A DNA stretch of 64,000 nucleotides from a candidate division WOR-3 bacterium (GTDB taxonomy: Bacteria; Hydrothermota; 32-111), in NCBI GenBank assembly GCA_037481815.1, contig JBBFKX010000002.1, forward strand, positions 288,001-352,000, in the 5' to 3' direction. Shown in pieces: positions 1-64,000 of this stretch; the first letter of the stretch is position 1; the number at the start of each line of letters is the position of its first letter. Under the pieces are notes generated by a model that was not told the origin of the DNA, did no database searches, and saw only the letters and a program-made list of their open reading frames with translations. A program made the translations under genes and the position numbers.

Positions 1-2909
1 ATATAAAAACTTTTTATACCATCTCCTCCAACTGTTGGATATGATAGATAAAGTACTGATGTGTCACCTGTAAAAGCAACGGTTGCCAGAACCATGGATG
101 AAGCCGGAAGAGAATCAGGAAGATAGAGAGTATTTTCTCCATAGCCATTTACAAGATTCGAATGATCAAAAATCAACATTCTTCTTTCTGTATCGATAAT
201 AACACTTTCAAGAAAACCATCCTTTAGATTTGAATCTGAATGTATGATAACAAGAGTATCTTTTGGTGCTATCTGATACGATGAGAGTGAGCATGTTTTT
301 TCTGAGATATCAGGTATTTTTAGATCCAAAAGGTTCACTCCCAATAAACCATAATTTTTGATCTCATAAACATTGGGATCATCTAAATTTGAACTCCCAA
401 AAGCACTGCTGTTGATGAAAAAGTTAAGTTCACCATAAAGTATTATATCCCCTATATTTTTTATTCCATTGAAAGCGATCTGCCTGAAATTTGATTCTCC
501 TAAACTATTATTAAGATTATCGGTACTTGCGGTTGCAGATCCATAATATGCTATCGAACCACCAAACGGAGAAAGAACAAACGCTTCGCCTATCGATTGC
601 TGATCCCTAAATAGTTCATCATAATAACCTGTATCACATGAATAAACTTTCACAAACGGTAATCTGTTGATGTTGTTCATTCTCAAAACATCGGTTAACC
701 TTATATAAACTCCACTACCTATAGATTGGGCAGCACCGTGAGCATATATGTTCAAAATAGATGCCCCATAGTTCAACTGGTCTATAAAATCACCGTTGTT
801 GTCATAAAGATTGGCCACAAAATCGACTCCAATATAATCTGGCATCATCGATGCAAGTTTTAGCGACTGGTATTTTGCATCAACATAGGATGGAAGTCCA
901 GTGCCTGGAGGTGTTGTATCGTATGCGAATATAAATTTTAGATTGAATATTCCGGAATTTTTCCAATCAAGATAATGTTTCACTTTTTGTATTGCAACAT
1001 CAATTTCACTCTCATTTCTCACGGGAAACCTTGAAATCGATATATCCTCAACAGGATCATCTCCAACTATTGTTGCATAATAATTATCGGATGCTATGAG
1101 AGCCCTTGAATACGCTGAATTTTCATAATAGTATGGTGCAGGTATACTGTAATCAAAAATTTTTAAATGGTTATTGTTGTCATAAGATCCATCACCCAAA
1201 AGGAGAACATGTGTCGGTGGAACACTCCAGTTGTTATATGCTGAGATCAAAAAATCTTTGATAGGTTTAACACCTCTCATTCCATAGTTGAACTCATCAT
1301 AAATTTCTTCAGTCCCAACAAGAAAAACTTTATTTTTAGATGAAAAGAGATCAGCGAGTTCTTTCGCTTTTTCTTTCAGATTCTGATCAACTATGATTAC
1401 ATAATTTCCTACATTTGTCGGAGAATCAAGTTGATTGAACTTGAAGGTCTCTATGGTATCGGGCTTAAGAAAGGAGGTGTTTTGATACACAGAATAGTTA
1501 ACAGAGGAAGTAAAAATCTGATCAGTAAAATACAGGTCGTAATTTCCAAGAACTGGATCATAAACTGTTATGAAATTTGTTATATTCTTCAAATCTTTTC
1601 TATAGATTTTAATATCTGTTGATGTGAGACCTTTAATGTGAAATTTGTATGAACCAAAATTCAGATTCGAGATTTTAAAATCAAGTTTTCCATTTTTTAC
1701 AACAAGATTTTTCATATATGAATATTCAAAATAGTTTAACCCTACACCTAATGTGTCTCCACCTATAAGTTCAAATTTAATTTTAGAAGAATCTCCTGTA
1801 GCACTCAAAGAATCTTTTGAATATTTATATGGAGAAAGATCATCCCATTTTATTGTATCGATCAGAGAATCATTAATATAGAAACCTAAAACATGATCTG
1901 GATTCAAAAGAAGATTATAGGAAAATCCATGAAAATATGCAGAAAAATTGAAATTCTGATAAAGAGTATCAAAATCGTCTAAACTTATATATTTTTCATA
2001 AGGAACTGTTTCGTTTATTGAGTACATGAACCAGAGATCAGATGTATCTATTGTAGTTCTTCCACCAAGTGGTTGATAAAATGAATCATTTTCAATATGT
2101 ACTTCACAAAGATATGAACCAATAGTAGAATCTATCAAAGAATCATCGATAACCTGATTATCTATAACATACCTTATACCATTTCCTCCACCAGCAACTA
2201 TTACATAAACATTTTGAAGTTGGTATTTATCAAAATAAGTGTTTTCTCCTTTTTTTCTTTCACCATAAAATTCAAAATAATCTCCTGCTCCAAAAACATT
2301 ATCACCTGTACCATACATATTTATTGGAACTTGCACATTTTTGTTGTAAACCTTTATTGTTTTGGGATCATAAATTGAAAGATCTATTCCGGTTCTACTC
2401 TTAATATCATCATAGTATATTCTGTATAATCCGCTCTCCCCGATTTTCATCTTTGCAAGAGGTGTTCCATCATAATCTAAAGATTTAACCTGTTTTGTTA
2501 TCCTCGGTTTTATATAATTTTTTAAATCTTTACCATTAACAGCTATCGTTCTTAAAAATTTTTCAGTTTTCTCATCCGGATGGATAACCTTTCCAATATT
2601 TTTTGTTTTTTTAAAATTAATTGTAACCGTGTATTTTTCTTTATACGGTTTTAAGGGAAGTATTTGAAAATCTTTAAAAAAGAAAGGTTTTCCCAAAACA
2701 ATATCTTTTAAACTTGAGGGATATAAATTTACAGAAAAATCAACAGGTGGAAGTATCAGAACTTTTGTAGAATCATTTTCTTTGGGGAGATAATTAACAG
2801 TTATACTTTCTTCTGAAGAATTATAACTGAATGAAGGAAATGAAAGAGAAAAATTCAAGATGATAGATAAAAAAATGACTATTTTAAATTGTAAAATTTT
2901 TCTTTCCAT
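1..2909 (-). CDS. C25-family (gingipain/PorU-like) cysteine peptidase, truncated at the window edge; missing from the ORF track
   Basis: Segments translated by hand from ATG 2909 (MERKILQFKIVIFLSII...). PorU-like N-region KIGESGLYRIYYDDI...DPKTIKVY...GDYFEFYG, then PTHVLLLGDGSYD (same frame), catalytic NIYAHG and KVYSCDTG, and SIGEAFVLSPFGGSIAY. Confidence 0.85.
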   Translation of the reverse strand, partial: MERKILQFKIVIFLSIILNFSLSFPSFSYNSSEESITVNYLPKENDSTKVLILPPVDFSVNLYPSSLKDIVLGKPFFFKDFQILPLKPYKEKYTVTINFKKTKNIGKVIHPDEKTEKFLRTIAVNGKDLKNYIKPRITKQVKSLDYDGTPLAKMKIGESGLYRIYYDDIKSRTGIDLSIYDPKTIKVYNKNVQVPINMYGTGDNVFGAGDYFEFYGERKKGENTYFDKYQLQNVYVIVAGGGNGIRYVIDNQVIDDSLIDSTIGSYLCEVHIENDSFYQPLGGRTTIDTSDLWFMYSINETVPYEKYISLDDFDTLYQNFNFSAYFHGFSYNLLLNPDHVLGFYINDSLIDTIKWDDLSPYKYSKDSLSATGDSSKIKFELIGGDTLGVGLNYFEYSYMKNLVVKNGKLDFKISNLNFGSYKFHIKGLTSTDIKIYRKDLKNITNFITVYDPVLGNYDLYFTDQIFTSSVNYSVYQNTSFLKPDTIETFKFNQLDSPTNVGNYVIIVDQNLKEKAKELADLFSSKNKVFLVGTEEIYDEFNYGMRGVKPIKDFLISAYNNWSVPPTHVLLLGDGSYDNNNHLKIFDYSIPAPYYYENSAYSRALIASDNYYATIVGDDPVEDISISRFPVRNESEIDVAIQKVKHYLDWKNSGIFNLKFIFAYDTTPPGTGLPSYVDAKYQSLKLASMMPDYIGVDFVANLYDNNGDFIDQLNYGASILNIYAHGAAQSIGSGVYIRLTDVLRMNNINRLPFVKVYSCDTGYYDELFRDQQSIGEAFVLSPFGGSIAYYGSATASTDNLNNSLGESNFRQIAFNGIKNIGDIILYGELNFFINSSAFGSSNLDDPNVYEIKNYGLLGVNLLDLKIPDISEKTCSLSSYQIAPKDTLVIIHSDSNLKDGFLESVIIDTERRMLIFDHSNLVNGYGENTLYLPDSLPASSMVLATVAFTGDTSVLYLSYPTVGGDGIKSFY

Positions 2910-4294
2910 CTTTTTTCACCTTTTTCAACGATCAGAAAATAAATCCCTGTTTTAAACTTTGAATGATCTAAAGTAAATTTATCTGAGACAGATGAATAAC
3001 TACTCACTATTTTACCAGAAACATCATAAATAGAGATTCGGTAATTTCCCTGATTTATAAAATCAAAAATCATTTTTGTTTTTTCTTTGCTCAACTTGTA
3101 TGGTTTTTTATAATCTTCAGTTATAGTGTACTTTTTAGAATCTGTGTAATATATCCAGTAAATATTGTTTGGCCAGAAAGATGATTCTGGAGTTTTATCA
3201 TTAAGTATATAAACAAGATGTATATTTTCATTTTTATCTAAAATACATTGAGGTGTAACAATATATGAAGTATCATGATGTGCGATAAGTTTTATACTGT
3301 CAACAACTTCGTTTGATATGTCATAAACCAGCTCATACAACTCCCCATAATAGTAGTTATCTGAAACATAAAACAAGTGAATTTTGTTGTCCAAAATAAG
3401 ACCGGTCGGATAATAAATATTTGAATTATCATCTGACAAAAGTTTTGGAGTTGTCCAGATACCATTTGAATATTTTGAAATATAAAGTTGACTAAGTCCA
3501 TTTAACAAAATTGTAAACACTGCAAATTCATTTTGTCCATCAGAAATAATATTGGGATAGTATATATCAGAAGTTAAACTGATAATTGAAATTTCATTCT
3601 GCCAGATATTGTTTGTTCTTCTTTTGTTAAAAAGATTTTGATATCCATTGTTATCTTTGGTATATATAACTGAAACATCTTCATTTGGATAAACATAAAA
3701 ATCATAATTAAGACAACTTTCACGTGAATTTGTTATATTTGTTGGATTATGTATAATAGAATCAAAATAACCATAATATATGTCGAAAACACCTGTTGAA
3801 TCATCACAATATATAAAATGGTGCTTTTTGTTTCTGTAAAAGGATTTAGGATACCATGAGTTTGAACTTGTATTTGTTACCTGAAAAATGGACGAGAGTA
3901 AAACACCATCAAAATATCTGCCAAATATATTAAAATTACCATCCTGTCTGCTTTCCCAGAGAAACAAAAATCTTCCATCCTCATCAACAGAAAGTGTTGG
4001 CATCCATGACAGAAGATAGTATCCTGTTCCACTTTCAGGCTTATCATAAACTATGCCATCATATAGCCATTCATTTCCATCATATTTATACTTTCTGATA
4101 CAAAAATAAACATCTTTTGATGTATCATACCACCCAAGGTGAAGATTTCCCAGTGTATCTTTTACAAAAAGATGAGAAGCGTTCGGTTGAAAATAAGCAA
4201 GACCATACTCCCAAATTTTAAAAGGGGTACTCCATTGAGAAAAAATAAAAGTGAATGTTAAAAATGGAAATAGAAAAAGAAAATATTTTTTCAT
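2879..4294 (-). CDS. Secreted beta-propeller-like protein with T9SS type A-like CTD
   Basis: Signal peptide; repeated HLxY/W...YP blades; C-terminal ISIYDVSGKIV...KTGIYFLIV...KEKF. Confidence 0.7.
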   Translation of the reverse strand: MKKYFLFLFPFLTFTFIFSQWSTPFKIWEYGLAYFQPNASHLFVKDTLGNLHLGWYDTSKDVYFCIRKYKYDGNEWLYDGIVYDKPESGTGYYLLSWMPTLSVDEDGRFLFLWESRQDGNFNIFGRYFDGVLLSSIFQVTNTSSNSWYPKSFYRNKKHHFIYCDDSTGVFDIYYGYFDSIIHNPTNITNSRESCLNYDFYVYPNEDVSVIYTKDNNGYQNLFNKRRTNNIWQNEISIISLTSDIYYPNIISDGQNEFAVFTILLNGLSQLYISKYSNGIWTTPKLLSDDNSNIYYPTGLILDNKIHLFYVSDNYYYGELYELVYDISNEVVDSIKLIAHHDTSYIVTPQCILDKNENIHLVYILNDKTPESSFWPNNIYWIYYTDSKKYTITEDYKKPYKLSKEKTKMIFDFINQGNYRISIYDVSGKIVSSYSSVSDKFTLDHSKFKTGIYFLIVEKGEKRWKEKFYNLK

Positions 4295-4300
4295 AAGTAT

Positions 4301-4329
4301 ATTTTAATTGTTAACCAATTTATTGTCAA
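4301..4329 (-). promoter_or_regulatory. Sigma70-type promoter, probably leaderless
   Basis: TTGACA-N17-TAAAAT, then 6 nt to ATG 4294; no SD. Confidence 0.7.
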
Positions 4330-4341
4330 TAGTTTTGGATT

Positions 4342-5439
4342 TTACAACTTTTGTATAAAATCTTTAATAAAAAGTTCTGAAAGTTTGTTTGTTTTATCCC
4401 AATCAAAATTTTTTGCCCACTTCTTAGCATCATTTTCCATCTGCTTAAGTTTTTCCCGATTTTTTAAAAGATACAAAATTTTTTCTGCAAGTTGATCTAT
4501 GTTTCCATATTCATAAAGTAAACCTGAAAATCCGTCTTTAACAGAATCTTTAAGACCCAAAACGTTTGATGAAATAACAGGAGTTCCGAGTGCATTTGCT
4601 TCAATATTAACTATCCCCCATCCCTCAATAAAGGATGGGTATACAGATATCCAACTTTCCTGTAAAATTTTTATCTTTTCATGTTCCGAAACATAACCTG
4701 TAAAAACGACATCTTCTATATTCAACCTTTTAACCAATTTTTTTAACTCATTTTCATAATCTCCCATCCCAACAATGTATAAAACACATTCTTTACATTG
4801 GTCTTTAACCTTTTTAAAAGCCATTATAAGATGGTGAACAGATTTATATTTTTTTAACCTTCCAACATAACATATCTGAGGGTTTTCCTTTTTTTGATAG
4901 TTATAACTAAAAAATCTTTTATCTATCCCACATTCTATAACTTTTATCCTTTTCTCATCTATGCCTCTTTTTAAAAGATCTTGTTTCGTTGAGTTTGAAA
5001 TAACCTCAAAATAGGAGTTTTTATAGATCATTTTCAATGGTTTTTCAAAAAGATACACGTATGTTCCAAAAACAAAATTCGTCTGTTTAAAAATCGTTTT
5101 TCCAAAAATATGAGGTACAACCACAAAAACCGGAATCCTTACGAACAAAGGAGTAAAAAATGGGACCTTATTTATATCCTCTATAATAAGATCTATTTTT
5201 TTTTGCTTAACTAAATCTTTGATTTTAAAAGCAACAAAATAGTTGAACAGTAATTCATTTCCAGTATGTATATAAGAAACATTGTTGATAACCTCATCTT
5301 TTGCACCTTTATAGCCAGACGTTAAAAAGAATACATTATGTTTTTTAGCAAGATGCTCTGCAATTTTGGTAATATGAATTTCAGCACCCCCGTATAAGGG
5401 GTTTTTTAAATCTCTCCAATTGATTATCAAAATATTCAT
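4342..5439 (-). CDS. Glycosyltransferase family 4 (GT-B)
   Basis: N-terminal NWRD..P..GGAE; YVGRLKKYK; PSFIEGWGIVNIEANALGTPVI. Confidence 0.92.
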   Translation of the reverse strand: MNILIINWRDLKNPLYGGAEIHITKIAEHLAKKHNVFFLTSGYKGAKDEVINNVSYIHTGNELLFNYFVAFKIKDLVKQKKIDLIIEDINKVPFFTPLFVRIPVFVVVPHIFGKTIFKQTNFVFGTYVYLFEKPLKMIYKNSYFEVISNSTKQDLLKRGIDEKRIKVIECGIDKRFFSYNYQKKENPQICYVGRLKKYKSVHHLIMAFKKVKDQCKECVLYIVGMGDYENELKKLVKRLNIEDVVFTGYVSEHEKIKILQESWISVYPSFIEGWGIVNIEANALGTPVISSNVLGLKDSVKDGFSGLLYEYGNIDQLAEKILYLLKNREKLKQMENDAKKWAKNFDWDKTNKLSELFIKDFIQKL

Positions 5440-6494
5440 TCTATTTTTTCAACTCCCAAAAGGTTGTAATCTTTATCATATACAAAATTTTTCGTCATAA
5501 TTTTAAACAAAGGATACCCGTTATACTTCATAGAAGGTGGCATTTTTTCTTTTAAGAGAGGATCTGATGAAAAATATTCGATTCTGTCATATGTAAAGTT
5601 ACTATTTCTTTTGATTATTCTTACAGCAAAATTTGAATCCGTTTCAAGAGGTTTTAAAAGTGTATCAAGATAAATTTTTTTAAATTCATATCCAATATCA
5701 TCATAGAAAATTAATTCGTAAAATTTTTGTAGACAACCTTTAGAATCTTTTTTTATTTTTAAACTCTTAACACCTTGAAAATTCCCATCTTCAATCTTTT
5801 CAGTATTCAAGACAATGTACTCTTCTCTGTTAAAAAATTTCAAGGAATCAACAATATTTTCGTTATTTTCATTTCTAACAATCTCTTCAAAACCAAGAGC
5901 ATCAGATGATAAAAATAGTTTTCCATCTTCACCAACACTATAAAATTTGACTTCCCACCTACTTGAATTTTTATCTTTAATAATAGTAGAGAGTTTTATA
6001 ACAACAGAATCAATCGATGGAACTTTTTCACCTTTATCATCTTCAAAATAAGAAAAAACCTTTTCACAACATTGTTTTTTTCTTTCAAAAGTTATAAAGA
6101 TCATTTTTTCAACATAATTAAATGCTTTAACACTTTCATTTTTTCTATCAAAAAATTTATAAATCATCTTTTCAGCAAAAAAACTATCATCTTCAATCTT
6201 CAAAAATGTATCAACATAAGAAATCTCCATTCTTGAAAAGTTAGATTTCCACCCAAAAACATCCTTTTCAACAGGTTTACCTTTATAACATATTTCTATT
6301 GAAATTGGCCTTTTTTTATTATCGTAATATATTCTATAACCCTCTATCTTTTCAAACTCTGATTTTGTAATCTTTTCTCTACCATAAATTCTCCCTATAA
6401 GATCAAAGTCCAAAAATCTGTAAAATTTTTCAGATGATAACAAGATTTGATAAAATACACAAAAAATTAAAAATAGAGCAAAAAATTTTTTCAT
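5436..6494 (-). CDS. Hypothetical exported protein
   Basis: 352-aa ORF with signal peptide; 4-nt overlap with the GT4 gene. Confidence 0.7.
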   Translation of the reverse strand: MKKFFALFLIFCVFYQILLSSEKFYRFLDFDLIGRIYGREKITKSEFEKIEGYRIYYDNKKRPISIEICYKGKPVEKDVFGWKSNFSRMEISYVDTFLKIEDDSFFAEKMIYKFFDRKNESVKAFNYVEKMIFITFERKKQCCEKVFSYFEDDKGEKVPSIDSVVIKLSTIIKDKNSSRWEVKFYSVGEDGKLFLSSDALGFEEIVRNENNENIVDSLKFFNREEYIVLNTEKIEDGNFQGVKSLKIKKDSKGCLQKFYELIFYDDIGYEFKKIYLDTLLKPLETDSNFAVRIIKRNSNFTYDRIEYFSSDPLLKEKMPPSMKYNGYPLFKIMTKNFVYDKDYNLLGVEKIE

Positions 6495-6566
6495 ATATCC
6501 CCTTTCATTTTGAAATATTCTATTAACTTTTTTAAAAAAAACAAGAAAAAATTATATTTTTAATAA

Positions 6567-6594
6567 TTGACATTTTTTTTGGTATATATAAAAT
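6567..6594 (+). promoter_or_regulatory. Sigma70-type promoter for the TPR-pyr operon
   Basis: TTGACA-N16-TAAAAT; SD AAGGAGG before ATG 6626. Confidence 0.6.
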
Positions 6595-6625
6595 AGATAA
6601 ATATGGGAATTTGGAAGGAGGATAA

Positions 6626-9600
6626 ATGTTAGATCTTTTCTCTTCAGGTGATCCCACAAAAATAATTGAAAGAAGCAGTAAACTGAGAATAGAAGGTAAA
6701 CATGATAAAGCGGAACAACTTTTAAAAAAGAGCATTAAAAATTCAAAATCAGATTTTATAATCCTGCTTGAACTTGCAAAAACACAATTTGAAATGGGGA
6801 AAATATCCGAATCTGTAAATACGTTGAGAAGTTCTTATTATCTTTCACCTGAAGAGATAAACAAAATTATAAATGTTGGAGAGGATCTCCATTACAGGGC
6901 AACATCACAAAAAGATCAAACAGCAGCTGTTCTTATAGAAATGTATATAAAAAAAAGGGATTTCGAATCTTTCAGAAAAATTTTTGACACACTTTCTGGT
7001 GATGAGATAAAAAATCTGATCAGCTATTTTGAAAAATTATATCTTAATGTAAAAAATACAAAAACTGTTGATCAGTTCAACAAAAAGGATATAGAGATAT
7101 GTTTATCAATGGGTATTTTATATCTTTATAACAAAAATTTCAAAGAAGCAAAACCTATACTTGAAATGATTTTCAGAACACAGGTTAAGGACAGGGATCA
7201 TATTCTCTCAGAGTATATAAGTGTCGCAAAAACAACCTATGGAAGCCCTGAACCTTATATTGCGATCGGAGATCTGTATATTTTGATAAACGATAAAGAT
7301 AAAGCGATAAACTACTTTCAGAAAGCTTCTTCGATTGATCCCAAATTAAAAACAGATATTTCAAACAAAATAGAGGAACATATCACTGATACAAAAGAGA
7401 TCTCAGAAACAAGTAAATATTCAATAGTTGATCTTGCGATAGAAAAAAAGGATTATAAAAAAGCACTCGATATAATCCATGAAATGATAAAAGATAAAAA
7501 TGAAGTAACAGAAGAGATAGTCAGGAGAACATACCAGATAATACAGGGTGCTCCAGAATTTGTCGAAGGTTATAAACTCTTGGTTGAAATTTTCCTTCTA
7601 AAAAAAGAAATATCAAAAATATTCACTAATCTTGAAAAAATTTATGAGTTAAAAAAAGAAGAAAAAGATTTTATTCTCAATACGATAGATCGAATAGAGA
7701 AAGAAAACATGTCAAACGAAGAAATACTTTTACTTAAAGCAATCATATTTTTCGATAACAACGAATTTAACGAATCAGCAAAAATAATCAAAAAGGTGTA
7801 TTTTGAAAACAATTCCTATACTTTCGATGTGGAAAAACTCGCGAATAAAATTCTTGATAAAGATCAAAAAAATATCGATGCATTGGAAACAATCTGCCAA
7901 ATTTTTCTTGATAAGAATGAGGTTGACAAACTCAAAAAGATATGTGAGTACCTTATTTCACTAAACAATGAAGAATACATATCTATCGCAAAAAAATATC
8001 TACAAATAATTTACGAAAAAAATCCATCAGATGTTGATATAAAATTAAACCTGAGTATCGCTCTTATAAAATTGGGGAAAATCAAAGAATCAGAAGTGAT
8101 GATAACTGAAACTTTAAAATCGAACCCAGAAACTTTTTATGTAATCATACCACAGTTCTACAATTCAGCAAAAAATGATAAAGATGTCGCAACAATAGTT
8201 TTGAAGATCCTAAAAAGCATCGATAGAAAAAAACTCGATCCATTTTTATACGATTTTTCTCTCTGTGAAATGTCATATCTCGCTTCGGATCTTGAATTCT
8301 CTCTTGGAATGTTAAAAGAAATGTTTGAAAAATTTCCCGAAAAAGAAGATGATCTTCTTGAACTTCTTGGAAGGATTAAAGATTTTTATCCAGAAAACGA
8401 ACTCGTTGCTGATTTTGAATTCAAACTCTTCACAGACAAAAAAGATTACAGGAAAGCTTATGAATCTCTTATAAAACTTAGAAAAGACAAAACAAAATTA
8501 GGACATATTCTTGACAATCTTTACATTCTGAACAAAAATCATCCCGAAAACGTTTCCATAGTTGAAAGTATAATGGAAATTCTTGATGAAATGGGATTTT
8601 ACGAAAAGATCATAAAAGAAGCCGATATCCTTTCTTCAATACTTGATCAACAAAAGATTGGCAAAATAAAATTTTTCCTCGGAAAAGCGTATGCAAACAA
8701 AGGAATGGTAAACGATGCAGCAACAGTTCTTTATCAGGCAATTATCCTCGACAAAACCTTAACAGAAAATACACTCACAATATTAAAAGATCTCTTGAAG
8801 TATGATCCATTTTCACTCAGAGTTCACTACACACTCTCTCTGGCATACTATCTGAATAAAAATATTGATTCAGCAATAGATGAACTACTTGAAATAGTTA
8901 AGATCGATCCCAATCAGATAAACATCGCAATTTCGGAATTGGAGAAGTGGAATGAGAACATTATAAATAATCCGAAATTAAATTTTTCATTGGGAACTCT
9001 ATATTTTGAAACAGCACAATACGAAAAAGGTATTTCAAAAATGTATGAAACTTTTGAAATCGACAGTTCATACCTGGATTCGATTATAAACTTAATGTCA
9101 AATTATATTGAAAAGGAATCTGAAAATGGAGAAATTCTTTATGCGACCGGAGTTTTTTATGCCAAAAAGGGTCTTTATAAACTCGCTTCCGATTATCTGT
9201 ACAATGCAATGTCGATAGAGACAGGTTTAAAGGAAAAGGTGATATCACAACTACTCTTTATAATAAATCAGCAACCCGATGAAGTAGATCCCAGATTTTC
9301 TCTTGCTCAGGTCTATAAAGATATGCATAACTATATGCAGGCGATTACCCTTTTAAGACAGATAGAACTTATAAATCCATCTGAAACAGAAAATGTAATA
9401 AGCTATTATAAAGAAATGCTTGTTAATGAACCTAACAATACTTTTCTTTTAATATCACTCGCCGATTCTTATCTAAAGTTGAACAGGACAACAGAGGCTG
9501 TCGAACTTTATTCAAAGATAATAAAAATAAATAAAAAATATATTGATGAAATTATTGATAGAATAATAGAAATTGAAAATAAAAATTTTGAAATACAATT

Positions 9601-10414
9601 ATTTCTTGTTGATCTTTACTTCGAAAAGGATGATTTTGAAAATGCATCAAACTGGTTAAATTTCCTTTATCTTACATCTGAATCTGAAGATTACGATCGT
9701 ATAATCGAAAAAGCAAATCTTATTCTAAGTAAAGATCCAAAAAATCAAAAAATGATATCCCTTCTTTCCCATCTATATTATGATCTGAACAAATTTGATA
9801 AACTTATAGAATTAACGATGGAAATTTATGAGAAAACAACAAAGAATGAAGAAAAGATTAGATATGGAATTCTGCTCGCTCAGGCGTTTAGATTTTTAGG
9901 AAATCAAGAAAAGAAAAATGAAATAATTTCTTTTTTAAAAAATTTGAACATCGACCTGTACTATGAGATAATTCTCCAGATATATGAAGAGGAGAAAAGT
10001 AAAAAAGGATCAAAAATTGAAAAATTGTTCCAAAAGGAAAAATTTGATGATGAGAAACTGATAATAGAATATGCTTTCAATTTATATAAACAACAAAGAT
10101 ATTATGAATCTATAAATGTACTCAACAGAAAGTTTACGGATAAAAATCTTGATTACGAAAGAATTTATATACTTTCTCTTAATTATGAAAAAATTGGAAA
10201 TATAACCTATGCTTTAGAAATAGGGTCAAAACTCAGAGATTCTTCAGAAACAAAACATTTAAACCATTTAATAAATTTGATGAAAAAACTTGGATACTAC
10301 GGCGAAATAGAAGGTATGCTGAGAAATAAAAAAACAGACATTGGATTCTCTTCAGAGTTAACTAAAACAAAATATTATAAAAATCTGTTTTCTGATTACA
10401 GGATTATAATTTAA
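6626..10414 (+). CDS. Large cytoplasmic tetratricopeptide repeat protein
   Basis: 1262 aa, all helical, TPR patterns such as PYIAIGDLYILINDKDKAINYFQKASSIDP; no signal peptide. Confidence 0.85.
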   Translation: MLDLFSSGDPTKIIERSSKLRIEGKHDKAEQLLKKSIKNSKSDFIILLELAKTQFEMGKISESVNTLRSSYYLSPEEINKIINVGEDLHYRATSQKDQTAAVLIEMYIKKRDFESFRKIFDTLSGDEIKNLISYFEKLYLNVKNTKTVDQFNKKDIEICLSMGILYLYNKNFKEAKPILEMIFRTQVKDRDHILSEYISVAKTTYGSPEPYIAIGDLYILINDKDKAINYFQKASSIDPKLKTDISNKIEEHITDTKEISETSKYSIVDLAIEKKDYKKALDIIHEMIKDKNEVTEEIVRRTYQIIQGAPEFVEGYKLLVEIFLLKKEISKIFTNLEKIYELKKEEKDFILNTIDRIEKENMSNEEILLLKAIIFFDNNEFNESAKIIKKVYFENNSYTFDVEKLANKILDKDQKNIDALETICQIFLDKNEVDKLKKICEYLISLNNEEYISIAKKYLQIIYEKNPSDVDIKLNLSIALIKLGKIKESEVMITETLKSNPETFYVIIPQFYNSAKNDKDVATIVLKILKSIDRKKLDPFLYDFSLCEMSYLASDLEFSLGMLKEMFEKFPEKEDDLLELLGRIKDFYPENELVADFEFKLFTDKKDYRKAYESLIKLRKDKTKLGHILDNLYILNKNHPENVSIVESIMEILDEMGFYEKIIKEADILSSILDQQKIGKIKFFLGKAYANKGMVNDAATVLYQAIILDKTLTENTLTILKDLLKYDPFSLRVHYTLSLAYYLNKNIDSAIDELLEIVKIDPNQINIAISELEKWNENIINNPKLNFSLGTLYFETAQYEKGISKMYETFEIDSSYLDSIINLMSNYIEKESENGEILYATGVFYAKKGLYKLASDYLYNAMSIETGLKEKVISQLLFIINQQPDEVDPRFSLAQVYKDMHNYMQAITLLRQIELINPSETENVISYYKEMLVNEPNNTFLLISLADSYLKLNRTTEAVELYSKIIKINKKYIDEIIDRIIEIENKNFEIQLFLVDLYFEKDDFENASNWLNFLYLTSESEDYDRIIEKANLILSKDPKNQKMISLLSHLYYDLNKFDKLIELTMEIYEKTTKNEEKIRYGILLAQAFRFLGNQEKKNEIISFLKNLNIDLYYEIILQIYEEEKSKKGSKIEKLFQKEKFDDEKLIIEYAFNLYKQQRYYESINVLNRKFTDKNLDYERIYILSLNYEKIGNITYALEIGSKLRDSSETKHLNHLINLMKKLGYYGEIEGMLRNKKTDIGFSSELTKTKYYKNLFSDYRIII

Positions 10415-10426
10415 AAAGGAGTATAT

Positions 10427-11461
10427 ATGGAAGATAATCTTCAAAACCAAAATCCAATTGAAGAACAAACTCCAAAAGAAGAAAACATAGAGATTTCTAA
10501 AGAGGAAGTGAATTATTCAAAACCAGATGAAATTGAAAATAAGAAAATTGAAGAACAAAAATCTTTAAACCTTGAAAAAATAGAAGAAGATCTAAAGGAA
10601 TTTTTAAAACAGGTAAAGGATTCAAGTGATTCGGTAACAAACAATTTTAAAGAAACTTTGCTGAGATTTGAAGCGATCAACGAAACGATATCTGTTTTAC
10701 CAGAAATGAAAGAACTTATAAAAAACAATTCCGATGGTTCAAAAGAGCAGATAATGGTCTTGGAATCAAAACTTGAAAATATTTCAAACAATCTTGACAA
10801 TATTGTTAAGTTGATTTCTGAAGAAAAGGACAATATTAAACTTCTTATTGATAATTTTAATGAAAAAAATCAGAACATGTTTACCAAAATGGATTCTTTA
10901 ATTTCAAATCTCGAAAAAATTTCGGAAACGGTTCTGAAAGTAGTTGACTACGAAGAAAATCTTTCAAAAAAAAGGGAAACTGAATTTGCAATGATGCAAG
11001 CTAAAATATACAATGAAAGAGGTCTTCTTCTTTTTTATAGAGGAATTTTCAGCACAGCATTGAATTATTTCCTCAAAGCAAATGAACTAGATCCAACATC
11101 ACCAGAAATTTATAACAATATAGCGCAAACTTATCTAAAACTTGGTAACCAGCAAAAAGCGGAAGAAAACTTTAAAAAAGCGATTGAAATTTTCCCTGAT
11201 TTTGCTGAAGTTTACAACAATCTTGGTTTAATGTATCTATCGAATAACCAATTTGAACTCGCGTCGGAAAATTTCAAAAAAGCCATTGATCTTAATCCGG
11301 ATTTTTCAGAAGCGTATTTAATGCTTGGAAATGCTTTCCATTCTCTGAAGAAATATGATGACGCTGTAAAAAATTGGTCTAAAGCTTTGGAAATAAATCC
11401 ATATCTTGAAGAAGCAAAAGAAAAATTAAAAATCATAAAAGAAGGAGAAATAAATGTCTGA
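10427..11461 (+). CDS. Coiled-coil plus C-terminal TPR protein
   Basis: About four canonical TPRs (AEVYNNLGLMY...FKKAIDLNP) after a heptad-rich region. Confidence 0.88.
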   Translation: MEDNLQNQNPIEEQTPKEENIEISKEEVNYSKPDEIENKKIEEQKSLNLEKIEEDLKEFLKQVKDSSDSVTNNFKETLLRFEAINETISVLPEMKELIKNNSDGSKEQIMVLESKLENISNNLDNIVKLISEEKDNIKLLIDNFNEKNQNMFTKMDSLISNLEKISETVLKVVDYEENLSKKRETEFAMMQAKIYNERGLLLFYRGIFSTALNYFLKANELDPTSPEIYNNIAQTYLKLGNQQKAEENFKKAIEIFPDFAEVYNNLGLMYLSNNQFELASENFKKAIDLNPDFSEAYLMLGNAFHSLKKYDDAVKNWSKALEINPYLEEAKEKLKIIKEGEINV

Positions 11462-11915
11462 AGATTTTTTAAAAAGAATATCAACAAACAAAGAGAATGA
11501 AAAAGATAATCCATTTGCGAAACTTTTCCAAGAAAAAAAGGAAAAAGTGATTCCAAAAGTTGAAGAGAAAAAAGAGGAAGGAATTTCGGGAATAGAAAAT
11601 CTGGGAACATCACCGACTTCAAAAAATGAAGGTGAAATGTTTTCGGAAACAGAAAATATTGAAAAAGATGATTCAAAATTACCATCAAAAGATATTTCCA
11701 AGGAAAATATTTTTGAAAAAAAGGAAGAGAAAGTTGACGATAGTTCTACATTTCTATTCAATACCACTTCTTCAACACAGGACTTAACTTTTGATGATTT
11801 AACAGCGGAAAGTACCATTAATGATCAAAAGAAAATTGAACATGTCGTTGAACTTTTAGAAAAAGGTTTGATAGATGAATCTATTGAATTCATAAAACAG
11901 AACTTCAAAAAGTAG
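11454..11915 (+). CDS. Hypothetical acidic, largely disordered protein
   Basis: SD AAGGAG; overlaps the upstream stop; Glu/Lys-rich with a short helical C-terminus. Confidence 0.7.
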   Translation: MSEDFLKRISTNKENEKDNPFAKLFQEKKEKVIPKVEEKKEEGISGIENLGTSPTSKNEGEMFSETENIEKDDSKLPSKDISKENIFEKKEEKVDDSSTFLFNTTSSTQDLTFDDLTAESTINDQKKIEHVVELLEKGLIDESIEFIKQNFKK

Positions 11916-11920
11916 GTAAT

Positions 11921-12457
11921 ATGTCTAAAAAAACATTAATATTGAATGAAAACGATATTTCAAAAATTATAGATAGGATGGCCAATCAAATAATAGAAAA
12001 CGAAAAAAATTTAGAAAATGTTGCATTTATAGGCATAATCAAAAGAGGAGACATTATAGCAAAAAGAGTCGCTGAAAAAATTTTTAAGAAAAAGAATTTC
12101 AACATACAGATTGGGAAAATTGATATAAATCTTTACAGAGACGATCTTTCTTTAATCGATCATCAACCATTGGTGAGATCAACAGAAGTTCTATTTGATA
12201 TAAATGAAAAAGTGATATATCTTTTCGATGATGTTTTTTTTACAGGAAGGACGATAAGGAGTGCACTTGTAGAAATTCTTGATATTGGAAGACCAAAGAT
12301 GATAAAACTTTTTGTTCTTATAGACAGAAAATCTCGTGAACTTCCAATAAGACCTGATTTCTCAGGAATAGAGATAGAGATACCTAAAAAGGATAACATA
12401 AATGTCTTTTTAAAAGAACTCGATGGTAAAGATTGTGTTGAAAAGGAGGAAATTTGA
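11921..12457 (+). CDS. pyrR: PyrR family regulator / uracil phosphoribosyltransferase
   Basis: DINLYRDD, LFDDVFFTGRTIRSAL, LIDRKSRELPIRPD. Confidence 0.95.
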   Translation: MSKKTLILNENDISKIIDRMANQIIENEKNLENVAFIGIIKRGDIIAKRVAEKIFKKKNFNIQIGKIDINLYRDDLSLIDHQPLVRSTEVLFDINEKVIYLFDDVFFTGRTIRSALVEILDIGRPKMIKLFVLIDRKSRELPIRPDFSGIEIEIPKKDNINVFLKELDGKDCVEKEEI

Positions 12458-13380
12458 ACTGGACAAAAAAACATCTGTTATCTATAGAAGAACTAACAAA
12501 GCAAGAGATAGATTTTATAATTGAAAATGGTTTTTCCTTCAAAGATATACTTTTAAGACCTATAAAAAAAGTGCCAGCATTGAGAGGGAAAACGGTAGTG
12601 AATCTTTTTTTTGAGCCAAGCACAAGAACACTTGTTTCATTTTCACTCGCTGAAAAACATCTTTCAGCTGATTCTGTAAACGTATCGACAAAAACTTCAT
12701 CGGTTATGAAAGGGGAATCACTTCTTGATACTGCAAAGAACATAGAATCAATGAAAACGGATATGGTTGTTATAAGACACAGTTCTCCAGGAGCAGCTAA
12801 ATTCTTATCAGAAAGAATCAATTCAAATGTTATCAATGCTGGAGATGGAACACATGAGCATCCAACTCAGGCATTACTCGATTTTATGACGATTAAAGAG
12901 ATCTATAAAGATTTCAAAAATTTAAAAGTTTTGATACTTGGGGATATTCTCCATTCGAGAGTTGCACGATCACTTCTATGGGGTTTTTCAAAATATGGTT
13001 CAAAGGTAACACTCTGTGCACCTCCAACACTTATGCCTTTATATTTGAACGATTTTGATGTGACAATAGAATATGATATCGATAAAGCTATCCTGGATAA
13101 AGATGTGATTTACATTTTGAGAATGCAACTTGAAAGACAGGAGAAAGGATTATTCCCATCTTTAAGAGAATATGTTAAAGAATACTCAATGACCTATGAA
13201 AGATACTTAAGAATAAAAGACAGAAGCATAATAATGCATCCTGGACCTATCAATAGAGGCGTTGAACTCGATGGAAACGTTGCTGATAGTGAAAAATCTG
13301 TTATCCTTGATCAGGTTACAAATGGAGTTGCTATAAGAATGGCAATATTATATTTACTCAATGGAGGAAAGAATGAATAA
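12454..13380 (+). CDS. pyrB: Aspartate carbamoyltransferase catalytic subunit (TTG start)
   Basis: FFEPSTRT, HEHPTQALLD, GDILHSRVARS, MHPGPINRG; SD AGGAGG. Confidence 0.97.
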   Translation: MNWTKKHLLSIEELTKQEIDFIIENGFSFKDILLRPIKKVPALRGKTVVNLFFEPSTRTLVSFSLAEKHLSADSVNVSTKTSSVMKGESLLDTAKNIESMKTDMVVIRHSSPGAAKFLSERINSNVINAGDGTHEHPTQALLDFMTIKEIYKDFKNLKVLILGDILHSRVARSLLWGFSKYGSKVTLCAPPTLMPLYLNDFDVTIEYDIDKAILDKDVIYILRMQLERQEKGLFPSLREYVKEYSMTYERYLRIKDRSIIMHPGPINRGVELDGNVADSEKSVILDQVTNGVAIRMAILYLLNGGKNE

Positions 13381-14644
13381 TCTTGTTTTAAAAAATTGTA
13401 ATATAGTCAATTATGATAAAATAGATAAAAATAAAACAGTTGTAATAAAAAATGGGATAATCACTTCAATTGAAAATGGAAACAAGCAGGAAGGTATAGA
13501 TTTAAAAGGTAAATATCTTCTTCCATCTTTCGTTGATCTTCATTCTCATTTGCGAGAACCGGGTGAAGAGTTCAAAGAGGATATATTCACAGGTTGTGAA
13601 GCAGCTCTGAGTGGTGGTTATACTTCAATAGTAATTATGCCAAACACAAAACCCCCAATCGATAACCCACAATCGATAACATATATTAAAAAAAGAGAGC
13701 AGGAGTTTGGAAGAATAGAAATTTATCCTCTTGGGGCTTTAACTAAAAATATGGAGTCGATAGAAATAACAGAAATGTATGATATGCTAAAATCTGGTGC
13801 TAAGGGTTTTTCCGATGATGGATCAGGAACTAAAAATTCAAGAGTGTTTCTTAACGCCTTAAGATACATTTCAAGATTTGATACTTTTGTTTCAGTACAC
13901 TGTGAAGATAAAAATCTTACTGAAGGTGGACAGATAAACGAATCTGATGTTTCAATCAAAACAGGTCTTTCAGGAATCCCATGTATAGAAGAGGATATAA
14001 TGGTTTATAGAAATCTAAAAATTGCAACATATTTAAAAACTGGTCTTCATATAGCACATATTTCAACAAAAGATACATTATCTTTGATTAAAGATTTTAA
14101 AAAGAAAAACAAAAAAATCACTTGTGAAGTCACTCCTCACCATCTGATTTTTGATGAAAGCGTCCATTTCATGTATGATACCAATTTCAAAGTAAAACCA
14201 TCTTTAAAATCAAAAACCGATGTCGAATTTTTGATAAAAGGGATAAACGATGGGCATATAGATGCGATAGCAACAGATCATGCTCCACATCAGGTATATG
14301 AAAAGGAAGTTGAGTTTATCTATGCACCCTTTGGAATAATAGGATTTGAAACATCATTTCCATCTTTATATACAAACCTTGTTTTAAAAAATAAAACTGA
14401 TTTAAAAACAATTGTAAAACTTTTAGCATACAATCCTGCAAAGATTTTAAATATAGATGAAAGGTATATCAAAACGGGTAATGTTGCTAACCTTACTGTG
14501 GTCGATTTAGATAAAGAGATTACAGTAGATAGAAAATTTATCAGATCAAAATCGATAAATACTCCATTTTTTAATAAAAAATTGTTTGGCAGCGTTGAGA
14601 TGACAATACTAAAAGGTCGAATAGTTTTTCGGAGAAATGAGTAA
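13373..14644 (+). CDS. pyrC: Dihydroorotase
   Basis: DLHSHLREPG, MPNT, HIAHIS, TPHH, IATDHAPH; start placed at the ATG following SD GGAGG. Confidence 0.95.
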   Translation: MNNLVLKNCNIVNYDKIDKNKTVVIKNGIITSIENGNKQEGIDLKGKYLLPSFVDLHSHLREPGEEFKEDIFTGCEAALSGGYTSIVIMPNTKPPIDNPQSITYIKKREQEFGRIEIYPLGALTKNMESIEITEMYDMLKSGAKGFSDDGSGTKNSRVFLNALRYISRFDTFVSVHCEDKNLTEGGQINESDVSIKTGLSGIPCIEEDIMVYRNLKIATYLKTGLHIAHISTKDTLSLIKDFKKKNKKITCEVTPHHLIFDESVHFMYDTNFKVKPSLKSKTDVEFLIKGINDGHIDAIATDHAPHQVYEKEVEFIYAPFGIIGFETSFPSLYTNLVLKNKTDLKTIVKLLAYNPAKILNIDERYIKTGNVANLTVVDLDKEITVDRKFIRSKSINTPFFNKKLFGSVEMTILKGRIVFRRNE

Positions 14645-17202
14645 TGGGTTTGAAAACAGAATATAAAGATCTGTTCTTAATCACATTTAATCAGTCAAAA
14701 TTTGTATCAAATATTGACGAAAATTTAAGTCAGAAACAAAAATATCAAGAAAATATTCAAAGGGTTTTAGTCCTGTTAAAAAATCGAAACATTAATCTTT
14801 CACAGATACAGGTTTTCATTGATAACACATCGTATGGAAAAATCTTTATATTCATTCCTTTTGATCAGTTTGAAATGTTACAGTCACTGTTCAAACTATA
14901 CATATTAAACTCTATAGATAAAAATGAGATTTCACAGCAGATAAAAAAATTTTATAAAAATGTTATCGAAGCAAACCAGAATTTTTCTCTTTTGTTTGAA
15001 CTCGTAATGCTAAAAATTTTTTTCAATGTATTTCAAACTCATAAAGAAAACCTTGATCATAATGAAACTCTTTTTGAAGAAAAACTCAATGGAATAAGAG
15101 AAATTGTAAAAGATGTGAGGAATGAACTCTATTCCACAAACATTTTTAACAGAGAATTTCAAACAAAAATTTTCGATAATTTAAAATTTACGAAGAACTC
15201 TATATTCAATAGAGATCTTGAAATCGAAAGAGAAAGTTTTTTTAACGAATATGGTTTTTCGCTCAATACCTTTATCAATCTACTAAAAATGTTCAACACG
15301 GCAGCAAGTCTCGAAAAAGAGTTGGAAATAATCGAATACTATGAAAACAGAACTATTTGGTCTATAGACGATATAATAAAGCCAGATAATATTATCTACT
15401 TACCTTTTTTAAGAGATGAATTAAAAGATATAATAACAAAATCGATAATCAAAAAATCCAAACAAACTAAAGAATTTTTACTCAAAGAAAAGGAGGATCT
15501 TGAAAAACAACTTGATCAGATAAAAAACGATATGGTCGATATTTTAGAAAATTTTTCTTCGAATATAAAAAAGGAAACCATAGATTCTATAAAATACCCA
15601 GTAAACCCAACTGTAACAAATAAAATTAACAGTTTTATTATTGATTTTAACAGAAGTGTAATGGGAAATATTTTACAGGCGAACAAACTGACAGAAAGAT
15701 GGAACAATTTTCAAAAAAAAATGGTAAAAAATGAAAATCTTAGAAACCTCTCATTCGAACAATATATAGAGTTTTTAAAAAATGAGGGTACATTAGATAA
15801 AAATGATATTATTCTTTCTATTTTAATATATTTTGATTACTCAAAAGATTTTGAAAACTTTTTTGAAAAATTTAAACCACAGATAATTAAAGTTGTAAAA
15901 AATTCTTTTGAAGAGTTAAAAAAAGAATACAATGAAAAAAAGAACAGTATTGTTCAAAAAGAGATCAATTTCATTTCAGATCTTTTTATTGAATCGAAAT
16001 TTCAAAAAAAATTCAACTTTGAACTTTTAAAAACAAAATTTTTGCAGATCGTTGAAAATTTGATTGATAAATTTATTGTTTCGATTCTCTTTGATTCTTT
16101 CACAATTTTCAATTTAGAATTTACAAGTCAGGAAAATAAGCAAGAACTTCTAAATTTCAATCTTTCTGTAAACCTTTTACCTTTCAATAGGGTTATCTAT
16201 ATTTCCAATACAGAAAAAAGTATTTCTCAGAGATTTTTAGATACGGATGTGGAACAATTAAAAAACATTATAAAAAAGAATTATTCAAAACTGGTTAGTG
16301 TTCTTGTTTACGATATCAGGGGATCATCCTACATGAGTTCAAAATTGAATAATGCTGAAAAACAAAAATTTATTATGAAAAAATTTCAACACATCATAAA
16401 TAACACTATAAAAAACAATTTCGGATTACCTTTAAAAGAAACCGGTGATGGGGGTATTGCAATATTTTGTTCAAATTCAAAAGAAATCTATAGAACACTC
16501 TTCAAAGAATCGGTTTCATCAAAAAATGTTCTTATAAGACATTCTATAGCAACAGGTTCAGATCTCATAATTAAAGAATCTTCGACCTCATCAATAGAAT
16601 CATTAAAATGTTCACTTAAACTCATAGAAAATGCCGAACAGTTCATCAAAGATAATTACATGAATTACAGAGAGTGGTTTTTCGATGTTCACGAAAAAAA
16701 ATTGATCCATGAAGGTATAGAGTATGCCTTACTTCCACCAGAATTCAAATCTCTGTTTAGAGTTGGTGTTGGAATAGCGAGTGGTATAGTTAACAGAGAT
16801 GTCAATATTTCAATAAATGCCTTTGGGGATATAGATATATACGGTGTAACAATAAATGAAGCAAAAATACTTTCAGGCGGTAAAGATCCATCATCATCGA
16901 TAATATTAATAGATCATTTTACACTATTTTCAACAATACTCAATTCGAATTATATAGAAACAAAAATTCAAGAAAATCTTTCACAAAAAGAAAATTATTT
17001 AAAAAATCTTTTTGATCTTAGAAAAAGTTTTCTTGTTGAAAATTTTAAAATCAAGTATTACGGTATATACTATCCTTTAAAGAAAAATAAAGATCAAGTT
17101 ATAGAAACAAATGTTGACATCAATGATATCTTTATTGAAGATAATGGAAAAATATTCTATAATGATGAAGAAATAAAAATATTATATCAAGTAGAGATAT
17201 AA
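14644..17202 (+). CDS. Large helical protein with a divergent C-terminal class III nucleotidyl (adenylate/guanylate-type) cyclase domain
   Basis: VSVLVYDIRGSS, KETGDGGIAIF, FRVGVGIASG, DIYGVTINEAKIL; TAATG overlap with pyrC. Confidence 0.7.
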   Translation: MGLKTEYKDLFLITFNQSKFVSNIDENLSQKQKYQENIQRVLVLLKNRNINLSQIQVFIDNTSYGKIFIFIPFDQFEMLQSLFKLYILNSIDKNEISQQIKKFYKNVIEANQNFSLLFELVMLKIFFNVFQTHKENLDHNETLFEEKLNGIREIVKDVRNELYSTNIFNREFQTKIFDNLKFTKNSIFNRDLEIERESFFNEYGFSLNTFINLLKMFNTAASLEKELEIIEYYENRTIWSIDDIIKPDNIIYLPFLRDELKDIITKSIIKKSKQTKEFLLKEKEDLEKQLDQIKNDMVDILENFSSNIKKETIDSIKYPVNPTVTNKINSFIIDFNRSVMGNILQANKLTERWNNFQKKMVKNENLRNLSFEQYIEFLKNEGTLDKNDIILSILIYFDYSKDFENFFEKFKPQIIKVVKNSFEELKKEYNEKKNSIVQKEINFISDLFIESKFQKKFNFELLKTKFLQIVENLIDKFIVSILFDSFTIFNLEFTSQENKQELLNFNLSVNLLPFNRVIYISNTEKSISQRFLDTDVEQLKNIIKKNYSKLVSVLVYDIRGSSYMSSKLNNAEKQKFIMKKFQHIINNTIKNNFGLPLKETGDGGIAIFCSNSKEIYRTLFKESVSSKNVLIRHSIATGSDLIIKESSTSSIESLKCSLKLIENAEQFIKDNYMNYREWFFDVHEKKLIHEGIEYALLPPEFKSLFRVGVGIASGIVNRDVNISINAFGDIDIYGVTINEAKILSGGKDPSSSIILIDHFTLFSTILNSNYIETKIQENLSQKENYLKNLFDLRKSFLVENFKIKYYGIYYPLKKNKDQVIETNVDINDIFIEDNGKIFYNDEEIKILYQVEI

Positions 17203-17418
17203 CTATTTTTCTTTCTTATCGCTTTTTCCAAACTTTTTCATGTATTTGTCAACCCTTCCAGCTGTATCAACAAATTTCTGCTTTCCAGTAAAGAATGGGT
17301 GACATTTTGAACATATTTCAACTTTTATCAATTTTTTTGTTGCTCTTGTCTTTATCTGGTTTCCACAAGCACATTGTATAGTTGCATCAACATATTCTGG
17401 ATGTATTCCTTTTTTCAT
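17203..17418 (-). CDS. rpmE: 50S ribosomal protein L31 (zinc-binding type)
   Basis: [28 protein letters not shown]. Confidence 0.98.
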
Positions 17419-17426
17419 TGTTCCTC

Positions 17427-18674
17427 CTATTCAGTCATCACTTTCAAAAATTCCTGATTGTTTTTAGTTGCTGACATTCTGTTTATTAAAAATTCCATAG
17501 CTTCAACCGGATTCATTTCACTTAGAAGTTTTCTTAAAACCCAAACTCTTGATAATTCAAATTCTGTTAAAAGAAGGTTCTCTTTTCTCGTTCCCGATTT
17601 ATTCACATCTATAGCAGGGAAAATTCTTCTGTCTGCGAGTTTCCTGTCGAGTACAAGTTCCATATTTCCCGTACCTTTAAACTCTTCAAAAATTACCTCA
17701 TCCATTCTGGATCCTGTCTCTATCAAAGCTGTTGCTATTATAGTTAAGCTTCCTCCATTTTCAATATTTCTTGCGGCTCCAAAGAATCTTTTTGGTTTAT
17801 GTAAAGCGTTCGAATCAACTCCACCAGACAAAGTTCTTCCACTATGTGGAGTTACCACGTTGTATGCTCGTGCAAGTCTTGTTATTGAATCAAGTAAAAT
17901 CACAACATCATATTTCTGCTCAACCAATCTTTTCGCCCTTTCTATAACTATTTGTGCAACCTGAACATGTCTATCCGCTGGTTCATCGAATGTGGAAGAG
18001 ATAACCTCTCCCTTAACAGACCTTTCCATATCTGTAACTTCTTCAGGTCTTTCGTCGATAAGTAAAACTATAAGTTTAATTTCAGGATGGTTTTCAGATA
18101 TCGCATTGGCTATCTTCTGTAAAATTATTGTTTTACCTGCCCTTGGAGGTGACACTATCAAAGATCTTTGTCCCTTTCCAATCGGTGTTAGCAAGTTGAT
18201 TATTCTCAAAGAAAGATCGTTACTTTTTGTTTCAAGATTTATTTTTTCATCTGGATAAAGAGGTGTTAAATTATCAAAGAGAATCCTTTTTCTTGATTCT
18301 TCATAAGGAACATAATTTATTGTTTCAATCTTCAATAGAGCAAAATATTTTTCGTTATCTTTTGGAGGTCTAATTTGTCCATAAATCGTGTCACCAGTTT
18401 CGAGTCCAAATTTTTTTATCTGTGATGGTGAAACATAAATATCCATCGGACCGGGAGTGTATGAATATTCTGGTTGTCTTAAAAAGCCAAAACCCTCCGA
18501 GGAAATTTCAAGAACTCCTTCCCCATAGATGTTACCATTAAGTTCAGATTGTTTTTCAAGTATTTTGAAGATGAGTTCCTGTTTTTTCAGGGTACTTACA
18601 TTTTCAATTTCAAAACTTTTGGCAAGGTCTATCAATTCGTTAAAAGTTTTATTTTTTAAATCATCAATTTTCAT
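17427..18674 (-). CDS. rho: Transcription termination factor Rho
   Basis: [48 protein letters not shown]; start placed at MKIDDLK. Confidence 0.98.
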
Positions 18675-18709
18675 AAACTCTTCTTTTTTAGGGGTTAAAA
18701 TGAACAATT

Positions 18710-18737
18710 ATTATAAATCTTTTTTCAAGAAAGTCAA
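18710..18737 (-). promoter_or_regulatory. Sigma70-type promoter of rho-rpmE
   Basis: TTGACT-N16-TATAAT. Confidence 0.65.
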
Positions 18738-18740
18738 GGT

Positions 18741-20468
18741 TTATTTTTTCTTTCTAAAACTTTTCAAGAATGATGCTTTGTTGTCAACTTCTTGAACATT
18801 TGAAAGTATCTCTTGCATAGATGCGGTTTGTTGTTCAATAGATGCTGCTATCTCCTCTGTGTTTGCTGAAGTTTTCTCCGAAAGTTCTGCAATATTTGAA
18901 ATTTTTTCTATATATTTGTTTATGAGTTCCATCTGTTCCTCTGAAGAATAGTATATCTCTTTAATCATATTGACCGTGAGAGTTATCGCTTTTGAAATCT
19001 GTTGAAATTCATTCTTTGTGTCATCCATCAATTTTTTTCCTTCCGAAACATTGTTGTGCTGATTTTTTATCAGTTCTGCAGTACTTTTGATATCATCTTT
19101 TATTTCATCTATAAGGCGGGAAATCCTTTCGGTTGAATTCGCAGATTGTTCAGCAAGTTCCCTTATCTCTTCAGCGACAACAGCGAAACCTTTTCCGTAT
19201 TCTCCAACCCTTGCTGCCTCAATAGCCGCATTCAAAGCGAGTAGGTCTGTCTGTTCTGAAATTTTTGTAATGATCTCAACTATCTCGTTGATCTGCTCTG
19301 ATCTGTTCTGTAAGAACTCTATTTTTTCAAGTGCTTTATTGACATTCAAAACTATAAAATCGAAATTTGTCATCGTTTTTTCAACTTTATCAAGACCAAG
19401 GGTTGTTGCATCGTTAGCCTTTTTTGACGCTGTCTGTGCCATATTTATTTTGGATGAAACACTTTCAGACAAAGTTTTTATCTTTAAAGCATCATTTTTT
19501 GCTATTTTTGTATTGTTGGATTGCTCTTCCATATCATGTGCTATCTCCTGAACCGTTGAGGAAATCTCTTGTGAAGATGCTGTTATCTCTTCTCCAGTTG
19601 CTGCAAGTTGACTTGTTATCGTTGAAAGTTCATCAGCAATATTCAGTAATGTTTGAATAAACTTTTCATACCTTTTTAAACTCTTGTTCAACTCCGATAC
19701 GAGATCACCTATTTCATCGTTCACATATATTGAAATATTTTCTCCGACCTCACCTTCTTCGGAAAACAATTTTTTTATTGACTCCTTTACATTTGTTATT
19801 GGGTGAACTATTGACATCAAAAAAATCCAGGAAAGAAGAAAACTTAGAACCAAAAGAATGCCATAAAGTATTATATTATGCTTGATCACGAAACTTATAA
19901 AAATTATGAATATTAAAAGGAAATTAACGGTGATAAAGAATCTTAAACCTATCGGGATCCTTTTTAGATATTTTTTTATCTTATCATAATCATCGGGCGA
20001 AAGCTTATATTCAGATAATTTTTTTGAAAAAACAAGTATCGAAAGTTGCATGTTTACAAGACCCATAAAAATTGCAATTAGAAATCCATCTATAAAACCA
20101 ATTATTACAGATTTTATAGGAGAGTTTGTAAAGAAAAGGATAATCGCAACTATCAATGTGCCTGAAAAGAAGTGCAAAAACATGTGTATCGATGAGGCAA
20201 ATGGAGAATTTATCATAAATATGTATTCTTTCAACTCCTTTTTTTCTATATCTCCATTATTTATTGTTAACCTGTATCTGATCCTCTGTACGATTTCATA
20301 TTCTATGGCAAGTATTAAACCTAAAATCCCGCCAAGGTATAGAATGATATTCCTTTGAACCTGAGTGAATTCAACCGATTGTGGAACCATTATTACGAGT
20401 AATGGAACACCTATAATTAATGCTGGGAGATTTGTTGAAAGGGTAAAAAAATTTAACAACTTTTTCAT
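18741..20468 (-). CDS. Methyl-accepting chemotaxis protein (multi-TM sensor, HAMP)
   Basis: About six hydrophobic segments; [48 protein letters not shown]. Confidence 0.95.
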
Positions 20469-20480
20469 ATTTTATAATTT

Positions 20481-20508
20481 ATCTTAACATAATTTTTTTT
20501 CAAGTCAA
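20481..20508 (-). promoter_or_regulatory. Sigma70-type promoter of the MCP gene
   Basis: TTGACT-N16-TAAGAT with an extended TG; very short leader with no SD. Confidence 0.5.
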
Positions 20509-20513
20509 TATAT

Positions 20514-22535
20514 TCAAAACGATATAGAGGAGTTTAACGATACAGATCCATAATAAATATCACTCAACACATCCAGGTAAAAACATGGATAGAAACTCAA
20601 GTTTACAAATTTAAATTTCAACTTGAAATCTGGAGTAAACGACAAACACATCTTTTTTAACCCATCAAAATCTTTTTTCAAAAAGATTTGAATTAATAAA
20701 CCCAAAGAAAATTTGTCCGCAGAACCTATATATCCCAAATATAAACCATACTTTTCATCAATGATTCTCTCGATTTCTTCTTCGGTTATCAGCGCTCTAA
20801 AACTCATGGATGTTCTGAAAATGCTTTTATAAATTGAAGAAAATAAGAAATCAAACTCTGTGGATAGATTTTTCTTCTTTTCAGAAAATTTGTAATTCGT
20901 TTGAGTTATAAAAAATTTTCCTGAAAGATCAAGTAGATTCAGTTTTGTAGCATAATATGTTCCTGTTCCTGTTTTGAAAATATGATTTTTATCGTTTTCA
21001 AAATCTCCACTTGAAAAAATATTGTTTGTGATGGAGAAAAATAGGTGTGGAAGATTTTTATTTGAATAAATAAAGTTCAAATTTGTGAAAATATCATTAT
21101 GCTCGGAGTCAAGAAAAAAGATTTTATTCTGATCATCATCTTTAACAACAAGATCTCCTGCTAAAACAAGATCTTTTGTTATGAAAATCTGATTTTTTAA
21201 TAAAAATCTGGTGTAATTGTTATAAAAAAAATAATGGTCATAATGTGAAATTTTTGTTATATAAATTAGAGCATAATATTTTTTTAGATCTATTTCACTT
21301 CCAAATTTTTGGGAAAAGTTTTCAAAATTTCTAAAGTTAGATAAAGAGTCATCACTCAATATAACATATGGAGATGAAATGTTGTAGAACAGTTTCACCT
21401 TTTTACTATACAGATGAAAATTGTTGTTCAATTTGAAGTTTATATAGAACAAAGAATCCTTCAACAGCACATTTTCAAGGTTAAAACCATAGAGGTTTAA
21501 CCTTCTATCAAAAGTAAAACTTGAAAAAAACTTTTCAGTATATGTAAGCTTTCCAGTGATATTTGAAATGGAGATCAAAGAATCTCTGTAGTAAAAGGAA
21601 AATCCTTTTAAAGGAATATGACCATAATTTGAAAAACTATCATAATAATAAAGATCCAACAAATTCAAAGTAACTTTTTTGAAATTTAGACGAAAACCCA
21701 TTTTATTTTCGCTCCAGAAATTTTCTCCAGAATAAACATTGTTATATATGCTAAAGTTGTATGAAAAGTTACTAACGTTTCCATAAAAATAAATAGAGTA
21801 TGAGTTGAAGAAATTGTTCAAAATGTTTGGTTCATATCGAAAGTTATACGACATTTCTCCATTAAAAAGGTTTTTAAAAAAATCTTTATTTGAAATATTA
21901 AAATAATAAGTTTTGACCAGTTTTTCTTCTTTTGCAAGATCTATCCTGTATCTTGATGGCTTTAAAAGCTTTTCAGGTGCATAGGTTAGTATCTTTTCCC
22001 CAATTAAACATTTCTCTGTTATGTTTTCACCATCCATTACTATTTTTACATCTTTTGTTCCATCAGGTATATAAACTGAAAATATGAAATTATCAGGGTC
22101 AATTTTTTTCCCGCTTTCAGGTAATAATAAAATGATTTCACTTTTTAATTTTTTTTCTTTAACAAACTTTACAATATTTTTAGTTCTTTCCTGGATCAAC
22201 TCAGGTAAATATTCTAACTTGTTATCTTTAGTTAAAATCTCAAAATAGTAATAGAAATCTTTTTGTGGCAAAGAATCAAAAGGTATTGAAACAAAAGTTC
22301 TGTTACCATCAAATTGCATTCTAAACCTTTTTTCGACATTAAAATCTGAAAGAACAATATATAGTTCTCTAATTCTATAAGGATCCTCTTTAAAAATTAA
22401 AAAAATTGTAAAATTTTCTCCATCATAAAGTTCATCTATTTTTGAGTAATCTGCCATGATCCCGGGGAAAACTTTTAAATATAACATTAAAAAGATAACC
22501 AGGTAAAAAAATTTCTTAGTTTTCGATGTAAACAT
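20514..22535 (-). CDS. Hypothetical exported protein, probable C-terminal outer-membrane beta-barrel (start uncertain)
   Basis: Hydrophobic N-terminus, Ig-like N-region, aromatic alternating strands, ends SLNSSISF. Confidence 0.55.
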   Translation of the reverse strand: MFTSKTKKFFYLVIFLMLYLKVFPGIMADYSKIDELYDGENFTIFLIFKEDPYRIRELYIVLSDFNVEKRFRMQFDGNRTFVSIPFDSLPQKDFYYYFEILTKDNKLEYLPELIQERTKNIVKFVKEKKLKSEIILLLPESGKKIDPDNFIFSVYIPDGTKDVKIVMDGENITEKCLIGEKILTYAPEKLLKPSRYRIDLAKEEKLVKTYYFNISNKDFFKNLFNGEMSYNFRYEPNILNNFFNSYSIYFYGNVSNFSYNFSIYNNVYSGENFWSENKMGFRLNFKKVTLNLLDLYYYDSFSNYGHIPLKGFSFYYRDSLISISNITGKLTYTEKFFSSFTFDRRLNLYGFNLENVLLKDSLFYINFKLNNNFHLYSKKVKLFYNISSPYVILSDDSLSNFRNFENFSQKFGSEIDLKKYYALIYITKISHYDHYFFYNNYTRFLLKNQIFITKDLVLAGDLVVKDDDQNKIFFLDSEHNDIFTNLNFIYSNKNLPHLFFSITNNIFSSGDFENDKNHIFKTGTGTYYATKLNLLDLSGKFFITQTNYKFSEKKKNLSTEFDFLFSSIYKSIFRTSMSFRALITEEEIERIIDEKYGLYLGYIGSADKFSLGLLIQIFLKKDFDGLKKMCLSFTPDFKLKFKFVNLSFYPCFYLDVLSDIYYGSVSLNSSISF

Positions 22536-23160
22536 AAATTGTGTCATTTTTGTAGTTTTCAAACTCTATCTCAATAATATTTTTATCATTAAAGGTTTGA
22601 GGTTTATAAACTTCCTTTTTTGATTCGACTTTATATGGATTCTCGTTCTTTCTTATTATAATCTGTTCGTTTTTCAATCCATTTATTTTACCATACTCAT
22701 TTTCAACTTCAAAATCTTTACAATAAAGAATTGAAATTTTTGCAATCGAATCTGTTAGATCAACAAAAAAAGATGAACTATCTGAAAAGATAAATGTATC
22801 AAAAATTTTTAACTGAACATTTTCTTGATAGGTTTTGAAAAAAAAGTTTCCATAGTTAAGGTTCAACCTAAAAATAGATCGGTCAGATAATTCAAAAATG
22901 TTTGTTGAAAATTCACTTTCCCCGAAGATGGAGATTTCGCTCTTTCCATCAATTAAAACAAAATCTAATAAAGAAAATTTATCAAGAAAAATATTGAAAC
23001 TATCCTTGATTATATCTCCTTTTTTTAATGGTTCTTTTTCTTCCTTCTCCATCTGAAAAACATATCCTTTTGAACTTTTAACAACCCCTATTTCTTTTGA
23101 AAATAGAAAAAAAACTAATAATGTTAGGATAAAAAAAACTATTATTTTTTTGTTTTCCAT
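22516..23160 (-). CDS. FecR-like domain exported protein
   Basis: Signal/TM segment, then IGVVKSSKG..PLKKGDII...DGKSEISI..ESEF...LNLNYG, a degenerate FecR pattern. Confidence 0.55.
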   Translation of the reverse strand: MENKKIIVFFILTLLVFFLFSKEIGVVKSSKGYVFQMEKEEKEPLKKGDIIKDSFNIFLDKFSLLDFVLIDGKSEISIFGESEFSTNIFELSDRSIFRLNLNYGNFFFKTYQENVQLKIFDTFIFSDSSSFFVDLTDSIAKISILYCKDFEVENEYGKINGLKNEQIIIRKNENPYKVESKKEVYKPQTFNDKNIIEIEFENYKNDTIYVYIEN

Positions 23161-23684
23161 CTTATGTTTTTTAGATCGTATAGATTTAATTCTTTTAAAT
23201 CAACTTCGACTCCATTCACCCATACTCTTCCGGTTGGATAAAATCCTGCGATCCCAAAAATTTTAAAAATTAGAGAAAGATATTCATCTTTACTCTGATT
23301 TACTTCGTAGAAGATATTATCATGACCAGTGTTGAAAAAAAGAATATTGCTTCTTTCTATAACTCCATTCTCATAACTTTCAAGATACCATGCGAAAGAT
23401 TTTTTGGTTGATAGATAGAAAAAAGTATCAAGAACAATGTAATTTTTATCCGATACATCAATCTTTAAAAATGGTTTTGAATATATTAAAACATCTTTTC
23501 CAATATCATTAAAATCTGTTATATCTTTTATTATAAGAGAACACAAAGAAGATGAATTAAAAATAAAAAAATGGTTAAATGGTTCACTTTTCTCTTCCGA
23601 TCCAGGATAGAAAATAGTCAAATCAGCATAAATAAAGTTCGCTAAAACAAAAAAAATAAATAAAGAAATTTTTTTTCTACTCAT
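23142..23684 (-). CDS. Hypothetical exported protein
   Basis: Signal peptide; overlaps both neighbours. Confidence 0.65.
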   Translation of the reverse strand: MSRKKISLFIFFVLANFIYADLTIFYPGSEEKSEPFNHFFIFNSSSLCSLIIKDITDFNDIGKDVLIYSKPFLKIDVSDKNYIVLDTFFYLSTKKSFAWYLESYENGVIERSNILFFNTGHDNIFYEVNQSKDEYLSLIFKIFGIAGFYPTGRVWVNGVEVDLKELNLYDLKNIRWKTKK

Positions 23685-24216
23685 TTAGCAGGGACATAAA
23701 TATTAGATCAACATATTTCCCATCTTTGAACGAATGTTTCTTAAAAACTCCTTCCCTTTTAAATCCCAATTTTTTATACATTTTTATAGCATTTTTATTA
23801 AACTCATAAACCTCAAGAGAGATCTTATGGAGTTGCAGATTTTTAAAACCATAATCAACAAGTAGTTTTGTAGACTCGGTCCCATATCCTTTATTTTGAA
23901 AATCTTTATCAATGGCGATTGCAAGCATAGCTCTCCTGTTAGGCCAGTTGAAATCGGATAAACTTATCAATCCCACAGTATCAAAATTTTCTTTTTCAAC
24001 AATTTTTAAAAATAAACCTTTTTTTTCTTTGTTTAAAGAAATTATCTCTTTTAACATGATTCTGTTTCTTGGGAACCTTTCGGCAAGGTTTTTTCTCACA
24101 TCAGGATCGTTTAAAATTTTTTGAATGGTAAAAAGGTCATCCTCTTCGATCGGAGAGAGTATGACCTTTCTACCTTCTAAAAAGATTACTGGCTGTTCTT
24201 TTTTATTTTTTTTCAT
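23677..24216 (-). CDS. GNAT N-acetyltransferase (RimJ/RimL/SpeG-like)
   Basis: FQNKGYGTE, LHKISLEVYEFNKNAIKMYKKLGFKREG. Confidence 0.92.
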   Translation of the reverse strand: MKKNKKEQPVIFLEGRKVILSPIEEDDLFTIQKILNDPDVRKNLAERFPRNRIMLKEIISLNKEKKGLFLKIVEKENFDTVGLISLSDFNWPNRRAMLAIAIDKDFQNKGYGTESTKLLVDYGFKNLQLHKISLEVYEFNKNAIKMYKKLGFKREGVFKKHSFKDGKYVDLIFMSLLNE

Positions 24217-24217
24217 G

Positions 24218-27200
24218 TTATCTCAAATTCAAGATTTTAATGTTTTTTTCATAAACAATTTTTCCATTTTTGTTTGATAAAACCTTTATGAAATATATTC
24301 CCTGACTTGTGATATAATTTTCAAGTTCAAACCTGTGGACTCCAGAGTTGATTTTTCCATCATAAACTTTTCCAACACTTCTTCCAGAAAGGTCAAAAAT
24401 TTCCACTCTCGTATAACAATCCTCAGGAATCTCCATAAATAGAATTTTCTCATTTATACTGTTGTTCATCTTCAAGTTGAAATATTTTATGTTCTTATTT
24501 TTTAACACGGACATATTATCTATATTCGAATATGAAACTATAGAGAATAGATCGGAGTAGTAATAGATTGAACTGTTGGAACTTGATGTCAGTTTCAACA
24601 TACAACTATCAGAGTACATACCTGATGGAACGGTCCATTCATAGTTTCCGCTATTGTTCTGGTTTGCAATAATCTGGATCCAAGAAACACCTTTATCATA
24701 AGAGATCTCAAGATTGTACTGTAAAATAGTTCCAAGTGTTGTCCATGTAAAATAGTATTTTTTTGTTGTTTCAAATACATTTCCCAGAACAGGAGAAGTA
24801 AATTTTACGATAGGTTTTGAAATAACAAAAGTATCAGATATTCCATAAATCGTTGATTGAGAGGAATTGGAAATTTTTATTAAAGCCATGTCGGACACAG
24901 CTATATCTGGTATTGTCCATTCATAATAACCTGTATTTGAAACACCCGATGCTATCGACCTCCATTGCAAACCAAGATCAGTTGAATAGAAGATATCACA
25001 GTTTGTAAATGCACCTGAGTTTCTCCATGTAATATAATATTTTCTTCCTGCAATCATTGTATCAGAAGAACTTGGAGATGTTACCATTATATTTTGTGGT
25101 AAAATTGTAAACCTTTCTGATACACCATAAACATTGTTGTTACTACTATTCAAAACTTTTATCAAACAGTTATCCGAATCCTCTGTTGGAACAGTCCATT
25201 CGTAATAACCATTGTTTGCAACACCTGTCGCCACATATATCCAGGTTGCTCCATTATCCTTTGAATATTGTATATCAACATTTGATATTGTTCCAGTATA
25301 TTTCCAGGTAATAAAATATTTGTTTCCCGAAACATAATCATCCGTTGATTTTGGAGAGAGAACCTCGATCGTTTGTAAAGGTATAGCGAATTTAGAACTT
25401 GTTCCGTACACACTTGTATTATCATAGTTGGATACTTTTACAAAGCAGTTTTCAGAAGGTGTATTCGGAATCGTCCATTCATAAGAGTTTGTATTTGAAA
25501 GGTTGTCTACCACCATGTTCCAGCTGGCACCATCATTGTATGAATATTCAATTCTGACTTTCGATACAGTTCCAATATTTGTCCACGTTACAAAATATTT
25601 TCTTCCAACAATCCATCTATCAGTAGAGATTGGAGAGTTTACAAGAACAAGTTGGGGAACAATCGAGAACACTTCACTGTCATCATATATCGATTCGTTG
25701 TTCGAATTTGTTACCCTTATAAGAACAAGGTTCGAATTAACATCTGGGACAGTCCATTCATAGTAGCCGTTATTTGTTAAATTGGAAGCAAGAGAAATCC
25801 AGTTTGCACCATTATCTAAAGAATAATAGAGGTTAACAGTGGATACAGTACCAAATGTTTTCCATGTTATTATATATTTTCTACTTACAAAGAATTGTGA
25901 ATTTAAAGTCGGATATGTTATTTCAAGTTTTTGAGGTATAATTCTGAAATTATCAGAAAGATCAAAAACATTAAGGTTTCCAACGTTTCTGATTCTTATC
26001 AAACCATTTGAAGTTGAAGATAAAGTTGTTGGTAAAGTCCACTCATAATATTTGTTGTTAACTGTTGAACCTGTTATCGTGTTCCAGATCGATCCACCAT
26101 CGAGTGAGTACTCAAGCATAACATTATCAACTGTTCCAGTGTTGTACCATGTTATAGGATAAGTTTTTGATACCATTAAGGAGTCGTTCAACGATGGAGA
26201 AAAGAGAACTATGGTTTGAGGTATTATAGAAAACCTTTCAGAAACATCATACACATTTTCCAGAGATGAATAACTGACTTTAACAAAACAACTATCAGAA
26301 ATATAATTGGGAACAGTCCATTCATAATATCCAGAATTGGTATAAGATGAAACTATCGAATTCCAGCTTGCTCCATTATCTGTAGAATAATAAATGTTTA
26401 CTTTATCGATAAGACCATCATTTTTCCATGTGATGAATATTTTACTTCCAACGATAAACGATGAATTTGGTTTAAACGATGTTATGTTTATCACTGGATA
26501 TACTGTTACAAATTGATTGGAAACATCCTGAACAAGAACATTCGCTTTGTTTTTCAACCTGATAAGGGTCTGCAAAGAATTTGAAATCGGGAAAGGATTA
26601 AACAGATAATTTTGATTCGAAGCAACAATTGAATTTGCAAATGTGGTCCAGTTTGAACCGTTATCAAGAGAGTATTCACCAACAAGTGTATCAATGCCAC
26701 CTGTATAATCCCATGTAAGATAGAAAGGTGAAAGTGATAAAATTGTATCATTTATATTCGGATATGTTATGTTTATCGATTGTTCCTTCATCACAAACTG
26801 GTTAGAATACCCTTCAATAACCGGTGACTCATAACCTGTTACTTTAATAAGACAGTTCGTTGCTCCAACCTCAGGAACCTTCCACTTAAAATATTTTTGA
26901 GTAGCACTAATGGTATCTATTATTGTATAGGTTGTTCCTCCATTCTTAGAATAAGAAATAACAACACTATCACCACTACCCATATTTGAATACCATGTTA
27001 TATAATAGTTTTTACCACAGAGTAAAGTATCCGATAACTTTGGTGAAACAACAGTTACCGATGGGTACTTCATTGTGAAAATAGGAGAAACTCCAAAAAC
27101 AGAAGTATTTGAACTGTTCTTTACCCTTACAAGAGAATTTGAAGAAGAAATGTTCGGTAGAGTCCAGAGATAATATTTTGAGTTCGTTGTTGTAGTGATC

Positions 27201-30200
27201 GTCTGCCATGTGGATCCACCATTTGTTGAATACTCAAGATCAACATTCGAAAAACTGCCAGTATAGTTCCATGTTATGTAATATTTTCTACCAGCAACCC
27301 ATTCTGAACCTGAAATAGGTGAAGTAACATTTATTGTTTGAGGAATTATTGAAAATCTTTCACTTGTTGCTGTTGATGATGTTAACCTTAAACAGGTTAT
27401 CCTTATATAACAATTTGAACTTATAACATTTGGAACAGTCCATTCAAGATATTGTGTTGAAGATGGAATCGTATCGATCTGTGTCCATATTGTTCCACCA
27501 TCAGTTGAGTATGAAACTATAACCGAATCGTTTGATGAACCCAAAAAATCAAAAGTAATCAGTGCCTTTTCTCCTACTATGTATTCATCATTCAATTTCG
27601 GTGAAGTTATCGTTATGATTTTATCAGAAATTGTAAATAATTCAGAGACTCCAAGAATTGAGGTATTATCTTTGTTAACTATTCGTATAAGAGTTGAATC
27701 ACTCTTTACATTTGGAGTTGTCCAGAGATAATATCTGTTAGATGATAAAGTTTTTCCAAGAGTGTTCCATGTTGTTCCATTATTTGTAGAATATTCCACT
27801 ATTGATGAATCATAAAGTCCTTTGTAAGTCCATGTAATATTGTACTGTTTCCCGGAAATTAAACTTTCAGTTGAGAAAGGATATTTAACCGTTATCTCCT
27901 GTGGGATTATTTTGAACAGAGATGAAAGATCATATTTTGTTGTATCATCAACATTTGCAACTTTTATTAAAACTGAATCCGAATAATTTTGAGGTAATGT
28001 CCAGAGATAACTCTGAGAGTTTGTCGTTGAATTTGTTATCACATTCCAGTTCTTACCATTGTCAAGAGAGTATGTTATCTTAACATTTGAAAAGTTACCT
28101 GTATAGTCCCATGTGATATAATATTTGTTTCCGGCATACCATACGGTTGAAATATCAGGATATGTGACCAAGATGTTCTGAGGAATTATAGTAAATGTAT
28201 CCGATACATCAAATACATTGCTGTTCCTTGTGAATTCTACTTTTACAAGTGCTTTATCGGAAGAATAATTTGGAACTGTCCATTTGTAGGAATTGGAATT
28301 TCCCTGTTTGGTAACAAAAGTCCAGTTCGAACCACCGTCTATCGAATAGTAGATGTTTACAGAATCAACTCCACCAAGGTTATACCAACTTATATGATAG
28401 TCTCTTCCTGCTATAAAGGTATCATTTGTTAAAGGCGAGGTAATAAAAATTTCTTGCGGTTTTATTACAAAACTCTGCGAATATGCAGTTACCTGATTAT
28501 CTCCATATTCTTCTATCCTTATTAAAGCATTTGATGTTGGTTCATTTGGAATTGTCCATAGATATGAACCTGTATCAGGAACCTGACTTTTTACTTCCTT
28601 CCAAGTTATTCCATCTGTATTATAATAGATTTGAACTGAACCGGGTTGACCTTTTATCGTTCTCCAAATTATATTATGTGCTCTTCCAACATAAAGTGTA
28701 TCAGTATTATCAGGGTATACAACTTCAAGAATAGATTTTTTTACTACAAGATTATTCTTCTCTAAAGTCTTTCTTAATGAATCTGATGAATCATAAAACT
28801 CCAACTTTATATTAAAATTGTTTGAAGAAGCATTATGAGGTATTTTGAACAGTAAATAATTTTGATTTGATATTCTTTCTCCATATTGTAAATAGTTAAC
28901 ACCATCTGTAGAATAAAGAAGTTCAACAGAATAATTTGAATATATTGAATCCATGTTCCAGACAATATAATAAAATTCATCAACATACATCGTATCATTT
29001 TGATTTGGGAAAATAATTTTATCAATTGTACTATAGGGTAAAACTGTAATTTTATCAGAAATATCAAAAGTATCACCTGTTGTTTTATCTAAAACCAATA
29101 TTTCTATCGTATCTGATAAGGAATCCGTAAAAGTATCTTTAAAGAAGAAAACATCGTTAATTAAAAAACTTCCAAGATTGATAATTCCTTTTTTATTTGA
29201 ATTGATTTGAATTATAATTGAATCATTCAAAAATCCTCTATTAGATAAATAGATTGGGAAATAGTTATTATAATAAATAGTATCACTACTATCCGGTTGA
29301 TCAATGTTTAAAACAGGATAATTTGCTGAAAAATTGTTATCAGATTCATCATAGGCATAGTTATCTTTATTTGACATAACTTTGAACTTATACGTATTGA
29401 AAGGATAAGATGGCATCCTCCATAGATATGATCCTGTGTTTTTCACCGTTGTCAGAGAGTTATAGTTTATTCCACCATCAAATGAATAGAATAAAGAAAC
29501 TGAATCAGGACCTCCGATCCAGTCCCAATTAATTTCAAGTTTTTCACCACGATAGAATGATTCTCCACCATTCGGTTGAACGATATCATATATTGGTCTT
29601 ACTATCGAAAAAACCTTTGAAAGAGAATATACAGAATCATTCGCGGTACTTGTAACTTTTATCCAACAACTATCACTTACATAATTTGGAACTGTAAAAA
29701 TAAAACTTCCAGTATTCATGGTTGCTGTTGAGATGAATGTACTTTGAACAATTCCTGAAACTTTATAATACAATTCTATGATCACACTATCAACAGTTCC
29801 AGTCCAGTTCCAGTAAATTGGATATTTGTTCCCAACGATCAACACTGCTGCTGAATCGGGATTGAATATTGAAACTGTAGGTTTTAAGATTGAGAATTTG
29901 TTATCACTTATGTCATAGGAAAGATTATCAGAGGTATTCGTTATTCTAACTATACAGTTGTTTGAAACATCGTTTGGAACTTTCCAGATATAATTTCCAT
30001 CATTTGTTTCTGAAGATGAAATCGTTTTCCAGATTGTTCCTCCATCGGTTGAATACTCTATTTTAACATTTGAAAATTGTCCATCATTTTCCCAGTGAAT
30101 TGGAGTATATTCTCCAACAGTAAGATTTTCAAAGCCATTTGGAGTCAACACTTTTATTGTCGGTCTTTTTATAGAGATCAAACCATCCGATACATCCTTT

Positions 30201-33200
30201 GTTAAAGAATCGGTTGTGCTTGTCACTTTCAACTTTATCGAATCTGAAACAACAAGCGAAGGTATCGACCATCTGTAATATCCATTATTTGTAGTTGAAG
30301 AAATAATAGTATTCCATGTATTCCCGTTGTTTGTAGAGTATTCAATCTTTACATTGGAAACATTCCCATTATTCTTCCAATGGATAGGTAATATATTCCC
30401 AGAAATAAAACTCTCACCTCCATTTGGTGAAAGTATCGTTAGAGTTGGTGATACTATTGAAAAATTGTTATCAGAAATATCCTGAGTGTTTCCATCAGTT
30501 GTACTTGTTATTCTAACCTTTACATTTGAAGAGACAACAGAAGGGACTGTCCAGTTGAATACACCATCGTTTGGGTCGGAGGGGTCAATTGAAATCCAGT
30601 TTATTCCATCTGTTGAGTATTCTATCATAACATTTGCAAAAGTTCCCTGACTTCTCCATCTGATTGGATAAATCTCGCCACCAACCAAACTCTCCCCTCC
30701 ATTTGGAGAGACGATTGTGAGTGAAGGAGAAACTACTGAAAAAACTCCATTGGAAACATCAAAAGTGTTTATTGGATCCTGATTGTTTGAAACTCTAAAA
30801 AGAACATTTGAACTGACTGCTGTTGATGGAACAGCCCATATAAAAGAACCATCATTTAAAGTATCAGAATTAATAATTTTGTTCCATGTCGATCCACCAT
30901 CGGTTGAGTATTCAAGTTTTACATAAGAAAAACTACCGATCCAATTCCATTCAATCGGGAAATATTCACCTGCAATTATAGTTTCTCCGCCATTTGGTGA
31001 AACAAGCGTAATTTGTGCAGGGATAATTGAAAACTGCGAACTCACAGCATAATTAGATGGATCAGAAACATCCGAAACTTTTATCAAAACATTTGAACTT
31101 ATTGTTGAAGGTGTTGTCCAGAAGTATGAACCTTCATTTACAGTTGAACTGACTATGACATTCCAGGTAGAGCCATTATCGGTAGAATATTCTATCTTCA
31201 CATTTGAGATCTCCCCATTATTGATCCATTCTATTTGATATACATTTCCTACCAAAAGTGAATCGTTTGATTTTGGTGATTTAACAGTTATCGTTGGCTT
31301 GGAAATTGAGAATTTTTTTGAAACAGCAAAGGAGTTTAAAGTATCAGAAAGATTCAAAACTTTTATGAAGCAATCATTTGAATTTAAGTTAGGGATGGTC
31401 CAGATATAAGTGCCAGTATTTGAATCACTATTAGTAATAACATTCCATGTCAATCCATTATCCGAAGAATATTCAATTTTTATATTTGGGAAATATGTAT
31501 CATAAGTGTAATTTATTGAAACTTTTTCTCCAGACAGAAATGAAACACCAGAATCGGGAGAAATGATTTTTATAGATGGTGAAGAAATTGTAAATGTGTT
31601 ATCAGAGATATCAAAAGAATTGTTATCAGAACTGTTTCTTACTCTCACCTTATAATTTGTTGATGGTGTCAAAGTTGAAGGTATATTCCAGATATAGGAA
31701 CCATCATTTGTTTCCGATGAAATTATCGAGTTCCATGTTGTTCCACCATCAGAAGAATAATCTATATTCACAGATGAAAAATCACTGTCACTGTTCCATA
31801 AAATAGGATATTTTTCTCCAGTTTTATATGCTTCTCCACCGTTGGGAGATAAAAGATTTATCTGAGGTGATTTTACCACAAAAGTTGTATCACTTATATC
31901 ATATGATGTCACATCCGAAGAGTTTGTGATTTTTAAAAGATAACTTGAAGATGTTGTTGATGGAACAGTCCAGACATAACTTCCATCATTTGGAGTGCTT
32001 GTTACAATAGTGTTCCATGTTGCTCCGTTGTTGGTTGAATATTCAATGTTAACATTTGAAATGGTTCCCTCTGTTTGCCAGACAATCGGATACTTATTTG
32101 AAGCTATCAGTGTATCATTTCCATTGATTTTGAGTATCTTTATTTCAGGTCTCTTTATAGTGAAAGAAAAATTGGATATATCAAACACCGAAGAGTTTGC
32201 AGCATCAGAAATTTTTAGAAGACATTGAGAAGACGGTGTTAAAGGAACTGTCCAGACAAAAGAACCATCGTTTGGATCTGACGCATCTATCGTTGACCAA
32301 CTTGAACCATTATTGGTGGAATATTCTATCTTTACATTAGCAAAAGATCCACTCCAATTCCAGTTTACAGGATATTTTTCTCCAACTATCAACTGTTCAC
32401 CACCATTCGGATAAGTTATATCTATCTGTGCTGTTACTATACTTGATTGTGAATTTGAGATATCATAGCAGTTCACATCGTTAACATTTGTTATTCTTAT
32501 CAAAAGGTTTGTTGTTGAAATGTTTGGAACAGTCCATAAATAACTACCATCACATGCGGTAGATGTTATGATAGAGTTCCAGTTCACTCCACCATCAGAA
32601 GAATATTCCAACTTAACATTAGCGATAGAACCTTCCCAATCCCAACTTATGTTCGCCTTTGTACCTGCCACAAAAGTTTCTCCTCCATTCGGTGTTAAAA
32701 GGGTAAGGGAAGTTGAAAGTATTGAAAAAGTATAATCGGATATATCATAAACAGCTGGATTTGACACATTCGTAATCTTTAACAAACATTTAGATGATGG
32801 ATTTATCGAAGGTATCAACCAGTTATGACTCCCATCATTTGTGGTTGAAGTTGTTATACTGTTCCAGATGTTTCCAGAATCAGCAGAATATTCAAGTTTA
32901 ACACTTGTAAAAGATCCACTCCAGAGCCAGTATATCGGATAATATTTTCCTGTAATGTATTGCTCTCCACCATTTGGAGTGATCAAAGTTAAACTATTGT
33001 TTGCAATGGTAAAAGTATTTTCTGTTACAGCAAAAGAATTTGGATCTGTAGTGTTGGTTACTCTTATTTTACACTGATTTGAAGGAAAGTTTGGAACACT
33101 CCAAATGTATTCTCCATCGTTTGGAGTAGAACTTGTGATAACCGTCCAGTTTGTTCCTCCATCTGTTGTGTATTCAAGTTTGACATTCGCAAAAACTCCT

Positions 33201-33619
33201 GTCCAATCCCAATGAATCGGATAATTTTCTCCAATAATAAGAATATCGTTCTGAACTGGTTTTTTAATAAATATTTCAGGCCTTGATATTACAAAGAAAG
33301 TATCACTGACATCAAAGTCGTTTGGATCGGATGGATTTGAAATTCTTATTTTACATGTAAGTGATGGATTATTTGGAACGGTCCAGAGATAATCTCCATC
33401 GTTTTGTGTTGAACTGTATATCAGAACCCAGTTTGTACCACCATCAATTGAATACTCCAACCTTGCTGATGTTGCATTACCTGTGATATCCCAATGTATA
33501 GGCATCTGATTTCCGACTATATAATTTTCATTTCCATTTGGAGTTCTTAAATTAAAGGATGCGGAAAATATTGAAATTGAGAATAAAAATAAAAATATTA
33601 ATAGAAAAATTTTTCTCAT
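24218..33619 (-). CDS. Giant secreted surface protein with 32 tandem Ig-like repeats and a T9SS-type CTD
   Basis: Signal peptide; ~94-aa repeats (SPNGGE..I.W...V.IEYS.DxGxTW...GxYxWTVP...SD..F); C-terminal VEIFDLSGRSV...SQGIYFIKV. Confidence 0.9.
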   Translation of the reverse strand: MRKIFLLIFLFLFSISIFSASFNLRTPNGNENYIVGNQMPIHWDITGNATSARLEYSIDGGTNWVLIYSSTQNDGDYLWTVPNNPSLTCKIRISNPSDPNDFDVSDTFFVISRPEIFIKKPVQNDILIIGENYPIHWDWTGVFANVKLEYTTDGGTNWTVITSSTPNDGEYIWSVPNFPSNQCKIRVTNTTDPNSFAVTENTFTIANNSLTLITPNGGEQYITGKYYPIYWLWSGSFTSVKLEYSADSGNIWNSITTSTTNDGSHNWLIPSINPSSKCLLKITNVSNPAVYDISDYTFSILSTSLTLLTPNGGETFVAGTKANISWDWEGSIANVKLEYSSDGGVNWNSIITSTACDGSYLWTVPNISTTNLLIRITNVNDVNCYDISNSQSSIVTAQIDITYPNGGEQLIVGEKYPVNWNWSGSFANVKIEYSTNNGSSWSTIDASDPNDGSFVWTVPLTPSSQCLLKISDAANSSVFDISNFSFTIKRPEIKILKINGNDTLIASNKYPIVWQTEGTISNVNIEYSTNNGATWNTIVTSTPNDGSYVWTVPSTTSSSYLLKITNSSDVTSYDISDTTFVVKSPQINLLSPNGGEAYKTGEKYPILWNSDSDFSSVNIDYSSDGGTTWNSIISSETNDGSYIWNIPSTLTPSTNYKVRVRNSSDNNSFDISDNTFTISSPSIKIISPDSGVSFLSGEKVSINYTYDTYFPNIKIEYSSDNGLTWNVITNSDSNTGTYIWTIPNLNSNDCFIKVLNLSDTLNSFAVSKKFSISKPTITVKSPKSNDSLLVGNVYQIEWINNGEISNVKIEYSTDNGSTWNVIVSSTVNEGSYFWTTPSTISSNVLIKVSDVSDPSNYAVSSQFSIIPAQITLVSPNGGETIIAGEYFPIEWNWIGSFSYVKLEYSTDGGSTWNKIINSDTLNDGSFIWAVPSTAVSSNVLFRVSNNQDPINTFDVSNGVFSVVSPSLTIVSPNGGESLVGGEIYPIRWRSQGTFANVMIEYSTDGINWISIDPSDPNDGVFNWTVPSVVSSNVKVRITSTTDGNTQDISDNNFSIVSPTLTILSPNGGESFISGNILPIHWKNNGNVSNVKIEYSTNNGNTWNTIISSTTNNGYYRWSIPSLVVSDSIKLKVTSTTDSLTKDVSDGLISIKRPTIKVLTPNGFENLTVGEYTPIHWENDGQFSNVKIEYSTDGGTIWKTISSSETNDGNYIWKVPNDVSNNCIVRITNTSDNLSYDISDNKFSILKPTVSIFNPDSAAVLIVGNKYPIYWNWTGTVDSVIIELYYKVSGIVQSTFISTATMNTGSFIFTVPNYVSDSCWIKVTSTANDSVYSLSKVFSIVRPIYDIVQPNGGESFYRGEKLEINWDWIGGPDSVSLFYSFDGGINYNSLTTVKNTGSYLWRMPSYPFNTYKFKVMSNKDNYAYDESDNNFSANYPVLNIDQPDSSDTIYYNNYFPIYLSNRGFLNDSIIIQINSNKKGIINLGSFLINDVFFFKDTFTDSLSDTIEILVLDKTTGDTFDISDKITVLPYSTIDKIIFPNQNDTMYVDEFYYIVWNMDSIYSNYSVELLYSTDGVNYLQYGERISNQNYLLFKIPHNASSNNFNIKLEFYDSSDSLRKTLEKNNLVVKKSILEVVYPDNTDTLYVGRAHNIIWRTIKGQPGSVQIYYNTDGITWKEVKSQVPDTGSYLWTIPNEPTSNALIRIEEYGDNQVTAYSQSFVIKPQEIFITSPLTNDTFIAGRDYHISWYNLGGVDSVNIYYSIDGGSNWTFVTKQGNSNSYKWTVPNYSSDKALVKVEFTRNSNVFDVSDTFTIIPQNILVTYPDISTVWYAGNKYYITWDYTGNFSNVKITYSLDNGKNWNVITNSTTNSQSYLWTLPQNYSDSVLIKVANVDDTTKYDLSSLFKIIPQEITVKYPFSTESLISGKQYNITWTYKGLYDSSIVEYSTNNGTTWNTLGKTLSSNRYYLWTTPNVKSDSTLIRIVNKDNTSILGVSELFTISDKIITITSPKLNDEYIVGEKALITFDFLGSSNDSVIVSYSTDGGTIWTQIDTIPSSTQYLEWTVPNVISSNCYIRITCLRLTSSTATSERFSIIPQTINVTSPISGSEWVAGRKYYITWNYTGSFSNVDLEYSTNGGSTWQTITTTTNSKYYLWTLPNISSSNSLVRVKNSSNTSVFGVSPIFTMKYPSVTVVSPKLSDTLLCGKNYYITWYSNMGSGDSVVISYSKNGGTTYTIIDTISATQKYFKWKVPEVGATNCLIKVTGYESPVIEGYSNQFVMKEQSINITYPNINDTILSLSPFYLTWDYTGGIDTLVGEYSLDNGSNWTTFANSIVASNQNYLFNPFPISNSLQTLIRLKNKANVLVQDVSNQFVTVYPVINITSFKPNSSFIVGSKIFITWKNDGLIDKVNIYYSTDNGASWNSIVSSYTNSGYYEWTVPNYISDSCFVKVSYSSLENVYDVSERFSIIPQTIVLFSPSLNDSLMVSKTYPITWYNTGTVDNVMLEYSLDGGSIWNTITGSTVNNKYYEWTLPTTLSSTSNGLIRIRNVGNLNVFDLSDNFRIIPQKLEITYPTLNSQFFVSRKYIITWKTFGTVSTVNLYYSLDNGANWISLASNLTNNGYYEWTVPDVNSNLVLIRVTNSNNESIYDDSEVFSIVPQLVLVNSPISTDRWIVGRKYFVTWTNIGTVSKVRIEYSYNDGASWNMVVDNLSNTNSYEWTIPNTPSENCFVKVSNYDNTSVYGTSSKFAIPLQTIEVLSPKSTDDYVSGNKYFITWKYTGTISNVDIQYSKDNGATWIYVATGVANNGYYEWTVPTEDSDNCLIKVLNSSNNNVYGVSERFTILPQNIMVTSPSSSDTMIAGRKYYITWRNSGAFTNCDIFYSTDLGLQWRSIASGVSNTGYYEWTIPDIAVSDMALIKISNSSQSTIYGISDTFVISKPIVKFTSPVLGNVFETTKKYYFTWTTLGTILQYNLEISYDKGVSWIQIIANQNNSGNYEWTVPSGMYSDSCMLKLTSSSNSSIYYYSDLFSIVSYSNIDNMSVLKNKNIKYFNLKMNNSINEKILFMEIPEDCYTRVEIFDLSGRSVGKVYDGKINSGVHRFELENYITSQGIYFIKVLSNKNGKIVYEKNIKILNLR
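24530..33560 (-). repeat. Protein-level tandem array of 32 units (~280 nt each), diverged at DNA level
   Basis: Units delimited by hand from the translation; units 16-17 are degenerate. Confidence 0.85.
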
Positions 33620-33641
33620 TGAGACCTCCTCTTAGAAAATA

Positions 33642-33670
33642 ATTTTATCTTTCAAATCAATAACAGTCAA
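33642..33670 (-). promoter_or_regulatory. Sigma70-type promoter of the giant repeat protein operon
   Basis: TTGACT-N17-TAAAAT; SD AGGAGG. Confidence 0.7.
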
Positions 33671-34134
33671 GAGATTTCAACAAACTCTGTTGTCACAGGT
33701 TTTGGACTCTTTACAGATAAAAAGATTGCAACTTCATCAGAAATATTTTCAAAGTTATGAACAACCCCCTTTGAAGCATAAGCCATATCCCCCTGTTGCA
33801 ACACCTGAAATTTTCCATCAATGTAAAACTTAATTTTTCCTCTTAAAACAAAAAACAGCTCATCGTTTCCAGGGTGTTTATGCAATGGAACTTTTGAACC
33901 AACAGGCATGTTGTATATGAAGGGAGACAATATTTCTAAACTGTCAAAGAAAGGATTAATCTCTATTTTATCAGAATAAGATACCTTCTCACCATAAAAC
34001 ATAAATATTCTTGTTAGATCTTCTTTTTCTATCTCAACGAATTTCTCTTTTGGAGATTTACAGTTTGGACAAAAATCAGGAGGATTATTACCTTTATGGA
34101 TATAACCACAAACCGAACATTTAAAAATTTTCAT
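33667..34134 (-). CDS. Rubredoxin-like plus cupin fusion protein
   Basis: CSVCGYIH...PPDFCPNC; cupin PLHKHPGNDELFFVLRG...GVVHNFEN. Confidence 0.85.
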   Translation of the reverse strand: MKIFKCSVCGYIHKGNNPPDFCPNCKSPKEKFVEIEKEDLTRIFMFYGEKVSYSDKIEINPFFDSLEILSPFIYNMPVGSKVPLHKHPGNDELFFVLRGKIKFYIDGKFQVLQQGDMAYASKGVVHNFENISDEVAIFLSVKSPKPVTTEFVEIS

Positions 34135-34146
34135 AAACACTCCTTT

Positions 34147-34518
34147 TTAGAAAATTGATAGACTACTCAATGGTACAAAATAAGCAAAAAGAGCCCCAAG
34201 AACAATACCTGTTAAACACCCTAAACACGCTTCAGGTGGCATACCCTCTAACTCGTTCATAAGGTCTGATGCACCACCTATAACATATATTACTCCCATT
34301 AACCCAAGACCTATACATACTGCTGTGACACACCATGATGGTGGTTCTGAATTTTGATCAAAAGCTGTCACACTTTGATTTAATACAAATCCACCAGATA
34401 TGAGTGAACTTAACACTTTTTGTCTATGAGATATTTTTCTTGTTTTGAAAACAACATCTCCAAAACAGATGTTAACAATCAAAACAAATATTAACAAAAT
34501 GGAAACTATCTTTTTCAT
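34147..34518 (-). CDS. Small exported/membrane protein with two Cys/Gly-rich hydrophobic helices
   Basis: SD GGGGAG; signal peptide; WCVTAVCIGLGLMG and ACLGCLTGIVLG. Confidence 0.7.
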   Translation of the reverse strand: MKKIVSILLIFVLIVNICFGDVVFKTRKISHRQKVLSSLISGGFVLNQSVTAFDQNSEPPSWCVTAVCIGLGLMGVIYVIGGASDLMNELEGMPPEACLGCLTGIVLGALFAYFVPLSSLSIF

Positions 34519-34530
34519 AAAGAACTCCCC

Positions 34531-34767
34531 TCAAATCTGAAATGCGTATACTATCATAGCCCCCACAACAAACCCGGCAATACAGGAGAGAGTCAAACAT
34601 TCGATTCCACCTTCATCCTGCATTTTTGAAAATGCATTTGTATAATGTTTATTAAAATTGTCGCTCTGATTCAAGGATTCAAAATCTGGTAATAAAGATT
34701 TTAAACTAGAAAGAAAACCTGAAAAAAGGATGAAAAATAAAAGAGAATAAATTATAACAGTTTTCAT
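34531..34767 (-). CDS. Small exported/membrane protein with a Cys/Gly-rich C-terminal helix
   Basis: SD AAGGAGG; signal-like N-terminus; ECLTLSCIAGFVVG. Confidence 0.7.
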   Translation of the reverse strand: MKTVIIYSLLFFILFSGFLSSLKSLLPDFESLNQSDNFNKHYTNAFSKMQDEGGIECLTLSCIAGFVVGAMIVYAFQI

Positions 34768-36041
34768 TTTTCCTCCTTAATTTTTTCTTTTAAATATTTG
34801 AATACAACATAATTTCCTTTTTCATTGATATGTGTATTATTTTTTCTGTAAAGTTCTTCTCCTTTTTCATAACATATTTTAAAAGTATCAACAAGTGAGA
34901 AAAATTTTAAATCATATTTTTTTAATATTCTCTCAATTTTTCGATCAGCAAAATCCCATTCTTTGAATTGCACAGAAGCGTTTTCCATCAAATCCTTTTG
35001 AAGAGTTTTGTCAACGGCGAACTGATCTGGAATTATCAAAAAATAAACTTTCTTTTTTCTCTCTTTGAAAAATCTTGTAATAGATTCAATATTTTTTTCA
35101 AAAAATCTCCACTCTTTATCATAAGAATTTTCAATCAAAATTTTTGACCTTCGATTTTCGATGTTAATAAAATTTTCTTCTGATAGATCCCCAGATACAT
35201 TTTTTAATTGTAAAAATGAGAGAAAATTTTTAATCAGGTTTACACTTTTTAAATTATTTATCGAATAATTGTTTTCAGGATAGTAAATCTCTGTGATATC
35301 ATTACCTGAAAATATCATAATGAAAGTCATATCCGAAGATGTTTTATCAAAATAATTAACAAGAATTTCATAGTAATCTTTCGGCGAATTACCAGGTTGA
35401 GAAAGGTTTATAACTTCATATCCGAGAGAATCCTCAAACATTTTTATAAAATTGTTCTTATAGTCCACAACTCCAACTCCAAAAGAATCTCCAATAAAAA
35501 GAATTCTTTGTTTTGTTTTTGGTTTATCAAATTCTGTTCCCAAAAAGCCATATCTGTTGACTTTTTCATTGTTGAAATAGGTGTTTGGTTTGAGTTTCAT
35601 AATTTCATCTTTTCTTTTTAAAATATCTATTGGTTTAAAAACATAAAAAATGTTTAAAATTATTTCAAGTGAAAAAAATAGTACAACGAAATTGATATAA
35701 ACAATTTCTAGATTTTCTTGTATTTTTAAACTCTTAAAATATCTTTTAAAAAAATAGATCGTTAAATAAAAAAATCTGTTAAAAGTTATTATGAGGATTT
35801 CAGGGAAGAGGTGTGTTCTAAAAAATATTGAAGTGATAAAAAATGATAATGGAAATGAAAATAAAAAAATTTTGAAATCGAGATGAAAAAAGAGAATAAC
35901 AATAGAAGATATGTAAAATCCGATTATGGTATAGAGATAAGGTAAAAAATATTTTTTTTCAAAAAATATGGTGACAAGAATTATTGTAACAAGAATATAA
36001 ATTTTAAAAATTTTTTCAAATATTTTTGACCTGTTCCTCAC
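34764..36041 (-). CDS. Membrane-anchored SGNH/GDSL hydrolase-like protein (GTG start)
   Basis: N-terminal TM helices; blocks FIGDSF, NLSQPG, SGND, NTHINEKG. Confidence 0.8.
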   Translation of the reverse strand: MRNRSKIFEKIFKIYILVTIILVTIFFEKKYFLPYLYTIIGFYISSIVILFFHLDFKIFLFSFPLSFFITSIFFRTHLFPEILIITFNRFFYLTIYFFKRYFKSLKIQENLEIVYINFVVLFFSLEIILNIFYVFKPIDILKRKDEIMKLKPNTYFNNEKVNRYGFLGTEFDKPKTKQRILFIGDSFGVGVVDYKNNFIKMFEDSLGYEVINLSQPGNSPKDYYEILVNYFDKTSSDMTFIMIFSGNDITEIYYPENNYSINNLKSVNLIKNFLSFLQLKNVSGDLSEENFINIENRRSKILIENSYDKEWRFFEKNIESITRFFKERKKKVYFLIIPDQFAVDKTLQKDLMENASVQFKEWDFADRKIERILKKYDLKFFSLVDTFKICYEKGEELYRKNNTHINEKGNYVVFKYLKEKIKEEK

Positions 36042-36047
36042 AAAAAA

Positions 36048-36076
36048 ATTTTATAAAAAAAATCAAAAAATGTCAA
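36048..36076 (-). promoter_or_regulatory. Sigma70-type promoter, probably leaderless
   Basis: TTGACA-N17-TAAAAT, then 6 nt to GTG 36041. Confidence 0.65.
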
Positions 36077-37338
36077 TCTACCAATTCGTTTAATCTCTTA
36101 ACAGCACAAAAATCGCCACACATTGAACAGACATTACTATCTTCAACTTTGGATTTTTTTCTATATTCTTTAAATTTTTTTTCATCTATTGAAAATTTTG
36201 ACATCTTTTCCCAATCGAGTTTTTTTCTTGCTTTTGACATTTGAGTATTTATTTCAAGAGCATACCTTCTACCAAGGGCAAGATCAGCAGAAAATGCCGC
36301 AATTTTTGACGCAATAACACCTTCTTTAACATCTTCAACATCAGGAAGTTTTAAATGTTCTGCGGGAGTAACATAACATAAGAAATCAGCCCCAAAATAT
36401 GCCGCAAGAGTTCCTCCTATAGCACCTGCAATATGGTCATACCCTGCTGAAATATCATTTACAAGAGGCCCAAGGACATAAAATGGTGCGTTATGTGTAA
36501 CTCTTTTCATTATCTCAATATTTGGTTGTATGTGTTGTAAATATAGGTGTCCTGGCCCTTCAACCATAACTTGAACCTTTTTCTCTCTTGCTCTATCAAC
36601 AAGTTCTCCCAAAATCAAAAGTTCTTCTATCTGCCCCCTATCTGTACCATCCTCGCATGCTCCAGGTCTTAAACCATCACCAAGTGATATTGTAACATTG
36701 TATTCTTTCAAAATATCAAGGATTTCATCATAATATTGATAAAGTGGTGATTCCTTCTTGTTATGTTTCATCCAAGCAATTAAAAATGAACCTCCCCTCG
36801 AAACCACATCCATTATTCTTTTCTCTTTAAAAATTTTATCCATAGAAGATAGGGTAACTCCAGAATGTATAGTCATGAAGTCAACACCATCCTTTGCTTG
36901 TTCTTCAACAGTTTTCAAAAAATCATCTATTTTCATTTCAACTATATCCTTTTTTTTCAAAGAAAGTTCAAATCCAGTTTCGTATATTGGCACAGTTCCA
37001 ACCATAACAGGGCAGAGTTCAAGAATTTTTTTTCTGATAATCTTAATCTTATTCCCCAACGATAGATCCATTACCGAATGAGCACCATACTCAACAGCGA
37101 TTTTCATCTTTTTAATTTCTTCCTCTACATTTATATGCATAGGAGAGGAACCTATATTTGCATTTATTTTTTTTGACAGACCTTTTCCGATGGCATAATA
37201 ATTTTTCTTTTTTCTTCTTATATTATCAGGTAATACAATTGTTCCATTCTTTATTCCTTCAATTATTACAGATTCATCTACTGCATCATTCTTTGCTGCA
37301 TTTTTTATCGCTTCTTTGTGAAACACAATATCTTTCAT
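36073..37338 (-). CDS. thiC: Phosphomethylpyrimidine synthase
   Basis: KINANIG, GTVPIY, VDFMTIH, SRGGS, SLGDGLRPG, EGPGH, YVTPAEH, CSMCGDFC. Confidence 0.95.
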   Translation of the reverse strand: MKDIVFHKEAIKNAAKNDAVDESVIIEGIKNGTIVLPDNIRRKKKNYYAIGKGLSKKINANIGSSPMHINVEEEIKKMKIAVEYGAHSVMDLSLGNKIKIIRKKILELCPVMVGTVPIYETGFELSLKKKDIVEMKIDDFLKTVEEQAKDGVDFMTIHSGVTLSSMDKIFKEKRIMDVVSRGGSFLIAWMKHNKKESPLYQYYDEILDILKEYNVTISLGDGLRPGACEDGTDRGQIEELLILGELVDRAREKKVQVMVEGPGHLYLQHIQPNIEIMKRVTHNAPFYVLGPLVNDISAGYDHIAGAIGGTLAAYFGADFLCYVTPAEHLKLPDVEDVKEGVIASKIAAFSADLALGRRYALEINTQMSKARKKLDWEKMSKFSIDEKKFKEYRKKSKVEDSNVCSMCGDFCAVKRLNELVD

Positions 37339-38350
37339 AATAACTCCTTTCAATATCCAAAAACTCTTTTATTCTTTTAGATGGATTATCACTTTCATTT
37401 ATATATGAAAGAACAGCAAAATTTTTGAAACCAAGATTCAAAATTTCAATAAGATTGTGCGGTTTTATCCCACCAATCCCTACAGATGGAAGGTTAGAAA
37501 CTCCCAACATTTTCTTTGCCTTATCTAATCCTAAAACTTTATCCTTAATAAGTTTTGAATTTGTTGGATAAATTGGCCCAACTCCAACATAATCAGGATT
37601 TTCTTTTAGACCATTTTTTAGTTGAGACAGATTGTGCGTTGATTTTCCAACGATAATATATTCAGAAAATCTTCTGACATCTTTAACAGAAATATCGGTT
37701 TGACCCACATGGACTCCATCAGCATCTGAAAGTATTGTGATATCAACTCTATCATCAACTATGAACAAGGTTTCACTTCCTTTTGTTATGTTTCTGATAT
37801 TTTTTGCTATGTTTAGAATCTTTTTATCAGAAAGTTTTTTATCTCTGAGTTGTATAACTTTGATTCTGTTTTTTACGGCTATTTCACTTAACTTTTCATA
37901 GCCAACTACAGGATCAGTCATGATAAGATACAAACCAACATTTTGAGGAAAAACTTTTTTTAACAAAACTTTTACAATATCTTTTTCAATCATATAAAGG
38001 TTAAATCTTATTTCTTTAAATTCTTTTGAAATTTTTGAATCTTTGATTTTAAAAATCTCTTCAAGAACTCTTGATGATTCCTGACATCTTCCGATTGAGG
38101 CCCTTATGATATCTCCAAAATTTTTTCTCTCATTTTTGTCATACTCATAAATCTTTCCTGGATCAGTTTCTGTATCACGTTTAAAAATAGTGCCGGCAGA
38201 TATTTTTTTTCTTAAAATGTATAACTTTTCCCTTTGTTTTCTTATTCTTATCAAAAGATTTTCATCTCTTCTTTCAAACCTAACAAAATCCTCTACCAGC
38301 CTTAAACCTTCAGACAACCTGTTTAAATTAACATCTATTATTCTTTCCGT
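37286..38350 (-). CDS. thiE: Thiamine-phosphate synthase with N-terminal ThiD2-type domain; apparent ACG start
   Basis: RIIDVNLNRLSEGLRLVED upstream of and spanning the track's TTG; RDTETDPG; QLRDK, DDRVD, ADGVHVGQTD, GKSTH, GPIYPTNSK. Confidence 0.88.
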   Translation of the reverse strand, partial: TERIIDVNLNRLSEGLRLVEDFVRFERRDENLLIRIRKQREKLYILRKKISAGTIFKRDTETDPGKIYEYDKNERKNFGDIIRASIGRCQESSRVLEEIFKIKDSKISKEFKEIRFNLYMIEKDIVKVLLKKVFPQNVGLYLIMTDPVVGYEKLSEIAVKNRIKVIQLRDKKLSDKKILNIAKNIRNITKGSETLFIVDDRVDITILSDADGVHVGQTDISVKDVRRFSEYIIVGKSTHNLSQLKNGLKENPDYVGVGPIYPTNSKLIKDKVLGLDKAKKMLGVSNLPSVGIGGIKPHNLIEILNLGFKNFAVLSYINESDNPSKRIKEFLDIERSYYERYCVSQRSDKKCSKE

Positions 38351-39120
38351 AATTCCTCCTTTATCAACTTATAAGATTTATATCCCGAAAGCAACATTCC
38401 ACCAAAAATTGGTCCCATTCTGAAACCACCAAACACACCGTTAGCAGCCATTCCTGAAACAAAAAAGTTTTTGTAAACTTCTCTTGTATTTTCAACTGTT
38501 TCCCTTTCTCCAAGTTCTGCATTCATAGGTTTTTCACCTTCAATTTTTCCCGATGGAGTGTTGAGTTTTACGTTTGCTTTTTTTACCAGTACAGATGTCA
38601 ATTCCGCAGGATGTCCTGTTGCATCTATGACTTTTTTTGAGATAACAGTCAGAGGATCAACATGCAAAGACATATACTCAACAGGTGTCCAGTTGATCAC
38701 AATTCCACAAACAGCATTATCTTTCAAAACAACATCAACAACTTTTATAAGATTAAATATTTTCAACCCAACTCTTGAACTGTTGTATATCAGTGATGAT
38801 GTTGTTTGAACAGAATCAAGCACAAAATATCCTTCAGATTCTTCTTTTAGTTCTACATTAAACTCTTTAAGTATTTCCACAGCATCTTTTTGAACAACAA
38901 TGCTGTTAAACATCATTCCTCCTCCCCACATTCCTCCACCAGGAGCAAGTTTTGTTTCAAACAGTGCAACTTTAAAACCATCCTTTGCAAGATAGTAGCC
39001 AGCAACAAGACCAGAGGGTCCTCCACCAACGATAGCAACATCAAGATTCAAATTTTCTTTCAGTTTTTCAAAATAGTTTTTCACAATCAGTTCACTTATC
39101 TTTTGATCCTGTAGTATCAT
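38338..39120 (-). CDS. thi4: Sulfide-dependent (non-Cys) Thi4 thiazole synthase
   Basis: GGGPSGL, PGGGMWGGG, LHVDP, DATGH, RMGPIFGGMLLSG. Confidence 0.93.
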   Translation of the reverse strand: MILQDQKISELIVKNYFEKLKENLNLDVAIVGGGPSGLVAGYYLAKDGFKVALFETKLAPGGGMWGGGMMFNSIVVQKDAVEILKEFNVELKEESEGYFVLDSVQTTSSLIYNSSRVGLKIFNLIKVVDVVLKDNAVCGIVINWTPVEYMSLHVDPLTVISKKVIDATGHPAELTSVLVKKANVKLNTPSGKIEGEKPMNAELGERETVENTREVYKNFFVSGMAANGVFGGFRMGPIFGGMLLSGYKSYKLIKEELRKE

Positions 39121-39134
39121 AAAAACCTCCTAAA

Positions 39135-39161
39135 ATAAAAAAATCAGGTTTTGAACCTGAT
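39135..39161 (-). terminator. Riboswitch expression-platform intrinsic terminator
   Basis: ATCAGGTT-CAA-AACCTGAT followed by a U tract; its 5' arm can instead pair with TTTGAACCTGAT in the aptamer. Confidence 0.8.
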
Positions 39162-39164
39162 CTT

Positions 39165-39258
39165 TCTGATTTCCCTACGGCAGCATTACCTGCATCAGGT
39201 TCAAAGGGTCAACGGTCACACCGTTTTCTCAGCCGCTTACAGCAGCTCCCCTAAAATA
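39165..39258 (-). ncRNA. TPP (THI-box) riboswitch
   Basis: AGGGGAGC...GCTGAGA...GACCCTTTGAACCTGATGCAGGTAATGCTGCCGTAGGGAA upstream of thi4. Confidence 0.96.
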
Positions 39259-39259
39259 G

Positions 39260-39288
39260 AATTTAACACTTAAAATTTTAAAAGTCAA
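39260..39288 (-). promoter_or_regulatory. Sigma70-type promoter of the thi operon
   Basis: TTGACT-N17-TAAATT just upstream of the aptamer. Confidence 0.55.
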
Positions 39289-39291
39289 CTA

Positions 39292-42200
39292 TCACACTTC
39301 ACATTTTTCCCTTTTGATCTTTGTTTCAACTATTGAGTAAATAACAGGAACAAGTATCAGTGTGACGACGGTTGAAAAAGAGAGTCCGCCAATTACAACT
39401 ATCCCAAGAGATCTCCACATTTCAGCACCTTCCTTTGTGCTCAAGGCAAGTGGAAGTAGGCCAAAAATGGTTGTTAAAGTTGTCATGAGGACCGGTCTTA
39501 ATCTTCTCTTTCCTGCCAATGCAACAGCATCACACAAACTTACTCCATTCTCTCTGAGTTGATTCATATAACTTACAAGAACTATAGCATTGTTTACCAC
39601 TATTCCAACAAGCATAAGCATTCCGACAAATCCCATTATCGAAAGAGTAGTGTTCGTTAAGAACAAAGCAAGAATAACACCAGTGAAAGCAAATGGTATT
39701 GAGAAAAATATTATGAAAGGATCAAGAAACGATTCAAACTGAGCAGCCATTACAAGAAATACCAAAATTATTCCAATAACTATTGCTATCGAAAGATCTC
39801 TAAAAGATTCCTGCTGACTTTTTACATCTCCACTGTTTATAATAGTTATTTCTTGAGGAACAGAAATTTCCGAAATCATCTTTTGAACTTTCCTGTTACC
39901 ATCTGAAAGTGATATGTTGTTAAGGTTTGCCTGTACACTGATATATCTCATCCTGTTTTTTCTTTCAATTGTTGGTGGCTGTTTGGTCAATTTTATCGAT
40001 GCAACACTTGAGAGCGGGACATTAAAATTAGCAGGCGTTGTTATCGGTAATGACTTCAAATTGTTGATATTTCTTAGGTACTTTTTATCAAAGAATACGT
40101 TTATATCATATTCATAACCATCTTTTCTGAAAACTGAGGGAATATTTCCATTTATACCATTTCTTAAACTCAACATCAAATAATAGTTGTTCACTCCAAA
40201 ATTCGCAACACTTTCTTTCTTCGGGATAACAGAGATATCTTCTATCTCTTCTTCTCTTGATATCGAAACATCCACAAAACTACCATCATCCTCTATCTTC
40301 TTTTTCAATTCTTTTGCGATAGAAAAAGTTTTTGAAATATCTTCTCCGTATATTTCAACAGCTATTTGTTTTTGATTTGAAAACCCTCCAGCAAAATTTG
40401 AACTCATCTCAACATTTTTTACTTCAGGATAACTCTGAATAAATTTCCTTATTGAAGAAAGATTCTCTTTCACCTGATTTATCGAAAGGTTATCTTTGAA
40501 CGCTATAATTATCGTTGAAGAGTATTGGGTAGAACCACCAAACATTCTCCCACTTGTACCACCAGCATAGAAAACAAAATTTTCAACATCAGGAAAATTA
40601 TTTTTTATTTTTTTCCCTATTTCAGTCATAATACTATCTGTAACTTCTATTCTCAGACCAGGAGAAAGATTTACAGTTCCTCTTACTCTATTTCCACCAA
40701 AAGATGAAAAGAATTCTGTCTTTATTGAGGGAAGAAGGAACAAAACACCAACAAAAATAACCACAACAGTAATTATTATAAATTTTTTATTTCTCATCGA
40801 ATATGATAAAAAATCTGAATAGAACTGTTCAACATCGTTAAACCATTTTTCAGTTATGTTATGAAACCTTTCGAGAAATTTTTCTTTATATTTTAACAGT
40901 TTTGAGCTTAACATCGGTGTTAAAGTTATGGAAATAAAAAGTGATGCAAAAAGAACAACTGAGACCGTGTACGCTAACTGTTTAAATAGAAATGAGGTAA
41001 ATCCTTCTATAATAAGAAGTGGAATAAAGATTGCAATTGTTGTTAGAGTTGACGCAAATATAGCTCCAATTACCTCATTCGTTCCATCGAGTGCTGCGTT
41101 TTTAATCTCCTTCTTTTCCTCATCTTTATGTCTGTAAATATTTTCAAGAACAACTATCGAATTATCCACCACCATACCTAAAGCGATCGAGAGCGATGCC
41201 AGGGAGATAATGTTCAAAGTTGATTTTGCAAGGTAAAGATATATGATTCCAAATATAAGAGAAAATGGAAGTGATAATGATATTATCAAACTACCTGTTA
41301 TATTTCTTAAAAATATAAACACAATTATCACAACAAAGATAAAAGCATATAAAATTGTCGAAGAGAGATTGCTTATAGAATTTGTTATCTGTTTTGATGT
41401 ATCAAAAACAATGTTGATAGTTGTTCCTTCGGGATACATATTTTTAATATCTTTCAACCTTCGATTCAATTCTTCGACAATCTTTACAGTGTTCGCATTT
41501 GATTGCTTCTGAATAACAACAACCATTCCTTCTTTTCCGTTAATTTTTGCAACACCTTCGATTTCTCCCTGAGAAAAGTCAATATCCGCAACATTATATA
41601 AATAAACAGGATTTTTTCCAGAATAACCTACTATCGTTTTTGATATATCATTTACAGATGTATATTCTCCAGGTAACCTTAAAGAATAACTTCTTATGCC
41701 TTGTCTTACTTCCCCAAGAGGTATATTCAAATTGTTCGCAGAAATCATCGAATTGATCTGAGATAAAGATATGTTGTACTTTATCAGGTCTGGTATTCTA
41801 ACTTTCACATTTACTTTCTTTTTACTTGAAGATGTTATCGAAACAGCTCCAACACCTGGGATCTGTCTTATCTTATCAAGAACAACCTTTTCTGTGAAAT
41901 CGTACATTTTTGCAACTTCACCTTCATTTTCAAAAACTATTGTTACAGTAGCAACCGGAATCATTGATGTTGAGAATTTGAAAACTGTTGGTGTTTGAGC
42001 ATCTTCAGGTAAAGAACTCTTTATGAGTTCGATCTGGGTTCTTATATCGTTTGCAGCAGCATCAAGGTTTTTACCCCAGTTAAAGGAAACTGTAACAAAA
42101 GAAACCGATTCCATCGAATTTGAATTTATCTCTGTCACATCTGGAACCATCGAAATCGCTGACTCTATTTTTTTCGTTATCTGCTCCTCAACATCGATAC

Positions 42201-42360
42201 TCGAAGCCCCTGGATATACGGTTATTATGGAAATTTGAGGTAACTCAATGTTTGGAAGCATTTCAAGAGAAAGATTTTTAAATGAAAGAAAACCAAATAT
42301 CAATATAACAATAAAAACAACTATAATAAAAATTGGTCTTCTGATAGATAGTTTTACCAT
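39292..42360 (-). CDS. RND efflux permease (AcrB/AcrD/AcrF family)
   Basis: GMVVDNSIVVLENI, GIVVNNAIV, RLRPVLMTTLTT. Confidence 0.96.
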   Translation of the reverse strand: MVKLSIRRPIFIIVVFIVILIFGFLSFKNLSLEMLPNIELPQISIITVYPGASSIDVEEQITKKIESAISMVPDVTEINSNSMESVSFVTVSFNWGKNLDAAANDIRTQIELIKSSLPEDAQTPTVFKFSTSMIPVATVTIVFENEGEVAKMYDFTEKVVLDKIRQIPGVGAVSITSSSKKKVNVKVRIPDLIKYNISLSQINSMISANNLNIPLGEVRQGIRSYSLRLPGEYTSVNDISKTIVGYSGKNPVYLYNVADIDFSQGEIEGVAKINGKEGMVVVIQKQSNANTVKIVEELNRRLKDIKNMYPEGTTINIVFDTSKQITNSISNLSSTILYAFIFVVIIVFIFLRNITGSLIISLSLPFSLIFGIIYLYLAKSTLNIISLASLSIALGMVVDNSIVVLENIYRHKDEEKKEIKNAALDGTNEVIGAIFASTLTTIAIFIPLLIIEGFTSFLFKQLAYTVSVVLFASLFISITLTPMLSSKLLKYKEKFLERFHNITEKWFNDVEQFYSDFLSYSMRNKKFIIITVVVIFVGVLFLLPSIKTEFFSSFGGNRVRGTVNLSPGLRIEVTDSIMTEIGKKIKNNFPDVENFVFYAGGTSGRMFGGSTQYSSTIIIAFKDNLSINQVKENLSSIRKFIQSYPEVKNVEMSSNFAGGFSNQKQIAVEIYGEDISKTFSIAKELKKKIEDDGSFVDVSISREEEIEDISVIPKKESVANFGVNNYYLMLSLRNGINGNIPSVFRKDGYEYDINVFFDKKYLRNINNLKSLPITTPANFNVPLSSVASIKLTKQPPTIERKNRMRYISVQANLNNISLSDGNRKVQKMISEISVPQEITIINSGDVKSQQESFRDLSIAIVIGIILVFLVMAAQFESFLDPFIIFFSIPFAFTGVILALFLTNTTLSIMGFVGMLMLVGIVVNNAIVLVSYMNQLRENGVSLCDAVALAGKRRLRPVLMTTLTTIFGLLPLALSTKEGAEMWRSLGIVVIGGLSFSTVVTLILVPVIYSIVETKIKREKCEV

Positions 42361-42363
42361 AGT

Positions 42364-43224
42364 TCACCTAACCTTCACTTTCTGTCCATCTTTTAACATA
42401 TCTGAACCGATAGTCACAACAGTGTCTCCAATATTTAAACCTGATATTATCTCTACCTGTGATTCATTTTTGAGACCAGTTTTAACATCTACTTTGTTTG
42501 CGATGCCATTTTTCAAAACAAAAACATATTCACCAATTTGATCATTTTTAACAGATTCAAATGGGACAGTTAAAACATCTTCTTTCTTTTCTAAAAGTAT
42601 TTTTACTGTACAACCTTTATTTATTAAATTCCCATCACCTGTAAACAGTACATCAATACTACCAAGATTTGTATAATTGTTTGGATATTTTGAAACTCTG
42701 ATAACCTTTCCGTTAAACTTTTTTTCGTCAACTTCAACCTGTGCAAAAGTTCCATTTTTAATTTTTTCAAGCAATTCAGAGGAAACTGAAATTTTTGCAA
42801 TTTTGTTTACATCATCAACTATCATACATACAGGTGTTTGGTTTGTTACAAAATCTCCTTTGTTTATTGATAATTCATAAACTCTTCCATCTATAGGAGA
42901 GATTACCTTCGCTTTTTCAAAAGAAACCCCGGGAATCGATCTGTCTATTTCAGCTATAATCTGATCTTTCCTTACATATTCACCCTCTGATACCTTGTAT
43001 TCCAGAAATCTACCGGGAACATCAGGAAACACTTCTGTTTGTTTATAACCTTCTATTTTTCCATAAAAATCCTGATATATTTTTATTTCCTGTTTCTCTA
43101 CCAAAGTATAGGAAACTGTTCTTATAAATTCCTCACTTTTCATCGGCTTATTTCTTGTTTTTGAAAAGATAACGAAAACGATCAAAACAACAACGATCGA
43201 TAAGATAACAAAAAATTTTTTCAT
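42364..43224 (-). CDS. RND periplasmic adaptor (membrane fusion protein)
   Basis: TM anchor; lipoyl halves VSEGEYVRKDQ and VISPIDGRV; VEIISGLNIGDTVV. Confidence 0.92.
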   Translation of the reverse strand: MKKFFVILSIVVVLIVFVIFSKTRNKPMKSEEFIRTVSYTLVEKQEIKIYQDFYGKIEGYKQTEVFPDVPGRFLEYKVSEGEYVRKDQIIAEIDRSIPGVSFEKAKVISPIDGRVYELSINKGDFVTNQTPVCMIVDDVNKIAKISVSSELLEKIKNGTFAQVEVDEKKFNGKVIRVSKYPNNYTNLGSIDVLFTGDGNLINKGCTVKILLEKKEDVLTVPFESVKNDQIGEYVFVLKNGIANKVDVKTGLKNESQVEIISGLNIGDTVVTIGSDMLKDGQKVKVR

Positions 43225-43235
43225 TTAATTCCTCC

Positions 43236-44558
43236 TTAAAGAACTCCGAGATAATTTAAAATTGACAGTTTATTTATGATGATATCATAAATAGATTTTA
43301 GATATCCCACCTGTGCGTTTATATATTTCGTTTCAGCATCTATATAATCAACATTACTTATAATACCTCTATTGTATTGTTCTGTTGCGGTTAAGTATGC
43401 TTCCTTTGAAAGATCCACAGTTTTTTCAAAAATCTTTAGATTCTCTTGTGAATTTTCGTAGTTTTTTATCAAAAGTTCGAGATCAACAGGTATCCTTTCT
43501 TTTAGAAGGAGATAACTCATGTTCACTTGTTTTTCCTGCTTCTTTGATTTCAAAATGTTCAAAACTCTGCTTCCACCAGAAAAAAGATCAAGATTCACTG
43601 AAACTCCAAGATTGTATGATCCATCAAAATATGAAGAATCTGAAATATAAGAATAGTAATTCTTATAGTTGTATGAAGTGAAAAAAGCAACATTAGGAAT
43701 AAAGGATGAAGAGTTTAACAATGTTGCTTTTTTCGATATATTTTTTGAAATTTCAAGATTTCTCAACTCACTTTTATTTTTGAAGCATATATCTAACAAT
43801 TTTTCCTTGGTTAATGAATCCAGTCCAAGAGTATCAAATTTATCAACAGTAATAAAAGAAAGAGAATCGGTTAAAATTATACTATCTTTAATATCCATTC
43901 CGAGCAAAAACTTTAAACTGTTTAAAAGATTGTCTCTCTGTTTTATAAGATTTTTTAATTCTATTTTACTGTTTTCAAAATCAACTTCTGAAGAAAGTTT
44001 TTCAAGTTTACTCGATGTACCAAGATTGTATTTTGATAGAGTCACTTTATAATGATTTTCTTTTGCATCAATAATCTTTTTATTAACATCTATCATTTGA
44101 TCAAAAAGTTTTATTGAAAGATATAATTGAATGACAGAAAACTTTATATCCCTTTTTGCTTTTTCAAGTTCAATTTTAGACATTTGGAGTCTATCCTTTG
44201 AAACCATATAGCCAAGAATAAGTTTTCCTCCAAGAAAAACTGGTTGTGAGAGTTTTACATCCAGAGAATAGTTGTTCTGTTCACCAACTTTTATTCTCAT
44301 AGGTCCAAGAGCAGTGTTAACATATGTTGTTGGAACCGTATCCAATCTGACAAAGGTTCCAGTTGATGTTACTTTTGGAAAGAAGTTTGTAATTGAAAGT
44401 AGCAAATCTTCGTTCGCTATATTAACATTTTCCTCTGAAATTTTTATCTGTAAATTGTTAACGTAAGCTTTGTTAATAGCTTCATCAAGAGTCAAACCTG
44501 ATACAAGTAAAAAGGAATAATAAAAAACCAAAAGCATCAAAAAAAACTTTTTTTGCAT
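43236..44558 (-). CDS. TolC-family outer membrane efflux protein
   Basis: LTLDEAINKA, LSQPVFLGG, YNLGTSSKLE; operon context. Confidence 0.92.
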   Translation of the reverse strand: MQKKFFLMLLVFYYSFLLVSGLTLDEAINKAYVNNLQIKISEENVNIANEDLLLSITNFFPKVTSTGTFVRLDTVPTTYVNTALGPMRIKVGEQNNYSLDVKLSQPVFLGGKLILGYMVSKDRLQMSKIELEKAKRDIKFSVIQLYLSIKLFDQMIDVNKKIIDAKENHYKVTLSKYNLGTSSKLEKLSSEVDFENSKIELKNLIKQRDNLLNSLKFLLGMDIKDSIILTDSLSFITVDKFDTLGLDSLTKEKLLDICFKNKSELRNLEISKNISKKATLLNSSSFIPNVAFFTSYNYKNYYSYISDSSYFDGSYNLGVSVNLDLFSGGSRVLNILKSKKQEKQVNMSYLLLKERIPVDLELLIKNYENSQENLKIFEKTVDLSKEAYLTATEQYNRGIISNVDYIDAETKYINAQVGYLKSIYDIIINKLSILNYLGVL

Positions 44559-44560
44559 TT

Positions 44561-45139
44561 TCACTCCTTAATTAATATTTTTAGTACATTTTCTTTAATA
44601 TATTTTATTCTCTTCTGGTCAAGTTGTGTCTCAAGAAAGATGATTCTCGAAATCTCCATATGTATCAAACCAACTATCATCATAGTTAAAATTTCACTAT
44701 TTAAATCTTTAAAAATATTTTTTTGAATCCCATCATCTATTATATCCTTCAATATCTGAAACCTTTTTACAACTATTTTTCGATCGATTCCTCTTGAAAA
44801 ATCAAACAACTCTTTATTTGAATTCAGATTGTTCATAGTAAAAAATTTCACCTTATTTACATTTTCTACCATTATCTCCAAAAATGATTCTATATATTTT
44901 TCAACTTTCAAGGATGGTGAATCCACTTTTTCAACAGATTTTTTAATCTCTTCATTACAATTGTTTATAGCATAGTTTATAGTTGAAATAAAAAGTTCTT
45001 TTTTGTTTTTGAAATATAGATATATTGTTCCTTTTCCAACATTCGCTTTTTTTGCAATACTATCGACATCCGTCTCAAAATATCCTCTTTTCCCAAAAAG
45101 TTCTAAAGATGCTTCTAAAATTTTACTTTTTTTATCCAT
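44561..45139 (-). CDS. TetR/AcrR family regulator
   Basis: ELFGKRGYFETDVDSIAKKANVGKGTIYLYFKNKKELF. Confidence 0.95.
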   Translation of the reverse strand: MDKKSKILEASLELFGKRGYFETDVDSIAKKANVGKGTIYLYFKNKKELFISTINYAINNCNEEIKKSVEKVDSPSLKVEKYIESFLEIMVENVNKVKFFTMNNLNSNKELFDFSRGIDRKIVVKRFQILKDIIDDGIQKNIFKDLNSEILTMMIVGLIHMEISRIIFLETQLDQKRIKYIKENVLKILIKE

Positions 45140-45145
45140 CTTGAT

Positions 45146-45174
45146 AATATAATTAAAACTGACCGGTCAGTCAA
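45146..45174 (-). promoter_or_regulatory. Probable leaderless tetR promoter with embedded operator palindrome ACTGACCGGTCAGT (45158-45171)
   Basis: TTGACT-N17-TATATT, 6 nt to ATG; perfect 14-bp palindrome overlapping the -35 box and spacer. Confidence 0.8.
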
Positions 45175-45247
45175 GATGTTTTTTCAAAATTTCTATTGAA
45201 ATTTTATATTATTTTATTATACTAAAAAATGGTAAAAAAGGAGAAAT

Positions 45248-46156
45248 ATGATTGTTGAATGTCCAAAGTGTCATAAAAAATATGAAATCGATGAAATGTA
45301 TATTCCTATTGGCGGTGCTCCAATAAGATGTCCCAACTGTAAAAATATTTTTGGAATATATGTTGAACCTATAGATATTCCTATGACAGAGGTTTCAGAC
45401 GAAAATATACCTTCTTCAACTTTTGAAACACCAGTTGAAGAATCAAAAAAACCATCTTTTGAAGAGAACTCGATTTCAACACAATTTGAAGAAAAAAAAG
45501 TTGAAGAGAGCGAAATTCCCACTTTTCCAGACATGGATCAATTTGGAAAATTTTCAAGTGAAGCAGAAGAAATTCCATTTTCTTCTAAAAAAACCAGTTT
45601 TGAACCAAAGGTTGAAGAGGTGAAAAAAGAGGAACCTTTTGTGAATCCTTTCGCTCAACCACAACCTCAAAAACCAGTTCAACAACCACCATTCCAGCAG
45701 CCTGATTTCGGTGTTCCTCCAGCTTTCACTCAACCAAAGGTTGAAGAGGTGAAAAAAGAGGAGCCGTTTGTGAATCCTTTCGCACAACCACAAAGACCTT
45801 TACAACAGCCAACCCAGACAGTTCAAGCAGGTAAAGCAGGTTCTCCAATGTTTGATGTATTACTTGCTGGATTCAATCTTCCACCAGATTTTAAATCACT
45901 TCCTGAAAATGTTCAAAAACTTCATAAAGATGCGATCAAACTCGCAAGACAACTTGCCAAAGATATTCTTCTTTATCATAAGGATGAGGTTGAAAGAGGA
46001 TTGACATCTGGAAACATAAAAGAAGTTTTGAAAGAGGAAATCGAAAAATCTTACAAATTCTACTCTCAAAGGATACCCGCAGAAATAGTTAATTCAACAA
46101 ACTATTTCAATGAAGCTTTAAATAAGATAATCTGTAAAGGACAGAACATTTTTTAA
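45248..46156 (+). CDS. MJ0042-type zinc-ribbon protein with Pro/Gln/Glu-rich linker and RomX-like C-terminal domain
   Basis: CPKC-x19-CPNC; disordered linker; AIKLARQLAKDILLYH...LKEEIEKSYKFYSQRI...NYFNEALNKII. Confidence 0.75.
   Translation: MIVECPKCHKKYEIDEMYIPIGGAPIRCPNCKNIFGIYVEPIDIPMTEVSDENIPSSTFETPVEESKKPSFEENSISTQFEEKKVEESEIPTFPDMDQFGKFSSEAEEIPFSSKKTSFEPKVEEVKKEEPFVNPFAQPQPQKPVQQPPFQQPDFGVPPAFTQPKVEEVKKEEPFVNPFAQPQRPLQQPTQTVQAGKAGSPMFDVLLAGFNLPPDFKSLPENVQKLHKDAIKLARQLAKDILLYHKDEVERGLTSGNIKEVLKEEIEKSYKFYSQRIPAEIVNSTNYFNEALNKIICKGQNIF
45603..45793 (+). repeat. 62-bp direct repeat, two copies (45603-45664 and 45732-45793)
   Basis: Both copies encode PKVEEVKKEEPFVNPFAQPQ; three mismatches, all synonymous. 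Confidence 0.95.
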
Positions 46157-47688
46157 TATTTAAATGCTGAACCACCAACAAATTCTCTTAGAACAGAGGT
46201 TGGTGGTATTTTTTCAACCGAAATCTCTTTGAAAAAAGAAAGAATGAAAAGTAATCTTTTCGCATCAAGATAAAATTCGCTATTTTCATCAATTTCTTGT
46301 AATAAAGGTCTGGCAAAATTTTTTAAAACTGAAAGTTCATATAAAAGTGAAGAGTTGAAAAAGAAATCTGCACTTTCCTGAAAAGGGAAGATATTCTTTT
46401 CCTCTCCATCCCTAACATGTTTCCACATTCTAAGAGTATTTTCAGCAGTATGGTTTCTAAAAAGATAATCTCTAACGATTCTCCTGATCAATCTATTATC
46501 TGTAGTTGAAATTCTATGTGTGTTGTCTATATTTATCTGGGTTAACGCTGAAACATATATTTTCAGTTTTAACTCTTTTGGAATCGATTCTGTTAGTTTT
46601 TCATTCAATCCATGTATTCCTTCAATCACAAGAATCGAGTCCTTCCCCATTTTCAATTTTGTTCCATCTTTTAATCTTTTCCCGGTTTGAAAATCAAATT
46701 TAGGATTTATAATCTCTTCTCCCTTTATTAAGGAATTCAGATTTCTATTAAAAAGTTCAATATCCAAAGCATCTATTGATTCAAAATCTTTTTTACCATC
46801 TCTGTTGACTTTTATTTTATCGTTATCAAGGAAATAATCATCAAGAGATATTCCAACAACTGAAAGTCCAAGAACCTTTAACTGTATTGATAATCTTTTT
46901 AAAAAGGTTGTTTTACCCGATGAGGAAGGTCCCGCTATAAGTATAATCTTTAGTTTTCCTCTCCTGGAATCAACATGGTTTGCTATTTCAACTATCTTTT
47001 TTTCATGTAACGCTTCACATACATACACAAGTTCAAATATTTCATCATTCTCTATCGATTCCCTGATATTTTTTACTGACCTCCATCCAAGTACTTTTGC
47101 CCAATTTTCCGACTCATTAAAAATCGCAAAAAGTTTTTTTTGATCTTTTTTTACATTTTCCTCAGAAAGATATGCAATAAAACCGGGGGGATAATATTTT
47201 ATAAAAGATCCTTTTAACAGAGATGATGAATCTACAACCGGTGTGAAGAAAAATTCTTTTACATTGTTGTACTCACACAAAAACCCACCTGACATTTCTG
47301 AACTGGTTAAAACATCAAACTTATCCTTATCATCCTTGAAAATTTCAAGAAGTTCATCTTTTGTTTTATATTTTGAAGAAAGTTTTTCATTGTTCTCTAT
47401 CCTTTTTTCAAGAATATCGTTAATTCTGTTGATATCGTTCTCACAGAGTAAGGTTTCAGAAAAAACTTCACAATAGAGTCCTCCATTTATTGTATGTTCC
47501 ACATTCAAAATAGCGTTCTTAAAATTCGAGGTTATGATATCTTTTAAAAGTAAAATCAAACTGTTCTGAAGAACAAGTTTTCCATAAAAAGAATCAGAAT
47601 AAACAGGATTTTTTTCTTCATACGAAAAATTATCTTCAAGTGGTATCAATCTGTTTTTTCTTTCAAAACAAACTATCTTTCTTTCCAT
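46153..47688 (-). CDS. Nucleoside (uridine) kinase family protein with ThrRS-like N-terminal region
   Basis: IAGPSSSGKTT, SLDDYF, IEGIHGLN, RRIVRD, GEEKNIFPFQE. Confidence 0.9.
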   Translation of the reverse strand: MERKIVCFERKNRLIPLEDNFSYEEKNPVYSDSFYGKLVLQNSLILLLKDIITSNFKNAILNVEHTINGGLYCEVFSETLLCENDINRINDILEKRIENNEKLSSKYKTKDELLEIFKDDKDKFDVLTSSEMSGGFLCEYNNVKEFFFTPVVDSSSLLKGSFIKYYPPGFIAYLSEENVKKDQKKLFAIFNESENWAKVLGWRSVKNIRESIENDEIFELVYVCEALHEKKIVEIANHVDSRRGKLKIILIAGPSSSGKTTFLKRLSIQLKVLGLSVVGISLDDYFLDNDKIKVNRDGKKDFESIDALDIELFNRNLNSLIKGEEIINPKFDFQTGKRLKDGTKLKMGKDSILVIEGIHGLNEKLTESIPKELKLKIYVSALTQINIDNTHRISTTDNRLIRRIVRDYLFRNHTAENTLRMWKHVRDGEEKNIFPFQESADFFFNSSLLYELSVLKNFARPLLQEIDENSEFYLDAKRLLFILSFFKEISVEKIPPTSVLREFVGGSAFKY

Positions 47689-47697
47689 AAATTTTTC

Positions 47698-47769
47698 AGC
47701 TGGTGGGCGGATTTGAACCGCCGACCCGCGCTTTACGAAAGCGCTGCTCTACCACTGAGCCACACCAGC
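47698..47769 (-). tRNA. tRNA-Thr (anticodon CGT); CCA not encoded
   Basis: GCTGGTG acceptor stem; D arm GCTCAGTGGTAGAGC; anticodon arm GCGCT-TTCGTAA-AGCGC; T arm GGCGG-TTCAAAT-CCGCC. Confidence 0.97.
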
Positions 47770-47776
47770 AAAATTT

Positions 47777-50700
47777 TTATTTTATGAATAAGATTTTACC
47801 AGTAAACTCTTTTTTATTTTCATCAGACAACTTTACAAACAAGATTTTGGATGAAATTTTTCTGTTTGAAAGATCGACTGTATAACTGTTGATACCATTC
47901 TTTCCAATAATTTCAGTAGAGTAAAGTTGTCTACCAGCCACATCATAAATTTTCAAATTTATTTTTTCGTTATCTTTCGATGTAAATACAACACTTATTT
48001 TATTATTTTTAAAACTATTTTCAATAGATAAAAGTTTAAATTCCCTGTGATCCTCTAAAGAAAAATCCTCTATGTTCAACTTCATTTCAAAAAAGTCCAT
48101 TATTCTTCTTAGCCATCCACTCTTTGAACTGATCGAATCGTTGTCAACAATATTTCCAAATTCAATTGAGGATGCAACAGTTCTATATTTATCATTCTTG
48201 TATGAAACAACATAACCACCAAGACCATTATAGAAAACCTTTTTTGAGCCATTTATACTATCGATCAGATCATTGTACGATGTAGGAGTATAATTTAAAA
48301 CTATTCCTTCACCGATTGTTCCATCCGTTCCATAATATACTGAAGGTGAAGTTGATGTCCCATCACTTTTTGGGTTTACATTACACAAAGAGTTAAAATT
48401 GAAAGCGTTATTATACAAAGGATCCCAGTAAAATGCTTCACCACCTTCTATATAAAGTTTGATCTCTCCACTATTCAAAAGGGAATCAATCATTAAAGCA
48501 ACAGGATCATAGGATGGTATCACATAATTGTTTGGATATGAACCAAGTGTTAAAAACACAAAATTATAATTTTTTACATTCTGATATTCTATACTGGTTA
48601 AAAGATCTCCAGCATATCCCCATGATTTCAAAATTGAATCTATATAAAAACCACTGTTTGATGATTTTGCATAGTTGAGTACAAGATAATCTTTTTTGTT
48701 TATATATATCGTTTTAAAGAAAGTGTCTGTAAGTCCAAGTGTATCAGTATAAATAATGGTCAATTCAACAGTATATAGTGTATCCGGAGGTAAATCTTTC
48801 ACATATCCTTTAAATCCTGTCACAGAAAAAGTATCGTTACCATTTAAGTATGGTATATCAAAAGATTCAGGAATGACGGATAATTTATTTGTGTCATTGG
48901 AAATAATTGAAACTTTCAATTTTCTATCATTCTCATTCGAGTAGTTTTTCAATTTTACTATCAGATCAACAGTATCGTTAGAAAATACAGATGTATTTTT
49001 TGATATCACAAAAAGAGTTTCAATCTTTGTTTCTGGTGCATATATAAAAAATCTCTTCTTAGTATTTAAAGTTGAATCACCTGAAAAGAATTTGAAACCT
49101 AAAGAATCGTAGGTTCTGTTTTTAACATTGCCTTTTACTCTAAACAATATTGAGTTCAAAGATAAACAACTATCAGATGGTAGAATTGTACTTTTAAATT
49201 TAAAGATATTTGAATAGAGTTTTACATTTCCCGTGAAAACAAATACAGAACAGGATAAAGATAATAGAGGTTGAAGGCCCTTATTTTCAATCAATAAAGA
49301 AATATATCCCAAATCTGCTGAAGTAAAATTCCCATCGGGTTGATTGAAATAAAAGAGTGTGTCTTTGACGATTAACTTTTTGATTGATGGATAAAAGGTT
49401 GAATTTGAGATAACAGAATAGGAACTGTCAGGTTTATAATTATTTTTAAACGCATAAAATTTTATTGTATCCCCGGTTTCACCATAAAGGTAAAAAGTAA
49501 CTTTACCTGTCTCATCTGTTGTACCAACATCAATCAAAGAATCGTTTAAAATATAAGAAACTTTGGCATTTTTTACAGGTAGCCCTGTTGTCTTATTATA
49601 AACAAAAAGATCAAAATCATAATTTGAAGATGGTATCGTTGAAAAAACATCTATAAATAAAGAATCATAGTTTATATAAAATGTAAGAGTAGGATCACCC
49701 AGAAGGTTGTACTGCTCAAAATACCTTTTCCCAGTTGAAGGAAAAGCGTTCAAAACATTGAGTTTTGCAAAATAGATCAAATCAGAAAGATTAGTATAAT
49801 TTGAATCTATGTAGTAATCAAAAAATCTTCTTTCCATAATATCATCTTCATCCCAGTATGAATAAACTGAAGAACCCAAAAAAGCAATACTTTTCCCACT
49901 TTTCACCCATGTCTCTCCAAAACAATCTGAAGAGTAAGCATAATTTCCAGTAAGACATGCATAACTTGAAACAAAAGGTAACATCTCACCATTAGTTAAA
50001 CCTGTTATATCTGACTGATAAAAAGTTGGGCCTGCCCATGATGTGACACTTCCATGTCCTGAGTAAACAGCAAGGGATCTACCACTATTTATCGCAGTTG
50101 AAACAGGAGTTCCCGTTTCATTGTAATAGAACAACGAATCGATAACCATCAAGGAATCTCTGAGTTTCTCCATAACATAAAGATGTGTTGACTCAGCAAT
50201 CTGATGGAATGAAGCATCATCAGATGCCATAAAATAACCTTTTTTTGTCCAGTTGTTTGTGTTACTGAAAAGAGAGTTTTGATAATTAATGTTTTTTTCA
50301 ATTATTATTTTCAAAGTGGTTGTATCTGTTACAGAAAATCTTCCGATCCCAATATCAGGTAAAAAATCTGTTCCTTCAAGTGTTGTATAATAGAGATCTG
50401 TTGGTGGAAAATCTTCTTCTGTTCCGATATAGTTAGGAATAATGTTTACATCACCAACAAGCAGAACATATTCAAGTGGAACAATTGAATTGTTATAAAC
50501 ATTTAAAATACCATTTTTGATCTGCTCTTTTGTGTATCCAACTGTGTCCAAGAGGAGTACTTCAGTATAAAATCCCTGTTTGTTTTTCAATTTCATGAAA
50601 TTTTGTAAGTATGGTTTCATCGTTGAATTCACAACAAAAAGGATTTTGCTTTTCAACGAACTTTTCTGAATCTCTGGTTGCTCTAAAATATCTTTCAATT

Positions 50701-51247
50701 CAAACTCAATATTTTCATAATAAAAAAGTTTATTATCTTTTCTATCAAAGACAAGTGGATTAACTTCAATCTGATAAACAAATTGATCTTTTCTTTTTCC
50801 CAATAATTTCAAATCTATAACCCTATCGGGAAATTTCTCATTTGAATTGTAAAATTTTTCATCAATAAAAAATTGATTAATATCTTTAGATTTTACCACA
50901 GGTTTTTGTAAGGGATATATACCTTTTTCAGGAATTCTTATGTTTAGAATTTTTTGTTCACCAATCTTCACTTTCTTTAAATTAAGGTTTCCATCTTTCG
51001 AGTAAATTAAAAATCTATACGATGGAAGTTCTGGATATCCATATCTTGATGTTTTAAAACCATTCTTTACATCGATTTTTAAAAAACCATCTTTTAAAAA
51101 GTATTCAAAACTTTCAAGTTTTATAATATACTTGCTGCTTAGCTTTTCGATTTTAAATCCATTCTCAGAGGAATCTTTCATTTTAAAGGTTTCCGCAAAA
51201 ATTATAATCGAAAACAGGAAAATAAAAGCAGTAAAAAATTTTTTCAT
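47777..51247 (-). CDS. Gingipain-like C25 peptidase with propeptide, Ig-like domains and T9SS-type CTD
   Basis: GYPELP propeptide; YVLLVGD; PDIGIGRF; YSGHGS; YACLTG; YNLLGDP; LKIYDVAGRQL. Confidence 0.9.
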   Translation of the reverse strand: MKKFFTAFIFLFSIIIFAETFKMKDSSENGFKIEKLSSKYIIKLESFEYFLKDGFLKIDVKNGFKTSRYGYPELPSYRFLIYSKDGNLNLKKVKIGEQKILNIRIPEKGIYPLQKPVVKSKDINQFFIDEKFYNSNEKFPDRVIDLKLLGKRKDQFVYQIEVNPLVFDRKDNKLFYYENIEFELKDILEQPEIQKSSLKSKILFVVNSTMKPYLQNFMKLKNKQGFYTEVLLLDTVGYTKEQIKNGILNVYNNSIVPLEYVLLVGDVNIIPNYIGTEEDFPPTDLYYTTLEGTDFLPDIGIGRFSVTDTTTLKIIIEKNINYQNSLFSNTNNWTKKGYFMASDDASFHQIAESTHLYVMEKLRDSLMVIDSLFYYNETGTPVSTAINSGRSLAVYSGHGSVTSWAGPTFYQSDITGLTNGEMLPFVSSYACLTGNYAYSSDCFGETWVKSGKSIAFLGSSVYSYWDEDDIMERRFFDYYIDSNYTNLSDLIYFAKLNVLNAFPSTGKRYFEQYNLLGDPTLTFYINYDSLFIDVFSTIPSSNYDFDLFVYNKTTGLPVKNAKVSYILNDSLIDVGTTDETGKVTFYLYGETGDTIKFYAFKNNYKPDSSYSVISNSTFYPSIKKLIVKDTLFYFNQPDGNFTSADLGYISLLIENKGLQPLLSLSCSVFVFTGNVKLYSNIFKFKSTILPSDSCLSLNSILFRVKGNVKNRTYDSLGFKFFSGDSTLNTKKRFFIYAPETKIETLFVISKNTSVFSNDTVDLIVKLKNYSNENDRKLKVSIISNDTNKLSVIPESFDIPYLNGNDTFSVTGFKGYVKDLPPDTLYTVELTIIYTDTLGLTDTFFKTIYINKKDYLVLNYAKSSNSGFYIDSILKSWGYAGDLLTSIEYQNVKNYNFVFLTLGSYPNNYVIPSYDPVALMIDSLLNSGEIKLYIEGGEAFYWDPLYNNAFNFNSLCNVNPKSDGTSTSPSVYYGTDGTIGEGIVLNYTPTSYNDLIDSINGSKKVFYNGLGGYVVSYKNDKYRTVASSIEFGNIVDNDSISSKSGWLRRIMDFFEMKLNIEDFSLEDHREFKLLSIENSFKNNKISVVFTSKDNEKINLKIYDVAGRQLYSTEIIGKNGINSYTVDLSNRKISSKILFVKLSDENKKEFTGKILFIK

Positions 51248-51347
51248 TGTTTTCTCCTTTTTATAAATATAGTTTATAAGTTTTTTTAGTCAATACTATT
51301 GACTGTTAAAATATGTTATATTATAACTTAATTTAAAAGGAGGTGGA

Positions 51348-51860
51348 ATGAAATATTTGTTTCTATTGATTATTTTTTCGTTAATTCTCGTTTCGTGTTC
51401 AATAGGTCCTGTATACGTTTACAATTACCAGCCAGTAGTAAAAATTCTTGCAGACACAACAGAGGTCACTTTTATCGTTCAGGATTTATCACCTGATGGT
51501 TGGTGGTCAGGTGATGGAGTTGATTCTCTGAATTTCAAAATACTACTATCTGAAATTAAAAAAGTTAAATCACATATTACGGATATTCAATTCAACATAG
51601 TAACCGAAACTTATGGCAACATTTTTGAAGATCGAATTTCATTTTTAACTCCGATTGAATTATCCGGTTCAAAATCTGATACTTTAACATTACCTTTATC
51701 AGTCAACGAACGAAGCGCTTATTATACCGATATCTCTGATGGAATAAACGATAATGTTGGAGAGGCAGCAATCATTATAAAAGCGATATATTATGACGAA
51801 TTTGGAAACAGTTATGAATCTCTTCCTTTCTATCTACCAATCAAAGTAATAAAACCATGA
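51348..51860 (+). CDS. Lipoprotein (paralog 1)
   Basis: Lipobox LVSC; DGINDNVG; SD AGGAGG. Confidence 0.8.
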   Translation: MKYLFLLIIFSLILVSCSIGPVYVYNYQPVVKILADTTEVTFIVQDLSPDGWWSGDGVDSLNFKILLSEIKKVKSHITDIQFNIVTETYGNIFEDRISFLTPIELSGSKSDTLTLPLSVNERSAYYTDISDGINDNVGEAAIIIKAIYYDEFGNSYESLPFYLPIKVIKP

Positions 51861-51868
51861 GGTGAATT

Positions 51869-52375
51869 ATGAAAAAAATATTTTATATTTTATTTTTCAC
51901 AATTTTTCTTTCTTCCTGTTATACATCACCTACTTCGATAAAATATTATCAACCAATTTTGGATATAAGTATGAAAGACACTTTAAATTTTTCTATTCCA
52001 CTCGGTAACGATTCCATATGGAACTATGAGGATGTTGATTCAATATATGAAAATATAATAATATTTGAAAATCAGGGGTTGAACGCTTATATTACAGAAA
52101 TCGACTGGGAAATCTATGATTACACAAACAGAGTCAGAGAGAATTATAATAAAATATACCTAAACCCTGTAAAGATAGAAAAAAATTCATCTGACACGAT
52201 TTCTCTCCTTTTCTTTCTTTATGGTTCTTCTGCTTTAAGAATTGATCAAGAAGATGGAGTAGAAGATAATGTAGCTTATGGAACAATCCAGTTGAAAATT
52301 AAATATTATGATGATAATGGTATAACTTATACTTCAAAGATATTCTATAAAAATGTTAAAGCTGTTGTTGAATAA
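51869..52375 (+). CDS. Lipoprotein (paralog 2)
   Basis: Lipobox LSSC; DGVEDNVA. Confidence 0.8.
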   Translation: MKKIFYILFFTIFLSSCYTSPTSIKYYQPILDISMKDTLNFSIPLGNDSIWNYEDVDSIYENIIIFENQGLNAYITEIDWEIYDYTNRVRENYNKIYLNPVKIEKNSSDTISLLFFLYGSSALRIDQEDGVEDNVAYGTIQLKIKYYDDNGITYTSKIFYKNVKAVVE

Positions 52376-52391
52376 TTAAAGAGAGGTATCT

Positions 52392-52925
52392 ATGAAAAAA
52401 TTATTTTTCATAATTATTTTTGTAATATTGTTTATCTCCTGTTCTATAGGACCTGTTCCAGTTTATTACTCTCAACCGATAGTTTCACTTCTCGATGATA
52501 CACTTGAAGTTATTTTTTCTGTTTCAGACAAAGATTTATCTGGATGGAACCATTACAATCAAAACAACATTGGTTCAGATACCGCTTTTCTTTCAATAGA
52601 TGCATATGAAACAACAGGAGAAAAAAGTTTTATAGAAAGGATTGAGTACAGATTTTTAGTTGATGGTCAGATAGTCGAAAGAGATGATGTTTTTTATCCC
52701 ATACCTTTAGAAATAGAGGATAAAGATACAATTCATTTACCCGACCTTTTGATAGTTGTAAATGAACCTCTTGCTTATGAAATCGATATTCAGGATGGTT
52801 ATGCTGACAATGTTGGAACAGGAATACTTGAAACTAAAGTATATTATACAGATATCAAAGGAGAATCTTTCTCATCTATTCCAATAAGAAAAAGATTTAA
52901 AGTTATAAAACCTTTAACATATTGA
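52392..52925 (+). CDS. Lipoprotein (paralog 3)
   Basis: Lipobox FISC; DGYADNVG. Confidence 0.8.
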   Translation: MKKLFFIIIFVILFISCSIGPVPVYYSQPIVSLLDDTLEVIFSVSDKDLSGWNHYNQNNIGSDTAFLSIDAYETTGEKSFIERIEYRFLVDGQIVERDDVFYPIPLEIEDKDTIHLPDLLIVVNEPLAYEIDIQDGYADNVGTGILETKVYYTDIKGESFSSIPIRKRFKVIKPLTY

Positions 52926-52950
52926 CTTTTAAAGATTTATTGAATATGAT
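52922..52950 (+). promoter_or_regulatory. Internal sigma70-type promoter for the fourth lipoprotein
   Basis: TTGACT-N17-TATGAT, then SD AAGGAGGT. Confidence 0.7.
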
Positions 52951-52972
52951 TTTATCAAAGGAGGTATCAAAA

Positions 52973-53455
52973 ATGAAGAAAACTATTTTCTTTCTTTCAG
53001 TTATATTACTAATAACTTCCTGCACTCTATATGTACCCACACCTGATTTCACGATCACATGGATAGATCCTCTTGGAAGTGTTATAACATCAACAACAAC
53101 TGAAGTTCTTATTAACACAATAGATGTTGAAAACAACACTTCTTATGAAGCGATACTCGATAGAATCTCCTATGATTACATCTACAACGGTGATGTAATT
53201 TACGATGGACAGGACATCTGGAATATATACGCTTTACTTCCGCCAACAGTAATAGACACAGCAACTGGAGATCCTATAAAAGGAAAAGCAAGCATTGAAA
53301 ATATTCCGATCCCAGTTCCAGCATCAATTTATACCTATATGGATTCAAGAGATATTGAGGGAGTAACTCTGAGGATATATATAAGTGGAACCGATAATAT
53401 AAATAAAACAAAAAGAACAACAAAGTATGTAGATTACGGTATAGCAAAATATTAA
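52973..53455 (+). CDS. Lipoprotein (divergent member 4)
   Basis: Start moved to MKKTIFF after the SD; lipobox ITSC. Confidence 0.8.
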   Translation: MKKTIFFLSVILLITSCTLYVPTPDFTITWIDPLGSVITSTTTEVLINTIDVENNTSYEAILDRISYDYIYNGDVIYDGQDIWNIYALLPPTVIDTATGDPIKGKASIENIPIPVPASIYTYMDSRDIEGVTLRIYISGTDNINKTKRTTKYVDYGIAKY

Positions 53456-53461
53456 ATTTAA

Positions 53462-53486
53462 AAGAGGGAGTTAAAAACTCCCTCTT
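53462..53486. terminator. Hairpin terminator between convergent genes
   Basis: AAGAGGGAGTT-AAA-AACTCCCTCTT with A/T-rich flanks. Confidence 0.75.
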
Positions 53487-55249
53487 AATTTTTCCTTAAC
53501 TCTTTTGACATTCTCTTTCAGTTTCAAATAATTGGAATCAACCATAAGACCATTTTCAAAACTTTCTTGAGCATTTTCATACGAACCAATAAGGTTATCA
53601 AGATGAACAGGTACAAAACCAAGAAAACCTGCTGAAAGGTAAAACAAAAGAAACTTTTCGGCAAAATATCCTTCTTCAAAATATGATGCCCCAAGATTAT
53701 TGTAAGCAAGAGATGAATTTGGAGAAATTTCCACTATCCTTCGCATCATCTCTCGTGATTTTAAACTCATTCCAAGATTTTTATAAGTCAAACCAAGATT
53801 GTAAAGAACCCTTACATTTTCAGGTTCGATATTTTTAGCTTTTTCAAGAAAATATAATGACTTTAAATAATCTCTTTTTGAAGCATACAAAGTCCCCAGA
53901 TTTATAAGAGAGTTCGTGTATAAAGAATCGAGTTCATAAGATTTTAAAAGATTTTTTTCAGCACCAGTGAAATCGCCTTCTTTCATAAAATAAAGTCCAA
54001 GGTTATTTGTTCCAACTACGGACTTTGGATTATTTTTAACAACATATGACCATAATGAGATCTCACTTCTAAAATTTGGAATATAAAGTAAAGTAAAGAT
54101 TAAAAAACAAAATGAATAAAGAACGAAAAAATACTTTCCAATATTTTTCAACTTTATATATATAAAATAAGAAAAAAGAACAAAAGAGAATGATGGTAAA
54201 AAAAGGTATCTATCTGCAAAAAGATTTAAAACCGGTATAAAATTTGATATAGGGATATAATTTATAACAAAAAATAAAAAAGAAAAAAGTATAAATTTTT
54301 CGTTTCTATATCTGCAAACAGAATAAATCAAAACTGAAAAAAGCAAAAGATTGAAGATAAAAAGTTTAATGTTGTTTTCAGAGATTGGAATATAATAGTC
54401 AACAACAAGTGGATATGGGATAAAAAGATTTTTGATATATCTCATGAAAATATATGGCTGGATTTTTAAAATATCTAAGTATGTAGCATCCCTTAGCATT
54501 CTATTTTCTTTAAAAAACTGATCCATATTTTTAAAATCTGGCATATAAAAACCAAAAATAAAACCAAAAAATAATATAAATATAAACGCCAATAAAATAG
54601 TTGAAAAAAATATCAGATAAAATTTTTTATCAACATTTTTTTCAAATATCCTGTCATATACAAAAAAAATGAAAGGCAAAACTACAGCGACTTCCTTTGA
54701 AAGAAGTGCTAAGAAAAAGAAAACAACAGAAAATATTCTTTTGTTTTCAACATGAAAATAGAAGGATAACATCGAAAATATGTAAAGAAAAAGTTCTTTT
54801 CTGTGGGTTATGATAAGAATGTTTTCAACATGAACTGGATGGAATGAAAATAAAAATACCGATAACAATGAAAAAACTCTGTTTTCCGTAATTTTATAAG
54901 TCAAGAATGATGTAAGAAAAATCGTTATAACATACAGGAAAAGATTTTCCAATCTATAAAAGATAACTTTCTCTTTAAAAAAGAATCTATCAAGAATTAT
55001 AGACAATTTTCTTATAGGTCTTTCTGACAATTTTATCGAAAAAATATCTTTTAAATCATCGACAGTATCATCTTCAAATATTGTTGGATAATCGTCAAAC
55101 TGAAAAGGATAATTTAAAGAAAACAGATAAGGAACAATTGAAATCAAAGAAATAATAAAAAGAAAAAAAATAAATTTTTTATTTGAAATTTCTGAAAAAC
55201 TCTTCTGTTTCTTTAGAGCACTCTTTCCAGCTTTTGAACCTTTGTTCAT
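53471..55249 (-). CDS. TMTC-like GT-C membrane glycosyltransferase with C-terminal TPRs
   Basis: FQFDD..I, RP, FHPVHVE...RKEL, LLSKE, ADRYLFLPS, SEISLW...P followed by TPRs; about 11 TM segments. Confidence 0.8.
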   Translation of the reverse strand: MNKGSKAGKSALKKQKSFSEISNKKFIFFLFIISLISIVPYLFSLNYPFQFDDYPTIFEDDTVDDLKDIFSIKLSERPIRKLSIILDRFFFKEKVIFYRLENLFLYVITIFLTSFLTYKITENRVFSLLSVFLFSFHPVHVENILIITHRKELFLYIFSMLSFYFHVENKRIFSVVFFFLALLSKEVAVVLPFIFFVYDRIFEKNVDKKFYLIFFSTILLAFIFILFFGFIFGFYMPDFKNMDQFFKENRMLRDATYLDILKIQPYIFMRYIKNLFIPYPLVVDYYIPISENNIKLFIFNLLLFSVLIYSVCRYRNEKFILFSFLFFVINYIPISNFIPVLNLFADRYLFLPSFSFVLFSYFIYIKLKNIGKYFFVLYSFCFLIFTLLYIPNFRSEISLWSYVVKNNPKSVVGTNNLGLYFMKEGDFTGAEKNLLKSYELDSLYTNSLINLGTLYASKRDYLKSLYFLEKAKNIEPENVRVLYNLGLTYKNLGMSLKSREMMRRIVEISPNSSLAYNNLGASYFEEGYFAEKFLLFYLSAGFLGFVPVHLDNLIGSYENAQESFENGLMVDSNYLKLKENVKRVKEKLRGSF

Positions 55250-56198
55250 ATTTTTTGTCTCCTTTGACTTTTTCTATTATTCTATCAAGATTTTCTTTAT
55301 ATGATAGGTCCATAATATAGTATATAGGTAAATCTTTATAAACCTCTCGATGAACTGGAATATCCATACATACAACTCTTTTTCCAAGAAACAATCCTTC
55401 AGCGACAGGTAAAGAAAAACCTTCCTCTCTTGAAAGATAGATTATAACAAAAGTATCATTTATGATTTTTTCAAATTCGTTGAATGGAAGATATCCTTTA
55501 AACTCGAATTCTTTAACCGCTTCTTTCAGAGTTTCATCATCAACTCTTCCAGTAATTAGAATTTTTTTATCTCTAAAGAATTCTTTTAAATCTTTTGCAA
55601 GTTTCAAAGCAAGTGTGATGTTTTTTCTTTCTTTTAAAGTGGAAGGTATCAAAATATATTCTTCTTTTTGATTTTCATATTTTTTGTATGTATCAAAACC
55701 GTTATAAATCACACTACTCTTTTTTGATTCTAAATTTCTAAATCTCTTTTTATAAATATCCATACAGTTTTTTGTTATAAAAATTACACCATCTGATCGT
55801 TTCGAAATAAGATTGTATTCGATTTTCCAATAATATCTTGTAAAAATATCCTCTTTTGAACTTCTCTTTTCAGGTATAAAATCATGTATGGTCGATACTG
55901 TTTTAAAAAATTTGATCATAGTTGAGTTCTGTTTTGGCAGATAAAAAAGGTCAATTTTATAAAAAAGACATATAAAAGGAAAAACAAACTGTTCATAAAA
56001 AAATTTTGTAACTCTGTTAAAAAATGGGATCCTTAAATATTCAAAATCATCTCTTCCAACAATCTCTTTGGCTTTTTTTTGATCTATCAAAACAAAATAT
56101 TTGTTCTCATGATCAGAAAAATTTTTCAAAATCATCGTTATATGTGTTGACACACCTCCACCTTTTGTAATCGAAGTTCCATCAATAAGTATTCTCAT
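55179..56198 (-). CDS. Glycosyltransferase family 4
   Basis: GGVSTH, STIHDFIP, RKN, EEGFSLPVAEG, DIPVHREV. Confidence 0.88.
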   Translation of the reverse strand: MRILIDGTSITKGGGVSTHITMILKNFSDHENKYFVLIDQKKAKEIVGRDDFEYLRIPFFNRVTKFFYEQFVFPFICLFYKIDLFYLPKQNSTMIKFFKTVSTIHDFIPEKRSSKEDIFTRYYWKIEYNLISKRSDGVIFITKNCMDIYKKRFRNLESKKSSVIYNGFDTYKKYENQKEEYILIPSTLKERKNITLALKLAKDLKEFFRDKKILITGRVDDETLKEAVKEFEFKGYLPFNEFEKIINDTFVIIYLSREEGFSLPVAEGLFLGKRVVCMDIPVHREVYKDLPIYYIMDLSYKENLDRIIEKVKGDKKYEQRFKSWKECSKETEEFFRNFK

Positions 56199-56988
56199 TT
56201 TTCTCCTTCATTTTTTTTATATTTTTGAAAAATTCATACCTTGCTCTAACAGGTGAAAAATTTTTTTGCATAAAGACCTGTAAAATCATTATAAATGGTT
56301 CAACAAAAATGAGAAACAATAAAAATAAAAAAATATTTTTAGAATCAAAATTTTTAAAAACAAAAAGCAATCGATTTCTTTGCAAAAAAAATCTTTTATC
56401 TTTTAAACCTGAAGATGAATGTTTATGGTAAACAACGAGATTTTCATCAAAACAGATTTTTTTAATCTTTTTTAACCTGACCGATAAATCAACATCTTCA
56501 TAATACATAAAATAATTTTCATCAAAACCTTTTAATCTTTCAAAGATCTCTCTTTTTATAATAAAAAACGAACCGGTAAGGTGGAGTTTTCTTTTATCAT
56601 ATTTTAGATCTCTGTTTAAAATGTTATAAAAAAGTATAATTTTTGAACCAAGAGATTCAACATCTTTTGTATAAAAATTTTTTACTAGTGGAACAACAAC
56701 ATCATCTTGGATATTCTTTACCCTTTTAAAAAAATCTTCATCAAAATTTATGTCATCGTTTGTAATTATAAGGTATTCATTTTTAGAAAACTTTGAAGCA
56801 TAGTTGATCGCCTGACCATAGCCAGCACCAAAGAGTTTTAAAACTTTTATTCTTTCATCTTTCAGATTGAAATCTTTATCTTGAGTTAAAACAAGTATAA
56901 CATCTCCAATATTTTCCTTTAAATAGGATTTTATCTGTTCTTCATAAGTATCAAAATAAACTGGAACGACTAGAGAAAACTTATTCAT
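56182..56988 (-). CDS. Glycosyltransferase family 2
   Basis: GYGQAIN, ITNDD, GFDENYFMYYEDVDLS. Confidence 0.88.
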   Translation of the reverse strand: MNKFSLVVPVYFDTYEEQIKSYLKENIGDVILVLTQDKDFNLKDERIKVLKLFGAGYGQAINYASKFSKNEYLIITNDDINFDEDFFKRVKNIQDDVVVPLVKNFYTKDVESLGSKIILFYNILNRDLKYDKRKLHLTGSFFIIKREIFERLKGFDENYFMYYEDVDLSVRLKKIKKICFDENLVVYHKHSSSGLKDKRFFLQRNRLLFVFKNFDSKNIFLFLLFLIFVEPFIMILQVFMQKNFSPVRARYEFFKNIKKMKEKNENTY

Positions 56989-57880
56989 ATCTTTTGATAC
57001 CTTTCAAACTCAAAAAACCAAAAATTAAACCTTTCACATAAAAAGAAAATTTTTTTGTTTTATTTATATGAAAAAGGATTGAAATTAAAGTTCCTGAAAC
57101 AAATGATAGCCAGTTTTTCAAAGATAAAATTTTATAGTTTTTAAAATATAAAAAAACTCTGTTTCTACCTTCCCAGAACACTTTTTTCGGAGAATATTCA
57201 TCCATCCTGTTTTCCAGTTTCGTTGTTCCCGAAATAAAATGATATCCAACAGTATCAGGTGTAAAAAGTATTTTATATCCATATTTTTTTAACCTCAAAG
57301 AGAAATCAACATCTTCAAAGTACATGAAAAATCTTTCATCAAGCATTCCCGCTCTAACAAAATAATCTTTTGCAAAATAACATATTGACATTGAAAACCC
57401 TTCAACATCTTTTTTGATAATTTTGGTTTCACTTATTTTTTTACCATGAAGTATTTTGTAAGGTCTTATGAAATTTCCAACATCGTCTCCTGCAGAATCA
57501 ACAAATTCCCCATTATAATCTAAAACCAGGGGAGCAAAAAAATGATAATCTCTATTTTGATTCATGTTTTCTATACAATTTTTTATAAAATTTTTTTCAA
57601 GATAAACATCGTTATTCAAAAGTATAAGATTTTCAAACTTTGATTGTTTCACTCCAAGGTTTACAGCGAAACTAAAACCTCTGTTCTCCAACAATCTAAA
57701 GAGTGTTACATTCTTTAAATTTTTTAAAAGATACAAATAACTTTTATCAGAACTGTGATTATCAACAATTACAACTTCAGAATAGGGATAGGTCTGTTGA
57801 TTCAAAGAAACAACAAGTTTTTCAACAAACTTATCTCCATTGTAGTTTATGATAATAATAGAAACATTATTGTTTAACAA
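56981..57880 (-). CDS. Glycosyltransferase family 2 (WbbL-like)
   Basis: IIINYN, VDNHSSD, NRGFSFAVN, LLNND, LDERFFMYFEDVDFS. Confidence 0.9.
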   Translation of the reverse strand: MLNNNVSIIIINYNGDKFVEKLVVSLNQQTYPYSEVVIVDNHSSDKSYLYLLKNLKNVTLFRLLENRGFSFAVNLGVKQSKFENLILLNNDVYLEKNFIKNCIENMNQNRDYHFFAPLVLDYNGEFVDSAGDDVGNFIRPYKILHGKKISETKIIKKDVEGFSMSICYFAKDYFVRAGMLDERFFMYFEDVDFSLRLKKYGYKILFTPDTVGYHFISGTTKLENRMDEYSPKKVFWEGRNRVFLYFKNYKILSLKNWLSFVSGTLISILFHINKTKKFSFYVKGLIFGFLSLKGIKRYE

Positions 57881-59741
57881 AAAATTTTCCTCTCATCTTT
57901 TTATTTTCAATCTCGAATATATAGTAATAGATTCCAGATTTAAAGTTTTCAACATTTATTTTTATCCAATTTTCAACTTTTGTTCCTGATCTTTCAAAAA
58001 CTTTTTTCCCATCGTTTGTAAATATTACTATTTTATACATTCCTGCATACTCAGTGAATATGTTTATTTCGTTAACAGCCGGATTAGGAAAAACATAACT
58101 TTCAATCGAATCATTTACAAAAAATTCTAAAATTGTATCAATATCTGAAACATTGTTAAATTCATCTACTCCGGTTATAAACAAAATATTTTTTCCATAA
58201 CCGATTTTATGGACGGTTCCAACATTCGAATTAAGTATGGTTCTATAAAGATCTTTTATTTTATATATTTTTAAATCGTCAAGATAAAGATAAAAATCCT
58301 GTTCTAAATTTTTATTGAATTCGATTTTCAGAAGTCCTTTTTTGATTTTAAAGTAAAAAGATTTCCAGTCAGTTAACTCTCCTTCAAACGATTTTACTGG
58401 TATTCCATTCAGATAAATATAAAAGCATGAATCAGAAAATAATCCCTTGTACTTAAAAGATAAGAGATTTTCTTCTTCAGGTAAAAAGATTTCAAAAGTA
58501 AAATTTCTGCAGAACAAAGAATATGGTTTTGAGTAGGGATTCTGGTCTGTTAGACAAAAATTTCCAGTAAAATTTTCAGGCAGAGAATCGAAGTTTTCTA
58601 TATAGGTATAATAGTTGTTTGAAAATTCAACATCATAATTTTTTATTTTAGAGAAATCATAAGAAGGATCAAAGTTTATTTTAAAATTGTTATTATTTGT
58701 TTTCGTAAGTTCTATATTGTGCACAGGTAAAGGGGAAAAGGTATCTTCTATGCCGAACGATAAAAATTCTTTTCTTATAACCTGAAAATCTTTATCGATA
58801 CTTAGGTTTATATAGTCTTTATAAAGTTTATACAAAGTTAAAAAATTTAAAGGATAAAATAATTTTATTCCTTTAAAATTTTCATTTTTTGTTAAATTGA
58901 TTACAACAGAATTTTTTAGATTACATGAAACATCAGTTTCATTTATTATAGAAAATTCATTCCTGTCAGTGAACTTTAACTCTTGAAAATCTTTTAAAAT
59001 ATTTTCAGTTTTAATTGTTGATATCGTTAAATCCTTATAGTTTGTTGAATCGGAGTAATGCTCGAAATATTTTTCAGAGATTATTTTTGCTATATCCTGT
59101 GGATCTTTTAAAGTATCTATGCAGGGAAGTATTTTATCATAAGGAAAACCATTGTAGGGAACTATCCCTTCCGATCCTACAACAAACGAAACATAATCTT
59201 TGATTTCATAAACTACCTCAACACTCTGCATCAAACAAGCATCAAATATCAAAATATCTGTTTTCTTCTTTGTTTTATTGTATATATCCAAAAAAATATT
59301 TTTAAATTCACCTTCAGTTATCGAAATAAAATCAAACGGATGGTTATCAAAAAATATCGATTTATCTTTCGTAGTAAAATTGTACCAGCCATTACCATGA
59401 TCCCATAAAACCATTATCCTTTTTTCATAATCGTATTTATAAAATGTTGAAAAGAAGTTTGAAATGTTTTCGAAATCACCTGAATTCACATTATCAAAAA
59501 CTTTAAGGGTATCACTTTTTCCATCATTTATTTCAAAGATATATGAATAGAAAGGTGAATCAAGAAAAATGATTATATCAGTATTTTTTATGTTTTTTGA
59601 ACTCTCTATCAATTGATTGTAGTTTGTTAAAAATCCATTATAAAGATTGTTATCAGCACAAAAATATCCTATAAAAAGTATTTTTGATACTACAAAAAGT
59701 GGTGGCAAAAAAAATATTAAAAAAAATGGTAACTTTTTCAT
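57867..59741 (-). CDS. Clostripain-like C11 peptidase with T9SS-type CTD
   Basis: YFCADNNL, LWDHGNGW, FDACLMQSVEV, GSE; CTD FPNPA...SGIYYY...GKFFVK. Confidence 0.85.
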   Translation of the reverse strand: MKKLPFFLIFFLPPLFVVSKILFIGYFCADNNLYNGFLTNYNQLIESSKNIKNTDIIIFLDSPFYSYIFEINDGKSDTLKVFDNVNSGDFENISNFFSTFYKYDYEKRIMVLWDHGNGWYNFTTKDKSIFFDNHPFDFISITEGEFKNIFLDIYNKTKKKTDILIFDACLMQSVEVVYEIKDYVSFVVGSEGIVPYNGFPYDKILPCIDTLKDPQDIAKIISEKYFEHYSDSTNYKDLTISTIKTENILKDFQELKFTDRNEFSIINETDVSCNLKNSVVINLTKNENFKGIKLFYPLNFLTLYKLYKDYINLSIDKDFQVIRKEFLSFGIEDTFSPLPVHNIELTKTNNNNFKINFDPSYDFSKIKNYDVEFSNNYYTYIENFDSLPENFTGNFCLTDQNPYSKPYSLFCRNFTFEIFLPEEENLLSFKYKGLFSDSCFYIYLNGIPVKSFEGELTDWKSFYFKIKKGLLKIEFNKNLEQDFYLYLDDLKIYKIKDLYRTILNSNVGTVHKIGYGKNILFITGVDEFNNVSDIDTILEFFVNDSIESYVFPNPAVNEINIFTEYAGMYKIVIFTNDGKKVFERSGTKVENWIKINVENFKSGIYYYIFEIENKKMRGKFFVKQ

Positions 59742-59771
59742 AAAAAAGGTGGGGTTTTTAAAACCCCACCT
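59742..59771 (-). terminator. Intrinsic terminator after the PorV-like gene
   Basis: AGGTGGGGTTT-TAA-AAACCCCACCT plus a U tract. Confidence 0.8.
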
Positions 59772-59778
59772 GATTTTA

Positions 59779-60831
59779 TTAGAAATTCAGAGTTAATGTG
59801 ACTCTATGACCGTTCACATAATTGTCTGACAGAAGTCCCATCTCTGTATAGGAATAATCTATTCCAACATCTATTCCGGAGAATCCATATTTGAAACCAA
59901 TACCTGCTGTAAGATTTTCAATCTTTTCGTTCTGTGTTAGATCATCCATATTGTCAAGAACATATTTGAATTTTTCCCAGTTGAATATATATCCCAGCCT
60001 TACAAAGAGTATCTTTGAAAGGTTGTATTCCATACCAAATCTTATGTTCTCGGTTCCATCGTTTGGATTCTGGAATTCAAGTGTTGTCGTGAGGAAATTT
60101 GTTGGACCTTCAAGAATGTCATACGCAAGACCAAAGTTGAAATTCATTGGAAGTGTGTATGTATCGGTTTTATAATATATGTTAAGTGGTGTCTGACCAT
60201 CTGTCCATTTCGAATATTTATCGGTTAATATAGTTCCGCCTGTAAACATTCCTTCAGATCCAAAATTCCTGATAGACATTCCTATTCTCAATGATTTGAA
60301 ACCTGTTTTATAGAGTGCTCCAGCGTCAAAAGCAATCATTGTAGAAGTTGCATCAACTATTTTTTCCTGGATGTACTTTAAGGTTACTCCAGAAGTGAGT
60401 TTATCAGTAAATGCTTTCGCGTAGGATGCTCCAACAACATAACTTGATGCGGAGAAGTATTCTCCTGTTCCCTCTGGTTTATCAACAGTTGTTATTTCCA
60501 TTTCAGGCATTGTCATTATTCCCGCCTGTAAACCCAAAGCACCCATTATGCCCATTGGAGCAGCAAAAGCAACATAGGAATAACTTATCTCTGCAGGATA
60601 TTTCACATAGTTGAGTAAAAGTCCCATCTTGTTCATCGTTGCAATTCCCGCTGGGTTGTAATAAAGTGCTGATGGATCATCAGCAACAGAAACAAAAGCA
60701 CCACCCATCGCAGTTGCTTTCGAGCCAACCAGTATTTTCAAGAACTGAGCACCTGTGGTTCCCTCATTGAAAGAATAGGCAAAATTTGCTAAAAGGGTAA
60801 ACGATATGATTATAAATAATAATTTTTTCAT
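59779..60831 (-). CDS. PorV/PorQ-family outer membrane beta-barrel
   Basis: GAQFLKILVGSKATAMGGAFVSVADDPSALYYNPAG; ends HRVTLTLNF. Confidence 0.88.
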   Translation of the reverse strand: MKKLLFIIISFTLLANFAYSFNEGTTGAQFLKILVGSKATAMGGAFVSVADDPSALYYNPAGIATMNKMGLLLNYVKYPAEISYSYVAFAAPMGIMGALGLQAGIMTMPEMEITTVDKPEGTGEYFSASSYVVGASYAKAFTDKLTSGVTLKYIQEKIVDATSTMIAFDAGALYKTGFKSLRIGMSIRNFGSEGMFTGGTILTDKYSKWTDGQTPLNIYYKTDTYTLPMNFNFGLAYDILEGPTNFLTTTLEFQNPNDGTENIRFGMEYNLSKILFVRLGYIFNWEKFKYVLDNMDDLTQNEKIENLTAGIGFKYGFSGIDVGIDYSYTEMGLLSDNYVNGHRVTLTLNF

Positions 60832-60839
60832 TGTTCCTC

Positions 60840-63800
60840 CTACTTAATGATAGCAAATTTGCCAATTTTTGTTTCACCGTTTGGTGTCTGAACATGATAT
60901 ATGTAAATCCCTGGTGCTGGTATCTGATCATTTTTTGTTAAAAGATCCCATTCAGCATAACCTTTTGTTAGGTCATACGCTGTGGTTGTCTGGTTATCTT
61001 TTGTAACCTGAATCTCTACATCATGGTTGATTGTTGCAATCAACTCACCTGATAGTGTGTAAATTCTGATTGTGCATTTATCTGGTAAATTCGTGAAAAG
61101 AATTCTTCTATAATTATAGTCAAGATCAAGTTCACTTCTGACAACATAAGGATTTGGAACAACTTTAATCTTATCAAGAGTTGAATCAACTACTGTTGCA
61201 AAAGTTGCTGGAGTAACTGTGAATTTAAATGTTGAATTTATAGGTGGATAAGTAACAACGAATGCTGTATCGTTTGGAGTCACTCTTACAACCCATACAT
61301 CACCATCTTTTGGCCTTGCACTCCAAACCATTGGTCTTGAAGGTATCGGTGAATTGTTAAACTTTAGCACGATATTTGAAAAATATAGACCAACCTTTGC
61401 TGTATTTGCTGATGTTGACTTTAGATATCTTGGATTCTGTGAAGGAAGTGCTGTTGCTGATGTATTGAAATGCCAGTTGTCACCTATTGTTCTATTACTG
61501 TAAGGTATTTCAATATTGTTGTCAACATCAAAAATTGTTACTGTTAAGTTTGTATCATTTGGCAAGAATGTATCCGTTCCGATAACAGTAAGAGTTGGGT
61601 ACACAACCTCGTGCCAGGTAATAATATATTCTTTGCTGTTGTGATAGAATTGTCTTCCCTGTGCTGCAATTTCAACTTTCAAAATTGAACTATCGTAAGT
61701 ACCACTCTGTACACTGACTTTCAAAGTTGAATTACTTGTATTCATCCAGCCAGATGTGTCGAGAGTGAAACTGTTTATTTTAAATAGGAATCCTGAATAT
61801 GGATTCCATTTTTCACTTGGAAGTCCAATTATTTTTTCATTTTCTACCCAGAGTGTCTCTAAATCCATCTTATCTTCTATAACTATATCTCCATTTTTAT
61901 TTGTGATCGTGTAAGGATACCCAGGTGTTAAGTCATTATAAACGGAACTATCTGCAAGTCCAAATGTCAATGTAAATGTATCATCTTTAACTTTTTCGAT
62001 CATTGTGTCAAGAGCGTTTATAATTTCCATACTGATCAAAGATGTATCAATGTTTCCAGAGATTAGGTTTATATTATATGTTCCAGGGACAAGGTTTGAA
62101 GTTACTGCTCTCGGAACCGCTGCTTTTGTTTTTCCTGCACCTTCAAGTATAAGTGGAATAGCACCTATGGTATCATTTGTTGGAGTAACAGCATAACCGT
62201 TGAAGTTAACATCATACGCTCTCACTGTATAATAATACTGGATTCCGTTTGTAAGATTTGAATCAACAAAATAGTATGGAATTCCAGTATTTGATCCAAC
62301 TGTATCATAGTAGTATGTTGTTTCATAAGTTGCAGCAGCTGTATTGTAATAAATTAAAGAATCTTTTAATATAACTGTATATTCATTGATTTTATCAAAT
62401 TTACCTATCAATTCCCATGTTCCACCTGCACCAGTTCTCGACCTATATACATTATACCCTTCAATATCATATTCTCTATATGCAGGGTTGTATGTTGGAA
62501 GTAGTGGATCTGAAACAAGAGAATAATATTTGTCTGGAATGAGTTCCTGAGCATTATCCCAGTAGATTACAACTTTTTTATCCATTCCAACAACATCAAA
62601 GTTAACCTGTCCGGGTGCAACCGGTCCAAGCCATCCCTGATCATAAATCTGTTGTGCAATAAGCATTTTGTTCAACATTTCAGCAGAGTTTTTTGAAATT
62701 ATGATTCCAATAATAACTGTTGCAGTTGAATCATATTTAAGAGTGAATGGTCCTGATGCCATTGCAAATCTTTTATCACCCGCTGCTGTTGGGTCCTCAG
62801 TTTTTCCAGGATAACCTGGAACACCCTGCCCCCATGTTGGGAAAGGTCTATATGATGATTCTGGATCATTTGGGTTATAAATCGTGTGATCATAACCGGC
62901 AAGTACAAGATACCTTTTGATATGATCTGATGGATCAGTTTGTATTGTAAAGTAGTTGAATGTTGTCATTCCAATTCTTTCCCCTGCTGGTATTATGAAT
63001 GAACCATCATGATAAAGATCTATTGGTTCAGTTGCTCTTGGTGATTCCAGATATTTGTACGCAATAATTCCAGGGAAGTGTGTCCAGTTTGCTTCAGATT
63101 CAAGTTGGAACTGATATCCAACATTGATCTGCATCAAAGTATCGTTAACACCAGCATAATCAACTGTCATCGTATCAATAAAACCAAGAAGGTCGTTAGC
63201 CGCATCCTCTGCTTCATTTCCTATATCGTTATCGGCACCAATACCAACATAACATTTCTTAATGTCTTTGTGATCACTTCTCTTGTTCTGTATCTCATAT
63301 TTTATAAAAATAATATCTTCCTTTAATGGCCCAACCCAGGCATATGTTGTCTGTTTGACCTCTATCTCAAGTGGTCTTGAAGTTGAAACCAGACGATACG
63401 CTATATCCATATCGTTGAACTCAGTGTATGAATCCTGCATTGAAACAACAGAGTCGGCACCAGATGTTGTTTTCAAAGGCCATGGTTGTCCATAATTATC
63501 ACTTGTTGAAATATAAACTATATCCCATGGGTTGTTGTAGGGTGTTGGTCTATCTGGTGATGCATCGTTTATATCACCTGGAACAAATTCTGTTGATGCT
63601 GAGTTTGGATAGTAACCGCATGACATCGTTGTATCTGCTGTTCCATCATCGTTTTCAATTATTCCACCAACCCACACTCCTGCACCAAACACGTATGTTT
63701 CCTGAGGAAAACCAGCAGGCCAGTAAAGACCTGAGTTGTTTCCAGAATAAACATCCTGACCAAAGATAGCAAAGTTTGTTATATATGTATTAATCTGGTT

Positions 63801-63935
63801 TATGTCAAGCATCCTCTGGTCGAATATCTTACCTGATGTCATTTTGGGATCAATATATGCAGGACGAGCAAAAATGGTTATTGAAAAAAGGAGTGTGAGG
63901 AGGATAAAAAATGCAATTTTGTTAATTTTATTCAT
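60840..63935 (-). CDS. Large secreted protein with FN3-like domain and FlgD/T9SS-like CTD
   Basis: Signal peptide; DIEGYNVYRS...LTNGIQYYYTVRAYD; KVVPNPY...FTNLP...IRIYTLSGELI...WDL...PGIYIYHV...GKFAIIK. Confidence 0.8.
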   Translation of the reverse strand: MNKINKIAFFILLTLLFSITIFARPAYIDPKMTSGKIFDQRMLDINQINTYITNFAIFGQDVYSGNNSGLYWPAGFPQETYVFGAGVWVGGIIENDDGTADTTMSCGYYPNSASTEFVPGDINDASPDRPTPYNNPWDIVYISTSDNYGQPWPLKTTSGADSVVSMQDSYTEFNDMDIAYRLVSTSRPLEIEVKQTTYAWVGPLKEDIIFIKYEIQNKRSDHKDIKKCYVGIGADNDIGNEAEDAANDLLGFIDTMTVDYAGVNDTLMQINVGYQFQLESEANWTHFPGIIAYKYLESPRATEPIDLYHDGSFIIPAGERIGMTTFNYFTIQTDPSDHIKRYLVLAGYDHTIYNPNDPESSYRPFPTWGQGVPGYPGKTEDPTAAGDKRFAMASGPFTLKYDSTATVIIGIIISKNSAEMLNKMLIAQQIYDQGWLGPVAPGQVNFDVVGMDKKVVIYWDNAQELIPDKYYSLVSDPLLPTYNPAYREYDIEGYNVYRSRTGAGGTWELIGKFDKINEYTVILKDSLIYYNTAAATYETTYYYDTVGSNTGIPYYFVDSNLTNGIQYYYTVRAYDVNFNGYAVTPTNDTIGAIPLILEGAGKTKAAVPRAVTSNLVPGTYNINLISGNIDTSLISMEIINALDTMIEKVKDDTFTLTFGLADSSVYNDLTPGYPYTITNKNGDIVIEDKMDLETLWVENEKIIGLPSEKWNPYSGFLFKINSFTLDTSGWMNTSNSTLKVSVQSGTYDSSILKVEIAAQGRQFYHNSKEYIITWHEVVYPTLTVIGTDTFLPNDTNLTVTIFDVDNNIEIPYSNRTIGDNWHFNTSATALPSQNPRYLKSTSANTAKVGLYFSNIVLKFNNSPIPSRPMVWSARPKDGDVWVVRVTPNDTAFVVTYPPINSTFKFTVTPATFATVVDSTLDKIKVVPNPYVVRSELDLDYNYRRILFTNLPDKCTIRIYTLSGELIATINHDVEIQVTKDNQTTTAYDLTKGYAEWDLLTKNDQIPAPGIYIYHVQTPNGETKIGKFAIIK

Positions 63936-63950
63936 ATTTTTCCTCCATCC

Positions 63951-64000
63951 TTAGAATGAGAATTCAAGACCCAGAGTGATAACTCTTGGTGAAGACCAGT
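63951..64000 (-). CDS. C-terminal end of a probable TonB-dependent receptor (partial)
   Basis: Reads WSSPRVITLGLEFSF-stop, a PRxxxLGLxFxF terminal beta-strand; only 15 sense codons visible. Confidence 0.55.
   Translation of the reverse strand, partial: WSSPRVITLGLEFSF

Follow-up and report, generated by a model that had tools for sequence, protein, structure and literature searches.

A conserved gene chain of two GT2s, one GT4 and a predicted GT-C-type membrane glycosyltransferase with remote TMTC/PMT kinship in a WOR-3 bacterium

Gene chain and its neighbours

The window, a 64,000-nucleotide stretch of DNA from a candidate division WOR-3 bacterium, contains four adjoining glycosyltransferase-type genes. 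The genes and hairpins at this locus are as follows.

51348..53455, plus strand: four small lipoprotein genes (170, 168, 177 and 177 aa)
53462..53486, no strand assigned: two-way terminator-like hairpin
53471..55249, minus strand: predicted GT-C-type membrane glycosyltransferase, 592 aa (ORF, motifs, TPR matches)
55179..56198, minus strand: GT4 (GT-B fold) glycosyltransferase, cytoplasmic, 339 aa (Pfam)
56182..56988, minus strand: divergent GT2 with one C-terminal hydrophobic helix, 268 aa (PF00535)
56981..57880, minus strand: rhamnosyltransferase-like GT2, 299 aa (PF00535, TIGR01556)
57867..59741, minus strand: C11 (clostripain-family) cysteine peptidase carrying a C-terminal T9SS sorting domain, 624 aa (Pfam)
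59747..59771, minus strand: terminator-like hairpin between the PorV/Q stop codon and the C11 start codon
59779..60831, minus strand: PorV/PorQ-family outer-membrane protein (T9SS shuttle/attachment family), 350 aa (NF033709)
60840..63935, minus strand: conserved secreted protein, 1031 aa (weak TIGR04183 match)

As originally predicted, overlapping GT2, GT2 and GT4 genes on the minus strand end in a gene for a multi-TM protein with TPRs (53471-57880). The end of the GT4 gene overlaps the start of the GT-C gene by 71 nt, and the GT4/GT2 and GT2/GT2 overlaps are 17 and 8 nt. The C11 peptidase gene overlaps the 299-aa GT2 gene by 14 nt and opens a five-gene overlapping chain. Orthologues are present in all 13 other genomes of the same WOR-3/TA06-type family, GT-C included, indicating that the ORFs are real genes rather than chance frames.

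The expected position of the chain downstream of CTD-bearing cargo and a PorV-like gene was also borne out, with the C11 peptidase and PorV/PorQ genes lying upstream on the same strand. The peptidase matches Peptidase_C11 (2.4e-40) and Por_Secre_tail (5.7e-10). The PorV/PorQ protein matches NF033709 at 6.3e-52 (177.2 bits, where the cut-off is 90) and scores under the respective cut-offs of the equivalog models PorV, PorQ and PorV2. The 1031-aa secreted protein has no Pfam family and a weak match to the T9SS sorting domain (TIGR04183, 0.0019). Among the approximately 1,366 ORFs of at least 100 aa in the genome, sorting-domain matches number 43 over the cut-off and 52 at E<=0.01; as about 3% of genes carry the domain, a neighbour of this kind is not rare. 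PorV-family matches number three over the cut-off and six in total; in a comparison made post hoc, chance would less readily place a PorV-like gene at two genes' distance than supply a sorting-domain neighbour.

The hairpin at 59747..59771 has 11 pairs, six of them G-C, followed by a T run. We read it as an attenuator, since the T run reaches right up to the ATG of the C11 gene, with no space left for a promoter. It may uncouple the chain from PorV/Q. A similar hairpin was found in four of the six orthologous loci folded (L011, L013, L015 and L141); the stretches from the other two are incomplete.

Comparison of the orthologous loci (L011, L012, L013, L015, L016 and L141 in full, L014 in part) revealed the same gene order, from the 1031-aa protein through PorV/Q, C11-CTD, GT2, GT2 and GT4 to GT-C, wherever the flank was sufficient. 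The GT4 orthologue adjoins GT-C in every locus of the family, the overlaps of 8, 17 and 71 nt persist down to 39% GT-C identity, and the C11/GT2 overlap is 4 or 14 nt. Identities are 56-93% for the PorV/PorQ protein and 41-85% for the 1031-aa protein. The neighbourhood survey thus gave a divided answer on the predicted association: the chain with its T9SS-related genes is conserved within one family, whereas the link to PorV/Q and C11 is absent beyond it. In other families of the phylum the full order is missing and the only recurring neighbour is a GT4, in four of six loci; except for one in L138, the GT4s beside distant GT-C relatives are not orthologous to this one.

The 592-residue membrane protein and its relatives

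Analysis of the 592-aa translation located all four strings that had been taken as TMTC-family motifs, FQFDD at residues 49-53, HPVHVE at 137-142, LSKE at 183-186 and DRYLFLPS at 346-353. They coincide with the best-conserved columns of a 49-sequence alignment, in which D53 and K185 are invariant and D52, P78, H137, P138, S184 and R347 are each at least 90% conserved. Pfam places roughly four TPRs at residues ~415-535. Alignment-averaged hydropathy, a crude method, gave 11 hydrophobic segments with a K/R distribution that fits N-in, and on the same basis the K/R-rich N-terminus and inner loops put all motif loops and the TPRs outside. The protein is therefore predicted to have about 11 membrane segments, a cytoplasmic N-terminus and a periplasmic TPR arm.

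TMTCs, which we take to be CAZy family GT105, use a polyprenyl-phosphate donor to mannosylate Ser/Thr in folded beta-sandwich domains and carry more TPRs than the roughly four of this GT-C. Metazoan TMTC1-4 are protein O-mannosyltransferases of cadherins, and PMC7801869 gives their motifs and 11-TM topology. Measured against these, GT-C shares a DD pair and a later R-P string, both in outer loop one, a K-E in outer loop three, and (D/E)-R-x-x-(Y/F) just ahead of the second-last helix. Its predicted layout, N-in/C-out with about 11 membrane segments and a non-cytoplasmic C-terminal TPR arm, would also correspond. Counterparts of motifs M1, M2, M4 and M7 (PMC7801869, Table 4) are conserved in GT-C, with D52 and D53 in the first outer loop, K185 and E186, and D346-R347-Y348. 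Unlike TMTC1-4, GT-C lacks the SHKSY part of M2 (it has S-E-R-P), and its DW motif has lost the W (it reads D-Y). It also differs in having no PF08409 match and in sharing its operon with genes for three cytoplasmic transferases, and its relation to TMTC1-4 runs only through intermediate bacterial sequences.

The prediction of a TMTC-like GT-C held at the level of remote kinship but not of direct family models. PF08409 gave no match in the 592-aa protein at E<=0.01 or across the whole genome at E<=0.1, and PF13231 none in the protein search or in the genome scan at that gene. None of 41 aligned GT-C membrane domains matched PMT_2 or DUF1736, and no solved GT-C structure was found with the GT-C profile. 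Kinship emerged through a bacterial PF08409-carrying family: the membrane-domain profile aligned with that of PF08409/PF13231-bearing TPR proteins over 427 columns (hhalign 99.95%, E 3.3e-38), the target being a Bacteroidota subfamily of 2,472 matches, many with PF08409 (TMTC_DUF1736) or PF13231 (PMT_2). In the ESM Atlas, PMT_2 clusters account for 17 of 30 named matches (0.97-0.98) and a chordate DUF1736 cluster for one (0.92); about 20 of 120 distant homologues, among the matches listed, carry PF13231. This evidence supports assignment of the protein as a remote member of the TMTC/PMT clan and a GT-C-type membrane glycosyltransferase.

It is very improbable that the protein is instead an inactive, TPR-bearing membrane scaffold or chaperone, as might be suggested by its having no direct match to any curated GT-C model; in both alignments (49 and 41 sequences), the residues corresponding to the catalytic and phosphate-binding motifs of TMTC show little or no variation, and the profile aligns strongly with the PF08409/PF13231 family. 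An O-antigen ligase or O-oligosaccharyltransferase was ruled against by the absence of a Wzy_C (PF04932) match in GT-C and its 41 relatives.

Judged by profile searches, GT-C belongs to a very large bacterial GT-C + TPR group that is common in bacteria and uncharacterised, with members annotated 'tetratricopeptide repeat protein', 'protein O-mannosyl-transferase' or 'GT39 family'. The GT-C profile recovers 115,256 cluster representatives at E<=1e-3; tightening the threshold to E<=1e-30 leaves 39,000. Within this group the present subfamily, limited to one WOR-3/TA06-type family and a few relatives at 30-36% identity, differs in escaping the Pfam models and in its fixed GT2-GT2-GT4 partners; at 30 distant loci of the wider family the neighbour is mostly a tandem paralogue, with a synthase-like GT2 in two.

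Cytoplasmic transferases and other glycan genes of the genome

The 339-aa GT4 matches Glycos_transf_1 (7.3e-13) and Glyco_transf_4 (1.3e-9), shows no hydrophobic segment when a 19-residue setting is used, and gave no match to solved structures by sequence. The 268-aa GT2 matches PF00535 (1.3e-6), has a hydrophobic segment at residues 216-242, and shows weak NCBIfam matches to rhamnosyltransferase, EpsD and MftF-type models. The 299-aa GT2 matches PF00535 (4.4e-18) and TIGR01556 over residues 13-286 (5.4e-21; 75 bits, under the cut-off of 200.55), and its nearest solved relatives by sequence are the GT2 domains of chondroitin and heparosan synthases. No match to the ArnC, PgfS, AglJ or PpgS models was found in either operon GT2 at E<=0.01, while ArnC/AglJ/PpgS-type models are matched by six GT2s elsewhere in the genome; a role as polyprenyl-phosphate-sugar synthases was rejected for both. 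By their profile matches, both appear rhamnosyltransferase-like rather than lipid-phosphate-sugar synthases.

None of the three soluble transferases has a signal peptide, and each has a C-terminal hydrophobic helix at most. Being cytoplasmic, they cannot lengthen a glycan once its attachment in the periplasm has taken place, and the claim that the locus 'initiates and extends' O-glycans does not fit this topology; the GT2s and GT4 would act in the cytoplasm, before periplasmic transfer.

In three-component periplasmic glycosylation, a polyprenyl-phosphate-sugar synthase GT2 and a flippase serve a GT-C (GtrB/GtrA/GtrII, ArnC/ArnT, CsbB/YfhO), and PMT/ArnT-type GT-Cs take single sugars from monophosphate-linked donors. 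The present system resembles these in its predicted periplasm-facing GT-C and in the six synthase-like GT2s of the genome, all outside the operon; it differs in that the operon contains no lipid-phosphate-sugar synthase or flippase and that GtrA was not found genome-wide. A complete synthase-flippase-GT-C set lies elsewhere, around a YfhO-like gene (C1:772.8-783.1 kb). The genome also encodes one Bac_transf initiator (PglC-type phosphoglycosyltransferase), three to four Wzx-like flippases, LptF/G and a Wzy_C-type protein (C1:759552-761030).

The placement of the synthase-like GT2s, six elsewhere and none in the operon, would suit separate pathways, in which GT-C alone adds a single sugar supplied through one of them and the GT2s and GT4 serve another glycan. 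Likewise, characterised PMT/TMTC/ArnT-group members use monophosphate-linked single sugars (PMC7801869, in part), and the 30 distant loci mostly lack these transferases. We consider this arrangement unlikely, given the conserved overlaps within the chain and the recurrence of a GT4 neighbour in other families.

A candidate split pathway and its acceptor

We propose that the four gene products work in a single glycan pathway, split between the two sides of the inner membrane, with GT-C performing the periplasmic step, and assign this reading a probability of about 0.42. A primer would come from the single PglC-type phosphoglycosyltransferase, the two rhamnosyltransferase-like GT2s and the GT4 would build or extend a lipid-linked glycan from nucleotide sugars at the cytoplasmic face, and a Wzx-like flippase would turn the product over. 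GT-C, with its catalytic loops (DD, HPxHxE, SKE, DRY) and TPR arm in the periplasm, would then use a polyprenyl-phosphate-linked donor to modify Ser/Thr of exported proteins, candidates being the C11 peptidase, presumably co-transcribed, and other T9SS cargo. In favour of the split pathway we counted the gene order kept within the family, the profile and Atlas kinship, the conserved motifs, the topology, the recurrence of GT4, the non-synthase type of the operon GT2s, and the presence of an initiator, flippases and LptF/G in the genome. Against it stand the lack of a direct GT-C Pfam match or a solved GT-C found by profile, of a donor synthase or flippase in the operon and of GtrA in the genome, the non-orthologous GT4s at distant loci, the restriction of the T9SS neighbourhood to one family, and the hairpin that may uncouple PorV/Q.

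A protein acceptor is plausible, because the characterised relatives are TMTC/PMT only and GT-C has a TPR arm. The proposed targeting of Ig-rich exported proteins was not sustained, as no evidence connects the Ig-rich giant protein, encoded 20 kb away, with this locus. A role like that of ArnT, GtrII or YfhO, bacterial GT-Cs that act on lipids or polysaccharides, is equally compatible with the data, and TPR arms occur on polysaccharide-export proteins too.

GT-C might accordingly decorate or join a lipid-linked glycan, LPS/O-antigen, glycolipid or surface polysaccharide built with the three cytoplasmic transferases, its TPR arm docking to a partner protein or polymer; we regard such a non-protein acceptor as possible but rather doubtful. 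LptF/G and the Wzy_C-type protein indicate that LPS-type acceptors exist in this organism, GtrII (the O-antigen glucosyltransferase family) is matched by two of the 41 aligned GT-C membrane domains, and GT-C residues 96-214 weakly match an NCBIfam 'cell surface glycopolymer formation' family (2.8e-5). The nearest profile and Atlas relatives are nevertheless TPR-bearing PMT_2/DUF1736 proteins, not Wzy_C.

In one version, the glycan would anchor T9SS cargo at the cell surface, as the A-LS linker does in P. gingivalis. According to an excerpt of PMC13086638, that pathway comprises WbaP, GtfC, GtfF and VimF, then Wzy and WaaL, the cargo-linking pentasaccharide being proposed to need the initiator WbaP and cytoplasmic GtfC, GtfF and VimF, the same number of cytoplasmic steps as here. 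By gene roles and layout, the likeness to the pathway in that excerpt extends to three cytoplasmic transferases, a distant initiator and a T9SS attachment-family gene, PorV/Q, preceding the operon. This adjacency, however, is gone outside one family, the PorU-like sortase gene lies 50 kb from the operon, no amino-sugar or Wbp/Vim-type genes adjoin it, and the periplasmic enzyme is a PMT-clan GT-C rather than Wzy/WaaL.

For the split pathway with a protein acceptor, a comparable setting is the general protein O-glycosylation of Bacteroidota, in which, as of 2022, the enzyme that makes the transfer was described as unknown (PMC8729774, in part); our literature search found no paper naming a TPR-bearing GT-C in that role. 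The present host is of another phylum and shares with those bacteria a T9SS, many exported proteins and clustered transferase genes.

Downstream of the chain, the hairpin at 53462..53486 sits where the GT-C gene and the four lipoprotein genes converge. Each lipoprotein has a signal peptide followed by Cys and none matches a Pfam or NCBIfam family; three are paralogous (30-41% identity). The lipoprotein genes are conserved neighbours of GT-C, and the last of them is kept in all orthologous loci.

Gene organisation of the focal locus

The window has a low G+C content (25–37%) and contains seven tightly packed minus-strand genes between 53471 and 63935, ending in the focal GT-C.

Features of the focal unit, in order of transcription, with the basis of each gene assignment
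60840-63935, minus, 1031-aa protein (ORF)
59779-60831, minus, 350-aa PorV/PorQ-family protein (Pfam/NCBIfam)
59771-59747, minus, strong hairpin with T run, filling the 37-nt gap between the PorV/PorQ-family and C11 genes, the T run touching the C11 ATG
57867-59741, minus, 624-aa C11 (clostripain-family) peptidase with T9SS sorting domain (Pfam/NCBIfam)
56981-57880, minus, 299-aa GT2 (Pfam/NCBIfam)
56182-56988, minus, 268-aa GT2 (Pfam/NCBIfam)
55179-56198, minus, 339-aa GT4 (Pfam/NCBIfam)
53471-55249, minus, 592-aa membrane protein with TPRs, the focal GT-C (TPRs by Pfam/NCBIfam)
53462-53486, both directions, two-way hairpin closing the focal unit

Along the chain from the C11 peptidase to the GT-C, consecutive genes overlap by 14, 8, 17, and 71 nt. 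The ORFs and the Pfam/NCBIfam matches agree with the original prediction of a GT2-GT2-GT4-GT-C chain lying behind CTD-bearing cargo and a PorV-like gene, and the four motifs quoted in that prediction are all present in the 592-aa protein (residues 49-53, 137-142, 183-186, and 346-353). Because the hairpin at 59771-59747 leaves no promoter space before the C11 ATG, it probably acts as an attenuator inside a longer transcription unit. A similar hairpin is found in four of the six orthologous loci folded, the corresponding stretches of the other two being incomplete. Four tandem genes for small lipoproteins (170, 168, 177, and 177 aa; 51348-53455, plus) converge on the GT-C gene; no family is assigned to any of them, three are paralogous (30–41% identity), and they are kept in orthologous loci.

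The TPR-bearing membrane protein and its relatives

PMC7801869 describes TMTC proteins as having seven motifs and 11 helices, with a cytoplasmic N-terminus, and says that homologues occur "even among prokaryotes". Comparison of the 592-aa protein with this description revealed counterparts of motifs M1 (D52-D53), M4 (K185-E186), and M7 (D346-R347-Y348) and of the R-P end of M2 (S75-E-R77-P78), together with M3-like and M5-like strings (R150-K-E152 and D284-Y285) and M6-like positions (P333/P339). Alignment-averaged hydropathy gave 11 segments, with six K/R within the 22 N-terminal residues and short inner loops rich in K/R; by this crude method, all motif-bearing loops and the TPR arm would therefore be periplasmic. 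Across 49 aligned sequences, D53 and K185 never vary, and D52, P78, H137, P138, S184, and R347 are present in at least 90% of the sequences; we consider it highly improbable that the protein is non-catalytic.

The nearest homologues carry the labels candidate division WOR-3 (at 87% identity) and, at 77–78%, candidate division TA06 bacterium 32_111. A 63% relative was found in a MAG labelled Acetofilamentum, a label that may misstate its lineage, NCBI taxonomy placing the genus name in Bacteroidaceae. A word-seeded search returned 135 proteins at E ≤ 1e-3 from 7,999 candidates, about 22 of them close relatives. The distant homologues (22–33% identity) include some named protein O-mannosyl-transferase or GT39, and among the 120 homologue matches listed, PF13231 occurs on about 20 (counted by hand) and PF08409 on two. 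Pfam/NCBIfam analysis of the 592-aa protein itself yielded the TPRs and a weak match (2.8e-5, residues 96-214) to a "cell surface glycopolymer formation" family.

The membrane domain, which is single-copy in the genome holding the window, was aligned separately (41 sequences) and made into a profile. None of the 41 domains matched PMT_2 or DUF1736, and two matched GtrII. Against solved structures, the profile found no GT-C and one chance-level plexin match (E 0.048), while the whole sequence found TPR proteins only. By hhalign, the profile aligned over 427 columns with a family from Bacteroidota at 99.95% probability and E 3.3e-38; that family comprises 2,472 hits at E ≤ 1e-5, of which 16 were aligned, and many of its members carry PF08409 or PF13231. 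In the ESM Atlas, PMT_2 clusters accounted for 17 of the 30 named hits (at 0.97–0.98), and a chordate DUF1736 cluster ranked 19th (0.92). The predicted TMTC likeness thus stands as remote profile kinship, but the direct Pfam tests for TMTC and PMT both failed. Among 1.84 billion cluster representatives, 115,256 matched the profile at E ≤ 1e-3, 89,144 at E ≤ 1e-10, and 39,000 at E ≤ 1e-30. Judged by sequence, the 592-aa protein belongs to a very large bacterial group of putative GT-C proteins with TPRs, within which it is divergent and which is remotely tied to TMTC/PMT.

Bacterial TMTC-like proteins are already in print (PMC7801869) and also appear in automatic annotation names. For O-glycosylation in Bacteroidota, PMC8729774 (2022) gives the transferring enzyme as unknown. 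The literature searched, without supplements, contained no report assigning a substrate to a bacterial TMTC-like member and none naming a TPR-bearing GT-C as the Bacteroidota O-glycosyl-transferring enzyme. The focal locus is of a known, uncharacterised kind; the present evidence adds one more member and one lineage-specific gene arrangement, and no new principle. With 115,256 representatives, bacterial TPR-armed GT-Cs are among the commonest uncharacterised membrane enzymes and are the sole prokaryotic relatives of the animal TMTC O-mannosyltransferases.

Conservation of the gene arrangement

A scan with 15 close sequences showed that the full gene order and the convergent lipoprotein gene are kept in all public orthologous loci with enough flank (L011, L012, L013, L015, L016, and L141; L140, L142, and L143, whose contigs equal those of L016, L015, and L013, respectively, in length, were counted as the same records). 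The 2.6-kb contig of another locus, L014, covers the GT4 end and the lipoprotein alone. In the phylum sample, 67 of 201 genomes match at E ≤ 1e-5. GT-C orthologues (42–87% identity) occur in all 13 other genomes of the window's bacterial family (f1) and in none of five sister-family genomes, and six genomes from other families carry relatives at 30–36% identity.

At these six loci outside f1, the PorV/PorQ-C11-GT2-GT2 context is gone. A GT4 adjoins the related GT-C in four of the six, with a B12-binding radical SAM gene coming next in three, and only at L138 does the GT4 match that of the window. A deep T9SS link was looked for and not found: a PorV/PorQ-like gene is present at one of the six (3.7 kb away) and a C11 gene at none. 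The neighbourhood survey thus bore out the predicted order throughout f1, but the GT2-GT2 and T9SS context is lost in other families. Since the family-wide order is lost outside f1, both the T9SS neighbourhood and the partnership with GT2-GT2-GT4 are jointly inherited features of one family, not an independent repeated association. A reasonable entry point is the compact conserved five-gene unit, which could be transferred to a host: it combines the GT-C and the three cytoplasmic transferases with a peptidase that is a possible substrate.

Two other arrangements were observed. Three of the non-f1 loci (L134:3568-10215, L136:3541-10137, and L137:8950-14568) share a module of GT-C (30–36%), GT4, and B12-binding radical SAM enzyme, ending in one or two further proteins, either unassigned or with a weak AMP-binding match; this is a conserved arrangement different from the focal locus. 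At thirty loci further afield (Dependentiae/TM6, Pseudomonadota MAGs, and others), the GT-C relative usually stands next to a tandem paralogue, and two of these loci have a synthase-like GT2 as a neighbour. The tandem TMTC-like pairs (about 735 and 795 aa; for example, L024:7827-12609 and L042:7890-12545) occur in Dependentiae/TM6 and several Pseudomonadota MAG loci (L021-L047).

Predicted pathway and secretion context

Both operon GT2s match rhamnosyltransferase, EpsD, and MftF-type models (NCBIfam), and neither matches the ArnC, PgfS, AglJ, or PpgS models. By eye, both contain the motif strings D-D/N-D-D and E-D-x-D, and the GT4 contains E-x7-E. Sequence searches of solved structures gave no match for the GT4 and nothing meaningful for the 268-aa GT2. 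The GT2s and the GT4 lack a signal peptide, and a single hydrophobic helix lies at the C-terminus of one GT2. The three are predicted to be cytoplasmic enzymes and would therefore act only before glycan flipping. The original prediction had the locus initiate and extend the glycans; its order is corrected here, because cytoplasmic transferases cannot lengthen a sugar already placed in the periplasm by the GT-C.

The genome (1.58 Mb, 20 contigs, 95% complete) contains 12 PF00535 matches, and six of the ten GT2s outside the operon match polyprenyl-phosphate-sugar synthase models. The operon GT2s, having no such matches, were ruled out as the donor synthase. The GT-C might act alone, with sugar from one of these six synthases encoded elsewhere, although we regard this as unlikely. 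We tentatively favour a single glycan pathway split across the membrane (probability about 0.4), in which the GT-C would take sugar from a polyprenyl-phosphate-linked donor at the periplasmic step. The acceptor would be exported proteins, the C11 peptidase, inferred to be co-transcribed, being the obvious candidate; this choice follows from the TPR arm and from the sole characterised relatives being protein O-mannosyltransferases. It is quite possible that the acceptor is instead a lipid or polysaccharide, perhaps a cargo-tethering glycan. For the P. gingivalis linker, the proposed makers are WbaP and three cytoplasmic transferases (PMC13086638).

We called 1,366 ORFs of at least 100 aa, and 69 outside the window with at least seven hydrophobic segments were run against Pfam. 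The genome encodes three to four Wzx-like flippases, MraY, LptF/G, and one PglC-type initiator; a WecA-type second PF00953 gene and GtrA were not found in it. It also encodes a YfhO-like GT-C, a Wzy_C protein, a weak PMT_2 protein, and a TMEM260-like GT-C with TPRs (927 aa, PF11028 6.5e-42) that matches the human TMEM260 structure 9RQL (1.5e-14). The focal profile showed no relation to the latter by hhalign (probability 0.4%), although this is a weak test with a single sequence on one side. For seventeen polytopic proteins, Pfam gave nothing at E ≤ 0.05, bar two faint hints (for example, on contig C1, L061 at 245988-247706, L077 at 586256-588208, and L079 at 628905-631022), and additional types of GT-C or flippase may be among them.

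The operon of the YfhO-like GT-C, like the focal one, is headed by a secreted enzyme with a T9SS sorting domain, a PLD-like enzyme there and the C11 peptidase here. Such operons, each with its own transferases, could mean that periplasmic GT-C glycosylation is wired to the T9SS, the TMTC-like GT-C glycosylating cargo or building a surface tether before or during export; we hold this to be quite improbable. If true, it would give the very large bacterial TMTC-like family its first function, and T9SS-bearing bacteria a candidate type for their still unnamed O-glycosyl-transferring enzyme.

The second cluster lies at C1:772819-783136, minus (L145, L123, L117, L128, L127, L085, L119, and L121). 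It begins with the PLD-like enzyme (849 aa, LTD and CTD), an ArnC-like GT2, an AglJ-like GT2, and a GT4, and continues with an LPG_synthase_TM flippase-like protein, the YfhO-like GT-C, two GT2s, and a methyltransferase. In all six genomes of the genus, 3.6 kb separates the PLD and YfhO genes; they are rearranged in a second genus and lie on different contigs in a third. The TMEM260-like gene (C1:403458-406241, L066) is two genes from a 1806-aa SprA-like T9SS translocon gene (C1:397200-402620, L144). Of 81 genomes sampled from the phylum, 80 carry this TMEM260-like gene, and its adjacency to SprA is seen in 13 of 14 f1 genomes and is absent from the compared rows of other families.

Within the window, the stretch 3-6494 (minus) holds a PorU-like sortase gene (NF033707 2.1e-42, below cut-off) that runs off the edge. 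Before it come genes for a sorting-domain protein of 471 aa, a GT4 (4342-5439), and an unassigned protein of 352 aa. The "Ig-rich" cargo of the original prediction is a 3133-aa protein (24218-33619, minus), 20 kb from the focal locus, with Reelin-subrepeat-B-like, Kre9/KNH Ig-like, CHB_HEX_C, and BNR matches and a T9SS sorting domain.
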